Source: a virus
Lineage: Duplodnaviria > Caudoviricetes
Length of the DNA: 64,000 nt
Strand: one strand, 5' to 3'
Virus record (IMG/VR): IMGVR_UViG_3300012007_000672
Span: 4,808 to 68,807 of that record
The translations under genes were made by a program, and so were the position numbers. Positions 1 through 64,000 of the stretch are shown here, one piece after another (positions within the stretch are counted from its first letter, which is position 1; every line of letters begins with the position of its first letter). The notes beneath the pieces were generated by a model, which saw only the letters and a program-made list of their open reading frames with translations, searched no databases and was not told where the DNA came from.

Positions 1-127
1 TCACAATCTCCTCACTGAGTGTCCTCCACTCTGGAGATTCGCAATGCACGTGCTCGTGCGTCTCTCCTACGTGGCCTCCCTGGATAATCATCAGGAATGT
101 CGCCACTTTTAAAAATATTATCTTCAT
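1..127 (-). CDS. Partial ORF running off the left edge (MKIIFLKVATFLMIIQGGHVGETHEHVHCESPEWRTLSEEIV...); position fits the shufflon recombinase
   Basis: ATG at 127, open for 42 codons to the edge, GC-richer than the adjacent cassettes; no recombinase motif visible. Confidence 0.3.
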   Translation of the reverse strand, partial: MKIIFLKVATFLMIIQGGHVGETHEHVHCESPEWRTLSEEIV

Positions 128-193
128 AACATATATTTTATTCAAAAACTAAGAAATAGTTTCATATTTTAAATAGTTATTCGAAGAAATGTT

Positions 194-598
194 CTGGGCG
201 ATACATCTTATCTTTACAAAAGATATAGTTATTCATTAGATTCAGAAAAGACTGTAGAAATAGCGTTCTCAGGCTCAAATAATACATATAGTGCTATTAT
301 AACTGGAAAAACTTATTCAGGCTATGCTCCCCACGTCATACTCATTGGTACTGGCTCTTTGTCGGATGGAGATTCCAGAAGAAAATACTGGAGTTGTATT
401 AGAAAATCTAATGTATCATGGACTTATAACACAAATAAAAAAGGTACTATTGAATTAAAACAGGGGGGACAGTATTCTATGGTATTAAATGTAATCTGTT
501 TAAGTAACAATAGTGTCGAATTTACAGAAATAGAAGACTTGTCTAGTGCAGAAATTACAGATAGAGTAGCAATGCTGAGTGATATTCAATCAACTTAA
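194..598 (+). other. Silent tail-fibre C-terminal cassette 1 (134 aa, LGDTSYLYKR...DIQST)
   Basis: Open frame from CTGGGCG at 194 to TAA at 598 with no start codon of its own. Confidence 0.85.
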
Positions 599-625
599 AT
601 GAGGCAGATTAATTCTGCCTCATTT
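597..625. terminator. Bidirectional hairpin between cassettes 1 and 2
   Basis: AAATGAGGCAG-attaatt-CTGCCTCATTT. Confidence 0.75.
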
Positions 626-1068
626 TATGCTGTTGCATACTCTATAGTCTTCTCTAATATAACAGTATGCTCCTCGTCTGTTGGAACTAACATAGAAACC
701 TTTTCTGGTAGTGTATTATATGACATATTTATTAACCTCATATATAAGTCATTACCTGTATTACTCATTGAATTCACATATAAATCAAGAAAGTATTCTT
801 TTCCGACTTTTACAATTCGTATAGAGCGATATACATTTGTATTATTAGGCCAATATGCACCCTTAGCAAGTTGAATAATGTTTGATGGACAGCAGTAGTC
901 TTTTTCGCCAAAATAATTGATGGCTATAAAGAAAAGTGTATTGTTTGGCGACTTATTTATATAGTTATTAATAGGAGTTAATATAAACGTCTGACAAGAT
1001 TCCACCTTCATAAATCTATACCATCCTTTCGGGTTTAATCTTCCGTATGAGTAATTTTCTACGCCCAG
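625..1068 (-). other. Silent cassette 2 (147 aa, LGVENYSYGR...EYATA)
   Basis: Core at 1062-1068, in frame with ORF 625..1011. Confidence 0.85.
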
Positions 1069-1070
1069 AA

Positions 1071-1409
1071 TTATTTAGATAGTATAAACGTAGCACTAAC
1101 GGAGCCATAACTACAATGAATACCTATTGTATTATTATTTGTTTTTACATATGAAATTCGTCCCTGATACGTATTATATGATTCTTTTATATTAATTACC
1201 TCAAAATTATTACCACTATATCCACATCTTATCATATCTATAGATGAACCAGTACGATTGCCACCATCATCCTGATTAGAAGCAATTGCAAGGATAGTTA
1301 ACCCATAATTTCCTTGATTTATAGTAATTCCTGTATCAATAGTCTCGGTACCCCAAATCAAATAATTTGTTATATAACCAAGTTTGTTTAATGGTGATTG
1401 TCCGCCCAG
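1071..1409 (-). other. Silent cassette 3 (112 aa, LGGQSPLNKL...FILSK)
   Basis: Core at 1403-1409; its stop codon lies 2 nt before the cassette 2 core. Confidence 0.85.
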
Positions 1410-1416
1410 AAATGTT

Positions 1417-1662
1417 CTGGGCGAATATTACATTAATTATGCTAAAATAATCAAACGTTCATCAGGTTCAGATGTAGATAATGGGTGGGGGTTAGTGTGT
1501 GGCAGTAATGTAGGGCCTGTATCATCTGGAGATCCTTATATAGCAGGTGTAAGTTTCTTGTTTGATAACAACCCAAATTACCCTGGATTTATAGGAATAA
1601 CGATGAATGGAACCCCTTATGTTAAGTCTAGGTGGGGATGGAAAAGAATTTTAACCGAATAA
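1417..1662 (+). other. Silent cassette 4 (81 aa, LGEYYINYAK...WKRILTE)
   Basis: Core at 1417-1423, back-to-back with the cassette 3 core. Confidence 0.85.
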
Positions 1663-1696
1663 TATTAAAGAGGTAGAAACCTACCTCTTTAATATT
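1661..1696. terminator. Bidirectional hairpin between cassettes 4 and 5
   Basis: AATATTAAAGAGGTAG-aaac-CTACCTCTTTAATATT perfect inverted repeat. Confidence 0.8.
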
Positions 1697-1914
1697 TATA
1701 AGCTCGCCCATCCTGACCATCCACCGTGATAAGAACGCATTTTGGGAATCCTTCCGTCATAAGTTATGAAGAATTGGATGCCTTTCAAACCATTACTAGT
1801 GCCATGACATATACTTACTACGGGCCCCCAATCTATTCCATCTACGACATTTCCATAATAAAAATACGTTCCATAATCATTGCAATTATTATTTAATGGA
1901 AAATTAACGCCCAG
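1696..1914 (-). other. Silent cassette 5 (72 aa, LGVNFPLNNN...GGWSGWASL)
   Basis: Core at 1908-1914; WxxW ending typical of fibre tip domains. Confidence 0.85.
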
Positions 1915-1924
1915 GAAAAATGTT

Positions 1925-2167
1925 CTGGGCGAACGCATAGGTTCGTATTTAGCACATGAAAATGCTTGGAATTATCATATTCCTACCTATGAACAATTTA
2001 GAAACGATACATCAACAAGTGGCAAAGATGTTCCACAAACAGGGGTGTTCCAACAAATAATAACATTTCCTACACCTTGGGGATACTCTAAGTTAGCCAT
2101 AGGTCAGTATGGTGCTTATTCTAAGCATGTAGTAGATGCTACATCTTTTGGATGGACTAAACTGTGA
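1925..2167 (+). other. Silent cassette 6 (80 aa, LGERIGSYLA...FGWTKL)
   Basis: Core at 1925-1931. Confidence 0.85.
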
Positions 2168-2222
2168 AGAAACAAAACAAGATATACTCCTTCTGATGGT
2201 TGGGGTATTTGGAATAGTTTAT

Positions 2223-2247
2223 AAGAGGTAGCTAATAACTACCTCTT
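2223..2247. terminator. Bidirectional hairpin between cassettes 6 and 7
   Basis: AAGAGGTAG-ctaataa-CTACCTCTT. Confidence 0.75.
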
Positions 2248-2441
2248 TATATTGCTCTCCAGTCTTTAGTGTTGTTCTTAAGATAAATACTTCCATTATC
2301 AGCAAAACTAATCTTTCCAGTATAACCCTCTTTATTAAATGTTGCTATTATTTGATGGTCATTTACAGGAACATCTGCTCCTGATGGAATATGATTCCAA
2401 TTGTATCTATTTACACTAAGAAATCCACTCACAGCGCCCAG
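2247..2441 (-). other. Silent cassette 7 (64 aa, LGAVSGFLSV...KDWRAI)
   Basis: Core at 2435-2441. Confidence 0.85.
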
Positions 2442-2451
2442 AAATTAATAA

Positions 2452-2787
2452 CTGGGCGTTAATTCAAGGGTGAAATATGTACGAAACATGCTGGCAGTAA
2501 ATGGAAGTTGGAACACTGGTATTAATGCTTATGCTTCAGATGGAGTAGTCACTAAAGATATATTATGTTTTGCAAGTGGACATCTAAACATATCAAATAT
2601 TATGTATTGGAATGGTGTTCTTGTAAGACATCATTCATCAGGAAGTCCAACAATTGTAAAGTATAGTAGTGGTTGTACTGGAGACAGTGCTTATAATTTT
2701 TCAATTTCTGCTTCAGTAAGTGATAACAAGCTAGTTATCTCACATAGTTGTATTACTGCTATTTGTGTAACATTAATGTATATATAG
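2452..2787 (+). other. Silent cassette 8 (111 aa, LGVNSRVKYV...TLMYI)
   Basis: Core at 2452-2458, directly preceded by TAA. Confidence 0.85.
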
Positions 2788-2805
2788 CGTTTATAAGAAC
2801 GATTC

Positions 2806-3081
2806 CTGGGCGGACCCATTTTATCTAAACGTCTTTTCCCAGATATGTCTCCATCTCTAAAGGGAGCACCTTCAGGAATATGGTTTGTTTATTCCCCAGC
2901 AACTTTCTCCGATAACCCATATCCTTATAATACTGACCATTGTTCTATGCTAATTACAGCTGGTGACGTAAACGCACCAGGCAGTACACATGGTTCTATT
3001 TTGATTGATATTGAGTCTGTATCAGAATTCCAAGGTATATATAGATCATATTCTGGACAACCGTGGAAGAAAATATTATAA
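2806..3081 (+). other. Silent cassette 9 (91 aa, LGGPILSKRL...QPWKKIL)
   Basis: Core at 2806-2812. Confidence 0.85.
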
Positions 3082-3105
3082 AAGGAAGGATTTCTCCTTC
3101 CTTTA
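3080..3105. terminator. Bidirectional hairpin between cassettes 9 and 10
   Basis: AAAAGGAAGGA-tttc-TCCTTCCTTTT. Confidence 0.75.
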
Positions 3106-3108
3106 TTA

Positions 3109-3267
3109 CTATTGCTTAGTTATACTGACAACAAAATTATCTCCAGAAAAAGTGTCTTGAATCCAAAGTTTTCCATTGCCCTTTGGATTAAAAACAATTG
3201 AGATTCCATCACCATCTATCCATCTATTATTAGATCCATCTGAATGATTTGTAGTAGCTGCGCCCAG
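3109..3267 (-). other. Silent cassette 10 (52 aa, LGAATTNHSDGSNNRW...VVSITKQ); absent from the ORF track
   Basis: Core at 3261-3267, open to TAG at 3109; resembles the expressed cassette 13. Confidence 0.85.
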
Positions 3268-3519
3268 TTAAGAAATAACGGCTACCCAGCCTCCGTAAAA
3301 CACACCTCCATCACATCTTCTTAAGTAAAGATATGGTGTGCCGTTATCTGGTAGCAGATTCATACCAAATGCGATTAAAGTATAGTATCTATTTACATAT
3401 TCCTCAGCCGAAATCTTTACTTTTAACCAATTTCCTGTCTTGCCTCCTATGGTGTCATACTCATACCATGTTTTTATTAGCCCACTATTAGATTTCCATA
3501 AACTAACATTACCGCCCAG
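3268..3519 (-). other. Silent cassette 11 (83 aa, LGGNVSLWKS...WVAVIS)
   Basis: Core at 3513-3519; its TAA abuts the cassette 10 core. Confidence 0.85.
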
Positions 3520-3527
3520 AAATGTTC

Positions 3528-3908
3528 CTGGGCGGATTACTGAAAACAACTAAGATTACTACAACTGCTTCCACACCACTTGAAATTTTAAGAGACATTG
3601 GTGATTGGAGTTCTAATGCAGGTTTTACTATCAGTTTTGGTTTTAAAAAGAATACGGGAAATGAAGAGTCAGTGTATGTACAAGTGGATAAAAACGATAA
3701 AGAGCTGCTTGTTTATTCCACAAAATCTTCTCCACTTGCAGTTGTCCGTGACGTGGGCAGTTACAGTAGTGAAGCCCCAGTTTGCTTAGATTTTTTTGCA
3801 AAGACGACTTCAACAAACAACTTAATAGGCTATTTGAGAGCTAATAAAAACTCTGGAGAGCTTTATTGGTATAACAACAAAACCGGTACCGATACTAAGT
3901 TGGCATAA
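3528..3908 (+). other. Silent cassette 12 (126 aa, LGGLLKTTKI...DTKLA)
   Basis: Core at 3528-3534. Confidence 0.85.
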
Positions 3909-3929
3909 GAGGTAGGGTTCCTACCTCTT
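3907..3929. terminator. Bidirectional hairpin between cassette 12 and the expressed fibre end
   Basis: AAGAGGTAGG-gtt-CCTACCTCTT. Confidence 0.8.
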
Positions 3930-6254
3930 TTATATTTTTGTTATAGGAATATTCCAGTCTTCATTTGTATCAGTATCTGTTATTATCAATTTATTACTAT
4001 TTGGGTAAAAAGTTATATCAAAATGGCTAAAAGTTGCCCATCGGCTTGATGAAGTGGAACTCTTTTCTGATGTTGCAAAATATCCCTTGCCAGAAATATA
4101 TGTAACGCCCAGAAGTGATGCGTACTCACTGAGAATGGAGGATGATTTCATATAGTTATAGGCTAGTTTCTGCATTTCCCCTGGTGTCATTTTCTGTAAA
4201 GTCCATTTACCGTCGGAACTCTGGCTACCCCAGAACGCTGTCTTGCCAGAGACATTGGCGGCGGTCAGCGACGTGACATTATTTGACGCAAGCGGCAGGG
4301 AATTGTCGAGCTTCACCTTGTCAGCGGCAGACATTAGGCCTTTCTGCTGTTGGGTGGCGATAGGGATAGCGGACAGGATATTGAACGTTGCAGGGTTCGA
4401 CAGACCGCCATTGTTGGTCCAGGACAGGTTTCCGTTGGCATCGATTTTGGGGGTGAAGGTCGCACCACGGAGGTTATGGAACGAAAAGCTGAAGATACGG
4501 TTAGCGTTAGTGCCGCCAGTGTTGACAGTTACGGATGGCGTGCCGACGCCACTGTCGATCGTGGCTGTCGCTTCGCCGATACCCGCATTAGCACCTTGGG
4601 CACCATTGAGCACGATTAAATCGGCTGTCGCTCCGTCGGTGAAGGTAACTCGCCAGATATTCTCTCCACCGGAAGCATCCGACCTCTGTACCTGTTGCAT
4701 CGAGGCGACACCGCGCCCATCGGCACCACGAGGAATGACGAAGTTCAGCAGGAAACAAGGATTACCGTTCGCGTCGGTACCGTTAGCCGTGATTGTCACC
4801 GACGGCTGAGTACCAGGATCACCAGCGACAACTGTGCCGATCGAGAATTGTGGTGTCTTGCCCTCAAAGCCCATAGCACCGCTGAAGTCACCTAACTCGT
4901 GCCAGCGCTCATGGTCTGGGTCGTCGCTCTCGCCCATGTAGCTGAAGAGCTTCGAGTTGTCCGGATCATCCACTGTTGATTTGATAAGCACGAAGTCAAA
5001 CTGCTCAAGCGGTTCCTCGCCTTCAGGCAGATTTTCCGGATCGTAAGCTCTCATCAGGGCAATCGAGGCAAATTCCTTCGAGATGCGGAAGCGCTCAAGC
5101 TTCTGCCAGAAGTGGTTGGTCTTTACATACTGCTCCGTCGCAAGGTCGTATTCATAGATATAACCGTCGGCACCGAACTGCGCCGGATGGTTGGCGCGGG
5201 TGAGCATCTGCTGATAGAGGTCCTGCATGTTCTGCAGCAGCTGTGCGTATGCTGTCTGGCGTGCCGTCTCAGCATCTTCACGATCCTGTTCCGCATCCTC
5301 ACGATCGCCCTCTGCCGTATCACGCAGGTTCTCCGCGGAGATTCTGTTCCCTTCATTTGTCTGCCTGGTCTGTTCGGCACTGTTACGGTCACCCTCAGCC
5401 GTATTACGCAGATTCTCGGCAGCGACTCTGGCCGCCTCTGCCGTGTTACGATCCGACTCAGCCGCCTGGCGTGCCAGCTCCGCCGTCTGTCGGGTGGACT
5501 CAGCGTCCTGCCTGTCCTGCTCAGCGGCGCTCATGGTATTTGTGAACGCCTGATAGGCTGCCTTTGCCGCTGCCAACCATGTGCTCCAGGTTTTTCGCAC
5601 GCCACCCTCAGATTCTTCTGTAGCACCGAAGAACGAGTTCCAGGAAGATTGTGCCTGCGACTTCCAGGTGTCGGCTTCATTCTTGAAAGTATTCCAGCGT
5701 TGCAGAATACCTGTGCCATCCTCAGGGTTGCTAAACCAAGACTCGACTGTAGCCCTGAATGTGCCAAACCATCCGCTTCTGGCTGTCTCAGCGTCCTGGC
5801 GGTCCTGCTCGGCGCTCTCACGATCCGCCTCCGCCAGTCCACGGGCAACCTCCGCTTCAGCTCTCAAGGTCTCCGCCGAAGCCCTCAGAGCCTCTGCGGA
5901 GGCTCTGGCTGTTTCCGCATTTGCTCTGGCCGTCTCATCCAGTATGCGCTGCTGCTCGGCGCTGTTGATCTGAGCGTTCGTGTCCTCGATTGCCTGCAAT
6001 GCGTTGTTAGCCCTGTTCACAGCCTGCTCCACGAGAGCCAGTGCCGAAGCCAGATAGCTTTCCGGACGCACGGCCTGAATCTGGTGTACGCCCTCCCAGA
6101 CATACTGCATCAGCACTGCCTGATGCTTCAGCGAGTCATAATCCACGAGGGGGATACTTGACGCCTCTTGCATCTTGGTGGCCAAACGATCCAATATCTC
6201 ATCATAATGCTCATCAACGAGCCGGTTAAGCAATGTCTGTATAGAACTATCCAT
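3930..6254 (-). CDS. Tail fibre / receptor-binding protein with switchable C-terminus (cassette 13, last 60 aa)
   Basis: AE/QDR-rich coiled-coil repeats, collagen-like G-x-x-G segments, ATQQQKGLMSAADKVKLD fibre repeat; CTGGGCG core at 4106-4112 within SLLGV; start taken at MDSSIQ. Confidence 0.88.
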   Translation of the reverse strand: MDSSIQTLLNRLVDEHYDEILDRLATKMQEASSIPLVDYDSLKHQAVLMQYVWEGVHQIQAVRPESYLASALALVEQAVNRANNALQAIEDTNAQINSAEQQRILDETARANAETARASAEALRASAETLRAEAEVARGLAEADRESAEQDRQDAETARSGWFGTFRATVESWFSNPEDGTGILQRWNTFKNEADTWKSQAQSSWNSFFGATEESEGGVRKTWSTWLAAAKAAYQAFTNTMSAAEQDRQDAESTRQTAELARQAAESDRNTAEAARVAAENLRNTAEGDRNSAEQTRQTNEGNRISAENLRDTAEGDREDAEQDREDAETARQTAYAQLLQNMQDLYQQMLTRANHPAQFGADGYIYEYDLATEQYVKTNHFWQKLERFRISKEFASIALMRAYDPENLPEGEEPLEQFDFVLIKSTVDDPDNSKLFSYMGESDDPDHERWHELGDFSGAMGFEGKTPQFSIGTVVAGDPGTQPSVTITANGTDANGNPCFLLNFVIPRGADGRGVASMQQVQRSDASGGENIWRVTFTDGATADLIVLNGAQGANAGIGEATATIDSGVGTPSVTVNTGGTNANRIFSFSFHNLRGATFTPKIDANGNLSWTNNGGLSNPATFNILSAIPIATQQQKGLMSAADKVKLDNSLPLASNNVTSLTAANVSGKTAFWGSQSSDGKWTLQKMTPGEMQKLAYNYMKSSSILSEYASLLGVTYISGKGYFATSEKSSTSSSRWATFSHFDITFYPNSNKLIITDTDTNEDWNIPITKI

Positions 6255-6303
6255 GATTCGAAAGTTTTTAGGGTGAACAGGGTTAATGAATGAAAAAAAC
6301 TGA

Positions 6304-6666
6304 TTACTCTTCGGTGGCGGGCTGGTCGCCTTCAGTGGGCTGGTTCTCGTCTCCTGCAGGTGCGTCGTCGCTCTCTGCCTCCAGCTGGTCGGCAAGGGCG
6401 AACTCAACGGTCTCCTTCAGCTTACCGAGCACATTGATAAGCGTTCTGCGCTTCATCTTGGTGATACCGTTCAGGTCGAGATACACCTTGTCGCCTTCGT
6501 CGCGCAATGCGAACTGCCCGATATCCTTACCAGTGCCATCCTTGATGCTGCTGCGCACATAAGCCGATCCGTCGGCCTTGATGTTGACGGTTGACTCCAC
6601 ACCGACACCCTGACCGCAATACTCAGCGGGGATGTCAAAACTCTGATTACCATTCGATCTTTTCAT
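6304..6666 (-). CDS. Hypothetical phage protein, tail region
   Basis: ORF from MKRSNGNQ, co-directional with the tail genes. Confidence 0.7.
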   Translation of the reverse strand: MKRSNGNQSFDIPAEYCGQGVGVESTVNIKADGSAYVRSSIKDGTGKDIGQFALRDEGDKVYLDLNGITKMKRRTLINVLGKLKETVEFALADQLEAESDDAPAGDENQPTEGDQPATEE

Positions 6667-6691
6667 AACTTGAAATATTAAAGGGTTAATA

Positions 6692-7000
6692 CTATTTGTC
6701 CTTACCTTCGAGCAGGTCAACGATCTGGCCATACACGCCAGCGCTCAGGGCGGGTGAGATGATCTTGCGGATCAGCACGATATCATCCGCCTCCAGCTCC
6801 GCCGCATCCGGATTGGCGATGATGCGCTGGCTGATCTTCCAGCAGCGGTACTTCTCATCGGGTGTCAGCGGCACATTGCCACCGGAAACTTCGAACAATG
6901 CCTGGGCCACGACATCGCTGATCAGCACGTCGGCCTGTTTCTCGTTTTTAATTGTCTCGCCGTTGAAATAGGCGATTGTCTTTTTTAGATTCACATTCAT
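6692..7000 (-). CDS. Hypothetical phage protein, tail region
   Basis: ORF from MNVNLKKT. Confidence 0.75.
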   Translation of the reverse strand: MNVNLKKTIAYFNGETIKNEKQADVLISDVVAQALFEVSGGNVPLTPDEKYRCWKISQRIIANPDAAELEADDIVLIRKIISPALSAGVYGQIVDLLEGKDK

Positions 7001-7013
7001 TGTCGTATAGTGT

Positions 7014-10000
7014 TTAGATTGATAAATAATTCCAAAACCATGTATCTTCGTACAGTATAAGCTCGGTCCTGTCATAATTGTTCAGGTCCTGGCCTTCATC
7101 AGCCGACGAGATATAATGGTCGGTGTATATCTTATAGTTTGACAAGGGGCGGATATTCACCGTATGCCCAAGTGTCTTGATGGTAATTGTCTTGTTATTT
7201 GGACAGCCTGTAGGCAGAAAAATCGTTGTCGTGTAATTCGGGACGAGCGGCACGAGAACGAAGTCGTCGTCAGCGTTAAGATAAACTGTCGCGCCAGTGA
7301 CAGCCCTGACACAGCGGCTGGCATACAGGGCACACCACTCGTCTTTGGAGTTGTTCCACCGCTCGATGCCGTCTTCAGTAATGCGCAGGCCGTTCTGGTA
7401 TTGTCCGGCGATCCACAGGTTTCCGTTGGTATCAAGTCCCATCAGTTTGTCAGTGCCGGAATATACCTCCCACGCCTTGGTGAAGTTGAATTTGATCACG
7501 TCGGCCTGGATGTCGATAAACGACGTGTGCTCCTGGATATACAACGCCAGCTGGCTAGAGGTCTTCAGGGTACCGTCAGAGTTAAACTGCGCCACAATGT
7601 TGGTGATGCTGGATTTCGTCTGCGAGATAGCCGTAGCGTTGTTGTTGATTGCCGTATTGGCGTTGTCGATGCGAGTATTCAGGCTATCGACATAGCCCTG
7701 CACGGCAGCCGTTGTGGCCAGTGTCCCCACAGTCGTCTGCAGACCGTTCACGTCAAGGCGCAGTTGCGACAATCCCTTCACGCTTCCGTCATTCTCAAAG
7801 CTCGCTGCCCAGAGGTTGATGGTGCTTGAGGTCTGTGTAATCCACGTGGCGGTATTGTTCTTGAATGTCTCTAGGGTACCAAGGCGTCCTTCGATAGCCT
7901 CTTTAGCTCTGTCCGACGCCGCTTTATTATTCGTCACCTCTGTAGCGATGCGTTGCGCTTCTACACTCAGCTCCGCGTGCATAGTGCGTGTGGCGTATGT
8001 TGCCTCTGCTTCCACTCTCCAGAGCCTTGCAGTCTGGGTTACACGGGTGATATAGTCAACCCTGAGCGACTCCACGGGATCGTTGGTGAGGGCGACGAAC
8101 CTGATCATGCACTGACCGGTATAGTTCACCACCATCTTGCCAGTGCCGGAGAAATCCCAGGGTGCCTGCTCTGTGTCCTGCGCCTGGATGGTCATCCATG
8201 CCCCCGTGTCGGTTATGTTGCGCTGCCAGCCCTCCGACAGTGCCCCCTGCCTCAAGAACTCCACCTTCAGGGTGCCCTCGCTAACGGGCAGGATCCTGAT
8301 GCCCATATACAGGCGATCCTTCACGTCGTTCATCGCCGTACCCTCGGCTGAAGCCATCTCCTTGTGCGTGGTGTTTGCCTTCATGTCGGCAAAGTCCTGG
8401 GCCACGCCAGCCCCGTTAAGCTTCAGCACCGGCACACCGTCGAACTCCGAGAGTACGGCCTGCTGCCGGCTCCCTACTGAAAGCAGCTGTCCGTTCACCA
8501 TCAGCGGTGCGCCGGCGGTGTTCAACAGCCCCACATGCCCCTGTGCGGCGATAGGCGAGCCGTCGGTGGTGCATGGCATCCAGTCCTCCAGCTCACGCAC
8601 GAAGAAGCCGTTGCTCACATGGTTGCTGTCCTCGCTGATATCGTAGGTTGTCTCCTTATATACGGAGGTATGCTTCGTCCTGGCCGTGTTGATCTTCGCC
8701 GTCAGCGACTCTCCAGTCTGGGCGTTATGGAACTCACCAGTGCCGTAGAAGTAGTTGGTATAGATACCGAAGCCCTTCAGCCAGCCGAAGTCGTCCGTGC
8801 GCACACCCTGTAGGTTGCCAAGGCGCGACTTGAGAGCCCGCTGCGGGTCGGTCTTCAAGCCGTACAAGATATCCATGTATGGAGTGTTGCTGCCTACAGA
8901 CATCATTGTCATGATACCCTTTCTATCCGGATCCCTATCATTATCCACACGCACGACAGTGTCTCCAGCCTTGATTGCTACTTCTGGCGTGAGACCTTCG
9001 ATCTGTGAGGAAAAGTTTTCGAACGTGATCCAGTCCAATCTGTCCTCGCCGTCTGAGAGAGGGCCTACACCGACCTCTTTCACACGCATCTCGTAAGCCT
9101 TGGTGACGTAATAGTCATTGGTTGTGTTCGGCTCCCCGTTGTACTGTTGCACTTCCACAAGATCACCCTCGCGGAAGGTGTTGTACAGCTTGCCGTTGCC
9201 TGTCTTTAAATAAATGATGCCAGTCTCTGTGTCGTAGTGGTCAACCTCCATCGATCCGGAGATATAGATGTTGTCATTCTCGCCTCTAAGTTGGGAGATG
9301 ATCATCTCATACACGCGCAGGATGTTTCTGACATTGACGTTGTCTATCTCGAGAGTATATTTATACTCCACGACACCGGCACTGTTGATGTACTCGTTGC
9401 GTCTGATCGCCCAGCCAAGGCCGCCAAGGAAGGCACTTACAAACTCCGGACTGGAGAGGTTATGCGAGAATGTGGAATCGCCTTTGACGGCAAGGGCGGG
9501 AACTTCCCTGCCGTCCTGGTCCTCATGTCTGGTACCATCGCCGATGGTGGCGTTCACTCTCACCCACAGCTCTTCAAGTTCCGCTTTAGCCTCAGGCGTT
9601 ATGATACCGCCACGAAGCCCAGCCGAGTAGGCACCGAACACCACGTCGTGAAGGGCTGTCAGACCTTGTCTGAAGGTGATGTGTCCGGCTGCCATGTCAT
9701 CATGCAGGCGCGACAGGAAATGGCTCTCTCCAAAGAAATCAGCCAGGCGCAGAAGCTCATCTGACAGATACCCTGCCAATTCGGCCAGTGTGGTAGCCCC
9801 CCATTCCTCTGAGTAGGGGTTCTGTACCGGAAATAGAGCCCCTGCGCTTAGTAATGGTCTCTGGAACTCAACTAAGCGAGGGGCGATGGTAAAAGACGCG
9901 ACGTCAGGGATGTCGATGTGCATCTCATGGAGCTGGGCATCTGTCCTGGGCAGGTTCAGATACGGCTTCGTGCTTGCATATTGATAGGTGAAGTTATACT

Positions 10001-10985
10001 CCGATGGAAGATCCCTGGCGGAATAGTTTACGTCTGATTCCGTTACGATGATCTTCCTGACAACAGGATCGCAGATATATTTCCCTAGGCTGGGGAAGAA
10101 GTCGAGCAGCCATCGGCGCTCGTGCTTATCAAGCCAGCCCGTCGATTTCTTGTATTTCCGCTTTACGTCCACACGATATTCAGAGCTCTCGTCGTCGATG
10201 GTCGCCACCTGGTGTTCGTGGCTGGCAGAGTTTTCAGAGTCACCGTAAGCCCTGAAGGTGTCGATGCCGCCTAGTGAATTTTCAAACATGAACCACGTCT
10301 CTTCCTCTGATTTTGCATCAGAAGCATAGTAACGCTGGATATAAGTCAGCCGCACGCCGTTCATATCCTCCACCCATACGTCATGATAAGAGTGGAGAGA
10401 ACCAACCATCCCAGATATCACCTGATAGCCCACAGGCACAGACCAACAGGTTCCGGCAGGAATGGATTTCAGCTGCAGATTATGTGAGTTGCCGTTCGAC
10501 ATATAGGCGCGGCACATCATCCTGCAGGCTACTGGTGCGTAATAAGTCAGGAACTCGGGCATGTAATAAGTGACAGGCTTCACGGTTGGCTGCCAGGTCA
10601 GGAAATTCTGAGTCAGGAAGTTTTCTGCGCTGTCAGCTAACGCACTGACTCCTGCCCTCAAGACCACGAAGGCAATGCTTCTCTCTGCCAAACTGCTCGA
10701 AAGCCCGATGGTGAAACTGCGGGCGATACGTGTCTGCTGGTACGGACGTGTCGGGTCTTCAGGAAATCCGAATGTCAGGTGAGCCTTGGCGATATCTTCC
10801 AGATTAACTTCTATTTGTCCGTCGGCATTCGCCTTGTAGGTATGCGTCACGATTGGCGACGATGCCTCCGCGGCACCAAGCCACACCTGCATTGTCACCT
10901 CTTCGTCCACATCCTCCACCTGCAGCACGAGGTGCTTCAGGTTGCCAAGCAGACTAAGTTGGTCCGGTTGTCTGTTAATGATCAT
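7014..10985 (-). CDS. Large tail protein (central tail tip / host-specificity type)
   Basis: 1323 aa, located between the tape measure/distal tail genes and the fibre, with a C-terminal coiled coil. Confidence 0.75.
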   Translation of the reverse strand: MIINRQPDQLSLLGNLKHLVLQVEDVDEEVTMQVWLGAAEASSPIVTHTYKANADGQIEVNLEDIAKAHLTFGFPEDPTRPYQQTRIARSFTIGLSSSLAERSIAFVVLRAGVSALADSAENFLTQNFLTWQPTVKPVTYYMPEFLTYYAPVACRMMCRAYMSNGNSHNLQLKSIPAGTCWSVPVGYQVISGMVGSLHSYHDVWVEDMNGVRLTYIQRYYASDAKSEEETWFMFENSLGGIDTFRAYGDSENSASHEHQVATIDDESSEYRVDVKRKYKKSTGWLDKHERRWLLDFFPSLGKYICDPVVRKIIVTESDVNYSARDLPSEYNFTYQYASTKPYLNLPRTDAQLHEMHIDIPDVASFTIAPRLVEFQRPLLSAGALFPVQNPYSEEWGATTLAELAGYLSDELLRLADFFGESHFLSRLHDDMAAGHITFRQGLTALHDVVFGAYSAGLRGGIITPEAKAELEELWVRVNATIGDGTRHEDQDGREVPALAVKGDSTFSHNLSSPEFVSAFLGGLGWAIRRNEYINSAGVVEYKYTLEIDNVNVRNILRVYEMIISQLRGENDNIYISGSMEVDHYDTETGIIYLKTGNGKLYNTFREGDLVEVQQYNGEPNTTNDYYVTKAYEMRVKEVGVGPLSDGEDRLDWITFENFSSQIEGLTPEVAIKAGDTVVRVDNDRDPDRKGIMTMMSVGSNTPYMDILYGLKTDPQRALKSRLGNLQGVRTDDFGWLKGFGIYTNYFYGTGEFHNAQTGESLTAKINTARTKHTSVYKETTYDISEDSNHVSNGFFVRELEDWMPCTTDGSPIAAQGHVGLLNTAGAPLMVNGQLLSVGSRQQAVLSEFDGVPVLKLNGAGVAQDFADMKANTTHKEMASAEGTAMNDVKDRLYMGIRILPVSEGTLKVEFLRQGALSEGWQRNITDTGAWMTIQAQDTEQAPWDFSGTGKMVVNYTGQCMIRFVALTNDPVESLRVDYITRVTQTARLWRVEAEATYATRTMHAELSVEAQRIATEVTNNKAASDRAKEAIEGRLGTLETFKNNTATWITQTSSTINLWAASFENDGSVKGLSQLRLDVNGLQTTVGTLATTAAVQGYVDSLNTRIDNANTAINNNATAISQTKSSITNIVAQFNSDGTLKTSSQLALYIQEHTSFIDIQADVIKFNFTKAWEVYSGTDKLMGLDTNGNLWIAGQYQNGLRITEDGIERWNNSKDEWCALYASRCVRAVTGATVYLNADDDFVLVPLVPNYTTTIFLPTGCPNNKTITIKTLGHTVNIRPLSNYKIYTDHYISSADEGQDLNNYDRTELILYEDTWFWNYLSI

Positions 10986-11043
10986 GCCTCTCTATTTTTT
11001 TTTCAACAAAGGTAGCAATGGTGGGGATGTTGTCAAAGGACAG

Positions 11044-13143
11044 CTATTTCCTGACACACTCAAGCCATACGGTAATTCTGTATATCGACATACCAATAGC
11101 CTCAAATATTCCACCGTCTCTGCTGGAGGTAGAACGCTCGCCCCATCTCTGTCCCACCCACTCAGGACCAGGCATTGGGGGGTATATCACCTTGAACGTG
11201 GCATCCTCTTCTTCCTCCGCAATTCCATGCGGATCAAAATCCACAGACATCTTGGCCACCCACTTGTAATCCGATGCCATGATGGGCAGCATACCCGTGA
11301 CGGTGGGAGCCGTATCGATATTTCCTTCCTCATCGTGGTATAGGCCGACTGTCAACAGTTCAGAGTCCAGCGGCTCATCCTTGCCTCCCAAGGTGAACTT
11401 CAGCTTATTTGGAAAGAACTCCACATTACGTATCGTCACTTTGCCGTAAGCCGGCAGGTTCTGCTTCTCCGACTGTGAGAGAAGCAGCTTCACCCTCATT
11501 TCCTGCAGGGAGTTTCTCAGCAACAGGTCGTAAGGGCGATAGAAACGCTCGAAGATGCCGCTTCCACCATTATACACCAGCGAGTAGTAGCAGAAAGTTG
11601 TAGTACTACGGTTCACCTGAACCTTTTCCACATTGTAGGTAGCGCCAAGGCGGATGGCACCAAAAGCCCAGGGAGTAATCGTGCCTGTTGCCCGTCCTTC
11701 AATGCTGACGCAGAACGCCAGCATCGGCATGGTCTTGGCGGCATCCTCCGTATCTTCCTCACCGTCGCTTTCAGCCAGCACCATTTTTGAGTTCACGCTA
11801 CGGTAGTTCCCTACATAAAGGAACCTTCCGAGATCAATCGTCTTCTGAGAGTCATCAAAGTCATAGGTGAAGCTCAGCATCCTGAATTCAGGGATACACT
11901 CAGGAACCGTTATCTCCTTGGGCTCCAGATTGCCCTCTCCGGTGTCGTAGGGCTGCGATGCCTCGCCGATCTTCACGCCTACACGGTTCACGCCCGACCA
12001 TCCGTCCTTGAAAAAGCAGCCTGTCACCTCGTCGAAGTAGGCTGTCGGCGAAGCCTTCGTCATTTCCTTGATATCGTCGTAGGTATTCTCCGCCTCGGCA
12101 TCAAGCGTCTTGTCCGCCTTCAGCACGATACGGCTGTATTCCTTGGCGGCCTTATAACTGATCGTCGGCTCCTCAACCATCCTGTCTGTCAGGTCCGCCT
12201 CCGGAGCTGACTCAATGATATCCTTCAGGAATACCACGGAAACGGTGCGCTCAGCCTCGTTGACGGCAAACTCACAGCAGAACTTCTTTCTGAAGAGTCC
12301 AAGCATGTCAGCTACACTAACATCCGGCACCAGATCCTGAACACAGATTTTCTTGTTTACAATCGTGTCGATGACATTGTTTAGCAATACCATCTTTGAG
12401 AAGGGTGAGGTGCTCTTGAAGAAATTATCGGCCAGTGTATAGCCGAAGTGCGAGAATATCCTCTCAACGACGTAGTTCGCACGGATGAACGGTGATATCC
12501 AGTAGCCGGGCTCCAGTGTGATGGACTTACCGTCAACGATCTCCGTGCGAACTACGTCGTTGTAGAATCGCGCTGTGGCCATGTCGGGATTCAGCATATA
12601 TGTATCTTCGGTCAGGCGCACTTGGGTGCCGTAGGCATTCACAATTTTATAGTTGAAGCCAGAGGTCTCTCCGGAGTCATCGGTCACCAGGATCGGGAAG
12701 ATCGAGAACCGGTGATCATCGTTAGAACGCAGGTTGGCGCAGAAGCTGATGGCTGCGCTCATGCTACTGAAGGTGATGATGTCTTCTGGTTGGTCAAATA
12801 CATCCTTCAGCTTGATGTTCTGAAGGCGGGAGTAGAACGATCCGTCGTTGATGTAGAACGAGGTCTGGATTGTACCTCTTCTGGTAGCCGACAAAACTGC
12901 CTGGCGGCACTGGGCATGAAATTCGCCGTCCTGAATCGACACGTCGGAGTTGATCATCTTCACCCTGCCACCGAAGAGATCGGGGAATCCCAGCAGCCGG
13001 CAGTTACGCGGTGATGCAGGGATATTCACCGGCACGGTCTGTTCCGCATAATCATTGAAGAAGGGGTTGGTGCGCTCCACTTCTATCTTGGTGTCGGGTA
13101 AAAGCTCGTAGGCTTCCCGATGGTTGAGATTGGTGATCTTCAT
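11044..13143 (-). CDS. Tail protein (distal tail / hub-like)
   Basis: 699 aa, directly downstream of the tape measure gene. Confidence 0.7.
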   Translation of the reverse strand: MKITNLNHREAYELLPDTKIEVERTNPFFNDYAEQTVPVNIPASPRNCRLLGFPDLFGGRVKMINSDVSIQDGEFHAQCRQAVLSATRRGTIQTSFYINDGSFYSRLQNIKLKDVFDQPEDIITFSSMSAAISFCANLRSNDDHRFSIFPILVTDDSGETSGFNYKIVNAYGTQVRLTEDTYMLNPDMATARFYNDVVRTEIVDGKSITLEPGYWISPFIRANYVVERIFSHFGYTLADNFFKSTSPFSKMVLLNNVIDTIVNKKICVQDLVPDVSVADMLGLFRKKFCCEFAVNEAERTVSVVFLKDIIESAPEADLTDRMVEEPTISYKAAKEYSRIVLKADKTLDAEAENTYDDIKEMTKASPTAYFDEVTGCFFKDGWSGVNRVGVKIGEASQPYDTGEGNLEPKEITVPECIPEFRMLSFTYDFDDSQKTIDLGRFLYVGNYRSVNSKMVLAESDGEEDTEDAAKTMPMLAFCVSIEGRATGTITPWAFGAIRLGATYNVEKVQVNRSTTTFCYYSLVYNGGSGIFERFYRPYDLLLRNSLQEMRVKLLLSQSEKQNLPAYGKVTIRNVEFFPNKLKFTLGGKDEPLDSELLTVGLYHDEEGNIDTAPTVTGMLPIMASDYKWVAKMSVDFDPHGIAEEEEDATFKVIYPPMPGPEWVGQRWGERSTSSRDGGIFEAIGMSIYRITVWLECVRK

Positions 13144-13148
13144 GATTT

Positions 13149-16100
13149 CTATCCTTTTTTTGCCAGGTTACGTGAACGGTTACGGACATTCTGCTTGGCG
13201 TCCCACTCGTCGAAGCCAAGGTAGGCTGGCACGCCGTCGCGGTCAATGCGCTCCAGGATATCTGCCAGCCGTTTCATGCTTGTCACGTCAGCCGCTGGGG
13301 CAGGGGTGAGGGATGGCAGGGGCGGGGGAGTGGAGATCGTACCGCCACCGGCATAGCCCTGAGCCTTCTGCCGGCGCAGGTATTTACTGAAATCGAAGGT
13401 GCGCAGCTGTCCGGAGCGCTGCACACGGTCAATCACATCGATAAACGGTGCTATCGTTGGATTCTCCACAGCCTCGTTGGAGGCGATCCACTCCTTCGGG
13501 CGCGGTCCTTCGCCGACGATCACTGTCGGTTGGTTAACGTAGCCCCGTTTCTTCGGGTCATATTTCGCATGGAATCGCTTGCCGTCCTGCTCACGCTCCA
13601 CGTCGAGCCATCCGCCCTCCTCGCGGCCAGTAGCCACACGTGCTCCGCCGCTGCCTGAAGAACCGGCACCGTTCAGGGTCATACGCTTCACCTTCTGGCG
13701 TTCAGCATTGGCTACAGCCAACTGGGCGATACCTGTCACAGAAAGCATGGCTGCAGCAATAGCTCCGCCAATAGGTCCAAGCTGGGCAAAAGCCGTCATG
13801 ATGGCCATCGCCGTGTTGGCAATGATCTCTGAGGCCTTGACTGCGAATTGCACGTCAGCATATTTCTTCTCGATCTTCAGCTTCTCGTTAGCCTTCTTGT
13901 TCTCCAGCTCCGTCGTATCCTTACCGGCTTTGCGGGCAGCATCAATCTCTGCATCATACTTGGCATCCACGTTAGCCATCTCGGCATCCATCAGGGCATT
14001 GACGGCATCGGAAAACAGCTGATGATAATAATCAAACGTCTGCTTCCAGTAATCCATCTTCAGCTGCTTCAGGGCCTGCTGATATTCCTCTTCGTTCAGA
14101 AGCCCTTCCTCGTATTGCTGCAGCAGTTGTTCCTTCTGTTGTTCATAAAGTTCTGCCTGGGTCACAAGGCCGTACTGCTGGCGAATCTGGAACTTTTCCT
14201 GCTCCAGTCTCTCGGTATAGTCCTTCTCCAGCCTCTCCTTGGCCTGCTGATAAGCCAGGTCTATACTGAGCAGTTCCTCGTTATGTTCCTGAGCGTACTG
14301 GAGAGAGGCCTTGTAATAGCCCTCAAGGGATTTCAGCTGCAGCTGGTGTTCGTACTCCATGCGCTCCACTCTGTTCATGCCGCCGTTCTCCAGCTGTTGC
14401 AGGTTATCCTGATATTTCTGATAGGCAACGGTACGGGCATTGTAACTGTCGTTCTCTGCCTTCAGGATGTTACGCTCCTGTTCGGTGATGGCAGCCTTAC
14501 GAAGATCAGCGCTGTTGAACTCCATCTGCATGATCTTCTCCAGATAGGCTTTCTCCGTTGCCACCTGCTGATCTGTCTGTGCCACCTGCAGGTTGGCCAT
14601 GATGGCGTCGAACTGCTCCTGCGATATCTGTTTGTCGGCCAACTGTTTCTTGTAGATTCGGACGCTTTCCTCGTAGAAATACTTCTGCTCATCGAGTTCC
14701 TTCTGCCGTGCCTGTTTCAGCGCCTTCATGCGCTCACGGTCCTCGGCTGCTGAAGTATCCTTGGCTTTTTTCGCCTTCTGGGGCTTATCCGACGATGGGG
14801 TGGGGGATTCGGGATTTGAATCAGGTAAAGGTACAGATGAACCACCGCCACCGCTATCAAACGACGGGGCTGTGATATGGCCGTCCACCACGTCGTGGAA
14901 GCCCTTGATAAGACTGCTGCCCCAAGTGTTGCCCAGTTTCTCGAAATTCCTCCATTGTTCCTTCATGCCCGACCATGCGTCTGTGAAGATGCCAGTGAAG
15001 CCTTCCTTGATCTTGCCGAAGTCCAAGGTAAAGACACCTTCTACCATCTTGCCAAGATTAAGGATCTGCTTGCCGATGGTCTTCAGGGCTGTTATAGTAA
15101 AATTGGCTCCGAACTTGATGACAGCCCAGAGAATTTTGAAATGGGAGGTGAGTACAGCCACTCCAGCCCTCACGGTTGCAGACGAGTTATACAAATCTAC
15201 GAATCCGGCTATGCCCTGCTTGAAAGCCCTGACAAGATAGGTGAAGAACCTGAGTGCCGCCACCTGGATCGTCTGCCACATGCTGCTTCCCTTCTCCGCC
15301 AACGGCAGCATCTCGTCGCCCAGTTCCTTCTGTGCGTTCTGCACTTCGGTGACGGCACGTTTCTCGCGCTCCGCGGCATCCTCGTAGTGCTCGCCCTGCG
15401 CTGCCAGCTGCTGCTCGATGATGCGGCCCACGGCTGTGGCCATGTCGCCGCCCTTGGCCATCTCCTCCTTGATCTGGGCTGCGGAGATACCAAGGTTGTC
15501 CAGGATCATCGGTGACTTGCGCCCTAGACCAGTAATGATTGATTCGGTCATATAATCCACCGACTGGCCAGTCTGTGATGCCTTCAGCTGGGCGAACTCC
15601 AGATACTTGCCCAGCTGATCGAGCGGCAGGCGGAAGTCCTTGGCCTTTACGGCTGCCTTCATCAGCTCCACGTCGTTCACGGTACCATGGGTGGCCTCGC
15701 GCAGATTATCCAGGATATCGGGGCGGTTCAGCCGCTCGAAGGCGTGGGTGATACCGTCGGCACTCTTGGCCATCTCGATGCCCTCGTTCACCATCTCCTT
15801 GGTCTTTGAAATGGCTGTGCCTGCCAGACCAACAACGATATCAAGTCCTTTTGATACGACACCGATAATACCAGAGCCCATCAGAAAACCCAGATTAGTC
15901 TTTGAGAGAAATATCTCTTTCAAACTAGTGGCACTGCCTCTCAGTTCTGCCATTCTGCCCTGAACTTCCTTCAGCTTGTTGGCATATTCCGCATAGGCCT
16001 CAGGCTCTAATTCCTTAGACGTACTGTCCAATTGCTTCTGAAGCAACTTGGCTTCGTTGCGAAGCTGCGACATCGTCATGGCATTCGTACCTAGAGTCTT

Positions 16101-16358
16101 GGTGAGCGACAGGAGATTTGCATTCTCGTCAGCAATCGCTTGGGTGTTTTTGACGATCTTTCTGGTCAGTTCCGCATACTCTTTCGACTCAGTAAGGTGT
16201 GCCGCTTTAAAGGCCGCCTGCTGCTCCAGGAGGTTTTTACGCTCTTTTTCCAGATCTTTAAGACTCTTGTTGGTTTTATGAATCTCTTGCTGGATCTTGG
16301 AGGTGTCGGCTTCTACGATCAATTTTAAGACATCCTCTGAAACTTTACCTTTTGCCAT
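13149..16358 (-). CDS. Tail tape measure protein
   Basis: 1069 aa, coiled-coil and Ala/Gly-rich, hydrophobic segments, LGRKSPMILDNLGI motif, C-terminal GYAGGG. Confidence 0.9.
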   Translation of the reverse strand: MAKGKVSEDVLKLIVEADTSKIQQEIHKTNKSLKDLEKERKNLLEQQAAFKAAHLTESKEYAELTRKIVKNTQAIADENANLLSLTKTLGTNAMTMSQLRNEAKLLQKQLDSTSKELEPEAYAEYANKLKEVQGRMAELRGSATSLKEIFLSKTNLGFLMGSGIIGVVSKGLDIVVGLAGTAISKTKEMVNEGIEMAKSADGITHAFERLNRPDILDNLREATHGTVNDVELMKAAVKAKDFRLPLDQLGKYLEFAQLKASQTGQSVDYMTESIITGLGRKSPMILDNLGISAAQIKEEMAKGGDMATAVGRIIEQQLAAQGEHYEDAAEREKRAVTEVQNAQKELGDEMLPLAEKGSSMWQTIQVAALRFFTYLVRAFKQGIAGFVDLYNSSATVRAGVAVLTSHFKILWAVIKFGANFTITALKTIGKQILNLGKMVEGVFTLDFGKIKEGFTGIFTDAWSGMKEQWRNFEKLGNTWGSSLIKGFHDVVDGHITAPSFDSGGGGSSVPLPDSNPESPTPSSDKPQKAKKAKDTSAAEDRERMKALKQARQKELDEQKYFYEESVRIYKKQLADKQISQEQFDAIMANLQVAQTDQQVATEKAYLEKIMQMEFNSADLRKAAITEQERNILKAENDSYNARTVAYQKYQDNLQQLENGGMNRVERMEYEHQLQLKSLEGYYKASLQYAQEHNEELLSIDLAYQQAKERLEKDYTERLEQEKFQIRQQYGLVTQAELYEQQKEQLLQQYEEGLLNEEEYQQALKQLKMDYWKQTFDYYHQLFSDAVNALMDAEMANVDAKYDAEIDAARKAGKDTTELENKKANEKLKIEKKYADVQFAVKASEIIANTAMAIMTAFAQLGPIGGAIAAAMLSVTGIAQLAVANAERQKVKRMTLNGAGSSGSGGARVATGREEGGWLDVEREQDGKRFHAKYDPKKRGYVNQPTVIVGEGPRPKEWIASNEAVENPTIAPFIDVIDRVQRSGQLRTFDFSKYLRRQKAQGYAGGGTISTPPPLPSLTPAPAADVTSMKRLADILERIDRDGVPAYLGFDEWDAKQNVRNRSRNLAKKG

Positions 16359-16419
16359 AAAAAATACCTTTGCTTTTTCGGCAAAGGTACTTATTTATAA
16401 TATACAGGCAAAGGACGCT

Positions 16420-16629
16420 CTATGCGTAGCTGCCGTCTTTCTTGTATATTCTGGAATAAAGACCGTTGAATATCTGGGCAGTGATGAGTTTGTAGAACGG
16501 GATTCCGAGGATGGGTGTCCAAACCATGCAAGAACAATAGTATGCTACCTTCATGATCCAAAAGTCGCTGTTGCTGACATATCTTCGTCTCAACAGGAAT
16601 GCTATTATTATGGAAATCATAAAGATCAT
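16420..16629 (-). CDS. Small membrane protein (moron)
   Basis: 69 aa with two hydrophobic stretches, AT-rich, own TAnnTTTG box upstream. Confidence 0.5.
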   Translation of the reverse strand: MIFMISIIIAFLLRRRYVSNSDFWIMKVAYYCSCMVWTPILGIPFYKLITAQIFNGLYSRIYKKDGSYA

Positions 16630-16803
16630 ACTCTTTCGTTTTTAATTATTGAACTTCTTTTCTACTGCAAATATAAGCAATTTCCGCTTAATGTGCAAGG
16701 GGGAAATCCCTATTTTTCACGGAAACCGCCAATATCCGAAGAAATAAGCCGATTCAAACCTGCTTATTTATCAATTGCCATGCGGAGGTAGCAAAAAGAA
16801 TAT

Positions 16804-17091
16804 CTAAATTGTCTCAATAGCATTTTGTATTCCCATCCTGATAATTAGTTGTACATCGTCATTTGCATTGACAATTTTGATGTTGGAGTAAAACACTTCA
16901 GGGTTTAGCTCTAGGTATAATTTCCCAAATATCTGTTTAGCACAGAATGTAGCCATGGTAACAATATCTTTAAAATCAATTGTTACGACTTCTGATTCTG
17001 GTTTCATCTGCTTGATGCTGTCATAAATCTGCTGGCCTGTCTCTTTGTCCCTTATGACAGGAGCGTATTGTGATAATGATATAGTACCCAT
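16804..17091 (-). CDS. STAS-like domain protein (DUF4325-like)
   Basis: 95 aa, VTIDFKDIVTMATFCAKQIFGKL pattern. Confidence 0.75.
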   Translation of the reverse strand: MGTISLSQYAPVIRDKETGQQIYDSIKQMKPESEVVTIDFKDIVTMATFCAKQIFGKLYLELNPEVFYSNIKIVNANDDVQLIIRMGIQNAIETI

Positions 17092-17099
17092 AAATGTAA

Positions 17100-18020
17100 T
17101 TATTTAAAATTGATTCTTATTGATCTGTCATAAACCATGCCAGGAATATCCTTCAGCGTATAAGGATGCGAGAGAGGGAGGTTTACATATACTATAGTTC
17201 CTTTCCAGAACGAACATTGTCCGGATGTGATTTTCCCGTGTTTATTGAAAAAATAAGCCCCTTCTGAGAATATGTAAAACAACCCATTTGTCAATGTTGC
17301 CAATTGGTTGACAATCCATAGTCCAAACCCCATATGATTAGAAGCTGCCTTTGACGTTACGCCTTTTTTTGTCGCTTTTTCAATGAGTTTCTCTTTCTTT
17401 CTTATATTCGGATACATATTTGTAAGCGAGGAAATTACGCCGACTCCAGTGTCTGCGCATGATATCTCAATTTTTCTTCTATTTCCAGATACCACCATTA
17501 CCGATTGGGTATCCATTACAGCGTGTTCCTTGAAATTAAGCGAAATCTCTCCGATGACTGTCATTGCCATAGAGACAATCTTGGGATCGTTCTTGAAGAA
17601 GTTCTCGATTTTAGGAGTCATCCTGTCTTTTTCGCTAACATTACTATCTCTTGAAAGAACTATTGGTGCAAAGAAAAAACTATCGCCATTTTCCTGATAA
17701 TCAAGTTTTCGATAGTCAATGTCCTTGGAATATATGAAAGCATTCAGCAGGTTTTGGAAACCTGATTCTCTCAATTTCTCTTTTACATAGGGATTCGTTA
17801 TAAGATAAGGACTGAAGAAACAATCGTTCTTCGTCGTAAACTCGACATATTTATATATGAGAAGCTGGCCGAATATGTCTATCTCGTTAACCATATCCAA
17901 AGACAACTTAACATCAGGGATCCTATATCCCTTAATGTAGAAAATGTCTTCGGCCATTCTCAAAAACTGCAAAGCGCCGCCTACATTCAATTGCTTTGGA
18001 ACACTATAGAGTTTATTCAC
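17100..18020 (-). CDS. HATPase_c (GHKL) ATP-binding protein with STAS-like N-terminus
   Basis: EISLNFKEH (N box), ISCADTGVG (G1), GVTSK...GFGLW (G2), KGTIVYVNLP. Confidence 0.85.
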   Translation of the reverse strand: MNKLYSVPKQLNVGGALQFLRMAEDIFYIKGYRIPDVKLSLDMVNEIDIFGQLLIYKYVEFTTKNDCFFSPYLITNPYVKEKLRESGFQNLLNAFIYSKDIDYRKLDYQENGDSFFFAPIVLSRDSNVSEKDRMTPKIENFFKNDPKIVSMAMTVIGEISLNFKEHAVMDTQSVMVVSGNRRKIEISCADTGVGVISSLTNMYPNIRKKEKLIEKATKKGVTSKAASNHMGFGLWIVNQLATLTNGLFYIFSEGAYFFNKHGKITSGQCSFWKGTIVYVNLPLSHPYTLKDIPGMVYDRSIRINFK

Positions 18021-18510
18021 TTAAATATTCAATGAGTACGTCCTTCATCCTTTTCTCAGTTTGCAAATTGATATTTGCAGGCTTCCCGTATATCTCTTTC
18101 AAATAATCACTGTACCTAATGACTTCAGCGTATATCACTTTGGGAAGTATTAGCTGATTTGCATCTGCTGTTGAAACAATTTTGTTCACCTTTTGCAAGT
18201 CAACCTCCTCAGATCTAATTGAGATAATAACTTTGTATAATTCAGTCAGGATCTTTCTCTTCTCCTTTGCTTTGTCTTCGCGTTCACTGATCATGTAAGT
18301 TACATAGATGGCTATAATAGAGAGTATCACTGAATATACCCCGCCGATATAATCACCAAAGGTGCCCCAGTCTGTTGGATCTTTACTGAATCCATAGCTG
18401 TAGAATCTTATGATATAAGCAATGACAGGAATGATACAGGCAACAATAGCCAACAACAACAGCCATTTTCTTTTTATCCAGTTCTTGCAAAGATTTAAAT
18501 CACATTTCAT
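18013..18510 (-). CDS. Membrane protein with two N-terminal TM helices
   Basis: WGTFGDYIGG motif between hydrophobic helices; overlaps the next gene by 8 bp. Confidence 0.8.
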   Translation of the reverse strand: MKCDLNLCKNWIKRKWLLLLAIVACIIPVIAYIIRFYSYGFSKDPTDWGTFGDYIGGVYSVILSIIAIYVTYMISEREDKAKEKRKILTELYKVIISIRSEEVDLQKVNKIVSTADANQLILPKVIYAEVIRYSDYLKEIYGKPANINLQTEKRMKDVLIEYLSE

Positions 18511-18645
18511 ATCTTTTTTTTTGCAAAAGTAGTCATTTTATCCTAAGTGCTACAATTACTTTGCATTAATTAAGAAAAAAAAGATATAGATTGCATATTT
18601 CGCACCGTTTCCGTTTCTTTCCAATTCTCCACGGACTGGAGAGTA

Positions 18646-19029
18646 TTACGGATTAAGGGCGTGCTCCAGCTGCTGGCGGATATGGCTGCGCACCTCGTCG
18701 GTAAGGCCGTACTTCAGCTCGGGGTACACCTCCTTGTAGAGGATCGGCCACACAACCTTGTTGTAGAGCTTCATCTTACCCTTGCGCCCGCTCTTGCGCC
18801 GGTACTGGATGTCGAGGAAGCGCAGGTGCAGCGGTATGAAGTAGTGTACCGAATAGCTGCTGCTGGTGATCTGCGTCTGGGTGTTGGGATTGTCGGCAAA
18901 GCGGAGCAACTGTCCCGAGCGCACCTGGAGTGGCGCTACTGCAGAGCGCCAGGCCTCGCGGAGCTTCTCCGTGCCTTCCTTCATCGTCTCGTGAACGAAC
19001 TTCTTCCTGATCAGCGAATCTGTTACCAT
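18646..19029 (-). CDS. Hypothetical phage protein (possible neck/tail completion)
   Basis: ORF from MVTDSL with GC-rich phage codon usage. Confidence 0.65.
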   Translation of the reverse strand: MVTDSLIRKKFVHETMKEGTEKLREAWRSAVAPLQVRSGQLLRFADNPNTQTQITSSSYSVHYFIPLHLRFLDIQYRRKSGRKGKMKLYNKVVWPILYKEVYPELKYGLTDEVRSHIRQQLEHALNP

Positions 19030-19133
19030 GATGCAAAGATACATATCCGGGATGAAAGAACAAAGGACGGCGCACTGTCACAGCGGGCCGTCCTGAAAAA
19101 AAGCTTAAGAAAACCACATCAGAGTGGGGATTG

Positions 19134-19433
19134 TCATTCTTTAGCACGCATCATCCAGCGGAACTGCAACCCCTGGGTGCCTGGCTTAGCGCCGAAAGTA
19201 AAGCCTTCCTGAAGAAGTGCCTGATACACCTGCTCCCTGCTTACATTGGCAGCGGGATCGATATCCTTGATGGCATCCACCACATCGTCTGTAGAGAGCC
19301 AGTGGGTGGCGTCTTTAGGCGAGTTTGCCGGTTCATAGCTACTCTGGAGGGCGGATATGAATCGGCTGATATCTACAGGCTGAGTCTGCTTCTGAGGCTC
19401 CTGCCCCTTGGTCTTGTCTTTATTCATACGCAT
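19134..19433 (-). CDS. Hypothetical protein (winged-helix-like)
   Basis: 99 aa ORF, WLSTDDV...LLQEGF pattern. Confidence 0.7.
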   Translation of the reverse strand: MRMNKDKTKGQEPQKQTQPVDISRFISALQSSYEPANSPKDATHWLSTDDVVDAIKDIDPAANVSREQVYQALLQEGFTFGAKPGTQGLQFRWMMRAKE

Positions 19434-19452
19434 AATCTTTAATTAATAATAA

Positions 19453-19698
19453 CTATTCTTCTAACGTAGCCTGCTGCAGACTAACGACGAGGGAGCGCAC
19501 GTTGCGTACGCAGTTCAGCATACCAAGCGTCTTCCGTGGATCATCGGGATGCTCAAAGAGCACGTCGGTAACCTCATCGAGAGTCTCTACCTGGATGGTA
19601 TTGGTATCAGTATCCAGAAATGGCAAAACATGCTTTGCCTGACTGTCATCTATTACAATCTTACTCATATTATTATTCTTTTCTGGAGAGGGAATCAT
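19453..19698 (-). CDS. Hypothetical protein
   Basis: ORF in operon 20495-19134; the start may be MSKIVID. Confidence 0.55.
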   Translation of the reverse strand: MIPSPEKNNNMSKIVIDDSQAKHVLPFLDTDTNTIQVETLDEVTDVLFEHPDDPRKTLGMLNCVRNVRSLVVSLQQATLEE

Positions 19699-19709
19699 AG
19701 CCTATTCTC

Positions 19710-20000
19710 CTATGGTTTGAGAGTGATGTTCATTTCGGAGATGCGCCGATACGCTTTCTTTACACGCTGGAGAACTCCGAGGTTGGCCATAACTTCTCCG
19801 ATGTCGTCGGATGCGACGTCATTGGCACATGTGATCATATAATCCATAATCTCATCAATGTAGGAAGGCATGCTGTCTTCGCCAGATTCATCGCGGATGT
19901 CGGCCAGAAAACGAAGGTCGTCCTCCGTGATGTGTGCCTCGTATTTACCGAGTTGCACTTCCGCCACTTGGCGGAGAACTGCGGTGTCTTTATTCTTCAT
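19710..20000 (-). CDS. Hypothetical protein
   Basis: 96 aa, 4-bp overlap with the upstream gene. Confidence 0.7.
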   Translation of the reverse strand: MKNKDTAVLRQVAEVQLGKYEAHITEDDLRFLADIRDESGEDSMPSYIDEIMDYMITCANDVASDDIGEVMANLGVLQRVKKAYRRISEMNITLKP

Positions 20001-20245
20001 GACTCACCTCCTTCCATAATTTTGATACCGTCCATTTGATGAATGAACCAGAAATACCTCTCCATATCATCCATGCTATCAATCATATCACCTGGGTCTG
20101 GTAAGTCGTATTTGTCAAGCATCTCATCGCTGATCTCAACGAGATGCAGCAGTTTTTTGAATTCCGTGAGACGATCTATCATCTCAACGGCGTGCTGTTT
20201 GATCAAACTCAGTCGTCTGATGTCAACTTCGTCGAACTTTACCAT
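19997..20245 (-). CDS. Hypothetical protein
   Basis: 82 aa, operon-coupled. Confidence 0.7.
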   Translation of the reverse strand: MVKFDEVDIRRLSLIKQHAVEMIDRLTEFKKLLHLVEISDEMLDKYDLPDPGDMIDSMDDMERYFWFIHQMDGIKIMEGGES

Positions 20246-20249
20246 ACGC

Positions 20250-20495
20250 CTATCCTCCTATGATTGAAGCAAGAAACATAAGTGAGAAACCGAAAGCGAC
20301 TGCTGCCGCTGCCTGAGAGAAGAGCTTCACACGGCTCACCACCCGCTGGAGAGCCGCCGAAGCGTTGACCTGTTTGAGCGCCCAACCAATGGAGAGCTCA
20401 CTGATCTTAACCCGATGGCACTGTCTCGCCGTGCCCTGCGTCTTGGCCTGCCCTATCGGTGCATAGCCGTCGAACTGTAATGTTAACTGTTGCAT
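20250..20495 (-). CDS. Small protein with C-terminal TM helix, first gene behind RNA leader 1
   Basis: MQQLTLQFDG... ending AVAFGFSLMFLASIIGG. Confidence 0.7.
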   Translation of the reverse strand: MQQLTLQFDGYAPIGQAKTQGTARQCHRVKISELSIGWALKQVNASAALQRVVSRVKLFSQAAAAVAFGFSLMFLASIIGG

Positions 20496-20499
20496 ATTG

Positions 20500-20883
20500 C
20501 TATGATGTTTAGCTATACAGGGATCCGCCCTGTGCGGTTACTTGTCTCTTAAAAGAGGGGGAGCGTCCTACGCTATCAGTCCGTCTGGTTCGGACTCGCA
20601 GTCCGAAGGCTGCGTACTCGTAGTCCGTCCGTACGGACTAACCCTAGGGTTAATTCCCTCACTCCCCCAAAGACAGAGAAAGCGGCAGCCCTCCCTGTCG
20701 CTAAACATCATAGACTTCGTCCAAGGACGCAATATCTACTGGGTGGCCACCGCTATTGGTGTGATGAGGTCTCTGGCAGACCTCGGAAGTATGAGCATAA
20801 AAAATGCCCTGAGTAGTTACTCGGGCGTCTTTCACCGCCCTTGGTACGAGAACGTACTATGATGTTTAGCGATGGCAAAGGTA
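20500..20883 (-). ncRNA. Candidate CI/C4-like antisense leader RNA 1
   Basis: CTATGATGTTTAGC at 20500 and 20857, its complement at 20700; -7 promoter box at 20876-20883. Confidence 0.55.
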
Positions 20884-20941
20884 CGAAAAAATCCCGAACC
20901 TCCAAAGAAATTCGGGAAAAAGTTTCAAATTATCTACATTT

Positions 20942-21607
20942 TTAAGGATTATCCGTGAATTCTTTCCATTTTTCAGGTATTGTATATTTCAGAGGTCCCT
21001 TTACGACATCATCCTCCATGACAGCAAGTTCGAAACGTTTCATATTTTTCTCAAGCAAAGAAGGTTTGCCACCATGACGCTTCAAGTTGTCTGTCAAATC
21101 TCGGCAATCATCGGATGGAGGGAAATACACCTTCAACTTCTTATCTTTATAATGCTGTTGGATGAATTCCAAAGGTGGAACCAAGTCACTATCGGCACTA
21201 ACTAGAACGAGACTATCAGTCTTGTCTAGCACGCAGTCTGCTATCATCCGAACAGAGATATTAACATCAGTCCTTTTCTCCTCGGGACGCGGTATCGTTC
21301 CCTTACAGAGAGGACAAGTGATATTCTTTGTGAAATACTTACCGCGCACAATCTCGAACCTGTCGCCGTTGATCAGCCTGTTAGCATTGAGGAAGGCACT
21401 CTGGCGGCTGCTTTTGTCTTCACGCAGCGGTGATGCGGTGAAATAGACCACCTTCTCCAGCTGCTGGCCCTCACCAAGGAAACTCTCACAGAACTTCACC
21501 ATGTCAATCCAATAGTATCTTCCCCATATAGAATTACCCTTTCTGGATCGTCTTAACCCATAGTAGAAATTGAAGCCGTCAATGTAGAATGTCACTCTCT
21601 TTGCCAT
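20942..21607 (-). CDS. NYN-domain (LabA/DUF88, PIN-like) ribonuclease
   Basis: FYIDGFNFYYG, EEKRTDVNI, LVSADSDLVP motifs. Confidence 0.9.
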   Translation of the reverse strand: MAKRVTFYIDGFNFYYGLRRSRKGNSIWGRYYWIDMVKFCESFLGEGQQLEKVVYFTASPLREDKSSRQSAFLNANRLINGDRFEIVRGKYFTKNITCPLCKGTIPRPEEKRTDVNISVRMIADCVLDKTDSLVLVSADSDLVPPLEFIQQHYKDKKLKVYFPPSDDCRDLTDNLKRHGGKPSLLEKNMKRFELAVMEDDVVKGPLKYTIPEKWKEFTDNP

Positions 21608-21846
21608 GATGATACGGATAAAAAAAATGCCGCTCGTAAGCGGCTAGTCTCTACAAGAAAGTAGAGCGATGCTTTGTTTTCGAGTGCAAAGGTACATAAA
21701 AATCCAGAAACCTGCAAGAAATTTCGGGAAAAATTTGCGATTAACTCTTGATTTTTTCATTTTTTACCTTATATTTTCTACAGAAGCCCATGAGAAAAGC
21801 CCTGCAGGCAATATTGCTTGCAGGGCTTTCGCTATGGTATGCTGGT

Positions 21847-22260
21847 CTATACGAGTGCCAGCAGTTCCTTTCCGATTTTGTGAATGCCCTCGACGATGCG
21901 CTCCCGCTGCTGTGCGCGAGGACGCTTGATGCCGTTGGCATAGTGTGACAGTTGATGCTGATTGATACCAGAAGCACGGCTGATGGCCGCCAATGAGAGG
22001 TAAGGCTCGTATGCCCGGAGAAGTGATGTGGCATCCAAGAACCTGTACTCAAATTCATAGTCCCCGTCCACGAGCCACTGGGGAACTTCGTCGCCATCGG
22101 CAACCATTCCCTCGATGTGAAACTCGAGGCTTTCTTTTGCTTCTTTCTGAAGTTCGGCGAATGTGTCTGCAGTAAACACGACTGCACCGGGGACGTTCTC
22201 GCCCAGTGATGCCGAGAAATTATTCTCGCACCATGTTACGTCCACACGAATCTTTTCCAT
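21847..22260 (-). CDS. hicB: HicB antitoxin
   Basis: N-terminal RNase H-like fold pattern plus C-terminal HTH (LSLAAISRASGINQHQLSHYANG). Confidence 0.85.
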   Translation of the reverse strand: MEKIRVDVTWCENNFSASLGENVPGAVVFTADTFAELQKEAKESLEFHIEGMVADGDEVPQWLVDGDYEFEYRFLDATSLLRAYEPYLSLAAISRASGINQHQLSHYANGIKRPRAQQRERIVEGIHKIGKELLALV

Positions 22261-22328
22261 AATCTTGTAATTGTTGAGTATAAATGGTTTGTTGTATCTT
22301 CATTTTTGGGGCACTGGCGGCGGGTGGA

Positions 22329-22523
22329 CTATTTCCAACCCGCCTGATGCCAGATGCTGTTGAGGTTCCTCTGGTCCATCTCCTTATTCATCGGACCGTT
22401 TACGGTAACCTTCCCCGGTTTAGTGGGGTGCTTGAACTGACGATGATCCCCTTTCGTGGCATACAGGTACCATCCGTCGTCTTCAAGCATCTTGATGACC
22501 TGTTTCGTTTTATATGCCTTCAT
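22329..22523 (-). CDS. hicA: HicA toxin (mRNA interferase)
   Basis: LEDDGWY..KGDHRQFKHP.KPGKVTV. Confidence 0.92.
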   Translation of the reverse strand: MKAYKTKQVIKMLEDDGWYLYATKGDHRQFKHPTKPGKVTVNGPMNKEMDQRNLNSIWHQAGWK

Positions 22524-22807
22524 ATCAGTTCTATTTTTAAATTCCGCTGCAAAGGTAATAAAAATAATACTATTCTCCAAATTTTTAAGGCAAAAAGTAT
22601 TCGTTTTGATATCATTTTTAACACTTCGGGCACGAAAAAATCCGAACCTCCAAAGAAATTCGGGAAAAATTTGCGTAAAGGGGCGATTTTCTCTTTGTTT
22701 TTCTCTTCTGCGAGATATTTATTTATAAAAAAGGTCACCAAAACGTAAACTAAGACCCTAAATCTGAATATAAATAATGAAAACGAAAAAGAAGAAAGGA
22801 GGAGACT

Positions 22808-22894
22808 ATGAAGAAGAAGGACATTCTCAAGACTGTTTACAGGATATTAGAGATAGCACATCTTATCATGACCGTGATGGAGATGTTCCTGTAA
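22808..22894 (+). CDS. 28-aa amphipathic/hydrophobic peptide (MKKKDILKTVYRILEIAHLIMTVMEMFL)
   Basis: Strong SD-like AAAGGAGGAG directly upstream; below the ORF-track size cutoff. Confidence 0.4.
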   Translation: MKKKDILKTVYRILEIAHLIMTVMEMFL

Positions 22895-23006
22895 ACAAAA
22901 AGGTGCCTGCAGCAATCATCAGGCACATCGGTATGAACAGTTCGCAGTAGGCTTGCCTACTTACTTAAAAGCGGTTCTGGCATCAGGTGTCGGAACCGCT
23001 TGCAGT

Positions 23007-23501
23007 TTATTTTTCTTCCAAATTCTCCAGCTCGTTATTGCCTCCCTTTCTTAATTCCGGAACTTTGTTTAGTACAAAGATAACAGCCAGAGAGACGATA
23101 TCACCGCTTGCGATAATGCCAGCAAGAATCTCATGCCCATACAGACCAAGAATAAGAGCAATGACACCGAAGAACAAGGCGAGGATAAAGCCCAGGATCT
23201 GACCACGGGCGCTTTGCTTCGTCTCTTCGCTGACTATGAGTTTTTCGTTGGCCATCCTGTGGTCAAGCGACTTTTCTGTCATCGTGATAATCCTGTCTGC
23301 AGAACCAGGACACACATGTTCGTACGCCTCAATCTCCTCCGCAGGGGGAAGTGGACCACTGTACATCTTCTGCTCCATGGCAATCATAGTACCCATCAGG
23401 ACTCTTCTCTGTTCCTCAGTCAATTGATTGAGGATATTGTTTACATCTTCAGGAAGATTCTCCTGAATTGGATTTGGAGTATTCTGATTATCCCTCTCCA
23501 T
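23007..23501 (-). CDS. DUF2335-like membrane protein
   Basis: YSGPLPP...YEHVCPGSADRII followed by two TM helices. Confidence 0.85.
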   Translation of the reverse strand: MERDNQNTPNPIQENLPEDVNNILNQLTEEQRRVLMGTMIAMEQKMYSGPLPPAEEIEAYEHVCPGSADRIITMTEKSLDHRMANEKLIVSEETKQSARGQILGFILALFFGVIALILGLYGHEILAGIIASGDIVSLAVIFVLNKVPELRKGGNNELENLEEK

Positions 23502-23503
23502 GG

Positions 23504-23809
23504 CTATCTCTTGTATGAGCGAAGTGTATTACGGAAAGCATCACCCACCATGAGCCAGTCTTTCCTCATATCCTGGACATGGTTTCCTCTCATGTAAAGG
23601 TGAAGACGGGAATACCCTCCACTGATATTGCCGAGACTTCCAACACCATGCAGGAACGGATGCTTCTTGATACGGTACACGTAAACGATGGCGGATAAGG
23701 AATTACCCTCCTTACCGGCATTGGCAAGGGTGCGTAACGATCTCTCAGCCCTCAACTGGCCGAGTGTCTTGTGACGTAAAAAAAGCTTGGTACCCATAAT
23801 AATCTTCAT
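23504..23809 (-). CDS. Hypothetical protein, upstream partner of DUF2335
   Basis: 101 aa ORF ending 2 bp before the DUF2335 start. Confidence 0.6.
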   Translation of the reverse strand: MKIIMGTKLFLRHKTLGQLRAERSLRTLANAGKEGNSLSAIVYVYRIKKHPFLHGVGSLGNISGGYSRLHLYMRGNHVQDMRKDWLMVGDAFRNTLRSYKR

Positions 23810-24038
23810 ATTTCCGTGTGCAAATATAGGAAGTTTTAGTCAAAAATACAAATTTTATAATATAAATTAAATATTTTGTTCCAAATAATAGATATTTGCT
23901 GTGTGATACAAGTTTTTTTGAGGGTGATTTGTGGCTTTTCGCAGAAATGCCCCGACGCAGGCTCGTGTGTCGGGGCGATGGGTGCGCCGCAGCCCAACGG
24001 CGACTTGTGTTCAATTCGGTCACATAAGAGACCGGGGC

Positions 24039-24296
24039 TTAATCGATGTTGTCAGCGGCACGGCGGATGCGATCTGCAAGGTCGATCAGCGCGCCCTTCA
24101 GCTGATAGCGCTCCTCGACGGTGAAGTCGATGGGCTTCTTGTTACCGTCGATGCCGTTCAGCTTATGGTAGAGCCATGAGCCGGACTTGCCGAAATACTC
24201 CCTGGAGATATCGCCCCAGGATACGTGCATCAGGATGTCGGCCAGGCGGGCCTTCACCGTGTCTCTCTGTGTTTCTTTCAATGTCATTACTGCCAT
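24039..24296 (-). CDS. DUF5053-like HTH protein
   Basis: VSWGDISREYFGKSGSWLYHKLNG...FTVEERYQLKGAL. Confidence 0.85.
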   Translation of the reverse strand: MAVMTLKETQRDTVKARLADILMHVSWGDISREYFGKSGSWLYHKLNGIDGNKKPIDFTVEERYQLKGALIDLADRIRRAADNID

Positions 24297-24350
24297 AGTC
24301 GTATTGTTTTTAAATTACCCCGCCGCCTTGCGAGTGGCGGGGTTTGTGAT

Positions 24351-24503
24351 TCATTCCTCAAGTGGTTCTTCGAGCAGGTCTTCAAGCATTCCCCTCAGTG
24401 CCCATCTTAACTTTGGTTCGCCTCTCGGGTAGCTTCGTTTGTAGTTCCTTACTGTCTCGATGAGATCGAACTCCGATTCCGTTAATTCTACGATTCTTTT
24501 CAT
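24351..24503 (-). CDS. Small partner protein of DUF5053 (50 aa)
   Basis: MKRIVELTESEFDLIETVRNYKRSYP; own promoter box upstream. Confidence 0.7.
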   Translation of the reverse strand: MKRIVELTESEFDLIETVRNYKRSYPRGEPKLRWALRGMLEDLLEEPLEE

Positions 24504-24665
24504 TTCTCTTATGTTTTTAATTGAACACTGCAAAGGTAATACTTTTATTCGTATTATGCAAATTATTTAGTATCTTTTTTCGTACTAACTGAAAGATTTA
24601 ACATTTCGGGCACAAAAAAGGGGATGCCGAGCAGTGCATCCCCCCAGGAACAACATTTTTTCAAG

Positions 24666-24896
24666 TCAAGTCCGGACAAAGCCGTGCGTGATCAGGTCGT
24701 CGAGGAACTCATCGGGCGTCGTGGTCCGCACCCTGCAGCCCTCCAGTTGCCGGAGTCGTTCGGCGAAGCGCTCCATATATTCCGCGTCGCTGCCGCCGGA
24801 GTCGAAGCGAGAGCCCTCGTGCAGTCTGGTTACGAATTCCGATGGGGTGGCGGCGACTATCGTGTCGCCACCCTTTAGAATGTAGGTCTTGTTCAT
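24666..24896 (-). CDS. Small hypothetical protein coupled to the amidoligase
   Basis: 76 aa, 4-bp overlap. Confidence 0.75.
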   Translation of the reverse strand: MNKTYILKGGDTIVAATPSEFVTRLHEGSRFDSGGSDAEYMERFAERLRQLEGCRVRTTTPDEFLDDLITHGFVRT

Positions 24897-25825
24897 GCTG
24901 CAAGTTTTCTTGTTCTGAGTTTGAAATATAACTTTTCCGTATCATTGAGGAAGGGGATGTTTTCGAGCGTCGTGCGCGGCTGCACCGTCCCTGCCGTTGC
25001 AAAGGTAATCATTTTCTCGAGAAAATGTATCCAAGCCGACATTTTTGTGAAGTTCGTCGAGCCCCCATGCTGGCGGAACTCCACCGTGCAGTGGCGGGCG
25101 TAGGCCTCGAGGTTCACCTTGTGGTAGCGGTCGCTGTGGAACACCCTGCGCAGTTCGTTGACGGTCTGTGCGTGGCGGATGGCCGTTTCGCTGATGCCGC
25201 TGAGCGGCTTGCAGTAGCGGTTGTTGCGGCGTGACTGTGGCATGAAGGCGTCGATGACCGGCTCGAGTCGCTTGTAGCTGATGGCGAGGTTACGCCAGGT
25301 ATCCATTGTGAAGTCGTGGGCGTCCATGTGAATGTGGAGTCCACAGCTATCGTTCACCTTTGCGTCGCAGAGCTCGAGCACCCAGCACACCTTCTCCAGT
25401 TCGTCGATGCCTGCCTCCCCGTGTAGGATGGGGCTCACCAGCTCGAAGGTGTTGTTGCCGTGAAGGCTGCTGTCGGTTACCAGTTTCCAGTGGTCGGCGT
25501 GGTCGGTGTGGTTGTAGCCCTCCACCTGTACACTGATGCCTGCTGAGCGGAGTTCGCGTGCCAGGCGCTCCCGTGTGCAGTTGTAGGCCTCGATCTCCAC
25601 ACCGAAGTTGCGGTTGAAGGTGTAGTCGAGCTGTGGTACCACCGTGCAGGCCTCCTGGGCGATGGCCTGCATCATGCGCTTATAGACGTTCTGTACGAAA
25701 CCGTAGTTGCCGTTGGTTACGAGGTCGGCCACTTGTCGGCGTGTCAGGCCGAGGTTCAGGAGTTGCTGGATCTTGGCGGTCTTCGTGCCGCTGCCGTTCA
25801 GGATTTGTTGAATCTGCTCGTTCAT
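24893..25825 (-). CDS. Putative amidoligase (COOH-NH2 ligase type 2) with N-terminal HTH
   Basis: FGVEIE, WKLVTDSS, FELVSPIL, SCGLHIH, TVEFRQH motifs. Confidence 0.9.
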   Translation of the reverse strand: MNEQIQQILNGSGTKTAKIQQLLNLGLTRRQVADLVTNGNYGFVQNVYKRMMQAIAQEACTVVPQLDYTFNRNFGVEIEAYNCTRERLARELRSAGISVQVEGYNHTDHADHWKLVTDSSLHGNNTFELVSPILHGEAGIDELEKVCWVLELCDAKVNDSCGLHIHMDAHDFTMDTWRNLAISYKRLEPVIDAFMPQSRRNNRYCKPLSGISETAIRHAQTVNELRRVFHSDRYHKVNLEAYARHCTVEFRQHGGSTNFTKMSAWIHFLEKMITFATAGTVQPRTTLENIPFLNDTEKLYFKLRTRKLAA

Positions 25826-26045
25826 AATTGCTTGATCTTTAAGTTGTTATTTGTTCCTTGTTTACAGTGCAAAGATAACACTATAATACGGAACGTGCAA
25901 ATTATAACGGCTTTATTACCAGTTGTTTAGCTTAGTTTATCTCAAGTGATAAAAGAAGATAATAAATCCCTGGCGCATCACTGCGGCAGGGATGAATCTA
26001 ATATTACCAATAACTAAAAACCTAAAACAAATACAAATTTATGCA

Positions 26046-26648
26046 CTACTTGATCAATATTGTCTGTGAATAGATAATCTTCGAATGGGGGTTGAAGTTC
26101 ACGTGTTTCACGCGATAGCCCTTTGTGCCCCAGCGCCACCAGAGGAACTTATGCTTGGGTATGCGATCGATGTAAGTCTTCAGCGAGTCGCGCATGACAT
26201 AGTCCAAGGTGTGGTCCTGTGTGTTCAGGCGGAAGTCAACCCATTGGTCGTGGTAGGCGAAGAGTGTGTCTGGTGCTGTCGGCAGGCTGTCAGCGGCAGG
26301 TCTCACCGGTTCCAGTTTCACCTTTCCTATCGTCTCGCGAAGCATGGTGTTCTCTGCTTTGATCTGTGAGATCTGCAGCTCGAGATCCTTGATCAGCTTT
26401 CTGTCTGCCAGCTGTTTCTTGTAGTCGGTCTTATCCACCTCCACTGCCTGCTGGGAGGCTGTTGGCAGACTGTCGCGTATGGTTCCGGTCTGCATCGGTA
26501 TCCTGGCATGGGCCAACTGTATCTGCAGATCACGTATCTGGGCGTTCAGGGCACTCTCTCTCTGATGTCCCACATAATAGACGGCGAGCCCTGTCAAAAG
26601 CAGGATCACTAATGCCGTCAGGATGTTGAGAACCTTTTTGAATGTCAT
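26046..26648 (-). CDS. Lysis-module membrane protein (spanin-like)
   Basis: N-terminal TM helix and coiled coil, downstream of the endolysin. Confidence 0.6.
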   Translation of the reverse strand: MTFKKVLNILTALVILLLTGLAVYYVGHQRESALNAQIRDLQIQLAHARIPMQTGTIRDSLPTASQQAVEVDKTDYKKQLADRKLIKDLELQISQIKAENTMLRETIGKVKLEPVRPAADSLPTAPDTLFAYHDQWVDFRLNTQDHTLDYVMRDSLKTYIDRIPKHKFLWWRWGTKGYRVKHVNFNPHSKIIYSQTILIK

Positions 26649-26651
26649 GAC

Positions 26652-27179
26652 TTATCCCTCCTTTCCTACAATTCCCCTGACCTGACGGATCAGTTTGGTG
26701 ATGCTGTTGATATAGAACGGGTCGGTGGCGTACTTGCAGCCCACGTTGTCGGCGATGCGGCGGGCGAACTCCTCGGCGTTGTGGCGATAGGGCCATGCGT
26801 CGGCATAGCCGGGCTTCCGCAGGATGTAGGTGTGGTCAGCCAGACAGTCGGCAAGCGAGTCGTAGTCGCGGAACAGCCGGTCCACTGTGTAGTGGTATTT
26901 CTTCTTCGTCGATGAGTAGGCGACGCTGATCACCTTTTCCGGAAGGGCGAACTTCCTGTCGGGGGTGGGGAACCACTCGTGCGTCCTCACCAGGATGGTG
27001 CGCCCTGTCCAGGAGCTGCCCTTGGTGATGCCGAAGATGTTATACATGCCGATCTTGGACTTGCCCCAGTCCGTCTCCAGTATTGCCTGTGCCGTGACGA
27101 ACTCCGGCGCTATATCGGTGCCCACCTTTGCGGCCTCATAGACCTGGCGGGCGAATTTACATTGTGCTGCTGTTGCCAT
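26652..27179 (-). CDS. Endolysin, glucosaminidase (GH73/FlgJ-like)
   Basis: AQAILETDWG, YNIFGI, FRDYDSL, GCKYATDP. Confidence 0.9.
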   Translation of the reverse strand: MATAAQCKFARQVYEAAKVGTDIAPEFVTAQAILETDWGKSKIGMYNIFGITKGSSWTGRTILVRTHEWFPTPDRKFALPEKVISVAYSSTKKKYHYTVDRLFRDYDSLADCLADHTYILRKPGYADAWPYRHNAEEFARRIADNVGCKYATDPFYINSITKLIRQVRGIVGKEG

Positions 27180-27633
27180 TTTCTGAATCCTGTTTTTTGA
27201 TGTACTCTCCTTTTTCGTTAAAATCCTTGAAACGCTTGATGATGCCCTTGGGGATGATCGGATAGATGGCGTTGGCGTTCTCCATGACTGAGATGCACTC
27301 ACGCACGATCATATAGGTGCAGAGGTATGTCCCCATCCATTGCGTGGTACCGATCACGTTGCCGCTCACGGTGCAGTTCGTCAGCACGTTGGCAGTAATG
27401 AGCAGGAGCATATACACAAAGATCTTCTTGCAGAACTTGCTCCAGAAGTCTTCGCTGGAGGCATCCTTGTGCACCAGGTGCTTGGCAATACCGAGCAGGG
27501 TATCGACGGTGACAGCCACACCTATCCATTTGGCGAACTCCCAGTCCTGGTAGAAGTATCGGCCTATATCCGCAATGATCGACAGCGGCAGTGCGAAGAT
27601 CATCGACATGAGGGGTAGTCTCTTTGGTTTCAT
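27157..27633 (-). CDS. Holin
   Basis: Three hydrophobic helices, RECISVMEN motif, upstream of the endolysin. Confidence 0.85.
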   Translation of the reverse strand: MKPKRLPLMSMIFALPLSIIADIGRYFYQDWEFAKWIGVAVTVDTLLGIAKHLVHKDASSEDFWSKFCKKIFVYMLLLITANVLTNCTVSGNVIGTTQWMGTYLCTYMIVRECISVMENANAIYPIIPKGIIKRFKDFNEKGEYIKKQDSENGNSSTM

Positions 27634-27647
27634 GCCGCAAAGTTACA

Positions 27648-28235
27648 TCATAGGAACTTTCTCAGAAAGGACCGTTTCAGGTTGTTGGTACCGAGGGTAT
27701 CGGCAGCGTCGGCGGTGATGATCAGCGTCCATCCCCAGCTTTTCAGCTCGCTGGCCACGAAGGGCACGATCTGGGCATCGGCCACAGGCATGCGCGAGAG
27801 CCAGGGCGTGTCGCCGGTGGCGGCATCGGCCAGGATGCGGGCATAGATGATGTTCACCCAGCTGAGCGTCTTATCCTCCGCGATCATGCGCTCCACCATG
27901 TCGGCGCGGTCTGAGAGTTTCACGGCGACGGTGACGGCCAGCTGCTGCTGGCACTTCAGGGAACCAGGCGTACGGTCCTCCGAGAAGGTGAACTCGCCGT
28001 AGTCGGCAAAGAGCCACGAGCCGAAGATCTTCTCCACGCGGGCCTTCAGTTCGTCGAAGTCCTGTCCATAGACGTAGTTCTCGATGTCCGGAAGGATAGG
28101 CTCGTCTTCCATCGCGCTGATGGCATCGGTCAGCTGCTGGTATTCCGCATAGTCGCTCTGGCCATTGGTGAACATGGCTGTCACGCCGCTCCGTTTGGGG
28201 AACTTGGCGAAGTATAGGAACAGTTCTCTTATCAT
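27648..28235 (-). CDS. Hypothetical structural protein (tail terminator-like)
   Basis: 195 aa, coupled to the upstream structural genes. Confidence 0.6.
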   Translation of the reverse strand: MIRELFLYFAKFPKRSGVTAMFTNGQSDYAEYQQLTDAISAMEDEPILPDIENYVYGQDFDELKARVEKIFGSWLFADYGEFTFSEDRTPGSLKCQQQLAVTVAVKLSDRADMVERMIAEDKTLSWVNIIYARILADAATGDTPWLSRMPVADAQIVPFVASELKSWGWTLIITADAADTLGTNNLKRSFLRKFL

Positions 28236-29212
28236 ACGATCTTAGTGATTATTTCTATGGGTAACCCAGTCTCGTTGGCGATCTTTGCCAGGTCCATGCC
28301 AGTACCGTGCAACTGTCGCACGCCGTCGATGGTCTTCTTGCGCAGCACCTTCAGGTAGGTCATCAGGTTCAGCTGCTCCACCTCTGCGGCATTGCCCAGA
28401 CCGTCGTTGCACAGGTCATAGAGGGCGTCGCTCATGTCCGTGGTGATATCCTTGGCCTTGCCAGGCTCGAACTTCGAGAGCAGGGAGAATTCCGTTTTCG
28501 TATATATGAAGGTGTTCAGGGCCATGAAGTTCATGGCGATGGCCTTCAGAGTGTCTGCAGGGAGCGTCCTGAACATCTCCGCGTTCTTCTGTGCATCCTG
28601 GCTGTCGTAGGGAGCCGGATAATAGAGGATGGCAGCCATCAGCGGCCATGATTCAGGCTTGTCGAGCAGCTGACGGGCCTCGATGTACTGCAGTGCGGAA
28701 AGTGAGCAGCTGATCATACCGTCGCACATGGCGGCACGGTAGCCCTGATACCGGAGTACGTGACTCCTGTCGAGTTTGATGATGACCTCAGGAACCAGCT
28801 GGGCGAAGAAACAGAGGTCGAGCTGGTACTTATAGTCGAGATCCTTCAGATGGGCGAGGGTGGGGATGTGCTGCAGACGGAAGGGATCGGTGCGCTTGGC
28901 CAGGCGGTAATCCTGGTTGCTGAGTTCCTGCAGGGCTGCATCGTCATCGGGATAGACGATCTTGAAGAGGAACGTCAGCTGCTCCGATATCGTGATCAGG
29001 TTCTCGATGGTGTCCTCTCCCTTCATCTTACGGATGTCCCAGCCCATGATATCGCAGAGCAGGCGGATGCGTAGCTCTCCCACGGAGATGCTGCCAGCCT
29101 CCATCTGTGCCACATAGCCTGCCAGCTTCAGGAAGGCTGACGGACCAAGTTTCTCCCAGCTGTTGGGAATCACTATCTCCTCGTTCTTGTATTTCAGTCT
29201 GATATCCTTCAT
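28232..29212 (-). CDS. Hypothetical phage protein
   Basis: 326 aa in the portal operon. Confidence 0.7.
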   Translation of the reverse strand: MKDIRLKYKNEEIVIPNSWEKLGPSAFLKLAGYVAQMEAGSISVGELRIRLLCDIMGWDIRKMKGEDTIENLITISEQLTFLFKIVYPDDDAALQELSNQDYRLAKRTDPFRLQHIPTLAHLKDLDYKYQLDLCFFAQLVPEVIIKLDRSHVLRYQGYRAAMCDGMISCSLSALQYIEARQLLDKPESWPLMAAILYYPAPYDSQDAQKNAEMFRTLPADTLKAIAMNFMALNTFIYTKTEFSLLSKFEPGKAKDITTDMSDALYDLCNDGLGNAAEVEQLNLMTYLKVLRKKTIDGVRQLHGTGMDLAKIANETGLPIEIITKIV

Positions 29213-29215
29213 ACT

Positions 29216-30199
29216 TCAGGGCATCATAATGATCTTGTCGTCGGGGCGGTTGTAGGCACTCATCGAGCTCATGTCGATGGTGGTGCCACTCTCAAGCAGG
29301 GTGTCGATATCGCTGATCAGCGCGTCGGCCTCGCCGTCGAGCATGTCGGCAAGCGATATCGCACGCTCGGCTTCATCCTTGCCGTTGCGGTTGGCATGAC
29401 TCTCATCGAAGAGATTGCGGATCGTAGGCGGGAACTCCAGGATGTCGAAGCGGCGCAGGGCCTTGGCCACCGTCTTCTTCGCCAGTGCCAGATCTAGCAT
29501 GGCGGTGAGCTTATCCTTTTCGTCGAGCGTCTCGATACGGCTGTAGTAGTTGCCGATGCGCCCGTTGACCACTTCCGCCTGCAGGGGCAGGGTGCGGAAG
29601 AAGAAGAGGTACGACAGGTCGATGGGATAGATCGTGTCGAACTGCTCGGCAGTACGGATATGACAGCCGGCAGCCATACGGTAGAAACGTGACTCGCGGA
29701 AGAGCTGGCCGATGTCGGGCGCTGTCCCATTATCCGCAGCTGCAACCTCTTCCGTCCCGGGTTCCGCAGGTGCGACTTCTGTCCCAGGCTCCGCAGATGC
29801 GACGTTTTCATCTGCAGGTGCGACTTCGTCGGCCTGGCGTGTCAGTTCCGAGAGCAGCGTGTCCATGGCACTGAAGTAATTCTCCATCCAGGAGCGTTTC
29901 ATGCCCTCCACCTCGTACTTATAGGTGTCGGTACCGGCCTTACGGTTGACATAGGCACTGAATACGGCATTGTTGGCCATGATGCGGTTGGCCAGTGCCA
30001 TGCGCAGCGCATCCGTCATGGTGTCGTCACTACCGTCGGCAATGGCCGTCAGTACCGTATCGGGGATGAGTGCCGTGAGCTGTTTCCAACTGCTGGCGAA
30101 TGCGGCCTTCAGGTCGCCCAGGGCAATGTTGGTGTCGGTCACGGGTGCATACTGGGCAAGGTTGCCCATGTTCTGGAATATGTCGGTGATATTCTTCAT
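29216..30199 (-). CDS. Hypothetical phage protein (possible head-tail adaptor) with short AEPGTE repeat insert
   Basis: 327 aa directly after the portal gene. Confidence 0.65.
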   Translation of the reverse strand: MKNITDIFQNMGNLAQYAPVTDTNIALGDLKAAFASSWKQLTALIPDTVLTAIADGSDDTMTDALRMALANRIMANNAVFSAYVNRKAGTDTYKYEVEGMKRSWMENYFSAMDTLLSELTRQADEVAPADENVASAEPGTEVAPAEPGTEEVAAADNGTAPDIGQLFRESRFYRMAAGCHIRTAEQFDTIYPIDLSYLFFFRTLPLQAEVVNGRIGNYYSRIETLDEKDKLTAMLDLALAKKTVAKALRRFDILEFPPTIRNLFDESHANRNGKDEAERAISLADMLDGEADALISDIDTLLESGTTIDMSSMSAYNRPDDKIIMMP

Positions 30200-31665
30200 G
30201 ACTGCTGCTGGTTTAGGCGTTCCTTGGGTGCTGTGTCCTCCTGGCGCTGTGGCACCTCGCGGTAGAAGCCGAAGCGGTAGCCATTGGCGTAGAGGTCCGG
30301 GAAGTTCAGGCGCAGGGCCTGGTTGAGTGGTTCGGTGCAGATCTCATCCTCGGGCGTGAGGCTCATGATGTAGATCAGGTAGTTGTAGTAAGCGTCCGAG
30401 CCGGACTTGGATATCACTCCCTCCTTATCGACCGCAGAGATGGCGGCATCCAGTCCGACGCTGGAGAGCAGTGCCTGCTCGGTACGCTTGTCGTATGTGA
30501 TCAGCGCGTCGATATACTCCTTATACTTCATATCGACGCTCTCGAATTTCCACTGTTGCTCATGGCCCTGTCCGTCCATGAACGAGATGCTGGAGTAGGC
30601 CTTTCCCTGGTTCGACTCTCCGGAGAGATATTCCGACACCTTGCGCAGTTCCTGGCGCAGATACTCCACAACCAGGCTCTCGCGGTACTCGGTACCGAGC
30701 TCCATGCCGTTATAGGTGATCAGCTCCATGTCCTTCGACTTGCGGCGCTTGTTCTCGTCGCAGAGCTTCTGTATCTGGGAGCGTTTCGACTCCAGCCAGG
30801 CGTTAGGCACGATGATGTGGATCTTGGCGGCAAGGGAATTCTTCAGGAACGAGTTGATGTAGTGGGCGGTCTTGTTCGATCCCTGGATATAGGGTCGTGC
30901 GCCCTGGTGGGTCTCGTTCACGCCGTAATACTCGTCCACGCTCTTGTCACGGTGGTGAGAGATGGCGGCATACTGGATATTGGCGACTTCCTGGAAAGAG
31001 AACTTGGGATAGATGCGGTATCCGCTGCCTCCGAAGAACCAGCGCCCGTAGGCGATGAAGCGGAAGTCGGAGTAGGGAATGACCTCGGTGGCCACATCCT
31101 TACGCAGGGTGGCCAGACGACAGTGCTTGTTCTCGAGGGCCTCCAGTCCGGCCAGCGGCAGTCCCATGCCGATGCGCTTCCCCCTGGTAAAGCGCCACTT
31201 ACAGAAGAAGTCACCGAAATAGTAGAAGTTCTTGATATTCTGACGGCAGAACTCATCGACGGGCTGCAGGCCGTTCTGCTCCCATGACTCCAGCCACTGC
31301 TGCACCTCTGGTACCACCACGAACTGCCGGCGCAGCTTATTATCCTCTATCGAGGTGGTGTAGAGCATGGGGCCGTGACCATAGAGCATCTTGATCTGCT
31401 TTCCGTACAGACGGGGCAGCAGACGGTTTTCCTTGATCTCTTTTGTGATCTCATCGATGAGCAGGTCGTTAAAGCCTCGCATCAATACCTGGTACCCGCC
31501 GATGCCGAGCCACTGGTGCTCGTGGCGTATGCCTGTCAACGTGGAAGGCAGCACGAGCGACGGCCCCTCGAACAGCTGTGTATTGGTACCCAACTGAAAC
31601 GATATCACGTTACCGTCGTGGATGTAGTTACCTACATTGCCATGGATTTCAATCTGATCGTTCAT
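30196..31665 (-). CDS. Probable portal protein
   Basis: 489 aa, downstream of the terminase; size and helical C-terminus fit a portal. Confidence 0.7.
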   Translation of the reverse strand: MNDQIEIHGNVGNYIHDGNVISFQLGTNTQLFEGPSLVLPSTLTGIRHEHQWLGIGGYQVLMRGFNDLLIDEITKEIKENRLLPRLYGKQIKMLYGHGPMLYTTSIEDNKLRRQFVVVPEVQQWLESWEQNGLQPVDEFCRQNIKNFYYFGDFFCKWRFTRGKRIGMGLPLAGLEALENKHCRLATLRKDVATEVIPYSDFRFIAYGRWFFGGSGYRIYPKFSFQEVANIQYAAISHHRDKSVDEYYGVNETHQGARPYIQGSNKTAHYINSFLKNSLAAKIHIIVPNAWLESKRSQIQKLCDENKRRKSKDMELITYNGMELGTEYRESLVVEYLRQELRKVSEYLSGESNQGKAYSSISFMDGQGHEQQWKFESVDMKYKEYIDALITYDKRTEQALLSSVGLDAAISAVDKEGVISKSGSDAYYNYLIYIMSLTPEDEICTEPLNQALRLNFPDLYANGYRFGFYREVPQRQEDTAPKERLNQQQS

Positions 31666-31993
31666 TTCCTAACCAGTTTATCTTATGAAGTTTGTATCCG
31701 TCCTGTGAGAAGGCCATGAACCGGATGAGTACGCGGTAGCACATCTTCGGATCGCCGTTCTCGTCGAGGAAGAGGAACAGGTTATCGGGGGCTACGTCGT
31801 ACTTCTCGTTGGGCCACTGGGTGCGCCACTTGCAGTGCTCCTTCACAGTGAGCGTGGTACCGGCCTGGTCGCGCTTGCGGCTGTAGGGGTAGAACATTAC
31901 GGTGAAGTCGCCATCGGGCAGCTTCGACAGTTCGCGTGCCCACTGCAGGGCATGCATGCCATCCATCTCGATGCCTTGTGCCTGATCCTTCAT
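31649..31993 (-). CDS. Hypothetical phage protein
   Basis: ORF from MKDQAQG with an upstream promoter-like box. Confidence 0.7.
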   Translation of the reverse strand: MKDQAQGIEMDGMHALQWARELSKLPDGDFTVMFYPYSRKRDQAGTTLTVKEHCKWRTQWPNEKYDVAPDNLFLFLDENGDPKMCYRVLIRFMAFSQDGYKLHKINWLGNERSD

Positions 31994-32309
31994 GCCGCAA
32001 AAATATATAAATAAGGTGAAAGGGCAAAAGACACGGCGCGGCCTGTCATATTTCCCGACACGAAGTGCATTGCACATCAAACGGAAATCTCAGCGGGTCG
32101 TCCTCTCTTCTCCCGTTCGCGCACATTACTTTTACGCTTTTCAAAACGTAAACACTTGATAATCAGACGAAAGCATTTTTATAACTTGTCAAAAAGGGCG
32201 ATTATTATGGTTTTCAGGAAACTTTTTATGCCAAATATGATAAAAAAACGGCATAATTTTACCACGTTTGGGGCAACGTGTAAAGGTTTTGCCGTTTTTT
32301 GACCACGTT

Positions 32310-34064
32310 TCAGGCTGTCAGGTTGTCGGGTAAGTCGGTGGGGAAAATGCTTAATTCTTTCTTACAAACGTCGCCATACAGGCCATACAGCAGATAGATG
32401 AAGGCCGAGGGCAACTGTGTGGTGAGTCCGGCCTGGTGCTTCAGGCTTTCCTTCTTTTCTGATGATTTGTCGAGCTCTATCTTGCCGTCGACACTCTTCA
32501 GGGGCGATATCAGGATGGCAGAGCAGAGGTTGGGACACTCGTTCTCGTCGATGCGTATGATGGGGAGTGAGGGGTATTGTTCCTGGAACAGCATCAGCAG
32601 CAGTTTGTACTGTTGCCAGTGGTAGATGGTCTCCTGTCCCTCGTTGTAGAGTATCACCTGGAAGCCCGCCTGCTCGAGAAGCTCTTTCATCAGGCGCGAG
32701 TCGGTGGTGATGCGCTGGCTCTCCTCACGGGTCTTGTTACCCGCACGGTCGGGGTAGAGGTGTATCACCTTGTTCTCCGCGTCAGCCCCAAAGAACTGCT
32801 GCACCTGCGAGGCCAAATCCTGCTGTGGCACGGGCTCGTAAGACGTGAATTCCTTGATCACGTCGAGCCTTCTGCCGTAGTCTTTCTTCTGTGCGAACAC
32901 CAGGCTGGAGAAGGCTCCCGGATCATAGCCCACGTAAAGCTCATCCTGAGGGGCGTAGTGGCTCAGGAAGCGGGCTGTAAGGATAAAACGGTCACGGAGC
33001 GACAGGCGCAGGATGGCATCGTACTTATAGGAGTCGCTGAACTGATGGTGATGGCGGTCGTAGGCGGCGAAGAACTTGTTGGTCACCTCCTTGTGGCGGA
33101 TGGCGCAGATGGAGGTCAGGAACTCGTCGATATCGAGTGTATCGAGCTGTGTCTTGAAGAACTTGGCACCCAGCACGTCGAGGTTCGAGAACGAGGAAGC
33201 CCTCGCATAGAAGATGGCACCGCGCCGCATATCGGCCAGGCGGGGTCTCCAGATATCGATGATATGGTTCAGGCGCTGCTGCTCAAGACGGATCTTCTCC
33301 ATCAGTACAGGATCCCGGCTGTCGCGTAGCTGGCGGTTCAGGTCGAACAGTCGCAACTGCTGGCGGTTGATGTGCAGCGATACGGTGACAATCTCGCTGA
33401 TCAGCTGCCGGTCCACCTTCTTCTCGTACTGCTCAAACCAGTCGTCCTCGCCCAGATCGACACGGGCTGTATCGGATACGCCCGTGATGCCGGCGTAGTA
33501 TGGCGACTTCCTGATATCGGCACTTCCTCCGCGCAGGGACGGAAAGAGCCTGGAGCGCAGTTTGTCACCGCTGTTGTGCTTCATCTCCTCGATGAAGGCA
33601 TGCACGGCGTTTCTGCCAGCCACCGACTCCGGCTGGTCGCTGCTCACCAGCTGGATATGGGCACCGTTACGGAACACGATGGAGTGCTTGGGGTAGGTGA
33701 TGGGATAGCGGGGCATACGGAAGTGCGAGGGAAGGCGTGACTCGCCCACCACATAGTCCTGCCCGTACTCCAATAGCGGACGCTCTCGGCCTCCAACGCT
33801 GACCAGGCGTGAGAACGACGCCTGTATGTTCGGCCACACGTTGGTCATCAGCGCCACATAGGTCTTATGAACCAGGAACATCAGCTCGCCGGGCATGGAA
33901 TCGACCACGCGGATGATACGGGGCGTAGTGATGCCCTCGGTCTTACCGGTGGCACGGCCCAGTTCTGCAATAAGGATGTTGGGGTCTATCACGTTACAGA
34001 GCATCTGCACGTGGTTCAGGTACAGGCGCTCGGCTTCGTCGTAGGTGATCGTTTGCTCAGTCAT
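32310..34064 (-). CDS. Terminase large subunit
   Basis: Walker A GRATGKT, Walker B AFIEE, nuclease motifs YDPG and DRAG. Confidence 0.85.
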   Translation of the reverse strand: MTEQTITYDEAERLYLNHVQMLCNVIDPNILIAELGRATGKTEGITTPRIIRVVDSMPGELMFLVHKTYVALMTNVWPNIQASFSRLVSVGGRERPLLEYGQDYVVGESRLPSHFRMPRYPITYPKHSIVFRNGAHIQLVSSDQPESVAGRNAVHAFIEEMKHNSGDKLRSRLFPSLRGGSADIRKSPYYAGITGVSDTARVDLGEDDWFEQYEKKVDRQLISEIVTVSLHINRQQLRLFDLNRQLRDSRDPVLMEKIRLEQQRLNHIIDIWRPRLADMRRGAIFYARASSFSNLDVLGAKFFKTQLDTLDIDEFLTSICAIRHKEVTNKFFAAYDRHHHQFSDSYKYDAILRLSLRDRFILTARFLSHYAPQDELYVGYDPGAFSSLVFAQKKDYGRRLDVIKEFTSYEPVPQQDLASQVQQFFGADAENKVIHLYPDRAGNKTREESQRITTDSRLMKELLEQAGFQVILYNEGQETIYHWQQYKLLLMLFQEQYPSLPIIRIDENECPNLCSAILISPLKSVDGKIELDKSSEKKESLKHQAGLTTQLPSAFIYLLYGLYGDVCKKELSIFPTDLPDNLTA

Positions 34065-34704
34065 CGGCCATCTCCTCCATCATTTCCGCTTCGTTGATGC
34101 GGGCCTCGGTCAGCAGTCGTTTCTTCTCACTCACCTCGATGGGCAGCGACTTGATGACGGTGTAGGCACCCTCGCGGTCCTTACGGGCGATCATCTTCAG
34201 GTCCTGGTTCTCGTAGCCCAGCAGTTCCGGCGTCACCTCAGAGCCATAGAGGATGGTGATGCCCAGCGTGCGGTCGCTGTCGGCAGCCTCGATGGCACGC
34301 CGACGGCACTCCAGGGCGTGCTCGGTGGCCTTCACCTGACTCTTGATGTCGCCCTTCAGGGCAGCGAACTTGGCAATCTTCTCAAACTGGTCGGCATACA
34401 CGTTCTCCCATACCTTCAGCGGTACGTTCATATCCACGTGGAAGAAATTCAACGCCTCGTAGATACGGGCCTTGCAGGTGGTGACAGGAATCTTCACTTT
34501 CTGCTCGGCGGCAATACGCTTCTGCAGGGCGATGGCACAGCGGTTCAGACTGCGCTCGGTCTCGAAGGCCTCCATGGCCCACTGAAGCTGACGGATGAAC
34601 AGCTGCAGTTCCATGGGAATGGCATCACTCTGACCCGTGGCCAGAAACGAGGCCAGCAGGTCAGGGTGAAGTTCTGATATCTGGGTGATGCGACTCTCCT
34701 TCAT
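34057..34704 (-). CDS. Hypothetical protein (terminase small subunit candidate)
   Basis: Helical 215-aa protein overlapping the terL start. Confidence 0.6.
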   Translation of the reverse strand: MKESRITQISELHPDLLASFLATGQSDAIPMELQLFIRQLQWAMEAFETERSLNRCAIALQKRIAAEQKVKIPVTTCKARIYEALNFFHVDMNVPLKVWENVYADQFEKIAKFAALKGDIKSQVKATEHALECRRRAIEAADSDRTLGITILYGSEVTPELLGYENQDLKMIARKDREGAYTVIKSLPIEVSEKKRLLTEARINEAEMMEEMADD

Positions 34705-34892
34705 ACGCCGAACAGTTCCTTACGGAGTCTGACAGCCTTGGCCTCAGTGCCGAGTTCCACCAGGAGCTTCACACTCTCGGTGTCGCCGTTCTTGGCCTGC
34801 TCAAGCAGTTTATCCACCACCTCGCGGGCGGCTATCTCGCCGTCAACCTCGCGGGCAAGGCCTTCAAGATACTCCTCGTCTTGTTTACTCAT
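34701..34892 (-). CDS. Hypothetical protein
   Basis: 63 aa, 4-bp overlap. Confidence 0.65.
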   Translation of the reverse strand: MSKQDEEYLEGLAREVDGEIAAREVVDKLLEQAKNGDTESVKLLVELGTEAKAVRLRKELFGV

Positions 34893-34940
34893 GCCGCAAA
34901 GATAATAAATATTGCAGCATGAGCAAAAGACGAGCAGGAA

Positions 34941-35318
34941 CTACAGGGCGACGGTGCCCATGGTGTCGGTGATGGGGATAAGCAGCGACTGGTGGCGGGC
35001 ACCCTGCCGCTCGATGCGGATACTGCCGGTGCGCTCCTGGGTCATGGGGACGAAGATGATCACCAGTTTACGCTCGGGGTCGGTCTCGCGGGCGTTGACG
35101 ATATCCACCTCGCTGCGTACCCTGGCCACCACTCTCGACATAGCCTCCGCGCCCCCATGGAGCGTGCGGTGGTCGAGGTTGCTGACTATCCAGTCGATCA
35201 GCAGCAGTTCCCACGCATTGGCGGTCTTGGCAAACTTCTTACTCACTTGCAGACGGCAGAAAAACATGGCGTCTACGTTCTTAACTCTCTCATCGGAATG
35301 AACTTGATAAAGTTTCAT
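34941..35318 (-). CDS. Hypothetical protein, paralog of 48982..49347, behind RNA leader 2
   Basis: FCRLQVSKKF and IRIERQGARHQSLLIPI match the paralog. Confidence 0.8.
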   Translation of the reverse strand: MKLYQVHSDERVKNVDAMFFCRLQVSKKFAKTANAWELLLIDWIVSNLDHRTLHGGAEAMSRVVARVRSEVDIVNARETDPERKLVIIFVPMTQERTGSIRIERQGARHQSLLIPITDTMGTVAL

Positions 35319-35320
35319 AA

Positions 35321-35510
35321 CTCTTGAATTTTAACAAAAAATATGCAGCACTACGCGCTGTTAAGGTTCCAAGAGGGGTGACCTTGAGGGTGTTTCCACT
35401 ACCTCACGCGGTGCTGCAATGACTTTATTTCTCTAAATGGTGGCATAAAAATAGCCGCCTTGCTGGGGCGACATCTTACACCCCTCTTGGATTTTAACGC
35501 TGCAAAGATA
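35321..35510 (-). ncRNA. Candidate CI/C4-like antisense leader RNA 2
   Basis: seqA 35481-35498, complementary seqB 35360-35378 inside a closed stem 35345-35417, seqC 35321-35335 next to the ATG. Confidence 0.6.
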
Positions 35511-35617
35511 ATAATAATTTCCGAACCAACAAAGGTTTTTGGGATTTTTTTCAAAAAAAAGTAAGACCCCGATGCTCACGCATCAGGATCTTACGAAAAA
35601 ACAAAGGTATAAACGAA

Positions 35618-36187
35618 TTAATCTCCAGATGGCTGATCGCCTTCAGGATCGGTTGGGGTAGGGATGATGCCGCTGCCGCCACTGCCGCCGCTGCCGCCAG
35701 TCGGACCGGGACTGTCAGGCTGGCCTGCAGCGTGCTTGGCTGCCTGTACCCGCTCGCGCCACTCACGGTTGAGCAGTACGGTGCCGTACTTGGTGAGTTC
35801 GGCCTTGGTGAACTCGCCCGTGGCCTGGGCGCAGAGGCGCAGGGCGCGGATGCCCATGGGGCGGCCCTGGGCGTCGGTGGCGCCGACGGTCAGATTGACA
35901 TCCGCCAGCGAGGGCCATCCGCCCACGTTCTCGATGTGGGTGGAGAAGATGGCGAGGCCGTCGATCTTCACGGGCTGGCCGCTGAGGTTGAGTTCGCGGA
36001 TACACTTCACCATGTCGCGCAGGATCCCGATGATGGTGCCCTCGGAGAACGGCGTGTTGTGGTGGGCCATGTGCTCGGCGAGGCCCACCAGGTCGATGGG
36101 CGTCTCGTTGTCGGCATAGGCGTAGTACTTTCCGTAGCTGGAGTTGTACTTGTTGTTGTTCTTTGAAAGGTAGATTTTAACTGCCAT
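35618..36187 (-). CDS. HU-like (histone-like) DNA-binding protein, Bacteroidetes type
   Basis: LAEHMAHHNTPFSEGTIIGIL...GQPVKIDGLAIF; Gly/Ser-rich tail. Confidence 0.85.
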   Translation of the reverse strand: MAVKIYLSKNNNKYNSSYGKYYAYADNETPIDLVGLAEHMAHHNTPFSEGTIIGILRDMVKCIRELNLSGQPVKIDGLAIFSTHIENVGGWPSLADVNLTVGATDAQGRPMGIRALRLCAQATGEFTKAELTKYGTVLLNREWRERVQAAKHAAGQPDSPGPTGGSGGSGGSGIIPTPTDPEGDQPSGD

Positions 36188-36345
36188 GATACTAGATTAT
36201 TAAGTTGGTATTAAGCTTGTATGAAGCTCTGTGGACTTTCCACGGGTGCAAAGGTATGCCTTTTTTTGAGTACAAAGCCAATTATATCCGGTTATAGACA
36301 GATCTTGTCTACAAGTATCTGCTTTTTTATTGTTACCTTTGCACC

Positions 36346-36561
36346 GTGAATTTCAGGATACGACAATATGGACGCACTGAGCTGGCCATGCTATACTCTC
36401 CAGACATCACACCGGAGAGTGCATGGAAGAAACTGAGAAAATGGATCGACCATTTTCCCGGACTCAGGAAAATGCTCATGGATATGGGATACACCGGGCA
36501 TGAACGCAGCTTTACGCCATCGCAGGTGGCAATCATCATCGAAGCGCTTGGTGAACCCTGA
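36346..36561 (+). CDS. DUF4248-like DNA-binding protein
   Basis: YGRTELAMLYSP...RSFTPSQVAIIIEALGEP. Confidence 0.85.
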   Translation: MNFRIRQYGRTELAMLYSPDITPESAWKKLRKWIDHFPGLRKMLMDMGYTGHERSFTPSQVAIIIEALGEP

Positions 36562-36617
36562 TCAATAAGTGGCACTTAACGAAAATCAAGTACCACTTAT
36601 TGATAAATAACCTATAC

Positions 36618-37600
36618 TTATTTTATCTGTTCGAGCACCATCCTGAAGAGGCGCTCTTTCTCCTGATGGCGGGTGAGGTTGTCGCGATCGTTTGCACGCT
36701 TATCCTTGCGGTCCTTGCGCTTCAGGTAACTCTGGTACCGGCGGATGTTGTCGAGTACGAGCTTATGCTGGTGCAGGAACTCTGCCGGGTCGCGATGGAA
36801 GAGATCGAGCAGTTTCGACAGTTCAGACCGGCTGGAGAGCAGTGGGTGATCGTTGCGGAAACGGCCCGTATCGTTGAAAGAACGCAACTCGTCGAACGCC
36901 TGGAGGTTCCTGATGCGGAGTTCGGCCAGTTCCTTGACTGCCGCCTCTGTCGGTTCCTTATCCAGCTGCTCGTCGAGCTGCGTCATACGCCGCCATGTGT
37001 TGATGCGGTCGTTGTAGAGGATGGTCGCCGTCTGAACGTCGGGATCCGACAGGTTCAGCCAGTCGATCTTTGGGTATTCTACTTCTTTTTGGAGCCGCCC
37101 TTTTTGGCTGTGGACTTCTTGGCTGCAGTCTTTTTGGCGGGATTCTCCTCGCTTTTTTTTTCTTCAGCCAATTGATCCTCGAGGTCGGCAATCTGGTCTT
37201 CCTTCTCCTCCAGCTGATCCTGAAGGTCTGCCACCTCCTCTTCTTTCTCTTCGAGCTGATCCTTCAATTTCAGTTTATCAGGATCATCCTCTTCTTCAGA
37301 TACAGGCTCTGGTTCAGGAGTTGGCTCTGGCTCAGGAGAGGGTTCCGGCTCTGGAGTGGGTGCTGGCTCAGACTTTGATACCTGTTTAAACTGTAGACGG
37401 TTCTTGACGATATCGTCACGGTGGACGATGCCGAGCAGAACCAGGAGGATATCACCAGCACTGCGCGATGGTGAGAACTCGAACTCCTTCAGACGCGGAT
37501 GGTTGGGGTTCAGCTTCCTCAGGAGCGCCAGGTCAGCGGCTGCCTCCTTGGGGGAGAGCAGCTGCTGATGGTGGAACAGTTTTTCTCTTTCGTTATACAT
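36618..37600 (-). CDS. About 327-aa -1 frameshift fusion product (tail assembly chaperone G/GT-like)
   Basis: A9 slippery run at 37153-37161; the -1 frame is open from there to 36618 and has no start codon until 36986. Confidence 0.65.
37079..37600 (-). CDS. Non-shifted 173-aa product with Pro/Glu repeats and an acidic coiled coil
   Basis: ORF track; follows the tail tube candidate. Confidence 0.8.
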   Translation of the reverse strand: MYNEREKLFHHQQLLSPKEAAADLALLRKLNPNHPRLKEFEFSPSRSAGDILLVLLGIVHRDDIVKNRLQFKQVSKSEPAPTPEPEPSPEPEPTPEPEPVSEEEDDPDKLKLKDQLEEKEEEVADLQDQLEEKEDQIADLEDQLAEEKKSEENPAKKTAAKKSTAKKGGSKKK

Positions 37601-37612
37601 ATAGACAGGAAT

Positions 37613-38347
37613 TTAAACTGATGGGTTGCCATCGAGCAGATCCTGGATGCTTCCGTTGGAACCGAAGTCAACCAGGCAGTCGAGATAGACGCTCGGACGG
37701 GTGAAGGTGAGGGTGCTGTAGCGACCGTCGGCATCATCCTTCGTCTCGGTATTGCCGAGGATCATTGGGCGTTCTGCCTCGCCGATGATGTGCCATACCG
37801 TATCCTTGATGTGCTTGTAGAGGATGATGAACTTGCCGCCAGAGAACTCCTCGATGAAATCCTTGAGGGCATTTCTGTCGCCGCCCATTACGACCGTGAA
37901 GGTGTTGGTGCCATTGGTGGTGATATCACCCTTCTCGGTACTGGAGAGCAGCGTCGGGATGGTGTGGGCCTCGAAGTAGTGGGCTGCCTCACCCGCCTTC
38001 AGGATGCTCTTGCTCAGTGTTACCGTGCGGTCGGCGCCCGGCTGCGGGAAGTTGAACTTATCGGCCAGCTGGGCGGTATTGATCAGCACGATCTGGTAGG
38101 CGATCTCGTTGCCATGGGTGTCGCGGTCGCTCACGTCGTCGATCGAGCCGATGAGCGTCATGGTGGCCAGACCGACACCGTAGCCGGCATGCGCACTGGC
38201 GGGTTCAACACAGGCCCATACGAAGGCGACGATCGAGATCAGGCCCATGATGACTGTAAACAGCTGACGGGCCTTGCGGTTTTCATACTGAGCTCCCTTC
38301 TTGGAGAGCCCAGTATTGACGATGATATTCTTCTTCATTTTCTTCAC
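37613..38347 (-). CDS. Probable major tail tube protein with signal-peptide-like N-terminus
   Basis: Beta-rich 185-aa core after the capsid gene; N-terminal basic, hydrophobic, ASAHA pattern. Confidence 0.55.
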   Translation of the reverse strand: MKKMKKNIIVNTGLSKKGAQYENRKARQLFTVIMGLISIVAFVWACVEPASAHAGYGVGLATMTLIGSIDDVSDRDTHGNEIAYQIVLINTAQLADKFNFPQPGADRTVTLSKSILKAGEAAHYFEAHTIPTLLSSTEKGDITTNGTNTFTVVMGGDRNALKDFIEEFSGGKFIILYKHIKDTVWHIIGEAERPMILGNTETKDDADGRYSTLTFTRPSVYLDCLVDFGSNGSIQDLLDGNPSV

Positions 38348-38365
38348 TTTTTTACGTTTTTACAA

Positions 38366-40354
38366 TCAACCCACGTAGTGCGGATTAAGTGTGGCGTTGA
38401 TGGTGCGGACACCATTAACCATACGCTCCAGCTCGAGGAACTTGGTGCCTGCCACGTTCAGCACTACCATGATGTAGTCGCCTTCGGCCTGAGGAACCCA
38501 GTTAGAGCTGATCTCCGAGAACTTGCCGTCCTTGGCGATGGTGGTGGCGTTGGTCGTCGAGCCGCACTCGATGATGTAGGCCACACCAGCCTTGGCATGC
38601 TCGATATCGGTGACGGCAGTGGCAGCAGTGTTAGCTGCGGTCTCGAACCAGAATCCGTTCTTGGCATCGGCCTTGGTGGCGTCGGCAGCCAGGCTTGAGC
38701 AGAACTTGTTGAGGAAGATCTGCTGGAACTCGTAGTCGTTGGCCACGAGATCGGCCTTGCTGGAGAAGCGCTTGCCGAGGAATGCGGCAGCCGTACCTTC
38801 CTTCCAGGTGCTCCATGCACGTACTAACTCCATCTGCTGCTCCATCTGGATGGCCATCATCTCACCGGGCAGGTACTCCAGGAACTGCAGGTTGCCCGGC
38901 TCATGGATCATCATGAACTTGGTGTTGCCCAGGTAAGGCAGCCAGATGGTGTGCACCTCTGTATCGGGTACGACGTTGGCATAACTCTCCACACCGGTAA
39001 AATCGTTGTCAAGATGGTACTGGGTGCGGATGCACTTGAGCCACCAGGGCTTGTGACGCTCGTTCAGGTAGAGGAACTTGCCACTGAGGTTCTCATCCTC
39101 GCCCAGGTGAGATGTGACGTCATCGACGAAGGCCTTCACGGCGGCGAGCATGGTGCTCTCGGTGTAGGAGCGGTAGGTCTTGTCCTCATCATCGGTCACC
39201 AGCAGCTTGTTCGAGTGGATGTAGTCGATCAGGCGGTAGAGGATACCGGTAGAGGTGTGCAGGTAGGATCCTGCCACGCCGGTCTCAGGGGCCACGTAGA
39301 TACCGCGCATACGGCGGATATTCTGCTCGCGCTGGGCCTGCAGCAGGGAGTTGAGCAGCTGGTACTCGATCATGGTCCACTTGATAGGATCGCTGCCAGA
39401 GGTGTTCAGGTAGGCAATATACTTGCGCTCCAGCTCCTTCATCGGACCCCACATCATCTTGATCATGGCATCGTCAACGTAGCCGCGCTCGTTCTCGATC
39501 TTCATGCCTCCCTTGCAGACAGGACCGGCCTGCCATGCCTGAGACACCTCGTCGAAGAAGGCGTTGAAGAGCAGGTCATTGTCCTGGATGCCATAACGGA
39601 CGGGGAAGAATTCCGTCATGTTACGGGTAGAGAGCACACGGGCGATGATGGCGTCCTGACGGCGGACGGTAAACTGGGTACCCATGTCACCGAGGTTGTC
39701 GACACCGGCATAGTTCGTAGAGAACTCACCGGCAGCCAGGGCCTTCAGATTGGTCAGGCCGTTCTGAACGAGATACTGCATACGCTGCATGAGCGACTGT
39801 CCGTATCCGCGTACTGCCTTATGGAAGGCCTGTTCCTGCTCCTGAGTGGGAGCCCCCATGGCAGCTGCTGCCGACGGGTTGGCCATGATGCGGTTCCAGC
39901 GCAGGTCCATGGAGAACATCGGCGCATTGATGCCGAAGAGGAACTCCGGCGTGTGGGCCATGCCGTTGATCGGGATGATCACGGTAGAGCCCTCATGGGC
40001 GGCATGGTCATCGTCCGGACGGGAAATCACCTGCTGGAATCGATTACCGAGTTCATGGATGGCATCGATAATACCCTGCTGGGTAGCGGGCTGTTGAGAG
40101 GCAGCGGCCTGCTGAGAGGTTTCGGACTGCTGGCCACTGGCCACCACTACAGCCTCGTAGATCTGGTTGAGCAGCTGCTGCTGGGCCTGCTGCACGGCCT
40201 CGGCATTCACATCGTCACGCAGGGTGACTTGGTAGTCCTCCTGGTAAGCGTTTACGATCTGCTGGAACTCCTCATTGCTGAGGGTCTTCTGTTCGAGCTT
40301 GGCGGTGAGTCCGAGCTTCTCGGCCACCGTCTTGAGTTTTTCTCTCCAATTCAT
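38366..40354 (-). CDS. Major capsid protein with N-terminal scaffold-like region
   Basis: 662 aa after the S49 protease; Q/A-rich N-terminus and C-terminal beta domain. Confidence 0.75.
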   Translation of the reverse strand: MNWREKLKTVAEKLGLTAKLEQKTLSNEEFQQIVNAYQEDYQVTLRDDVNAEAVQQAQQQLLNQIYEAVVVASGQQSETSQQAAASQQPATQQGIIDAIHELGNRFQQVISRPDDDHAAHEGSTVIIPINGMAHTPEFLFGINAPMFSMDLRWNRIMANPSAAAAMGAPTQEQEQAFHKAVRGYGQSLMQRMQYLVQNGLTNLKALAAGEFSTNYAGVDNLGDMGTQFTVRRQDAIIARVLSTRNMTEFFPVRYGIQDNDLLFNAFFDEVSQAWQAGPVCKGGMKIENERGYVDDAMIKMMWGPMKELERKYIAYLNTSGSDPIKWTMIEYQLLNSLLQAQREQNIRRMRGIYVAPETGVAGSYLHTSTGILYRLIDYIHSNKLLVTDDEDKTYRSYTESTMLAAVKAFVDDVTSHLGEDENLSGKFLYLNERHKPWWLKCIRTQYHLDNDFTGVESYANVVPDTEVHTIWLPYLGNTKFMMIHEPGNLQFLEYLPGEMMAIQMEQQMELVRAWSTWKEGTAAAFLGKRFSSKADLVANDYEFQQIFLNKFCSSLAADATKADAKNGFWFETAANTAATAVTDIEHAKAGVAYIIECGSTTNATTIAKDGKFSEISSNWVPQAEGDYIMVVLNVAGTKFLELERMVNGVRTINATLNPHYVG

Positions 40355-40396
40355 AATTCAAAACATTAATTAATAACTAAAAATTATCCATTATGG

Positions 40397-41353
40397 CTAA
40401 ACATGATCAAGGATGAAGCTCATCTCACGGCTTCCGGTAACCATGGACATGAGCTCCGCAACGGCCTCAGGGAACGTGCGGGTACCGTCGATGAGTCCCA
40501 CTTCCTGGGCACGGGCCGTCAGATAAACCTCTCCGCGCAGTACAGGGTGATCCTGATCTGTCGAGGCGAGTGCCTTGCGCTGCGACCGCACTTCGGCGAG
40601 GAACTCCTCATTGATGGGGTTGAGCACCTCGTCGATATATTGCTTGGGCTTTCCGGCTATCAGGTTGTCGGCCATCTTATTCTTCAGGTCGCTCTTGTCT
40701 GCTTTCGCCTCGATGAGCTTGATGCCAAGGCTGGCATAGTAGGGCTCGAAGTCGTGGAAGGAGACCATGGTACCGATAGAGCCGATGAAGTCGCCGGTGG
40801 TGACGGCATAGACCTTACGGCCATGACAGCCGATGTAGTAGGCTGCGCTGGCCATGCAGCCCTCGCAGAGTGTGAGCACGGGCTTGGCGAGTGAGCGCAG
40901 CGTCTCACTGAGGCGGTCCATATACCAGGCCTCGCCTCCGCTGCTGTTGATATGCAGCAGGTGGGCACAGATCTGCGGGTTGCGCTCGGCAGCCAGCAGA
41001 TCCTGCTCCAGCTGCTTGCTGGAGAAACACCAGCGTGAGTCGCCGGTGATGAAACCTTTGACGCGGTGATAGGCAATGGTGTCTGAAGGGAGTTCCTGGT
41101 TCTCGAAGTCGTTGGTGATCTGGACGGCCTTCGTCTCGCCATTGGCCCTGATAAGCTGCTGGAGTCTTACGACGGCTTTGTCGCACTCTTCCTTATAAGT
41201 CGGAGGATTGAGAAAGAAGCTCTTCACCTTCGGAAGCTCCGCGGCATCCGATGGCTTCATATACGGCAGCACCGTCATCACCATCTGGCGGTAGCCTTCG
41301 GAGGTGATGAACAGTGGCCGTTCTGAAAGGAGAATCGAAAGAATTTCGTTCAT
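40397..41353 (-). CDS. S49 (SppA/ClpP-like) prohead protease
   Basis: INSSGG, CMASAAYYIG, IGSIGT, KADKSDLK. Confidence 0.9.
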   Translation of the reverse strand: MNEILSILLSERPLFITSEGYRQMVMTVLPYMKPSDAAELPKVKSFFLNPPTYKEECDKAVVRLQQLIRANGETKAVQITNDFENQELPSDTIAYHRVKGFITGDSRWCFSSKQLEQDLLAAERNPQICAHLLHINSSGGEAWYMDRLSETLRSLAKPVLTLCEGCMASAAYYIGCHGRKVYAVTTGDFIGSIGTMVSFHDFEPYYASLGIKLIEAKADKSDLKNKMADNLIAGKPKQYIDEVLNPINEEFLAEVRSQRKALASTDQDHPVLRGEVYLTARAQEVGLIDGTRTFPEAVAELMSMVTGSREMSFILDHV

Positions 41354-41416
41354 TGGGCGTAGGAATAATTATTCACGCCCAAAGGTAGTTATATATAATA
41401 ATGTATGGAAAGACCG

Positions 41417-41776
41417 CTATCCGAGCGGATTGGTGACCATTTTGCAGGATACCCGCAGCTGTGACCGCTGAAGTTGGCGGCTGATCGTGACGCGGGCAGG
41501 TATCCCTGCCGTGCCGAGGGTGACGCTCGATCCGTCACAGCAGAACAGCCTTACCATACAGGTGCGCGGAATGCTGAATTTGCGGAGCACGGCATCATCT
41601 GGAGTGTCGATAACAAAGGTCTTGTCGCAATCGTACAGCAGGCCGCCACTGTCGTCGGAGGCTACTGGCTGAAACTCGAAATGGTCGGCCATAAAATCGT
41701 AACTGCCACCACCGGATATCGTAGTGGATGTGGAATTGAAAAGTACTACCTGAATGTGATTAGTGAATTCTTTCAT
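41417..41776 (-). CDS. Hypothetical phage protein
   Basis: 119 aa ORF. Confidence 0.7.
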   Translation of the reverse strand: MKEFTNHIQVVLFNSTSTTISGGGSYDFMADHFEFQPVASDDSGGLLYDCDKTFVIDTPDDAVLRKFSIPRTCMVRLFCCDGSSVTLGTAGIPARVTISRQLQRSQLRVSCKMVTNPLG

Positions 41777-41829
41777 ATTGTTGAAGATCTGATGGACAAA
41801 AATACGTGTTTAGTGTCAGCCAAAAAACG

Positions 41830-42357
41830 TTAAATAGTGGCATTTTTTTGGTATTTCCTCTTTTTTCTTGGTGATAGGCGCTGTCGATAGCGCTGGAAGT
41901 TCTTCAGGAGGGCATCACTGCTGATGCTCTCCAGACGGTAGTCCCTGATGAAGTCTTCGACTACCTCGCGCTGCTGACGCGGACGGCCCTGAGCCTCATT
42001 GTCCATCATGCGGGTATGGAAGTCGAAGTTGAAGAGAAGGCGTAGCTGAGCCTCTATCTCCAAGGCAGCAGCCGGTGACAGCCAGTTCCAGTACTCTGGA
42101 TGCTTACGCGGCATACCGTCGGCTCCAGAGCGGCGGCAAGGAAGGAATATCCTGAGGTTTGCCCCTGGTGTATCGGTGACTCCCGCAGGGCGACGCTCCA
42201 TGCGGTTCCAGATACAGATGTATAAATCGTAATTGTCAGGAATCTTTATCCCATGCGTTTTTTCGTCTAATTCGAACTTTCTGATGGCATACTCGGATAA
42301 ATAGGGCTCCACGCGGATACCTACAGTGCGATTTTGAAGGCGTCTTTTTTTCTCCAT
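41830..42357 (-). CDS. Hypothetical protein (possible late-gene regulator)
   Basis: 175 aa with basic HTH-like C-terminus (SSDALLKNFQRYRQR). Confidence 0.7.
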   Translation of the reverse strand: MEKKRRLQNRTVGIRVEPYLSEYAIRKFELDEKTHGIKIPDNYDLYICIWNRMERRPAGVTDTPGANLRIFLPCRRSGADGMPRKHPEYWNWLSPAAALEIEAQLRLLFNFDFHTRMMDNEAQGRPRQQREVVEDFIRDYRLESISSDALLKNFQRYRQRLSPRKKRKYQKNATI

Positions 42358-42380
42358 ATATCTATTGCCGATTTTTTGCG

Positions 42381-42771
42381 TCCTACAGTCCTACAATCCT
42401 ACAAGGTTTATAATAATATTCTGCAAAATTACTAAAAATATTTTAGTTATACAAATTTATTCAAGTAAATCTTTAATATAAAGATATCCTACAATCCGTC
42501 CTACACGTCCTACAAACCATCCTACAGCACTCCCAAAACAGCAATTTTGAGACAATTTGGGGAAATATGGGGGGAATTACCCCAAAAGCTGACCTGAAGG
42601 CTTGATTCCTACAGTGTCCTACAAAAAGGTGGGTGTTTCCTACAGCGTCCTACAAATATCCTACATTCCTACAATACTGAAATTATTATATATATTATTG
42701 ATTATTAAATAGTTAAGTAAGATTTAAGGTTTGAAACGAAATGCAATTTGTAGGATTGTAGGAATGTAGGA
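42381..42771. repeat. Iteron-like TCCTACA array, probable phage replication origin
   Basis: 13 direct copies (42381-42673) and 3 inverted TGTAGGA copies (42749-42771) around AT-rich spacers, downstream of the primase-helicase. Confidence 0.75.
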
Positions 42772-43147
42772 AGCATATTTTTGAATTTCCAGATTTCAAA
42801 ACCACCACTTTAAGCGTTTTCTTTTCCAAATTTGGGGGTGTGGGGGATTTTGTGCCTGTTGGGAACCTCGAAATGTAAAATGATAGTCACGCGAAATAAC
42901 GGGCAATAATTCTTGGCGTTATCACTTGACTTTTGTATCTTTGCATCGTAAATTGGGGGAATATATACCTTAAACAGTGTTTAAGGGAAACAAGCTTGTT
43001 CGTTATTGAGGGAGTGTCTTTGATATGTTTCGCGGTAGCGCCTTGCAGGCGCACCGAAAAAAGGCCCTCCCGATTCTCACGAAGGGGGAGGGCAGGATTA
43101 TTGACTTGAAAATAATCCGGCGACTGGATTAGCCGGAGATATATCCG

Positions 43148-46100
43148 TTAGAACGGAAGATCTTCTTCCTTGACGCCATTGTTGTCTTGATTACCAGACT
43201 GCGGCGGTTCTTCAACCACCTCGCGCTCGTCTGCCGCTTCGTTACGGCGGAAGTCTATGCTGTAGGCGGCCATGAATGTATCGTAGTCGATGATTACAGC
43301 CGATGTGCTTGAAGATCGCACCTTCTCGACCCTCACAGCCCTGCCCAGCTGTATGTTCATCTCCTCGGTGAATTCTGTCCAGACAAAACGATGTGAGGGG
43401 ATAGTGCCGATATACGAAGGATGGGAACGAAGGTTCTGATCGAGGGTGGAGAATGTGGTGTTTTCGGTGTTGTAGCCCAAGCGCGAGAACTCGTTGAACA
43501 CGTTCTGCAGACGCAGGAACATGACATTCCTGCCAGGACCGAATACAAACGTCTGAGGCTGGCCGTCGGCATTCTTACCAGTGGCCTTGCCGGGCTGCTC
43601 GACGCGGAAGTCGCGTCCTGGCAGAACCTGATGGTTGTTGATCATCGTATCGACGGCCTTGAAGAACTGACCGAGCTTGTCGGTGGAGCGGATGAGAGAC
43701 AGTTGCCAGTCAACCTTCTCCTGGGCGATCTTGAAGAATTGCTGATAGGTGAAGGGAAGCTTCAGGTCGCTGTATTGCTCGATGAGCTTGACCATACCCA
43801 GGAAGAGCGACACAGTCTTCATCAGTCGGTCGCGCTCGCCAGAGTTTACAACGCCCTGCTTAAGCTCCTCATAGGCCTGCTGGCGTAGCGGCCGGTAGTG
43901 ATCCATCACTGCAGGCCTGAGTGCAAGGATCTGCATCAGTATATTATGGAGTCCGCCACCACGGTTGGGGTCTTCGTGCATTTTCAGACGCTCGAATACC
44001 GCACTCTCCTCAGGCGTGCGGTCCTTGGGTTTCGGCACCTCGCAGATGATGACGCGGCTCATTAGCGAGTTATCATCGCGCTGGGGCTGCTCCTGGCCGC
44101 AGACTATGACAGGTGTATAGACCTTGTCGCTCTCGAAATCCTTGCCGCTTGATCCCTTTCGCTTAAGCTTCTCCTCGCCGTCATAGACGATGGACTTGAG
44201 TGCCTGGAACTTGATGTTGGAGATGTCGTTGTTGTTGTATTCATCGAGAACCACAGGTACGTCCCTGAAAGCCGACATGTAGGTCTGCATGGCAGCGTCG
44301 GTGCCAGTGTTCAGGTTGAAGATGCTCTGATGGGGACTGATGAATAGCGAACGGATGCTGACGGCGATCTGCGTCTTTCCTGACGACATCGGGCCAATGA
44401 AAAATGGAGCCGTAAAGATACGGTCGATACAGTGGATGTTGCTACGGAATGCGCACATGATAGCAAATACGGTGGCCCACCAGCCGTTATTATTGATCTT
44501 ATACACCTCGCCCATCAACCTTGCCCACTCTTCGAAAGATATCTGTTTTTCGACGGGTACCTCACGATATACAAGCTGCGAAATGAACTCATACTTGTCG
44601 CTCTGACGACCCTGGCCGGCATAGATGGTGGAGAAGGCAGGCAGGTAGTAGTTCTGTGAGTTGTGGGTGACCACGCCCATGGTGTCGATGGGTACGAAGG
44701 CCATGTGGCTACCTTCCATGTGTGCGATGCCGTTGGCGAAGGCAAAGAACTGCTCGTCTGGCCTGCGACTGCTGCCGTCACTCTGCTGATTTCCGTAAAC
44801 CTTCACCTCCTGGCAGGTTGTGTAATGCAGCGACATGTATTCCTTGATCTTCTTCCACTTCCACTCCTCACCATTAGAGAAGTTTACGGCGTCGTAGTTG
44901 CAGAGAACTTCCTCTATGCTCGACATCTTCAATAGTGATTTCGATACGACCTCTATGTAGAGAGGCGTATTTCTGTGCCGGCGGTTCACTTTGAGGACGC
45001 GCTTGTTCTGGTCGTAGTCTTCATTGAAGATATGCAGCAGCGGGGTCATGTAGAAGTCTCCTACCTGCACCATGCCGTTACCCTCCTTGGTCTTGAACAT
45101 ATAGCACACGGGATCGCCCTTCTTGTTTAGTCGCGGGTAAAAGCCGTATTCCCGCCACATATTCATATATTCTTCATTATCCTTCACATATTGAGGTGGA
45201 TCATACGGATCGAAGTATTCCCCATCATCGAGCCCTCCACCACTCTGGAGGCAGACTTTCATCGAGGCTTTCCTAGCCTGTACGTATGGTCGTCGGAGAT
45301 CATCGAACTGGCCGCGCGTCAGTTTTAGTTGTGAGCAGTAGCTTCCTCTGTTGATGGTGATCACGCTGTCGTCGGCAAAGCTCGTGAGTTCTATACAGCG
45401 CTTCACCAGCAGATCACGGTCGCCCCTGAACCCATCAAGGACTCTGCCGGTCATCCGGACGTAGAAGGTAATGAACGATTCCTCGATATTTCCACTGACA
45501 ACCTTGATATCCGTAATACCCTGGCGGAACATCTGCGCAAGCGTTTTCAGGTAGGGACTCTCCACACCCGTATCCGGATCGATACCGCAACCTGTCTCGG
45601 CAGTTATGAAGTAACCATAAATGGAGCGTAGTTTCTGGATTTCGCTATCTGGTACCACACCTTGGCAGAGGATGATGGGAGCATCTTCATACTGATCCAA
45701 GAACGTGTCCATGTCTGCAGTCAGAATTGCTGGCTGATCCTCCTCGATATGCTCCTTCAGCTCCTCGAGACCATAGATACCTGGCCGGTGTTCAGTATCA
45801 CTGGGATTGAGCTTAGTGCGAGCTTCGCGAATCTTAGTCTCAAGGATGGTCATCTTCGTGTCGAAATCCTTGGCCATCTGTTTCATATACTCCAGGCGCA
45901 AGCCTGCATCTCCTACGCAGCCCACAAGCCGGCATATCTCGTTGATGGCCTTGGCCGTTACATTCTCATCCTTGCAGCCCCTTGGCACCATCATCTTCCG
46001 GAACGCCTTGGGGAAGGTCATCGTATAGTCATCGAGCAGCTTCTGGGTAAGATCCTTATTTGTCCTGGCAAACTCGTCCGGATCCTTCCCCTTGGGTAAA

Positions 46101-47098
46101 AGTATGCATTTCACCGTGAATCCCGCTAACAGCAACGCCTCGCAGTTCTTCTGTGCCGCAGACTGTCCGGCCTGGTCGGTGTCGTAGATCATGCGCACTT
46201 CGGAGGTAAAACCCTGCAGCAGCCGCACCTGGTCGGGAGTGAACGCTGTGCCGGAACCGCCGACGGTGTTATCGATGCCATACTTAGCGAGTGTCATCAC
46301 GTCGAACTGCCCTTCTACCAGATAGGCATAGCCTTTCTTGCCGATGGACTGGCGGGCCTGCCAGAGACCGAACAGGTGACGCCCCTTGGTGAAGAGTGGC
46401 GTCTCGCCTGTATTCAGGTACTTAGGCAAATGGTCACTGGATGCCACCAGACGTCCGCTGAAGGCGACCACGTTTCCTCGTCGGTCATAGAAAGGGAATA
46501 TCACCCTGTCGCGGAACGTGTCGTAAGTGTGGCCATCGTCGCCTTGCCGAATAACGTCGATCTCCTTCAGACGATCCGTCGAGTATCCAAGGGCTGACAG
46601 CTCCGTGAGGCCGGCGTTCCCGGCGGGGGCATATCCCACACCGAATTTCTCCAGTATCGAATCATCGACATCATAGCCCCTCTGCTGCATAAAACTCTTA
46701 GCCTGCCCGATGTTTCTACGATAGAAGTCCGCGGCAGCCTTGATGGCAATGCGCTGCGCCTCGCGCTGTTTGTAGGCTTCCTGATCCTCGTCGCTCATCT
46801 CCCGTTTCGGTGGGTCGATCTGGTATTTCCGGCACAGCCATTCGACAGCCTCGAAGAATGTCATATTCTCGTGCCGCTGCAGGAACGTAAATACGTCACC
46901 GCCTTCACCGCAGACGAAACATTTGTAACGCTGCTTGACAGGGGATACAAAGAACGATGGAGCATGATCATCGTGAAATGGGCATATCCCCTTGTAATTT
47001 ACACCGGCTTTCTTCAGCGTCAGGAATTCGCCGATTACATCAACGATGTTCGCCGCGTCATGGATCTTGTCAACAACTGTTTGTAATTCTGCATTCAT
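43148..47098 (-). CDS. Primase-helicase: CHC2 zinc finger + DnaG TOPRIM + P-loop helicase
   Basis: CPFHDDHAPSF...YKCFVCG, VEGQFD, YDTDQAG, GPMSSGKT. Confidence 0.92.
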   Translation of the reverse strand: MNAELQTVVDKIHDAANIVDVIGEFLTLKKAGVNYKGICPFHDDHAPSFFVSPVKQRYKCFVCGEGGDVFTFLQRHENMTFFEAVEWLCRKYQIDPPKREMSDEDQEAYKQREAQRIAIKAAADFYRRNIGQAKSFMQQRGYDVDDSILEKFGVGYAPAGNAGLTELSALGYSTDRLKEIDVIRQGDDGHTYDTFRDRVIFPFYDRRGNVVAFSGRLVASSDHLPKYLNTGETPLFTKGRHLFGLWQARQSIGKKGYAYLVEGQFDVMTLAKYGIDNTVGGSGTAFTPDQVRLLQGFTSEVRMIYDTDQAGQSAAQKNCEALLLAGFTVKCILLPKGKDPDEFARTNKDLTQKLLDDYTMTFPKAFRKMMVPRGCKDENVTAKAINEICRLVGCVGDAGLRLEYMKQMAKDFDTKMTILETKIREARTKLNPSDTEHRPGIYGLEELKEHIEEDQPAILTADMDTFLDQYEDAPIILCQGVVPDSEIQKLRSIYGYFITAETGCGIDPDTGVESPYLKTLAQMFRQGITDIKVVSGNIEESFITFYVRMTGRVLDGFRGDRDLLVKRCIELTSFADDSVITINRGSYCSQLKLTRGQFDDLRRPYVQARKASMKVCLQSGGGLDDGEYFDPYDPPQYVKDNEEYMNMWREYGFYPRLNKKGDPVCYMFKTKEGNGMVQVGDFYMTPLLHIFNEDYDQNKRVLKVNRRHRNTPLYIEVVSKSLLKMSSIEEVLCNYDAVNFSNGEEWKWKKIKEYMSLHYTTCQEVKVYGNQQSDGSSRRPDEQFFAFANGIAHMEGSHMAFVPIDTMGVVTHNSQNYYLPAFSTIYAGQGRQSDKYEFISQLVYREVPVEKQISFEEWARLMGEVYKINNNGWWATVFAIMCAFRSNIHCIDRIFTAPFFIGPMSSGKTQIAVSIRSLFISPHQSIFNLNTGTDAAMQTYMSAFRDVPVVLDEYNNNDISNIKFQALKSIVYDGEEKLKRKGSSGKDFESDKVYTPVIVCGQEQPQRDDNSLMSRVIICEVPKPKDRTPEESAVFERLKMHEDPNRGGGLHNILMQILALRPAVMDHYRPLRQQAYEELKQGVVNSGERDRLMKTVSLFLGMVKLIEQYSDLKLPFTYQQFFKIAQEKVDWQLSLIRSTDKLGQFFKAVDTMINNHQVLPGRDFRVEQPGKATGKNADGQPQTFVFGPGRNVMFLRLQNVFNEFSRLGYNTENTTFSTLDQNLRSHPSYIGTIPSHRFVWTEFTEEMNIQLGRAVRVEKVRSSSTSAVIIDYDTFMAAYSIDFRRNEAADEREVVEEPPQSGNQDNNGVKEEDLPF

Positions 47099-47134
47099 TT
47101 TCTATTATTATTTTCCAAGTCAATAAAGTCATTG

Positions 47135-47599
47135 TCAGGTCCTACTCCTGTGGGGGGGGGTAGAAACCTCTATCTCGTCCGGCTCAAAAAGCTCAAGCTG
47201 TCGGCTCTCCAATGCCTCTGCCGCAGTAATGCCGAAGTAGGCGGCAATGGCTTTATATTCCTCTGGCTTGATCGACTTGCGTCCGTAAAACAGGTCTGCG
47301 TAGCGGGGTGCGCTCAGATGGCATTCCGCATAGAAATATTTAGAGGGCCTAAAATCCTCCAGATGTCTAAATCGCAGGCGCAGGAGCTCAACGAGAATGT
47401 TGCGCTTAACCGTTTTCTGGCCAGCAGGTACCAGACGGTGCTGGTGGATGTACATACGGACGGCCATCGGCGTACGCCCAAGGGCGAGAGCTATATTTTC
47501 TATAGTCTCACATCCAAAGTGGCTGGTGATGTAATCTTTGTCTTCCTGTGTCCACCGCTTGTGCTCGGTTTTCGCAACTAGTTTCACAACTGCAGCCAT
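47135..47599 (-). CDS. Hypothetical DNA-binding protein (HTH-like)
   Basis: WTQEDK...IALALGRTPMAVR. Confidence 0.75.
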   Translation of the reverse strand: MAAVVKLVAKTEHKRWTQEDKDYITSHFGCETIENIALALGRTPMAVRMYIHQHRLVPAGQKTVKRNILVELLRLRFRHLEDFRPSKYFYAECHLSAPRYADLFYGRKSIKPEEYKAIAAYFGITAAEALESRQLELFEPDEIEVSTPPHRSRT

Positions 47600-48006
47600 A
47601 CGTCTTCAGCAGTTTCGTTATCATTACAGAATACCTTGGCATCCTCAAGTCGCTGCCAAAGCATCTTTTTGCCTGTGGCCATGGCGAAGGCGTGTTCTGT
47701 GCCAGCACCACAGGACTTATCCCAGTCTTCGAGGAAATAGACGGCATCCTTCATTGACAGGATCATCAAGTCACGTAGCAGCGTATAGGCATAGAACGAA
47801 TGAAACTCGCCTATGAGCAGACTGGTGACGGGCGACATCGTATATTTCTCGTATTCCCAGCGCAGTGTCTTTTGCCACCGCTCGTCGGTCGGGTTGAATA
47901 CGTCGTAACCTTTAGCCCTCAGCATCTCCTCGGCACGGGCAAACTTCTGGCGAGTGGCATCACTGATCACCTCCTCACCGATCTTTCCTGCTATATATAC
48001 TTTCAT
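47584..48006 (-). CDS. DUF4406 / nucleoside deoxyribosyltransferase-like protein
   Basis: MKVYIAGKI, GYDVFNP, DAVYFLEDWDKSCGAGTE. Confidence 0.85.
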   Translation of the reverse strand: MKVYIAGKIGEEVISDATRQKFARAEEMLRAKGYDVFNPTDERWQKTLRWEYEKYTMSPVTSLLIGEFHSFYAYTLLRDLMILSMKDAVYFLEDWDKSCGAGTEHAFAMATGKKMLWQRLEDAKVFCNDNETAEDVWLQL

Positions 48007-48854
48007 ACTTCTATAATTTTATTTTTATTTGATCTTCTTGTCTGTGATGCTTTCAACCCATTTTCTTTGGCTGCGAAAGGATGCTTTCTATACCATTCTT
48101 TCAGACTGGCAATCCTTTTGGATTTGACTTCTTGTGTTTCCTGATGACCAGGCTTGAATTCTGTATCAGGGCTGTGTCTCACACCTTTCAAGAAAATTGA
48201 TTTTATACCATGTATTTTATTCTCCAGCTGCATCATTTTCAAGTGATGCATAGTGTTGCCGTGCTGCCATTCCGGATCCTTCTGCAGGCCAAGCTCCCTC
48301 GCCTTTCGGATGACTGTTCTCATACTGACACCGAGAATATCTGCAAGGTCTTCATTTTTGGTTGTGGCATACAACCTTTTCAGATCATCGAGCATCCTTT
48401 TGTTCCAGTATATTTTCCTCGATAGTCCATTGTGCTCGATGAGTCTGCCCGATGAATCGTGGCGGATGCCATCAGGAACCTTGCGGTTCTTCTGGTACCA
48501 CTCTTTTTTGTTCCGCTTTGTGCAATCCTTACACCATGAGCTTACTGAGCCGTCACTATTCCGATAAAAATCCCTTAGCCACAGCTTTCGCCCGCAGCAT
48601 GGACAAACCTTTTTCCTTTTCTTGGTAACTGTCTTATTCTTCATCATCATATTCTTCAGGATAGCATTCGTAATTGAGGGGCTGAGCACCCTAACTGAAC
48701 TGAATAGAGGATGCTCCTCTATCTTCTCACGCTGGGATTTTGCATCCACTCCGAGGATTTTACACACTGGCTTTACGGCCACTAACTGCTCTCTGCCATC
48801 AGCCACCACCTGGAGGCTGATGCCGTTCACGATTGCTACATTCTTTGTCGCCAT
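48003..48854 (-). CDS. Chimera: truncated P22-type antirepressor N-terminus fused to a zinc-finger/HTH protein
   Basis: VAVKPVCKILGVDAKSQREKIEEHP then an abrupt switch; CPCC...CKDC; internal MMMK start at 48650. Confidence 0.65.
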   Translation of the reverse strand: MATKNVAIVNGISLQVVADGREQLVAVKPVCKILGVDAKSQREKIEEHPLFSSVRVLSPSITNAILKNMMMKNKTVTKKRKKVCPCCGRKLWLRDFYRNSDGSVSSWCKDCTKRNKKEWYQKNRKVPDGIRHDSSGRLIEHNGLSRKIYWNKRMLDDLKRLYATTKNEDLADILGVSMRTVIRKARELGLQKDPEWQHGNTMHHLKMMQLENKIHGIKSIFLKGVRHSPDTEFKPGHQETQEVKSKRIASLKEWYRKHPFAAKENGLKASQTRRSNKNKIIEV

Positions 48855-48981
48855 AATGATATTGTTTTATTGGTAAATGATACAAAATTTGCTGGAAGGC
48901 TTTGCAGAAAATGTTCCCAAGGCTGGGAAAAAGTGCTGGAAGGCCTTGCAGGAAAAAGAGAGGTATGGAGAGGTGTCTGGA

Positions 48982-49347
48982 TTACTCCAGGCTCACCTCT
49001 CCCTGATAATCGATGATGGGCAGCAGAACAGACTGATGGCGCCCCGTGGTACGCTCTATGCGGATGAATCCGCTCTCGTCGCGCCGTAGCGGTGAATAGG
49101 TGACGGTAAGGTATGGCCCTCCGGTGCGCTGCTGGTTGATGATCTCCACCTTGCCCTTCACGCACTTCACGGCATTCTGTACCGTCAGCAGCGAGGCAGA
49201 GGCGTGCACCAGGCGCTCCGCCATCCATACCAGCAACTCGGCCTCCAGTGAGTCCATCGACTTGCGGAACTTGTTCGACACCTGGAGCTGGCAGAAATAC
49301 TGCTGCTCCGTTCTGTTCTCTCGCACAAAATAATTCTTCTGTGACAT
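48982..49347 (-). CDS. Hypothetical protein, paralog of 34941..35318, behind RNA leader 3
   Basis: FCQLQVSNKF and IRIERTTGRHQSVLLPI. Confidence 0.8.
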   Translation of the reverse strand: MSQKNYFVRENRTEQQYFCQLQVSNKFRKSMDSLEAELLVWMAERLVHASASLLTVQNAVKCVKGKVEIINQQRTGGPYLTVTYSPLRRDESGFIRIERTTGRHQSVLLPIIDYQGEVSLE

Positions 49348-49349
49348 AA

Positions 49350-49541
49350 GCATTTGAATTTTGACATAAATAAACCACGCTACGTGCTGTCATGGCTCCA
49401 AATGCGAGGCCACCGGGGACGTTTCCGTACACCCGACACGGCGTGGTTAGACCTTTTATACTATATGTATGGGCATAAAAAAGGCTGGATGTGATTCCAG
49501 CGGTTCTCAGCCCGCATTTGGATTTTGACGCTGCAAAGATA
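49350..49541 (-). ncRNA. Candidate CI/C4-like antisense leader RNA 3
   Basis: seqA 49513-49529, seqB 49389-49406 inside stem 49373-49448, seqC 49350-49365. Confidence 0.6.
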
Positions 49542-49711
49542 AGCATAATCTTTGAAATGCCAAAGCTTTTTGCCAATATTTTATGTTCAATTCCATAAAT
49601 ATTGTTAAACAGCTGTTTATTTTCTCTTTTTTTCTTGCATATTAAACAAAAGTTTAGTATCTTTGCATTGTCAAAAGAGATCATTAACATGTTGAACCAA
49701 ACAAAGTCCAA

Positions 49712-49882
49712 ATGGAAAAACTTGAATTCTACAAGAAGTGTATCGAGGACTGCGACAGGGCAATCAAAGCGATTCACGACCGCACAGACCTCACGGAGGC
49801 GAAGAAGACGGAACTCATCGACGGGCTGCTTGACAGTCGGAAGATAATCCTCGACCTGATTCTTGAACTCGAAGACAATTAG
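49712..49882 (+). CDS. Small partner protein of the second DUF5053 (56 aa, MEKLEFYKKCIEDC...)
   Basis: ORF read by hand downstream of a TATCTTTG box. Confidence 0.65.
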   Translation: MEKLEFYKKCIEDCDRAIKAIHDRTDLTEAKKTELIDGLLDSRKIILDLILELEDN

Positions 49883-49927
49883 GAGCAACGCCCTTCGGGG
49901 CGACTCCTTTAAAAAAAACATATTTCT

Positions 49928-50317
49928 ATGAAGAGAATAACAGACAACATCAAAGATCCGCAGACCAAGAAGTATTTCGACAACGTGGTCAACGAGGCTC
50001 CCCAGACGGAGCAGATATCTACGGAACAGTTTCTTGACGGCATCGGCAAGATCAGTGAGAACATGAAAGAGGCTGCCGATATGGCACGCGAGGAACTGGC
50101 AGTCCGCCACAAGATAAGCGGCATCGCGGAGGCGGTCAGCCTGAGCTATATCGCCAAGACCTACTTCGGCAAGAGCAGGGGATGGCTCATGCAGAAGGTG
50201 AACGGGAACATCGTCAACGGCAAGAAAGCTGCCTTTACGCCCGCTGAAAGCCAGCAGATGCGTGAGGCGCTGCAGGATCTCAGCGAAAAGCTCTCCAAGG
50301 CTGCACTCGCCTTCTGA
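49928..50317 (+). CDS. DUF5053-like HTH protein
   Basis: VSLSYIAKTYFGKSRGWLMQKVNG...FTPAE. Confidence 0.85.
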   Translation: MKRITDNIKDPQTKKYFDNVVNEAPQTEQISTEQFLDGIGKISENMKEAADMAREELAVRHKISGIAEAVSLSYIAKTYFGKSRGWLMQKVNGNIVNGKKAAFTPAESQQMREALQDLSEKLSKAALAF

Positions 50318-50352
50318 CGGTTCAGCATCTCTTTTGACAAAAGCCGGAGAGC

Positions 50353-50381
50353 AAGCCCCGCCCCACAAAGCGGGGCTTTTC
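50353..50381 (+). terminator. Rho-independent terminator
   Basis: AAGCCCCGC-cccacaaa-GCGGGGCTTTT. Confidence 0.75.
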
Positions 50382-50552
50382 AGTGTCCCACTGATATCTT
50401 CTTTCATATTGCTAATTTTTATTCCGATATTTCATGTCCTGGATCTTGATGCGAAGCTTCGATTCTGCATAAAGGCGACGAAACTTCCGCTCCTTTACAA
50501 TCACCTCCACCACATGGATATAGTCGGTTACCGCATCGCTATAGTACATTAT

Positions 50553-50828
50553 TTATTCGAATTTTAGATCAAAGTCGGGATCACGACGATAGTCCAGGTA
50601 TTCCGGATGTTCGACCTCGGCCATCACGGGCTCACCGTCAGGACCTGGCTCTGGCTCGATGTCGAAGCAGAATCCACGACCATGCGCATCCCACTTCAGG
50701 AATGTGCAGTCCCCAATACGGGCATAGACGGCGGCCACCCCTCCGTTTAGCTGGTTGGAGAACTTGATGATCTCCAGCTCATTTACACCTAAGGCCTCGA
50801 TGGCCCTCTCAAAGTCTTCAATCTTCAT
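50553..50828 (-). CDS. Hypothetical early protein
   Basis: ORF from MKIEDF. Confidence 0.7.
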   Translation of the reverse strand: MKIEDFERAIEALGVNELEIIKFSNQLNGGVAAVYARIGDCTFLKWDAHGRGFCFDIEPEPGPDGEPVMAEVEHPEYLDYRRDPDFDLKFE

Positions 50829-50844
50829 ATTGATAATTTTTCGT

Positions 50845-51041
50845 TTATTCTCCATCAAGACCGCAGATCTCTAAAAGAGCCTTCATTTCCAGTTTAGAGA
50901 AATTCATATTGCGGATTTTCCCATACCATGACGGATAGGACAGTCCTGTCATTTCTAGAAATCGATCTCTTATTTCCGTTTTTTCTTTCTCGCTGAGGAT
51001 CTTATAATGTTCCTCGAATGTTTTTTTTCAATCTTACACAT
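50845..51041 (-). pseudogene. Cro-like HTH gene out of frame at an A8 run
   Basis: KTFEEHYKILSEKEKTEIRDRFLEMTGLSYPSWYGKIRNMNFSKLEMKALLEICG is open 51021-50845 but lacks an in-frame start; the ATG at 51041 joins it by a -1 shift. Confidence 0.6.
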
Positions 51042-51083
51042 ATTTTCTTGCAATATTCGTATATAATTATTAATTTTATACTG

Positions 51084-51091
51084 CAAATGTA
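51084..51091 (-). promoter_or_regulatory. Bacteroidetes -7 box (TACATTTG), probable leftward lytic promoter
   Basis: TAnnTTTG consensus 43 bp upstream of the cro-like ATG. Confidence 0.6.
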
Positions 51092-51195
51092 ATTTAAATA
51101 ATTACAAACCAAATCTATTTTGTCTATAATTTAACATAAATTTACAACAAATTGATTACATATATAATTGTTTAACACTATTATTATTAGTATTT

Positions 51196-51522
51196 TTGAA
51201 TATGAAAATGAATAATGTAAATCTTGGTCAAATCGTTTTTGATCTGGTTGAAGAAAAGGGGCTGAGTCACAGTCAGTTTGCGGCTCGGATTGGTTTAAAA
51301 AGGCAGAACGTTAAGAAACAGGTCTATATGAAACGTTCGCTTGACACAGATCTTGTTTGCCGAATTAACGAAGCTCTTGATTGTAATCTTTTCGATTACT
51401 ACAAGTGTGATACGAAAGATTACAACCCGCTGAAGGCTACAGTCAAGATAGAAATGGGCGAACAGACACAAGAGAAGACATTTACATTTCTTTTTGGAAA
51501 CAATGAGTTGAAAATAAAATAG
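51196..51522 (+). CDS. XRE-family HTH regulator (probable prophage repressor)
   Basis: KGLSHSQFAARIGLKRQNV...SLDTDLVCRINEALDCNLF; divergent from the cro-like gene. Confidence 0.75.
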   Translation: MNMKMNNVNLGQIVFDLVEEKGLSHSQFAARIGLKRQNVKKQVYMKRSLDTDLVCRINEALDCNLFDYYKCDTKDYNPLKATVKIEMGEQTQEKTFTFLFGNNELKIK

Positions 51523-52001
51523 TGCCTATGAGAGTTTCTGGAGTGCGTGATGGACGGATTAATGTTTTGGCTCTTGAAGTAATATTTCATCTAAAGAATT
51601 ACTGTAAAAATGATGAAATCAAAAATGATTCCCCACGCCTATTCGTTGTGCCCATCTTGAAAAATGGACAAATTGAAATTATCCACAATGTTTTTGATGA
51701 GCATATAGAATGGGCTGATGTAAGGCAGGTGATTCTTTTCTATTTTAACGAGGATGGATCAGGTTGTCTAATTCGTCATATTAGTGACGTCAATCGGATT
51801 CATAAGCAGTTCATCGGAAGAAATGGATTGCGAATATGTGTTAATGATTGGATTCAACCAATGAGATTGTGTCTATATCATAACACCTCTTTAGAGGAGC
51901 AACGAGAAGTTGATCTAAACAATTTCAGCCATGAATTTCATGGGATTTACCGTGATTATTTAGATTATGCAAAACCGATGAAAAAGAAACAGAACAATTA
52001 G
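51522..52001 (+). CDS. Hypothetical protein co-transcribed with the repressor
   Basis: AT-rich 159-aa ORF; true start uncertain. Confidence 0.55.
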   Translation: MPMRVSGVRDGRINVLALEVIFHLKNYCKNDEIKNDSPRLFVVPILKNGQIEIIHNVFDEHIEWADVRQVILFYFNEDGSGCLIRHISDVNRIHKQFIGRNGLRICVNDWIQPMRLCLYHNTSLEEQREVDLNNFSHEFHGIYRDYLDYAKPMKKKQNN

Positions 52002-52178
52002 AGGACTAAAGTCTTTCTCGCCTAGCAAGTTAATATATCTGATGATATATAGAAAAACGGAAGGCGGGACAGATTCAGGACGAGATTTATTTTATTATTA
52101 ATTATATGGATATCCAGTTTCGTAAGGAAAACAAGGTGAGTTCAAAGACACCGCTCTCCTGCCTCCGCAACTAATGAA

Positions 52179-52211
52179 AAAGTGTGCAAGTCATCATGGC
52201 TTGCACACTTT
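52179..52211 (-). terminator. Terminator of the lemA-htpX operon
   Basis: AAAGTGTGCAAG...CTTGCACACTTT. Confidence 0.7.
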
Positions 52212-52216
52212 CTTTT

Positions 52217-53230
52217 TTAGAACTGTTCCAATATTCTGATTCGTTCTTCTGTACTTGGATGGGTGGCGAAGAGGCCGCTGATGAAACTTGTCAACCCCTG
52301 TGTCATCTGCTTGGGGTGGATGATATACATTTGCGCTATGTCATCCCTTTCCACTTCTCCAAGTCCTGGGTTGTTGGAAATTTTCCTGAGAGCCGAAGCC
52401 AGGGCCAACGGGTTGCCGCAGAGCTCTGCCCCTCCTGCGTCAGCCATGAACTCGCGTTTGCGGGAGATGGCAAAACGGGTGAGCATGATAAACAGGTAGG
52501 CGATACCTGCACAGACAGCCCCAATGAGCATGATGACTATCACGGACAATCCGTTTCCCTTGTTGTTACGATCGTTATCATTGCTGCTGCTGAAACCGCC
52601 GAACAACATACGGTTGTAGATCATACGTACCACGATAGACAAGATGGTGGAGATGATGCCTACGAAGATGATGCTGGTGATGAGCAGTCGTGTGTCACGG
52701 TTACGGATATGTGTCAGCTCGTGCCCGATCACGCCTGCCAGTTCTTCATCGTTGAGGCGTTCAAGCAGACCAGTGGTAACGGTGACGGTGTAAGAGTTCT
52801 TGTCAATGCCGCTGGCAAAGGCGTTCAACTGCGGATCGTCTATCACATTCACCTTTGGCATGTCCATGCCGCATGTCATACACAGGTTCTCCACGATGTT
52901 ATACACCCTGGGATTCTCCCTGCGCATAAGCGGCTGGGCACCTGTGGCGTGCTGGATCATCTTCGTATTGGCGAAATAGGCGATGGCGAACCAGACCGCC
53001 ACGCCGCCGATGATGAAGGGGGCAATCTTCGAGAACGTCCAGTTCACTTTGTCTGAGTCGAGCTGGTTGATGAAATAGCCCGCCTGATCGTAATAGCCCG
53101 TGCTGAAGTAGTTGACGGTGGCGAGGAAAACCCATGTCATGCCCAGCAGGATGACGGGGAAAGCTATCAGCAGCAACATGCTCTTCATGTTGTTGCTTGA
53201 TATCTGGCTCTGAATGCCTACGTACTTCAT
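52217..53230 (-). CDS. htpX: M48 family zinc metalloprotease, HtpX-like
   Basis: HELTH, SRKREFMAD, ATHPSTEERI; adjacent to lemA. Confidence 0.9.
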   Translation of the reverse strand: MKYVGIQSQISSNNMKSMLLLIAFPVILLGMTWVFLATVNYFSTGYYDQAGYFINQLDSDKVNWTFSKIAPFIIGGVAVWFAIAYFANTKMIQHATGAQPLMRRENPRVYNIVENLCMTCGMDMPKVNVIDDPQLNAFASGIDKNSYTVTVTTGLLERLNDEELAGVIGHELTHIRNRDTRLLITSIIFVGIISTILSIVVRMIYNRMLFGGFSSSNDNDRNNKGNGLSVIVIMLIGAVCAGIAYLFIMLTRFAISRKREFMADAGGAELCGNPLALASALRKISNNPGLGEVERDDIAQMYIIHPKQMTQGLTSFISGLFATHPSTEERIRILEQF

Positions 53231-53236
53231 CCAGTC

Positions 53237-53797
53237 TTAGAATTTGATCTCAGGTGCCTTCTCGATGGTGGCGCGATCTTCCTGGGCTATCTCGAACATC
53301 GGCTCCTTCTTGAATCCGAACATATTGGCAAAGATGTTTGAGGGGAAGGTCTGTACCGCATTGTTGAGCTCACGTGTGGCAGAGTTGAAGTAACGGCGTG
53401 TGGCGGCAATCTTGTTCTCAATGTCAGAGATCTCTTCCTGTAACTGCAGGAAGTTTTGATTGGCCTTCAGCTCTGGGTAAGCCTCTACCGACACCTTCAG
53501 TCCTGCCAATGCGCTTGAGAGAGCGTTCTCAGCCTGTATCTTATCGTTGATGGTGGTAGCGCCCATAGCTGCTGCACGGGCTTGTGTTACACGCTCCAGC
53601 AGTTCTTTCTCGTGCTGCGCATAGCCTTTTACGGTGGCTACTAATTGAGGTATCAAGTCGTGGCGCTGCTTCAACTGTACGTCTATGTTGGCAAAAGCGT
53701 TCTCACGATTGTTACGCAGTTTGACGAGGTTGTTGTAAATACCGATGCATCCCATTACCAGGATTGCAACCACTACTAAAATGATAATCAGTGTCAT
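53237..53797 (-). CDS. lemA: LemA family protein
   Basis: IDVQLKQRHDLIPQLV, EAYPELKANQNFLQLQ. Confidence 0.95.
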   Translation of the reverse strand: MTLIIILVVVAILVMGCIGIYNNLVKLRNNRENAFANIDVQLKQRHDLIPQLVATVKGYAQHEKELLERVTQARAAAMGATTINDKIQAENALSSALAGLKVSVEAYPELKANQNFLQLQEEISDIENKIAATRRYFNSATRELNNAVQTFPSNIFANMFGFKKEPMFEIAQEDRATIEKAPEIKF

Positions 53798-53949
53798 AGT
53801 CTATACTTATTTAAAATGATTAATTCGGCGACAAAGATAGTGATAGTCGTTTAAATGCGCAAATAATTTAGGATTTATTCATAAAAAAAGTCCAATCGCC
53901 AAGTTATATGTCTTGACAATCGGACTTGTATAAATCAGAAATAGATCAT

Positions 53950-54447
53950 CTACTTCATTTTACTCATAACCTTCTTGTAATACCTGTTGGTTGCCCGAAC
54001 ACTGTAACGCATACCTCCATTCCAAGAACGAATAGCCTTTTCAATGCTATTCAAAGGGTTATGATACGATTGAATCAGAAGGAACATCTCTTTCGACTTG
54101 GCTACACTATAGCGGTCGTTCATTGTAAATCGCTTCTTACTCTTTTGCTTTTTGAGGATGTCGTTACATTCCCTTACGAGTATCGGAGTAATCTGCATGG
54201 CGCCTACGGAGTTCCCACTCACGGCGTTTGGATTTCCTTCGCTTTCCACCTGGATGATAGCATCCATGATTGGATTCCAGTTAAAAGCTCCTGCTTTCTT
54301 GTACTTTGTCGCATTTCCAGCCGCAAAAGCTGTAGTACAACACATTGCAAGGGTCAATATGACCACACTTGCTTTCTTTACTATTTGAATCATATCTCTA
54401 TACTTTAGGCGGCTACTTATCACAGGCGTTAAACCTTCACAGGTCAC
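53950..54447 (-). CDS. SLT-family lytic transglycosylase
   Basis: Signal peptide, AIIQVES, GAMQIT, SWNGG. Confidence 0.85.
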   Translation of the reverse strand: MTCEGLTPVISSRLKYRDMIQIVKKASVVILTLAMCCTTAFAAGNATKYKKAGAFNWNPIMDAIIQVESEGNPNAVSGNSVGAMQITPILVRECNDILKKQKSKKRFTMNDRYSVAKSKEMFLLIQSYHNPLNSIEKAIRSWNGGMRYSVRATNRYYKKVMSKMK

Positions 54448-54642
54448 ATTGCTTGCAAAGAACCGCGTTATCCTTTAGATTTCCTTTTCAAAGAGCGACT
54501 TTTTCGCGTGGATTTTCTCAAATCCGCTGCAAAGTTACGGGTAATCAACGAGTTATGCAAGTTTTTTAGGCTTTTTTATGAAAATTGTGTGCGCACACTG
54601 ATTTATGTCAAGAAGTGTAAAGCGGCAATGTCGGCTCCAAAA

Positions 54643-57216
54643 TCAGTCTAAATCCACGACTGTAATACCTGCTCCGCCGAACTGCACGTGCTCGTCGCGG
54701 AAGTGCGATACATTAGGTACTGTAGCCAGATATTGGCGTATCAATTGGCGCAGGATACCAGAACCTGTACCGTGAAGGATTCGTACTCTTGACACGCCTA
54801 CAAGGATAGCGTCGTCAATAAAATAAGTGATGGCATTGATAGCCTCGTCACCTCGCATGCCGCGAACGTCAATGTCTTGTTTGAAGTTCAGTTTGCGGTT
54901 GTCTATCACATCGCGTGTGTCTTTCGAAACCAGATTATAAGAGCCTGCGATGTTGTTGTTGCGTTCTTCTTGTTTGGAGAGCTGACTCTTGGATTGTTCG
55001 GCATGCTCCAAGCGGTCTGCACGCATCTTGGTTTTCATGCCACCGAAGATTACTACAGCCTTGCCGGCGTCTATACTCTCGATAGTGCCAACAGACGACA
55101 GACCTTTGATCCTTACGGTATCGCCAACTTTCAGGGGGGAGAGGGTAGAGGTGAGGGTGGATGGATTGCCGCCAGTAACCGACGTTTGTTCTTTACCGCC
55201 TTCTTCGTTCTTTGCCTTCTTCTCTGCCTTGCGCTTCTCTCGACGCTCCTTGCGTTCTTGCAGTTGGCGTATCTTGCGGGCGATAGCCTCGTCATTGTCT
55301 TTGGTGTCTATCTCCGATAGCTCTTCCTTAAAGGTGTTCAGTTCTTCACGAGCCAGTCGTGTACGTTCCTTTTCAGCCTGGGCTTCACGAATCTCACGTA
55401 TGGCGTTCTCGATTTTCTTGTTACTCTCACGCAAGAGTTCTTCTGCTTCTTCCTTGGCCTTGCGCAGTATTTCCTTGCGTTGGCGCTCAATCTCAGTCAG
55501 TTCGTCTTCGTAGCGGTTGATCTTGCTTTCCAGCGATTTCTCGTGCTGGTGTATCGTCTGGCGCTTACCCTCCCAGTAGCGTTTGTCGCGCACAATGTCC
55601 TGCAGGTACTTGTCGCTCTGGATATAGTCTGAGCCAACAATCTCCGATGCGTCTTTGATCACTTCCTCTGGAATACCCGTCTTGCGGGCAATCTCGATAG
55701 CGAATGAAGAACCAGGCTGTCCGATAGCCAACTGAAAGAGTGCCTGCATCTGATGGCGGTCATAAAGCATCGCGCCATTCACCACGCCTGGATGGTCTTC
55801 GGCAAAGTGCTTCAGGTTCTGATAGTGGGTGGTGATCACTCCAAACGCCTCTTTCTTCCAGAATTGCTTGAGCATAGCTTCGGCGATGGCACCGCCGATG
55901 GTGGGTTCAGTGCCGCTGCCAAACTCATCTATTAATAATAAGGTGTAGGCATCGGCCATTTTCATCATCTGCTTCATGTTCATCAGATGACTGGAGTAGG
56001 TCGAGAGATCGTTCTCAATGCTCTGCTCGTCGCCGATATCAATGAGTATATGGTGGAAGAGCCCCGTGGTGCTGCGGTCGCCAATGGGGATGGGCAGTCC
56101 GCACTGAAGCATATATTGCAGCAGTCCCACTGTTTTCAGGCATACCGACTTTCCGCCTGCGTTCGGACCACTGATAATCAATAGCCGTTTCTCGTGAGTG
56201 AGCGTAATGTCCAAAGGAACTACACTTTTGCCCTGCTTTTCCAGCGAAAGCTGTAATAAGGGGTGTATGGCGCGAATCCAGTCCAGGTGTGGCTTGTTCT
56301 CCACCACGGGTTCGAAAGCCTGCGTCTGCTGAGCCAGTTGCGATTTGGCGTAAATCAGGTCGATCTGTGCCAGGAACTGATAGGATGCGAGTATCTCGCT
56401 CACATGGGGGCGCACCTCGTCGGTGAATACCGTCAGGATACGGATCACCTCACGGCGCTCTTCGGCCTCCAACTGACGCACCTTGTTATTGGCCTCCACC
56501 ACTTCGGCTGGTTCTATAAACACGGTTTTTCCGGTGGCACTCTCGTCGTGTACGATACCATTGATCCTGCGCTTCACCTGAGGGGCTACGGGCAGCACCA
56601 GTCTTCCGTCACGCATTGTCGGGGCGGCGTCTTTCTCCACCAGTCCGTCTTTTTGGGCAGCGTGCAGTATAGTATATAAGGTACGCGAGATTGAACCCTG
56701 TGTCTTCTCCAGTTCATGACGGATGCCAGCCAGGGTCATCGAGGCAGAATCCTTGATTTTTCCAAACTTGTCGAGTATCGAGTCGATGCGGCGGATCATG
56801 GCAGGGAACGTTGTCACCCCCTCCGTCAAATGGTACAGGGCAGGGTAGTCGGGAACGAACTCGCCTTCATGCGCTTCATTCCCATGATTCAGAAAACGCA
56901 CGATTCCCGCGATTGTCTCCAGTGAGCGCCTCAGGTCCCACACCTCGTCTTCTTCCAGATGAGTGTTTTCCAGGCGGATACGACTCACCGCCTCTCTCAC
57001 ATCGAAGAAATACTGCATTGGGAAATCGTCTCTCTCCTCTTGCAGCCTCCTGAACTCACGCACCTGTGTCAGCCATTCGTTCACTTGCGCGGCATCAGTG
57101 GAGAAGGCAATCTCATCTACCTTTTCCTGTCCCAACGAACTGAGGCAATGCTCCCTCAGCAAACGCCGAATCTCATCAAAACCGAGCTTGTGTTCGAAGT
57201 TATTTGGATAAATCAC
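54643..57216 (-). CDS. mutS2: MutS2 endonuclease with Smr domain
   Basis: GPNAGGKS, LLLIDEFGSGT, C-terminal IDVRGMR...ILHGTGSG. Confidence 0.97.
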   Translation of the reverse strand: MIYPNNFEHKLGFDEIRRLLREHCLSSLGQEKVDEIAFSTDAAQVNEWLTQVREFRRLQEERDDFPMQYFFDVREAVSRIRLENTHLEEDEVWDLRRSLETIAGIVRFLNHGNEAHEGEFVPDYPALYHLTEGVTTFPAMIRRIDSILDKFGKIKDSASMTLAGIRHELEKTQGSISRTLYTILHAAQKDGLVEKDAAPTMRDGRLVLPVAPQVKRRINGIVHDESATGKTVFIEPAEVVEANNKVRQLEAEERREVIRILTVFTDEVRPHVSEILASYQFLAQIDLIYAKSQLAQQTQAFEPVVENKPHLDWIRAIHPLLQLSLEKQGKSVVPLDITLTHEKRLLIISGPNAGGKSVCLKTVGLLQYMLQCGLPIPIGDRSTTGLFHHILIDIGDEQSIENDLSTYSSHLMNMKQMMKMADAYTLLLIDEFGSGTEPTIGGAIAEAMLKQFWKKEAFGVITTHYQNLKHFAEDHPGVVNGAMLYDRHQMQALFQLAIGQPGSSFAIEIARKTGIPEEVIKDASEIVGSDYIQSDKYLQDIVRDKRYWEGKRQTIHQHEKSLESKINRYEDELTEIERQRKEILRKAKEEAEELLRESNKKIENAIREIREAQAEKERTRLAREELNTFKEELSEIDTKDNDEAIARKIRQLQERKERREKRKAEKKAKNEEGGKEQTSVTGGNPSTLTSTLSPLKVGDTVRIKGLSSVGTIESIDAGKAVVIFGGMKTKMRADRLEHAEQSKSQLSKQEERNNNIAGSYNLVSKDTRDVIDNRKLNFKQDIDVRGMRGDEAINAITYFIDDAILVGVSRVRILHGTGSGILRQLIRQYLATVPNVSHFRDEHVQFGGAGITVVDLD

Positions 57217-57291
57217 GCTGCAAAATTACTCATTTTCTATCGAAATAGCAAAAAAGTTGCTTTAAAATTTGGTTAATTCATAAAATAGCCG

Positions 57292-57299
57292 TACCTTTG
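57292..57299 (+). promoter_or_regulatory. Bacteroidetes -7 box (TACCTTTG) for tRNA-Ser
   Basis: Consensus match 29 bp upstream of the tRNA. Confidence 0.7.
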
Positions 57300-57327
57300 C
57301 ACCCGCTTTCAGGAAAATCGAAGCACT

Positions 57328-57412
57328 GGAGAGATGGTAGAGTGGTCGATTACAGTAGTCTTGAAAACTACCGTGCTGAGAGGCACCGGGGGTTCGAATC
57401 CCTCTCTCTCCG
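57328..57412 (+). tRNA. tRNA-Ser(TGA)
   Basis: Acceptor GGAGAGA/TCTCTCC, anticodon arm GTAGT-CTTGAAA-ACTAC, long variable arm, GGTTCGAATCC. Confidence 0.97.
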
Positions 57413-57636
57413 CTTTTTAATGAAAAGGGAACCTTACGGATTCCCTTTTTTCGTGCCTGAAAATCAACTGCTTGCATTTTTAACCCATTGAAAATCTGCT
57501 ATATAGAGGGAGGAACGTCCCTAAAATGACATAAGCAGTCATTGGACATCTTCCGCTATCATAAGCACGGAATGTATTACCAGATGTATTACCGCCCCCC
57601 GCTGTCAATAGTTTAAAGTAATACTTTTAGTTAAAA

Positions 57637-58791
57637 ATGAACAAGACACCGTTATTAGAGTTCGTTTACAACCGCAAAAAGACTGCGGCAACGAACAGGG
57701 AGGCAGCTGTTGAACTCAGAATCACTTTTGAGCGTAAACAGAAGTACATGACAACAGGCATCAGACTCCTGCCAAAGCATTGGCACAGGGGTGCTGTGGT
57801 AAATCGAATTGATGCCCGTGAGTTGAACGAGACGCTGGAGAAACTCATGGCTGAGGTTCGTCAGGTCATTCTTGACATGATGGGCGAGAGCGTAATGGAC
57901 ATCTTTTCTATTCAGGAGAGGTTGAAGCGTAAACGAGCAAGCGCCATCTCGTTCTTGGAGTTCTGCGAACAGCGGACAAAGATCCGTCAGTATGGCAAGG
58001 CTGATGACAGTAAAGAGCGTTACAGCCGTTTCATGCGTTTCTTCTCTGCATGGGGCAAGATCCGCTATTTCGAGGATGTCACCGATGCAAACATCTTGGC
58101 ATTGGATGAACATCTGGCAAAGAAGGGACTGAAACCTTATTCTAAGTGGAACAACTACCATCGGTTCCTTAATTCCTTCATCTTGGATGCTATCGATGAA
58201 GGATTCTTGAAACGTAATCCTTACAAATGGATTCGTATAGACAAGGAGAAATCGAAAGGTGGCATTGGCAAGTATCTTTCTCCATTAGAGTTTGCGAAGG
58301 TTCGCGATGTCGCATTACCTTCTGAATGTCTTCAGAGAGTTCGCGACGTGTTCGTTTTCCAAACTTACACCTGTCTTTCATACACCGACCTACACGACTT
58401 CGATGCGAGCAAAATTAAGGAAGTGAAAGGTATGAAAGTTTACGTTGGAAACCGAGCTAAGACGAAGCAGACGTTCACAATCCCACTACTATCACCAGCC
58501 ATGGCGGTGCTGAAAAAGTATCAGAATAAGTTGCCCGTCATCAGTAACGTTAAGTATAACGAGTACCTGAAGGTTATTGCTCAAGCAGCAGGCATTGACA
58601 AACCCGTATCGAGCCACTGGGCAAGGCATACTGGCGCAACATTACTACTCAATGAAGGCGGCATGGATTTGAAGACGGTAGCAAAGATTTGCGGTCACTC
58701 ATCCTTTAAAATTACAGAGCAAGTCTATGCTAACATGCTCGATGATACTGTAGTTGACAAGATGGCTGCATACGAGAAAACACTGAAATAA
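57637..58791 (+). CDS. Tyrosine integrase (Bacteroidetes type, arm-binding N-domain)
   Basis: RDVFVFQTYTCLSYTD, RAKT, HWARHT, CGHS...TEQVYA; the first catalytic Arg position reads S in the LSYTD variant. Confidence 0.92.
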   Translation: MNKTPLLEFVYNRKKTAATNREAAVELRITFERKQKYMTTGIRLLPKHWHRGAVVNRIDARELNETLEKLMAEVRQVILDMMGESVMDIFSIQERLKRKRASAISFLEFCEQRTKIRQYGKADDSKERYSRFMRFFSAWGKIRYFEDVTDANILALDEHLAKKGLKPYSKWNNYHRFLNSFILDAIDEGFLKRNPYKWIRIDKEKSKGGIGKYLSPLEFAKVRDVALPSECLQRVRDVFVFQTYTCLSYTDLHDFDASKIKEVKGMKVYVGNRAKTKQTFTIPLLSPAMAVLKKYQNKLPVISNVKYNEYLKVIAQAAGIDKPVSSHWARHTGATLLLNEGGMDLKTVAKICGHSSFKITEQVYANMLDDTVVDKMAAYEKTLK

Positions 58792-58899
58792 AACTCCGCA
58801 TATATTTGTACCTGAAATCCTGCAGATGATTCCACATATCAATCCGCAGAGATATTTGAGGAATACAATGCGGAACACAATGCTGGATAAAAATAGTTA

Positions 58900-59259
58900 A
58901 TGTCAAACAAAAATCGTATTAGTATGAAACAAGTAAATCGACAAAATCAGTATGCGGAATTTTCAATGACCATTTCAACGAGCAGAGAGCTATGGCGCTA
59001 CCTGTTTCGTGGGCAGAAAAACTCATCAGAAAAACTGACGCGTGTAGAGGCGTTCCACGATCTTATAGAGCGGCAGTATGCTGCACTACAGCAAGAGAAC
59101 GAATGCATCTTCGGAAGTATAAGCAGCCTGTCAAGAGCCTGGCACTGGGATAGAGATACCACGAGTGCCTTTATTACGGATCTGGAAAAGTTTGGGGTGA
59201 TTAGTCGTTACGATATAGGGAAACGTGCAGTATTAAAACTGAACTGTGCTATCGGCTAA
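58900..59259 (+). CDS. Small winged-helix-like protein
   Basis: SISSLSRAWHWDRDTTSAFITDLEKFGVISR. Confidence 0.7.
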   Translation: MSNKNRISMKQVNRQNQYAEFSMTISTSRELWRYLFRGQKNSSEKLTRVEAFHDLIERQYAALQQENECIFGSISSLSRAWHWDRDTTSAFITDLEKFGVISRYDIGKRAVLKLNCAIG

Positions 59260-59340
59260 TAATCCATTCTAAGGCACCGTAGATGCCCTCTGATGCTTAA
59301 GCCTGCTGTTTGTGGTATCCCATCTAATCCTGACGTCCTA

Positions 59341-59390
59341 AGTGCTGTTACACCGCCTTAAATTGGGTGGCGTGTAACAGCACTCTTTTT
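59341..59390 (+). terminator. Long hairpin followed by a T-tract
   Basis: AGTGCTGTTACAC...GTGTAACAGCACT-CTTTTT. Confidence 0.6.
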
Positions 59391-60535
59391 ACACATGTAT
59401 TTTCGGAACCGTCATATAGCTTTCTCAACAATCCTCGCAAAGTGTCGAAAATTCTCTAAAGGCGCTTGCGCCTATTGCGAAAATTCCGCAATAGAGGTAG
59501 CCTAATACCTGCCTTGGGGAAAAATCCCGCAAGCAGCCGCCACAAACCAGGGTTGAGCAAGCTCATTGGCTGAATAGGCTTAGGGACACCCCGAGACCCC
59601 GCACCAAAACGTTTATCCGACGAAACACTAAATGCACAAGAAAAATGACGAAGAATAGCCTTTCTCAAAGATCTGCATTTCGGTTGATGATTTGTAGTAG
59701 CAATCTATGATGAGAATCTTAGCGTAGATGACGGGCCTGAATAGAAATGGAATTGCTTGACCAACGTTTTTCCCATAGGCAAGAAATGATTCCGAAGTTG
59801 CTGGGTTGTCGTAGAAAAGCCCTTCGCCAAGTCCATGATGATATTGTATCTCATCGCGCTCTTTCCTGTTGATGAAATATATTTTATGTTGGGTCGCTGA
59901 CATGTCTGGCTGATGACTTCCCGGTTGCGCAAACAATGGAACAAATAGCATATCAAATACACCCTCTTTAGATTTACATGTTATCATGGAACACAGCCCT
60001 TCAGTTACCAACTATTATTGTTTGATTTCAATGCGGAAATTTCATCCATCGAATGTAAGGAGAAGAATACCGAGAAAGAACAATGACCATGTAAGTCTTT
60101 ATAGTGAGGAAACTAATGCGGAAAATAGTGCGGGATTAGTGGTACACCTCTTTCGAATAGTTCCACATATTCATTCTGCACTATTTTCCACTCTTTATAT
60201 GGGTAAAAGATCCGCAATTGAAATACTGCTAATAAAGCAAGAGCCCTGTTTCCCGAATGTGTGGAAAAATGGTGGCACCTGGTTGGGGAAAATACGCCGC
60301 TCGTACCTTTGCATAGACACTCAGCCCCCGTTGTGAGTTGGAATCGCATCATATTGTTCCAATCCAAATTATTCTACGAATGTTTTGTTTTTCCAATTAT
60401 TCTTCGTACCTTTGCACCCGAAGCATCAAGAGCAGACACTCGCAAGAGTGGACTCGCCAACCGAGCAATAACATTGAGCCACGGTGGTCAGTACGATGCG
60501 GAAGTATTATTATTCACTTCAAAAACAAAAACGTT

Positions 60536-60787
60536 ATGCAACAAAGTATTTATTACATCAAGTTCGCTCTGCAATTCGCAGACTTGCAAATCACAGAATT
60601 AGTAGACATCTTTAATCGCCAAGTTGGTAATCGTGGCTGGACAGGTATGCGAGCTTATCATAATCAAGCTCTGATTGATGAGTTCCATAGACGCGGAATC
60701 GATGTCTCTGCCATTTATGATAGAGCCACTATAGGTTTTGCACATCACATTCGATATAATTTATTCCAAAACAAGCTTGTTCTATAG
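60536..60787 (+). CDS. Small hypothetical protein behind a structured leader
   Basis: ORF from MQQSIYY; promoter box at 60407. Confidence 0.6.
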   Translation: MQQSIYYIKFALQFADLQITELVDIFNRQVGNRGWTGMRAYHNQALIDEFHRRGIDVSAIYDRATIGFAHHIRYNLFQNKLVL

Positions 60788-60913
60788 ACTTAAGCCTATC
60801 TATCGGTGCTCTGCCCTTGTGTCTGCTTTTACAAGGACGAGCCCATTAATAGAGGCATTGTTTATTACACTTTTAATGAGTAACAGAACAAGGCTCTCAT
60901 ATATATACACAAA

Positions 60914-63900
60914 TCATTTGATTTCATCTAATCCTCCAAAACGATTAATAACTTCTTTTGAAGTCCAGTATCTAACTTGACTTGTCTCTTCATATTCAGG
61001 CTTCATACGATGGGCAATAAGACTAAGTCTATGGTTGATGACAGGAACTCGAAAGTTCATTTTTTCAAAGTCATAATCAGCGTAGTTCTTTAACAGGCAT
61101 AACAATAAATCTCCATAATTCTTTTTCATCTCTACTGGATAGTGCTGCATCAGAAAAACAATGAAATTAATACAATTGTCTATATCGGCAGATTGTTTTA
61201 GAGCAACTTTGCTTATGACAAGATTAATCTCTGACTTATGCTTGTCAAAGTCATCAGTTCTTAATAAGACGTTTAGCAAATTTAAAGCAACATTAACCCT
61301 ATTATAGTCATCTGACGAAAGTGCATCCAGCAGATTTTCGAATCCACTTAATTCCTCAATATCAGTATTGACTCTCTGAATCATATCATCCACATTGATG
61401 CCGTTCTTTTGTTGCAGACGTATCATAAACATTTTCATATCTGACAGAAGATCAATATACATGCAGTTATAGAAATTAGAAGATTCCCCTATTTCCTTAT
61501 GCTTCTCTATAAGATCTAAATTTTGTTTCATATTAATCTGTATCTGCTGCCACTCATCTTCTGTCCAGATCACTTTGTCATCAAAAATTTCAATATGGTA
61601 TGGTGAGGGATCTGTATAACAAGAATCTGTAATGCCACAATTCCAAATATCTCCAGTTAGAACAATCTGTTTGATTTTCGAGATACTTTTGGACGAAATT
61701 GCCAAATGACTAAGATTAATCAATGCAGGATAATCACTTTTTGAAAACGACAAATCCTCTGTTGCAATTTTATTGTCTATTGCCTCTTTCTGTTCTGCCG
61801 ATAGAGCATCAACTCTATTAAACTCACACAACACACTGTATGATTGGGATATAAGTGTATTATTTATTATTTTCCATAAGCATTTTGACACTTCATCCAT
61901 AGCTGCGAAATCTTTATCTACCCACAAAGCACCACAAAACAGCAGACTAATTAGGTGTACATTTTGTGGCATTTTTTTTGTAAGTATGACAAATATTTCT
62001 TGCCTCCTTTCAACCTTTTTTATGCATTGGATAGCATAGAATAGATTTTTATAAATGGCATCAGATGTACTTACATTCTTCGCATCAATTTCATCGGCGA
62101 AGTAATACAGGACAGATTGCTTAAACTCATCATACCACATATCTTCTGGAACCGACATATATAATTCCTGAGTTAAATAGTAGAGTCCCATCTTTAAATA
62201 TCTAGGAACGTGTTCCATACGTAAAGACTTCAATAATGAGATAAGCAAAGAGGGACGAACGTCTATAAAAAATTCGTCGTCACTAAAAGCAATCATCTGG
62301 CCTGCCCATCTCACAGTTTTTTCGTCTGAATATTGCAAAGTATAGTAAATGGTGGGATATGGGATAAAATGTATCAGATGTCGAAATGCTTTCATCCAAT
62401 GCTCTATATTCACGATATTGTAGATTCCGAATCTTGTTGTTAACCCCGTATTTACTAAATACTGCAATAATCGTATAGATTCTGGGAACGATGTTATGTC
62501 TTGACCACCCAAAATCTGAGTAGAGTGAACTCCAAATATTTTGGGCTGTACTTTTTCCTTGTCAATATGGCTGGCGATGTATGACATGATATCACTTGGT
62601 GCTTCAACACCTTCCTTCCAATATTCTGTATATTTGTAGGGCTGTGGGATAATTTGACTTGTCACATTGTATATAAGGGAAGCAACGAACCTCTCACTTG
62701 CTGGGTTCTCTCTGTTCTCAATAAATATTTTCACAGGAATCAAACAATCTTTATCTTCCCTGAAAAAGTTTACAAGTAACGCTTTTTTGGCAGCCCATGA
62801 TTCAGATGCATTCCATGCGTTAATTAGTTCATACATCTTATCAAACTCAAACTTGTAAGCTTCGCGAAGAATAAGTTCATACATACCCTCATCTGTGCTT
62901 TCATCAAGAACGTATGCCCCATCTGTTAAACCACATGCAAAGGTTGACGCACGTAACATCATATATTTCAATTCAGGAATCTCATTCAGATTTCCAGTAT
63001 TAGTTAGCTCTCCATAGAGTGTTGGCCAAAGCCCTCTATCCTGTAAAGCGTAAATAAACGCGCGACGTTCACAGAAGTTCCATTGTTCACCCTTTCTCAA
63101 AAGGATACTTATAACACGTTCTTGATTTGAAACAAATTTAACACATGGATAGTTTGTTCTAAGAATTTTTATTTCATCAAGTATTTTGTTGGCATCTTCT
63201 TTGTTGGAAAGCAACTGAAATAATTCATTCCACTTACTAACATATTCGATTTCGATGTCAGACCCACCAACAGCCGAGCGACCAAATATCTGATTCTGTT
63301 GTATTGATGACAACAATAATGGATAGCCGAGCCTTTCGTTTATTTTAGAAGGAATCCTACGAATCTTAATATCATCAAGCCTATCTTTCTCAGTCATACG
63401 ACTTTTCACATAGCCGACACAACATATCCAATCTTTGTATCTTACAAATATCCCGCCGCCAGAACTACCTTTCATAACGCGAGAAAACTCAACACCTGTT
63501 GCAGATATGCTCTCATCTATTGCGTAAGTATCAGAAGATACCATATGAGTGCGGAACTTACGTCCATTTGGTTCTGTGGATGTGTATCCATATAAACAAG
63601 TGCTATTTTCAAATTCATCTTTCCCAATAAAACGAATACCATTTTCATAATCTATAGACATAGAGATTGATTCAATATTGAAATTTACAGTGAGTAGTGC
63701 AAAATCATATTCGTCATTTGGCATGAAAAGTAAAACACTCTTCACCTCGATATATGATTTACTGAAACGAGGGAGGCTGATCTTAATACTTTCTATAGGG
63801 AAATAATCAGAGGAATCTCCATTTTGGATACAATGGGCCGCAGTGATGACATAAAATGAACCACGATTTGAAAATAGAGTGCCCGTCCCATTATTAAGGA

Positions 63901-64000
63901 CTTCTTTCTCTGCATTAAGACATTCTATCTTTACGGAGATTGCTTCAAGCGACTCAATTGTTGGGCAAGATGAGGAATCTATCAGTTTCTTGGGGTTCAT
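60914..64000 (-). CDS. Trypsin-like serine protease fused to an approximately 780-aa helical region; candidate antiphage protein
   Basis: Catalytic triad motifs TAAHC, DFALL, GSSGG; the ATG is at the window edge, so the N-terminus may extend further. Confidence 0.85.
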   Translation of the reverse strand: MNPKKLIDSSSCPTIESLEAISVKIECLNAEKEVLNNGTGTLFSNRGSFYVITAAHCIQNGDSSDYFPIESIKISLPRFSKSYIEVKSVLLFMPNDEYDFALLTVNFNIESISMSIDYENGIRFIGKDEFENSTCLYGYTSTEPNGRKFRTHMVSSDTYAIDESISATGVEFSRVMKGSSGGGIFVRYKDWICCVGYVKSRMTEKDRLDDIKIRRIPSKINERLGYPLLLSSIQQNQIFGRSAVGGSDIEIEYVSKWNELFQLLSNKEDANKILDEIKILRTNYPCVKFVSNQERVISILLRKGEQWNFCERRAFIYALQDRGLWPTLYGELTNTGNLNEIPELKYMMLRASTFACGLTDGAYVLDESTDEGMYELILREAYKFEFDKMYELINAWNASESWAAKKALLVNFFREDKDCLIPVKIFIENRENPASERFVASLIYNVTSQIIPQPYKYTEYWKEGVEAPSDIMSYIASHIDKEKVQPKIFGVHSTQILGGQDITSFPESIRLLQYLVNTGLTTRFGIYNIVNIEHWMKAFRHLIHFIPYPTIYYTLQYSDEKTVRWAGQMIAFSDDEFFIDVRPSLLISLLKSLRMEHVPRYLKMGLYYLTQELYMSVPEDMWYDEFKQSVLYYFADEIDAKNVSTSDAIYKNLFYAIQCIKKVERRQEIFVILTKKMPQNVHLISLLFCGALWVDKDFAAMDEVSKCLWKIINNTLISQSYSVLCEFNRVDALSAEQKEAIDNKIATEDLSFSKSDYPALINLSHLAISSKSISKIKQIVLTGDIWNCGITDSCYTDPSPYHIEIFDDKVIWTEDEWQQIQINMKQNLDLIEKHKEIGESSNFYNCMYIDLLSDMKMFMIRLQQKNGINVDDMIQRVNTDIEELSGFENLLDALSSDDYNRVNVALNLLNVLLRTDDFDKHKSEINLVISKVALKQSADIDNCINFIVFLMQHYPVEMKKNYGDLLLCLLKNYADYDFEKMNFRVPVINHRLSLIAHRMKPEYEETSQVRYWTSKEVINRFGGLDEIK

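What the first reader, a model, noticed from the sequence alone, without database searches (positions are those of the whole stretch)
194..4112. 13-way tail-fibre shufflon in a Prevotella-type prophage
Seen: the 7-mer CTGGGCG occurs 13 times in 3.9 kb of AT-rich DNA, where about 0.5 copies are expected at uniform base composition. Six copies are on + and seven on -. Every copy opens an in-frame Leu-Gly-x ORF of 52-147 aa without its own start, and one copy lies inside the fibre gene (SLLGV, 4106-4112). Known: the R64 shufflon (Rci/sfx), p15B Min, Mu Gin and P1 Cin swap C-termini by inversion. Inference: inversion between site 4106 and any + site fuses a new receptor-binding tip in one step, and the - cassettes need two steps. 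That gives 13 host-range variants, far more than the two of Gin/Cin, by an inversion route rather than a DGR.
Basis: partly seen in the sequence, partly recalled or inferred. Interest (0 to 1): 0.93.

Follow-up and report, generated by a model that had tools for sequence, protein, structure and literature searches.

The report
Thirteen-tip phage tail-fibre shufflon
A Prevotella-type prophage stores 13 interchangeable end-pieces for its tail fibre behind one 7-base DNA-flipping site, a large example of a known kind of host-recognition switch, but in this copy the gene for the flipping enzyme has been split by another mobile element.

Summary
CTGGGCG occurs 13 times in window 194-4112, six on + and seven on -. 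Each copy opens an in-frame Leu-Gly ORF of 52-147 aa, and one copy lies inside the tail-fibre gene.

The shufflon reading is supported by natural recombinants:
- A 98%-identical fibre from another sample carries the window's silent neighbour cassette as its tip.
- Two sister contigs with 99.9%-identical fibre bodies diverge exactly after the last base of the core.
- Related phages have the same layout with 7, 10, at least 20 and 29 sites, beside a conserved Bacteroidota-type tyrosine recombinase.

New here: only the last 58 codons of that recombinase remain in this prophage, just left of the window. A tandem-integrase mobile element has inserted at the box II codons. This copy may therefore be locked in its present configuration.

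The principle is already published (R64, Min, Rin, BV01-like phages). This scan has also met the same CTGGGCG system on other DNA, with 10, 29 and 31 cassettes, so this is a large new variant and not a new kind of system.

The parts
4113..6254 (-). Constant body of the tail-fibre gene (714 codons from the ATG at 6254 to the junction ...EYASL). The whole gene is 3930-6254, 774 aa.
   Evidence: ORF. P0071 is 100% identical from the ATG; weak PHROG tail and virion hits. It lies downstream of the tape-measure gene (13149-16358) and a tail-fibre-like gene (7014-10985); relatives end in a Peptidase_S74 domain (P0013).
3930..4112 (-). Expressed tip cassette c4106- (core 4106-4112, 60 aa, stop 3930-3932).
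   Evidence: The same tip is on P0070 and P0071.
3528..3908 (+). Silent cassette c3528+ (core 3528-3534, 126 aa); reachable in one inversion.
   Evidence: It is expressed as the fibre tip in P0066, with 97.6% identity over 126 aa.
3268..3519 (-). Silent cassette c3513- (core 3513-3519, 83 aa); two inversions. Its stop abuts site 3261.
3109..3267 (-). Silent cassette c3261- (core 3261-3267, 52 aa); two inversions. It is a weak paralogue of the expressed tip (37% over 48 aa).
2806..3081 (+). Silent cassette c2806+ (core 2806-2812, 91 aa); one inversion.
2452..2787 (+). Silent cassette c2452+ (core 2452-2458, 111 aa); one inversion.
2247..2441 (-). Silent cassette c2435- (core 2435-2441, 64 aa); two inversions.
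1925..2167 (+). Silent cassette c1925+ (core 1925-1931, 80 aa); one inversion.
1696..1914 (-). Silent cassette c1908- (core 1908-1914, 72 aa); two inversions.
1417..1662 (+). Silent cassette c1417+ (core 1417-1423, 81 aa); one inversion.
1071..1409 (-). Silent cassette c1403- (core 1403-1409, 112 aa); two inversions. Its stop abuts site 1062.
625..1068 (-). Silent cassette c1062- (core 1062-1068, 147 aa); two inversions.
   Evidence: No full-length fibre carrying this tip was found, which is weak negative evidence.
194..598 (+). Silent cassette c194+ (core 194-200, 134 aa). It is the most distal cassette and needs one inversion, of the whole array.
599..623 (.). Hairpin between the convergent cassettes c194+ and c1062-; probably a two-way terminator.
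   Evidence: Read from the sequence: a 10-bp stem around TTAA.
1661..1696 (.). Perfect 16-bp hairpin between the convergent cassettes c1417+ and c1908-.
   Evidence: inverted repeat I10.
2223..2247 (.). 9-bp hairpin between the convergent cassettes c1925+ and c2435-.
   Evidence: Read from the sequence. It shares the AAGAGGTAG stem with the hairpins at 1661 and 3907 (I3 and I16).
3081..3104 (.). Two-way terminator-like hairpin between c2806+ and c3261-.
   Evidence: scored on both strands.
3907..3929 (.). Terminator-like hairpin between c3528+ and the expressed tip; it ends the fibre transcript as the array now stands.
1..193 (.). Conserved spacer between the 3' end of the split invertase gene and the first site. 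The invertase remnant lies outside the window, at G000:4563-4739 (+), 68-244 nt left of window base 1. The spacer holds a small conserved ORF (window 2-145, -; 66 aa in all).
   Evidence: remnant. (collinear with L007). (small ORF and its L007 homologue).

Best explanation
This is a multiple-inversion system (a shufflon) that exchanges the last 50-150 residues of the tail fibre of a temperate Bacteroidales (Prevotella-type) prophage.

Layout. Thirteen copies of a 7-bp core, CTGGGCG (usually TTCTGGGCG), divide 3.9 kb into eight segments. The core is read as Leu-Gly in the fibre frame. Each of the 13 cassettes begins at a core, has no start codon of its own and ends in a stop. Convergent cassettes share a hairpin terminator.

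Mechanism (inferred). A tyrosine recombinase makes its staggered cuts and strand exchange inside the invariant core. Inversion between the fibre's core (4106, -) and any + core therefore joins a new tip to the constant 714-residue body in one step. The - cassettes must first be flipped by an internal inversion. The result is 13 alternative fibre proteins. By analogy they bind different surface receptors, such as the phase-variable capsules of Bacteroidales.

The enzyme. The cognate enzyme is a roughly 383-aa Bacteroidota-type tyrosine recombinase (Arm-DNA-bind_5, SAM_5 and catalytic domains). Its gene lies at the far end of the array and is convergent with the fibre gene. In this prophage the gene is split at its box II codons (H-x-x-R-H) by a mobile element that carries two tandem integrases. 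Only the last 58 codons remain beside the array.

Consequence. This copy is probably fixed in its present configuration. That would change if the element excises, if the 5' part survives at the element's unseen far end, or if an invertase acts in trans.

Shown: the anatomy, the topology, natural recombinants at the core in close relatives, the conserved layout and the truncation. Inferred: the crossover chemistry, which enzyme acts, the host-range effect and the present inactivity. My odds are 0.9 that it is a shufflon, 0.75 that this recombinase family is the invertase, and 0.55-0.6 that this copy cannot shuffle on its own.
For: 1. Thirteen cores, each opening the only open frame, P about 4e-20.
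2. The simulation reaches all 13 tips, six in one inversion and six in two.
3. Fibre bodies at least 95% identical to the window's carry at least seven different tips that start at LLG. P0070 and P0071 carry the expressed tip. P0066 (body 98.0% identical) carries the silent c3528+ at 97.6% identity.
4. L005 and L006 have 2 mismatches in 2311 nt up to the last base of CTGGGCG and no similarity after it.
5. The silent cassette 13534- of L007 is the expressed tip of P0006.
6. The same layout of fibre, cassettes and convergent recombinase is seen elsewhere. L007 has 7 sites with core CTGTCCG and an LLS junction. L017 has 29 CTGGGCG sites. L026 has at least 20 and the contig behind L018 has 10. The recombinases are homologous, at 33-43% identity.
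7. The remnant at G000:4563-4736 is 93% identical to residues 326-383 of the 383-aa P0156 and 76% identical to L007's enzyme. The spacer down to the first site is collinear with L007.
8. The W409/W416 module recurs at 99.3% identity in another context. Homology to it ends at G000:4600 (L032) or 4573 (L033). In at least nine other loci it abuts 3' remnants of other recombinases at the same box II position.
9. There is no serine recombinase and no reverse transcriptase.
10. Hairpin terminators lie between convergent cassettes.
Against: - No reads were examined, so inversion within one population of this very prophage is not shown.
- The only two assemblies of near-identical fibres (P0070, P0071) have the same configuration. 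That fits a frozen array, but n = 2.
- Only 2 of the 13 window cassettes were found expressed elsewhere. A search for fibres carrying c1062- found nothing.
- No recombinase of this family has been tested biochemically. Its link to the arrays rests on adjacency in four loci.
- The site is very short (7-9 bp) for a tyrosine recombinase, and no conserved arms were found.
- The far end of the inserted element lies outside the record, so the invertase could still be whole or reconstituted there.
- The fibre model is of low confidence (pLDDT 51), and the 'tail fibre' label rests on gene position and weak family hits.
Confidence: 0.85

Rival explanations
1. The array is fully active in this prophage, because one of the two intact neighbouring recombinases (W409 at G000:3048-4277 or W416 at G000:1771-3021) has taken over as the invertase.
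For: Both are intact Bacteroidota-type tyrosine recombinases within 0.7-2 kb of the first site. Tyrosine recombinases can act on several kinds of site.
Against: They are only 22-23% identical to the array-linked family. The same pair occurs at 99.3% identity in a different context (L032) and at 60-92% identity in 14 other loci. None of those loci has a cluster of CTGGGCG: each holds 0-2 copies. In these loci the pair sits beside 3' remnants of unrelated recombinase genes, which is the signature of an inserted element.
Confidence: 0.08
2. The cassettes are an evolutionary store, exchanged between phages by homologous or illegitimate recombination at a conserved Leu-Leu-Gly linker. They are not switched by programmed site-specific inversion.
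For: Closely related fibre bodies carry tips that are absent from the window's set, so cassettes do turn over between genomes. Cassette DNA has a foreign-looking composition, 15-20 GC points below the phage.
Against: Nine base pairs of identity are too few for RecA-type exchange. The head-to-head and convergent layout with shared terminators is what inversion needs. A dedicated recombinase gene is conserved at the end of the array in four phages. Silent cassettes of one genome are the expressed tips of near-identical genomes, and the breakpoint falls exactly at the core.
Confidence: 0.04
3. The 12 silent frames are independent small genes, or decayed fragments, that merely share a motif.
For: Several contain internal ATG codons from which gene callers would call shorter ORFs.
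Against: The frames open exactly at the core in 13 of 13 cases, and the other frames are closed. None begins with a start codon. One is found fused to the fibre body in another sample.
Confidence: 0.01

Closest known systems
Rin shufflon of Bifidobacterium breve and B. longum prophages (Mavrich et al. 2018, PMC6109161)
   Same: It is phage-encoded. A constant N-terminal receptor-binding-protein gene is followed by start-less variable C-terminal cassettes behind a short asymmetric repeat. A tyrosine invertase gene lies at the far end of the array. Inversions were seen at the repeats.
   Different: Rin has five variants and an 11-bp rix site, TTCCCTAACCC, which is absent here. Its host is an actinobacterium. 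Here there are 13 variants, a 7-bp core and a Bacteroidota-type recombinase with an arm-binding domain, whose gene is split in this copy.
Tail-fibre shufflon of BV01-like Phocaeicola vulgatus phages (2026 preprint, PMC13596623)
   Same: It is a temperate Bacteroidales phage. A multi-cassette array overlaps the distal end of a tail-fibre gene and is flanked by a recombinase. All configurations were detected in reads.
   Different: It has three cassettes giving six isoforms in 1.7 kb, and a 10-bp motif, TGGGAGAACT, with 14-18-bp extensions. That motif is absent from this array. The invertase family found here has no homologue above 31% identity in deposited phage genomes.
R64 / IncI plasmid shufflon (Rci recombinase, sfx sites, pilV)
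   Same: It is a multiple-inversion system. A tyrosine recombinase acts at a 7-bp core inside a short asymmetric site. Segments hold convergent alternative C-termini of one adhesin gene. Direct repeats persist without deletion. (From my own knowledge of the system, and PMC9881135.)
   Different: It is a plasmid pilus adhesin, not a phage fibre, with seven sfx sites and four segments. The sfx site has a conserved 12-bp arm, and no conserved arm is seen here. No Rci-specific family hit was obtained.
Min of plasmid-prophage p15B, Gin of Mu and Cin of P1
   Same: They swap phage tail-fibre C-termini by DNA inversion to change host range. Min has several crossover sites.
   Different: They use serine invertases with about 26-bp sites and an enhancer with Fis. 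No serine recombinase is encoded here.
CTGGGCG shufflons of large cattle-gut phages noted earlier in this scan (10, 29 and 31 cassettes)
   Same: They share the 7-bp core, the Leu-Gly junction, AT-rich start-less cassettes and a homologous recombinase. I found three of these loci independently (L017, L026 and L018).
   Different: There the target is a very small protein: the body before the junction is 54 aa in L017, in phages of 100-144 kb. Here the module is grafted onto a 714-residue fibre body of a prophage of about 50 kb, and the invertase gene is interrupted.

Membership tests
Shufflon (multiple-inversion system acting on one gene's C-terminus) | Several copies of one short crossover site, in both orientations, within a few kb | tested here: met
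   Thirteen CTGGGCG copies, six + and seven -, in 3.9 kb.
Shufflon (multiple-inversion system acting on one gene's C-terminus) | Each site opens an in-frame, start-less alternative C-terminus of the same gene | tested here: met
   (13 of 13).
Shufflon (multiple-inversion system acting on one gene's C-terminus) | A dedicated site-specific recombinase is encoded beside the array | tested here: inconclusive
   It is intact in L007, L017 and L026. In this prophage only the last 58 codons remain. The 5' part was not found in the 4.8 kb to the left.
Shufflon (multiple-inversion system acting on one gene's C-terminus) | Alternative arrangements exist, with crossovers at the site | tested here: met
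   This was met by comparison between samples only: P0066 against the window, L005 against L006, and L007 against P0006. It was not tested within one population.
Rci/sfx family (R64) | An Rci-type recombinase, and sfx sites with a conserved 12-bp arm | tested here: not met
   NCBIfam gives only generic Xer and integrase hits far below the cut-offs. No arm is conserved beyond TT.
Rin shufflon | rix site TTCCCTAACCC | tested here: not met
   No match in the window, even allowing one mismatch.
BV01-like phage shufflon | 10-bp motif TGGGAGAACT at the cassette borders | tested here: not met
   Five one-mismatch hits, none inside 1-4300, and no more than chance gives.
Gin/Cin/Min serine invertase systems | A serine recombinase (Resolvase domain) | tested here: not met
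   No PF00239 match in the whole 68.8-kb record.
Diversity-generating retroelement | A reverse transcriptase with template and variable repeats | tested here: not met
   No PF00078 match. The cassettes are unrelated to one another, apart from one pair at 37% identity.
Phage tail fibre / receptor-binding protein | Position in the tail module and homology to fibre proteins | tested here: met
   It is the last gene after the tape-measure and tail genes. There are weak PHROG tail and virion hits. Relatives with the same body end in Peptidase_S74 (P0013). The structure model was too weak to add anything.

The most novel reading that the evidence does not exclude
The tandem-integrase element that split the invertase gene belongs to a family that specifically inserts at the box II (H-x-x-R-H) codons of other tyrosine recombinase genes. 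Here it would act as a lock on the phage's host-recognition switch, reversible by excision: one mobile element controlling the variability of another. A second possibility is that the strong AT bias of all cassettes is selected so that the GC-rich core stays unique within the array.
Probability: 0.2. Interest if true: 0.8.

Novelty: new variant of a known kind. Interest (0 to 1): 0.62.

Why it matters
Gut and rumen Bacteroidales vary their capsules and surface proteins by DNA inversion. A prophage that holds 13 ready-made fibre tips would be the matching counter-move on the phage side.

The published phage shufflons I found offer five variants (Rin) or six (BV01-like). This family offers 13 here and up to 29 in relatives I examined. 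It uses a crossover site of only 7-9 bp and a recombinase family with no close relative in deposited phage genomes.

The natural recombinants make the system directly testable, with an inversion reporter and with adsorption assays using single tips. The short site and the modular tips could serve to retarget phages of laboratory Bacteroidales strains.

The split invertase gene adds a separate point: such switches can be shut off by other mobile elements, and that would change how prophage host range is predicted from sequence.

Tried and rejected
The cassette order in the closest relatives could therefore not be read.
- Megablast of window 1-6500 against deposited phages: no match.
- Fibre body and invertase alignment against species-representative genomes: nothing.
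- Fibre body and invertase alignment against IMG/VR: only L003 and L017.
- L003, L010, L008, L011 and L012 are fibre relatives without a shufflon.
- A search for full-length fibres carrying cassette c1062-: none found.
- The pattern scan for head-to-head site pairs returned 14 loci. Only L018, L026 and L030 (the same contig as L017) are real arrays; the rest are single matches, consistent with chance.
- AlphaFold model of the whole fibre: mean pLDDT 51, too weak for a fold search. It suggests only helices just before the junction and a beta-strand tip after it.
- DGR, serine invertase, Rin and BV01-type sites were all tested and excluded.
- No stop-less 'extender' cassette of the kind noted in L017 occurs in the window. 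Every cassette ends in a stop before the next core.

Full report
**1. Observation.** CTGGGCG occurs at the 13 stated positions in window 194-4112, six on + and seven on -.
- The whole window has 29 copies against 7.25 +/- 2.6 in shuffles. Thirteen of them lie in 3.9 kb of 33-36% GC DNA, while the rest of the phage is 50-58% GC.
- Read as CTG GGC Gnn, each copy opens a stop-free frame of 52-147 aa. The other two frames close within 2-32 codons.
- At the local stop frequency of 0.064 per codon, 13 of 13 open frames has a chance of about 4e-20.
- The copy at 4106-4112 (-) lies in frame in the last gene of the tail module at ...EYASL|LGV. That gene is 3930-6254 (-), 774 aa. Its true ATG was fixed by P0071, which is 100% identical.
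- Only the 7-mer is invariant, with TT before it in most copies. Neither flank is otherwise conserved.

**2. Anatomy.** The 13 sites cut the region into eight segments.
- Five segments hold two convergent cassettes that share a hairpin: 599-623, 1661-1696, 2223-2247, 3081-3104 and 3907-3929.
- Three segments hold one cassette whose stop abuts the next site.
- Four pairs of sites are head to head, 7-10 bp apart.
- I simulated inversions between every pair of inverted cores on the real sequence. The six + cassettes join the fibre body after one inversion and the six - cassettes after two, and no new junction products arise.

**3. Evidence that the array is used.**
- A search with the distal half of the fibre found a family conserved up to ...SLLG or ...QLLS and unrelated beyond it.
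- Inside the 90% cluster nearest the window, bodies 95-100% identical carry at least seven different tips. P0070 and P0071 have the window's expressed tip.
- P0066 (body 98.0% identical) has the window's silent neighbour cassette c3528+, at 97.6% identity over 126 aa, fused in frame at LLG. That is the product expected from inversion between sites 3528 and 4106.
- Two sister metagenome contigs of a related phage, L005 and L006, have 2 mismatches in 2311 nt of fibre body up to the last base of CTGGGCG and no similarity after it. This maps a natural crossover to the core.
- In L007, which uses the core CTGTCCG and an LLS junction, the silent cassette 13534- is the expressed tip of P0006.
- The remaining tips on near-identical bodies are not in the window, so cassette sets also turn over between genomes.

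**4. The recombinase.** No serine recombinase and no reverse transcriptase are encoded.
- In L007 the array of 7 sites is followed within about 250 nt by a convergent tyrosine recombinase with Arm-DNA-bind_5, SAM_5 and catalytic domains.
- Homologues of that recombinase sit in the same position beside 29 CTGGGCG sites in L017 (43% identity) and beside at least 20 in L026 (33% identity). A fourth array of 10 sites lies in the contig behind L018.
- The family has at least 180 clusters at 90% identity, typically 383 aa. The few that carry names are labelled Prevotella sp. or Bacteroidaceae. Many lie on contigs of 1-5 kb. It has no homologue above 31% identity in deposited phages.
- In the window's record, the expected position holds only the last 58 codons. 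These lie at G000:4563-4736 (+), 68-244 nt left of window base 1. They are 93% identical to residues 326-383 of P0156 and 76% identical to L007's enzyme.
- The spacer from there to the first site is collinear with L007 and includes a small conserved ORF.

**5. What split the gene.** Left of the break lie two intact tandem integrases, W409 and W416, and three HTH_17 genes.
- This module recurs at 99.3% identity in L032 and at 87-90% in L033. Homology to it ends at G000:4600 and 4573 respectively.
- In at least nine further loci, a 50-60-aa 3' remnant of some other tyrosine recombinase lies about 285 bp upstream of the W409 homologue. In L036 the remnant is 92% identical to the window's own third integrase.
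- All the junctions fall at the box II codons: ...NYH|QARHT, NFHQARHT, NYHCFRHS.
- None of these loci has a CTGGGCG cluster.
- I conclude that a mobile element which targets recombinase genes inserted into the invertase gene. Its far end is outside the record, so I cannot say whether the 5' part survives or is reconstituted.
- The prophage itself runs from the array to about 51 kb. Host genes (M48 peptidase, MutS2) follow. A separate island then follows, marked by tRNA-Ser and an integrase at 57.3-58.8 kb.

**6. Mechanism, and how sure.**
- Best reading (0.85-0.9): a tyrosine-recombinase shufflon that exchanges the fibre tip, with strand exchange inside the invariant 7-bp core. This parallels the 7-bp core of sfx in R64, which I cite from my own knowledge.
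- That the conserved neighbouring recombinase family is the invertase: 0.75.
- That this copy cannot shuffle by itself: 0.55-0.6.
- That the tips set host range is inference from the Min, Gin, Rin and BV01-like systems.

**7. Comparison with known systems.** The principle is published.
- Rin has five variants and an 11-bp rix site (PMC6109161).
- BV01-like phages have six isoforms and a 10-bp motif, verified in reads (PMC13596623).
- The motifs of both are absent here.
- This scan has already noted the same CTGGGCG system in large cattle-gut phages with 10, 29 and 31 cassettes on a small tip protein. I reached three such loci independently.
- The window differs in four ways: the module sits on a 714-residue fibre body, the phage is a temperate prophage of about 50 kb, there are 13 tips, and the invertase gene is split.
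- I rate it a new variant of a known kind.

**8. Unexplained.**
- Cassette DNA is 15-20 GC points below the host phage in all four loci.
- It is not clear how a recombinase with an arm-binding domain finds a 7-9-bp site.
- The role of the small conserved ORF between the array and the invertase gene is unknown.

**9. Limits.** No reads could be examined and no contigs of the closest relatives could be fetched. The fibre model is weak.

Noticed in passing
L002:1-4600 (G000:1-4600, just left of the window); also L032-L046: A tandem-integrase module (409-aa and 416-aa tyrosine recombinases, three HTH_17 genes and a Bro-N-like gene) behaves as a mobile element that inserts at the box II (H-x-x-R-H) codons of other tyrosine recombinase genes. 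At least ten loci show a 50-60-aa 3' remnant of a different recombinase about 285 bp from its end.
   Followed up: partly
window 2-145 (-), continuing to G000:4952; L007:14130-14310 (+): A small conserved ORF (66 aa here) lies between the invertase 3' end and the first shufflon site, on the fibre strand. It has a hydrophobic N-terminus and shared HEHVH and SGDTSTGL motifs. Its function is unknown.
   Followed up: partly
window 194-4112; L007:12158-14063; L017:11171-19926; L026:4441-12010: Cassette DNA is 15-20 GC points lower than the surrounding phage in every array: 35 against 50-58%, 36 against 52%, 43 against 64%, and about 40 against 55%. No explanation has been tested.
   Followed up: partly
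L017:11171-19926 (IMG/VR contig of 144 kb); L026:4441-12010 (108-kb contig, where the array runs to the contig end): Much larger arrays with the same CTGGGCG core, of 29 and at least 20 sites. In L017 the body before the junction is only 54 aa. One L017 cassette (18066+) contains a second junction-like site (ASDLASL|LG) at 18333.
   Followed up: partly
window 57328-58791: A tRNA-Ser gene is followed directly by a 384-aa integrase and then AT-rich cargo that includes a 1028-aa trypsin-like protein (60914-64000). This is a separate integrative island beyond the host genes for MutS2 and an M48 peptidase.
   Followed up: no
L003 (IMG/VR) and P0013 (named Xylanibacter ruminicola): Relatives of the same fibre body have no shufflon. 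They end instead in a fixed distal part of about 280 aa with a Peptidase_S74 domain. The shufflon module therefore replaced a conventional fibre end.
   Followed up: partly
L005 (contig JAEEGG010005821.1) and many invertase-bearing contigs of 1-5 kb: Contigs often end at or inside these arrays. This fits assembly breaks caused by mixed configurations in the sampled populations.
   Followed up: no
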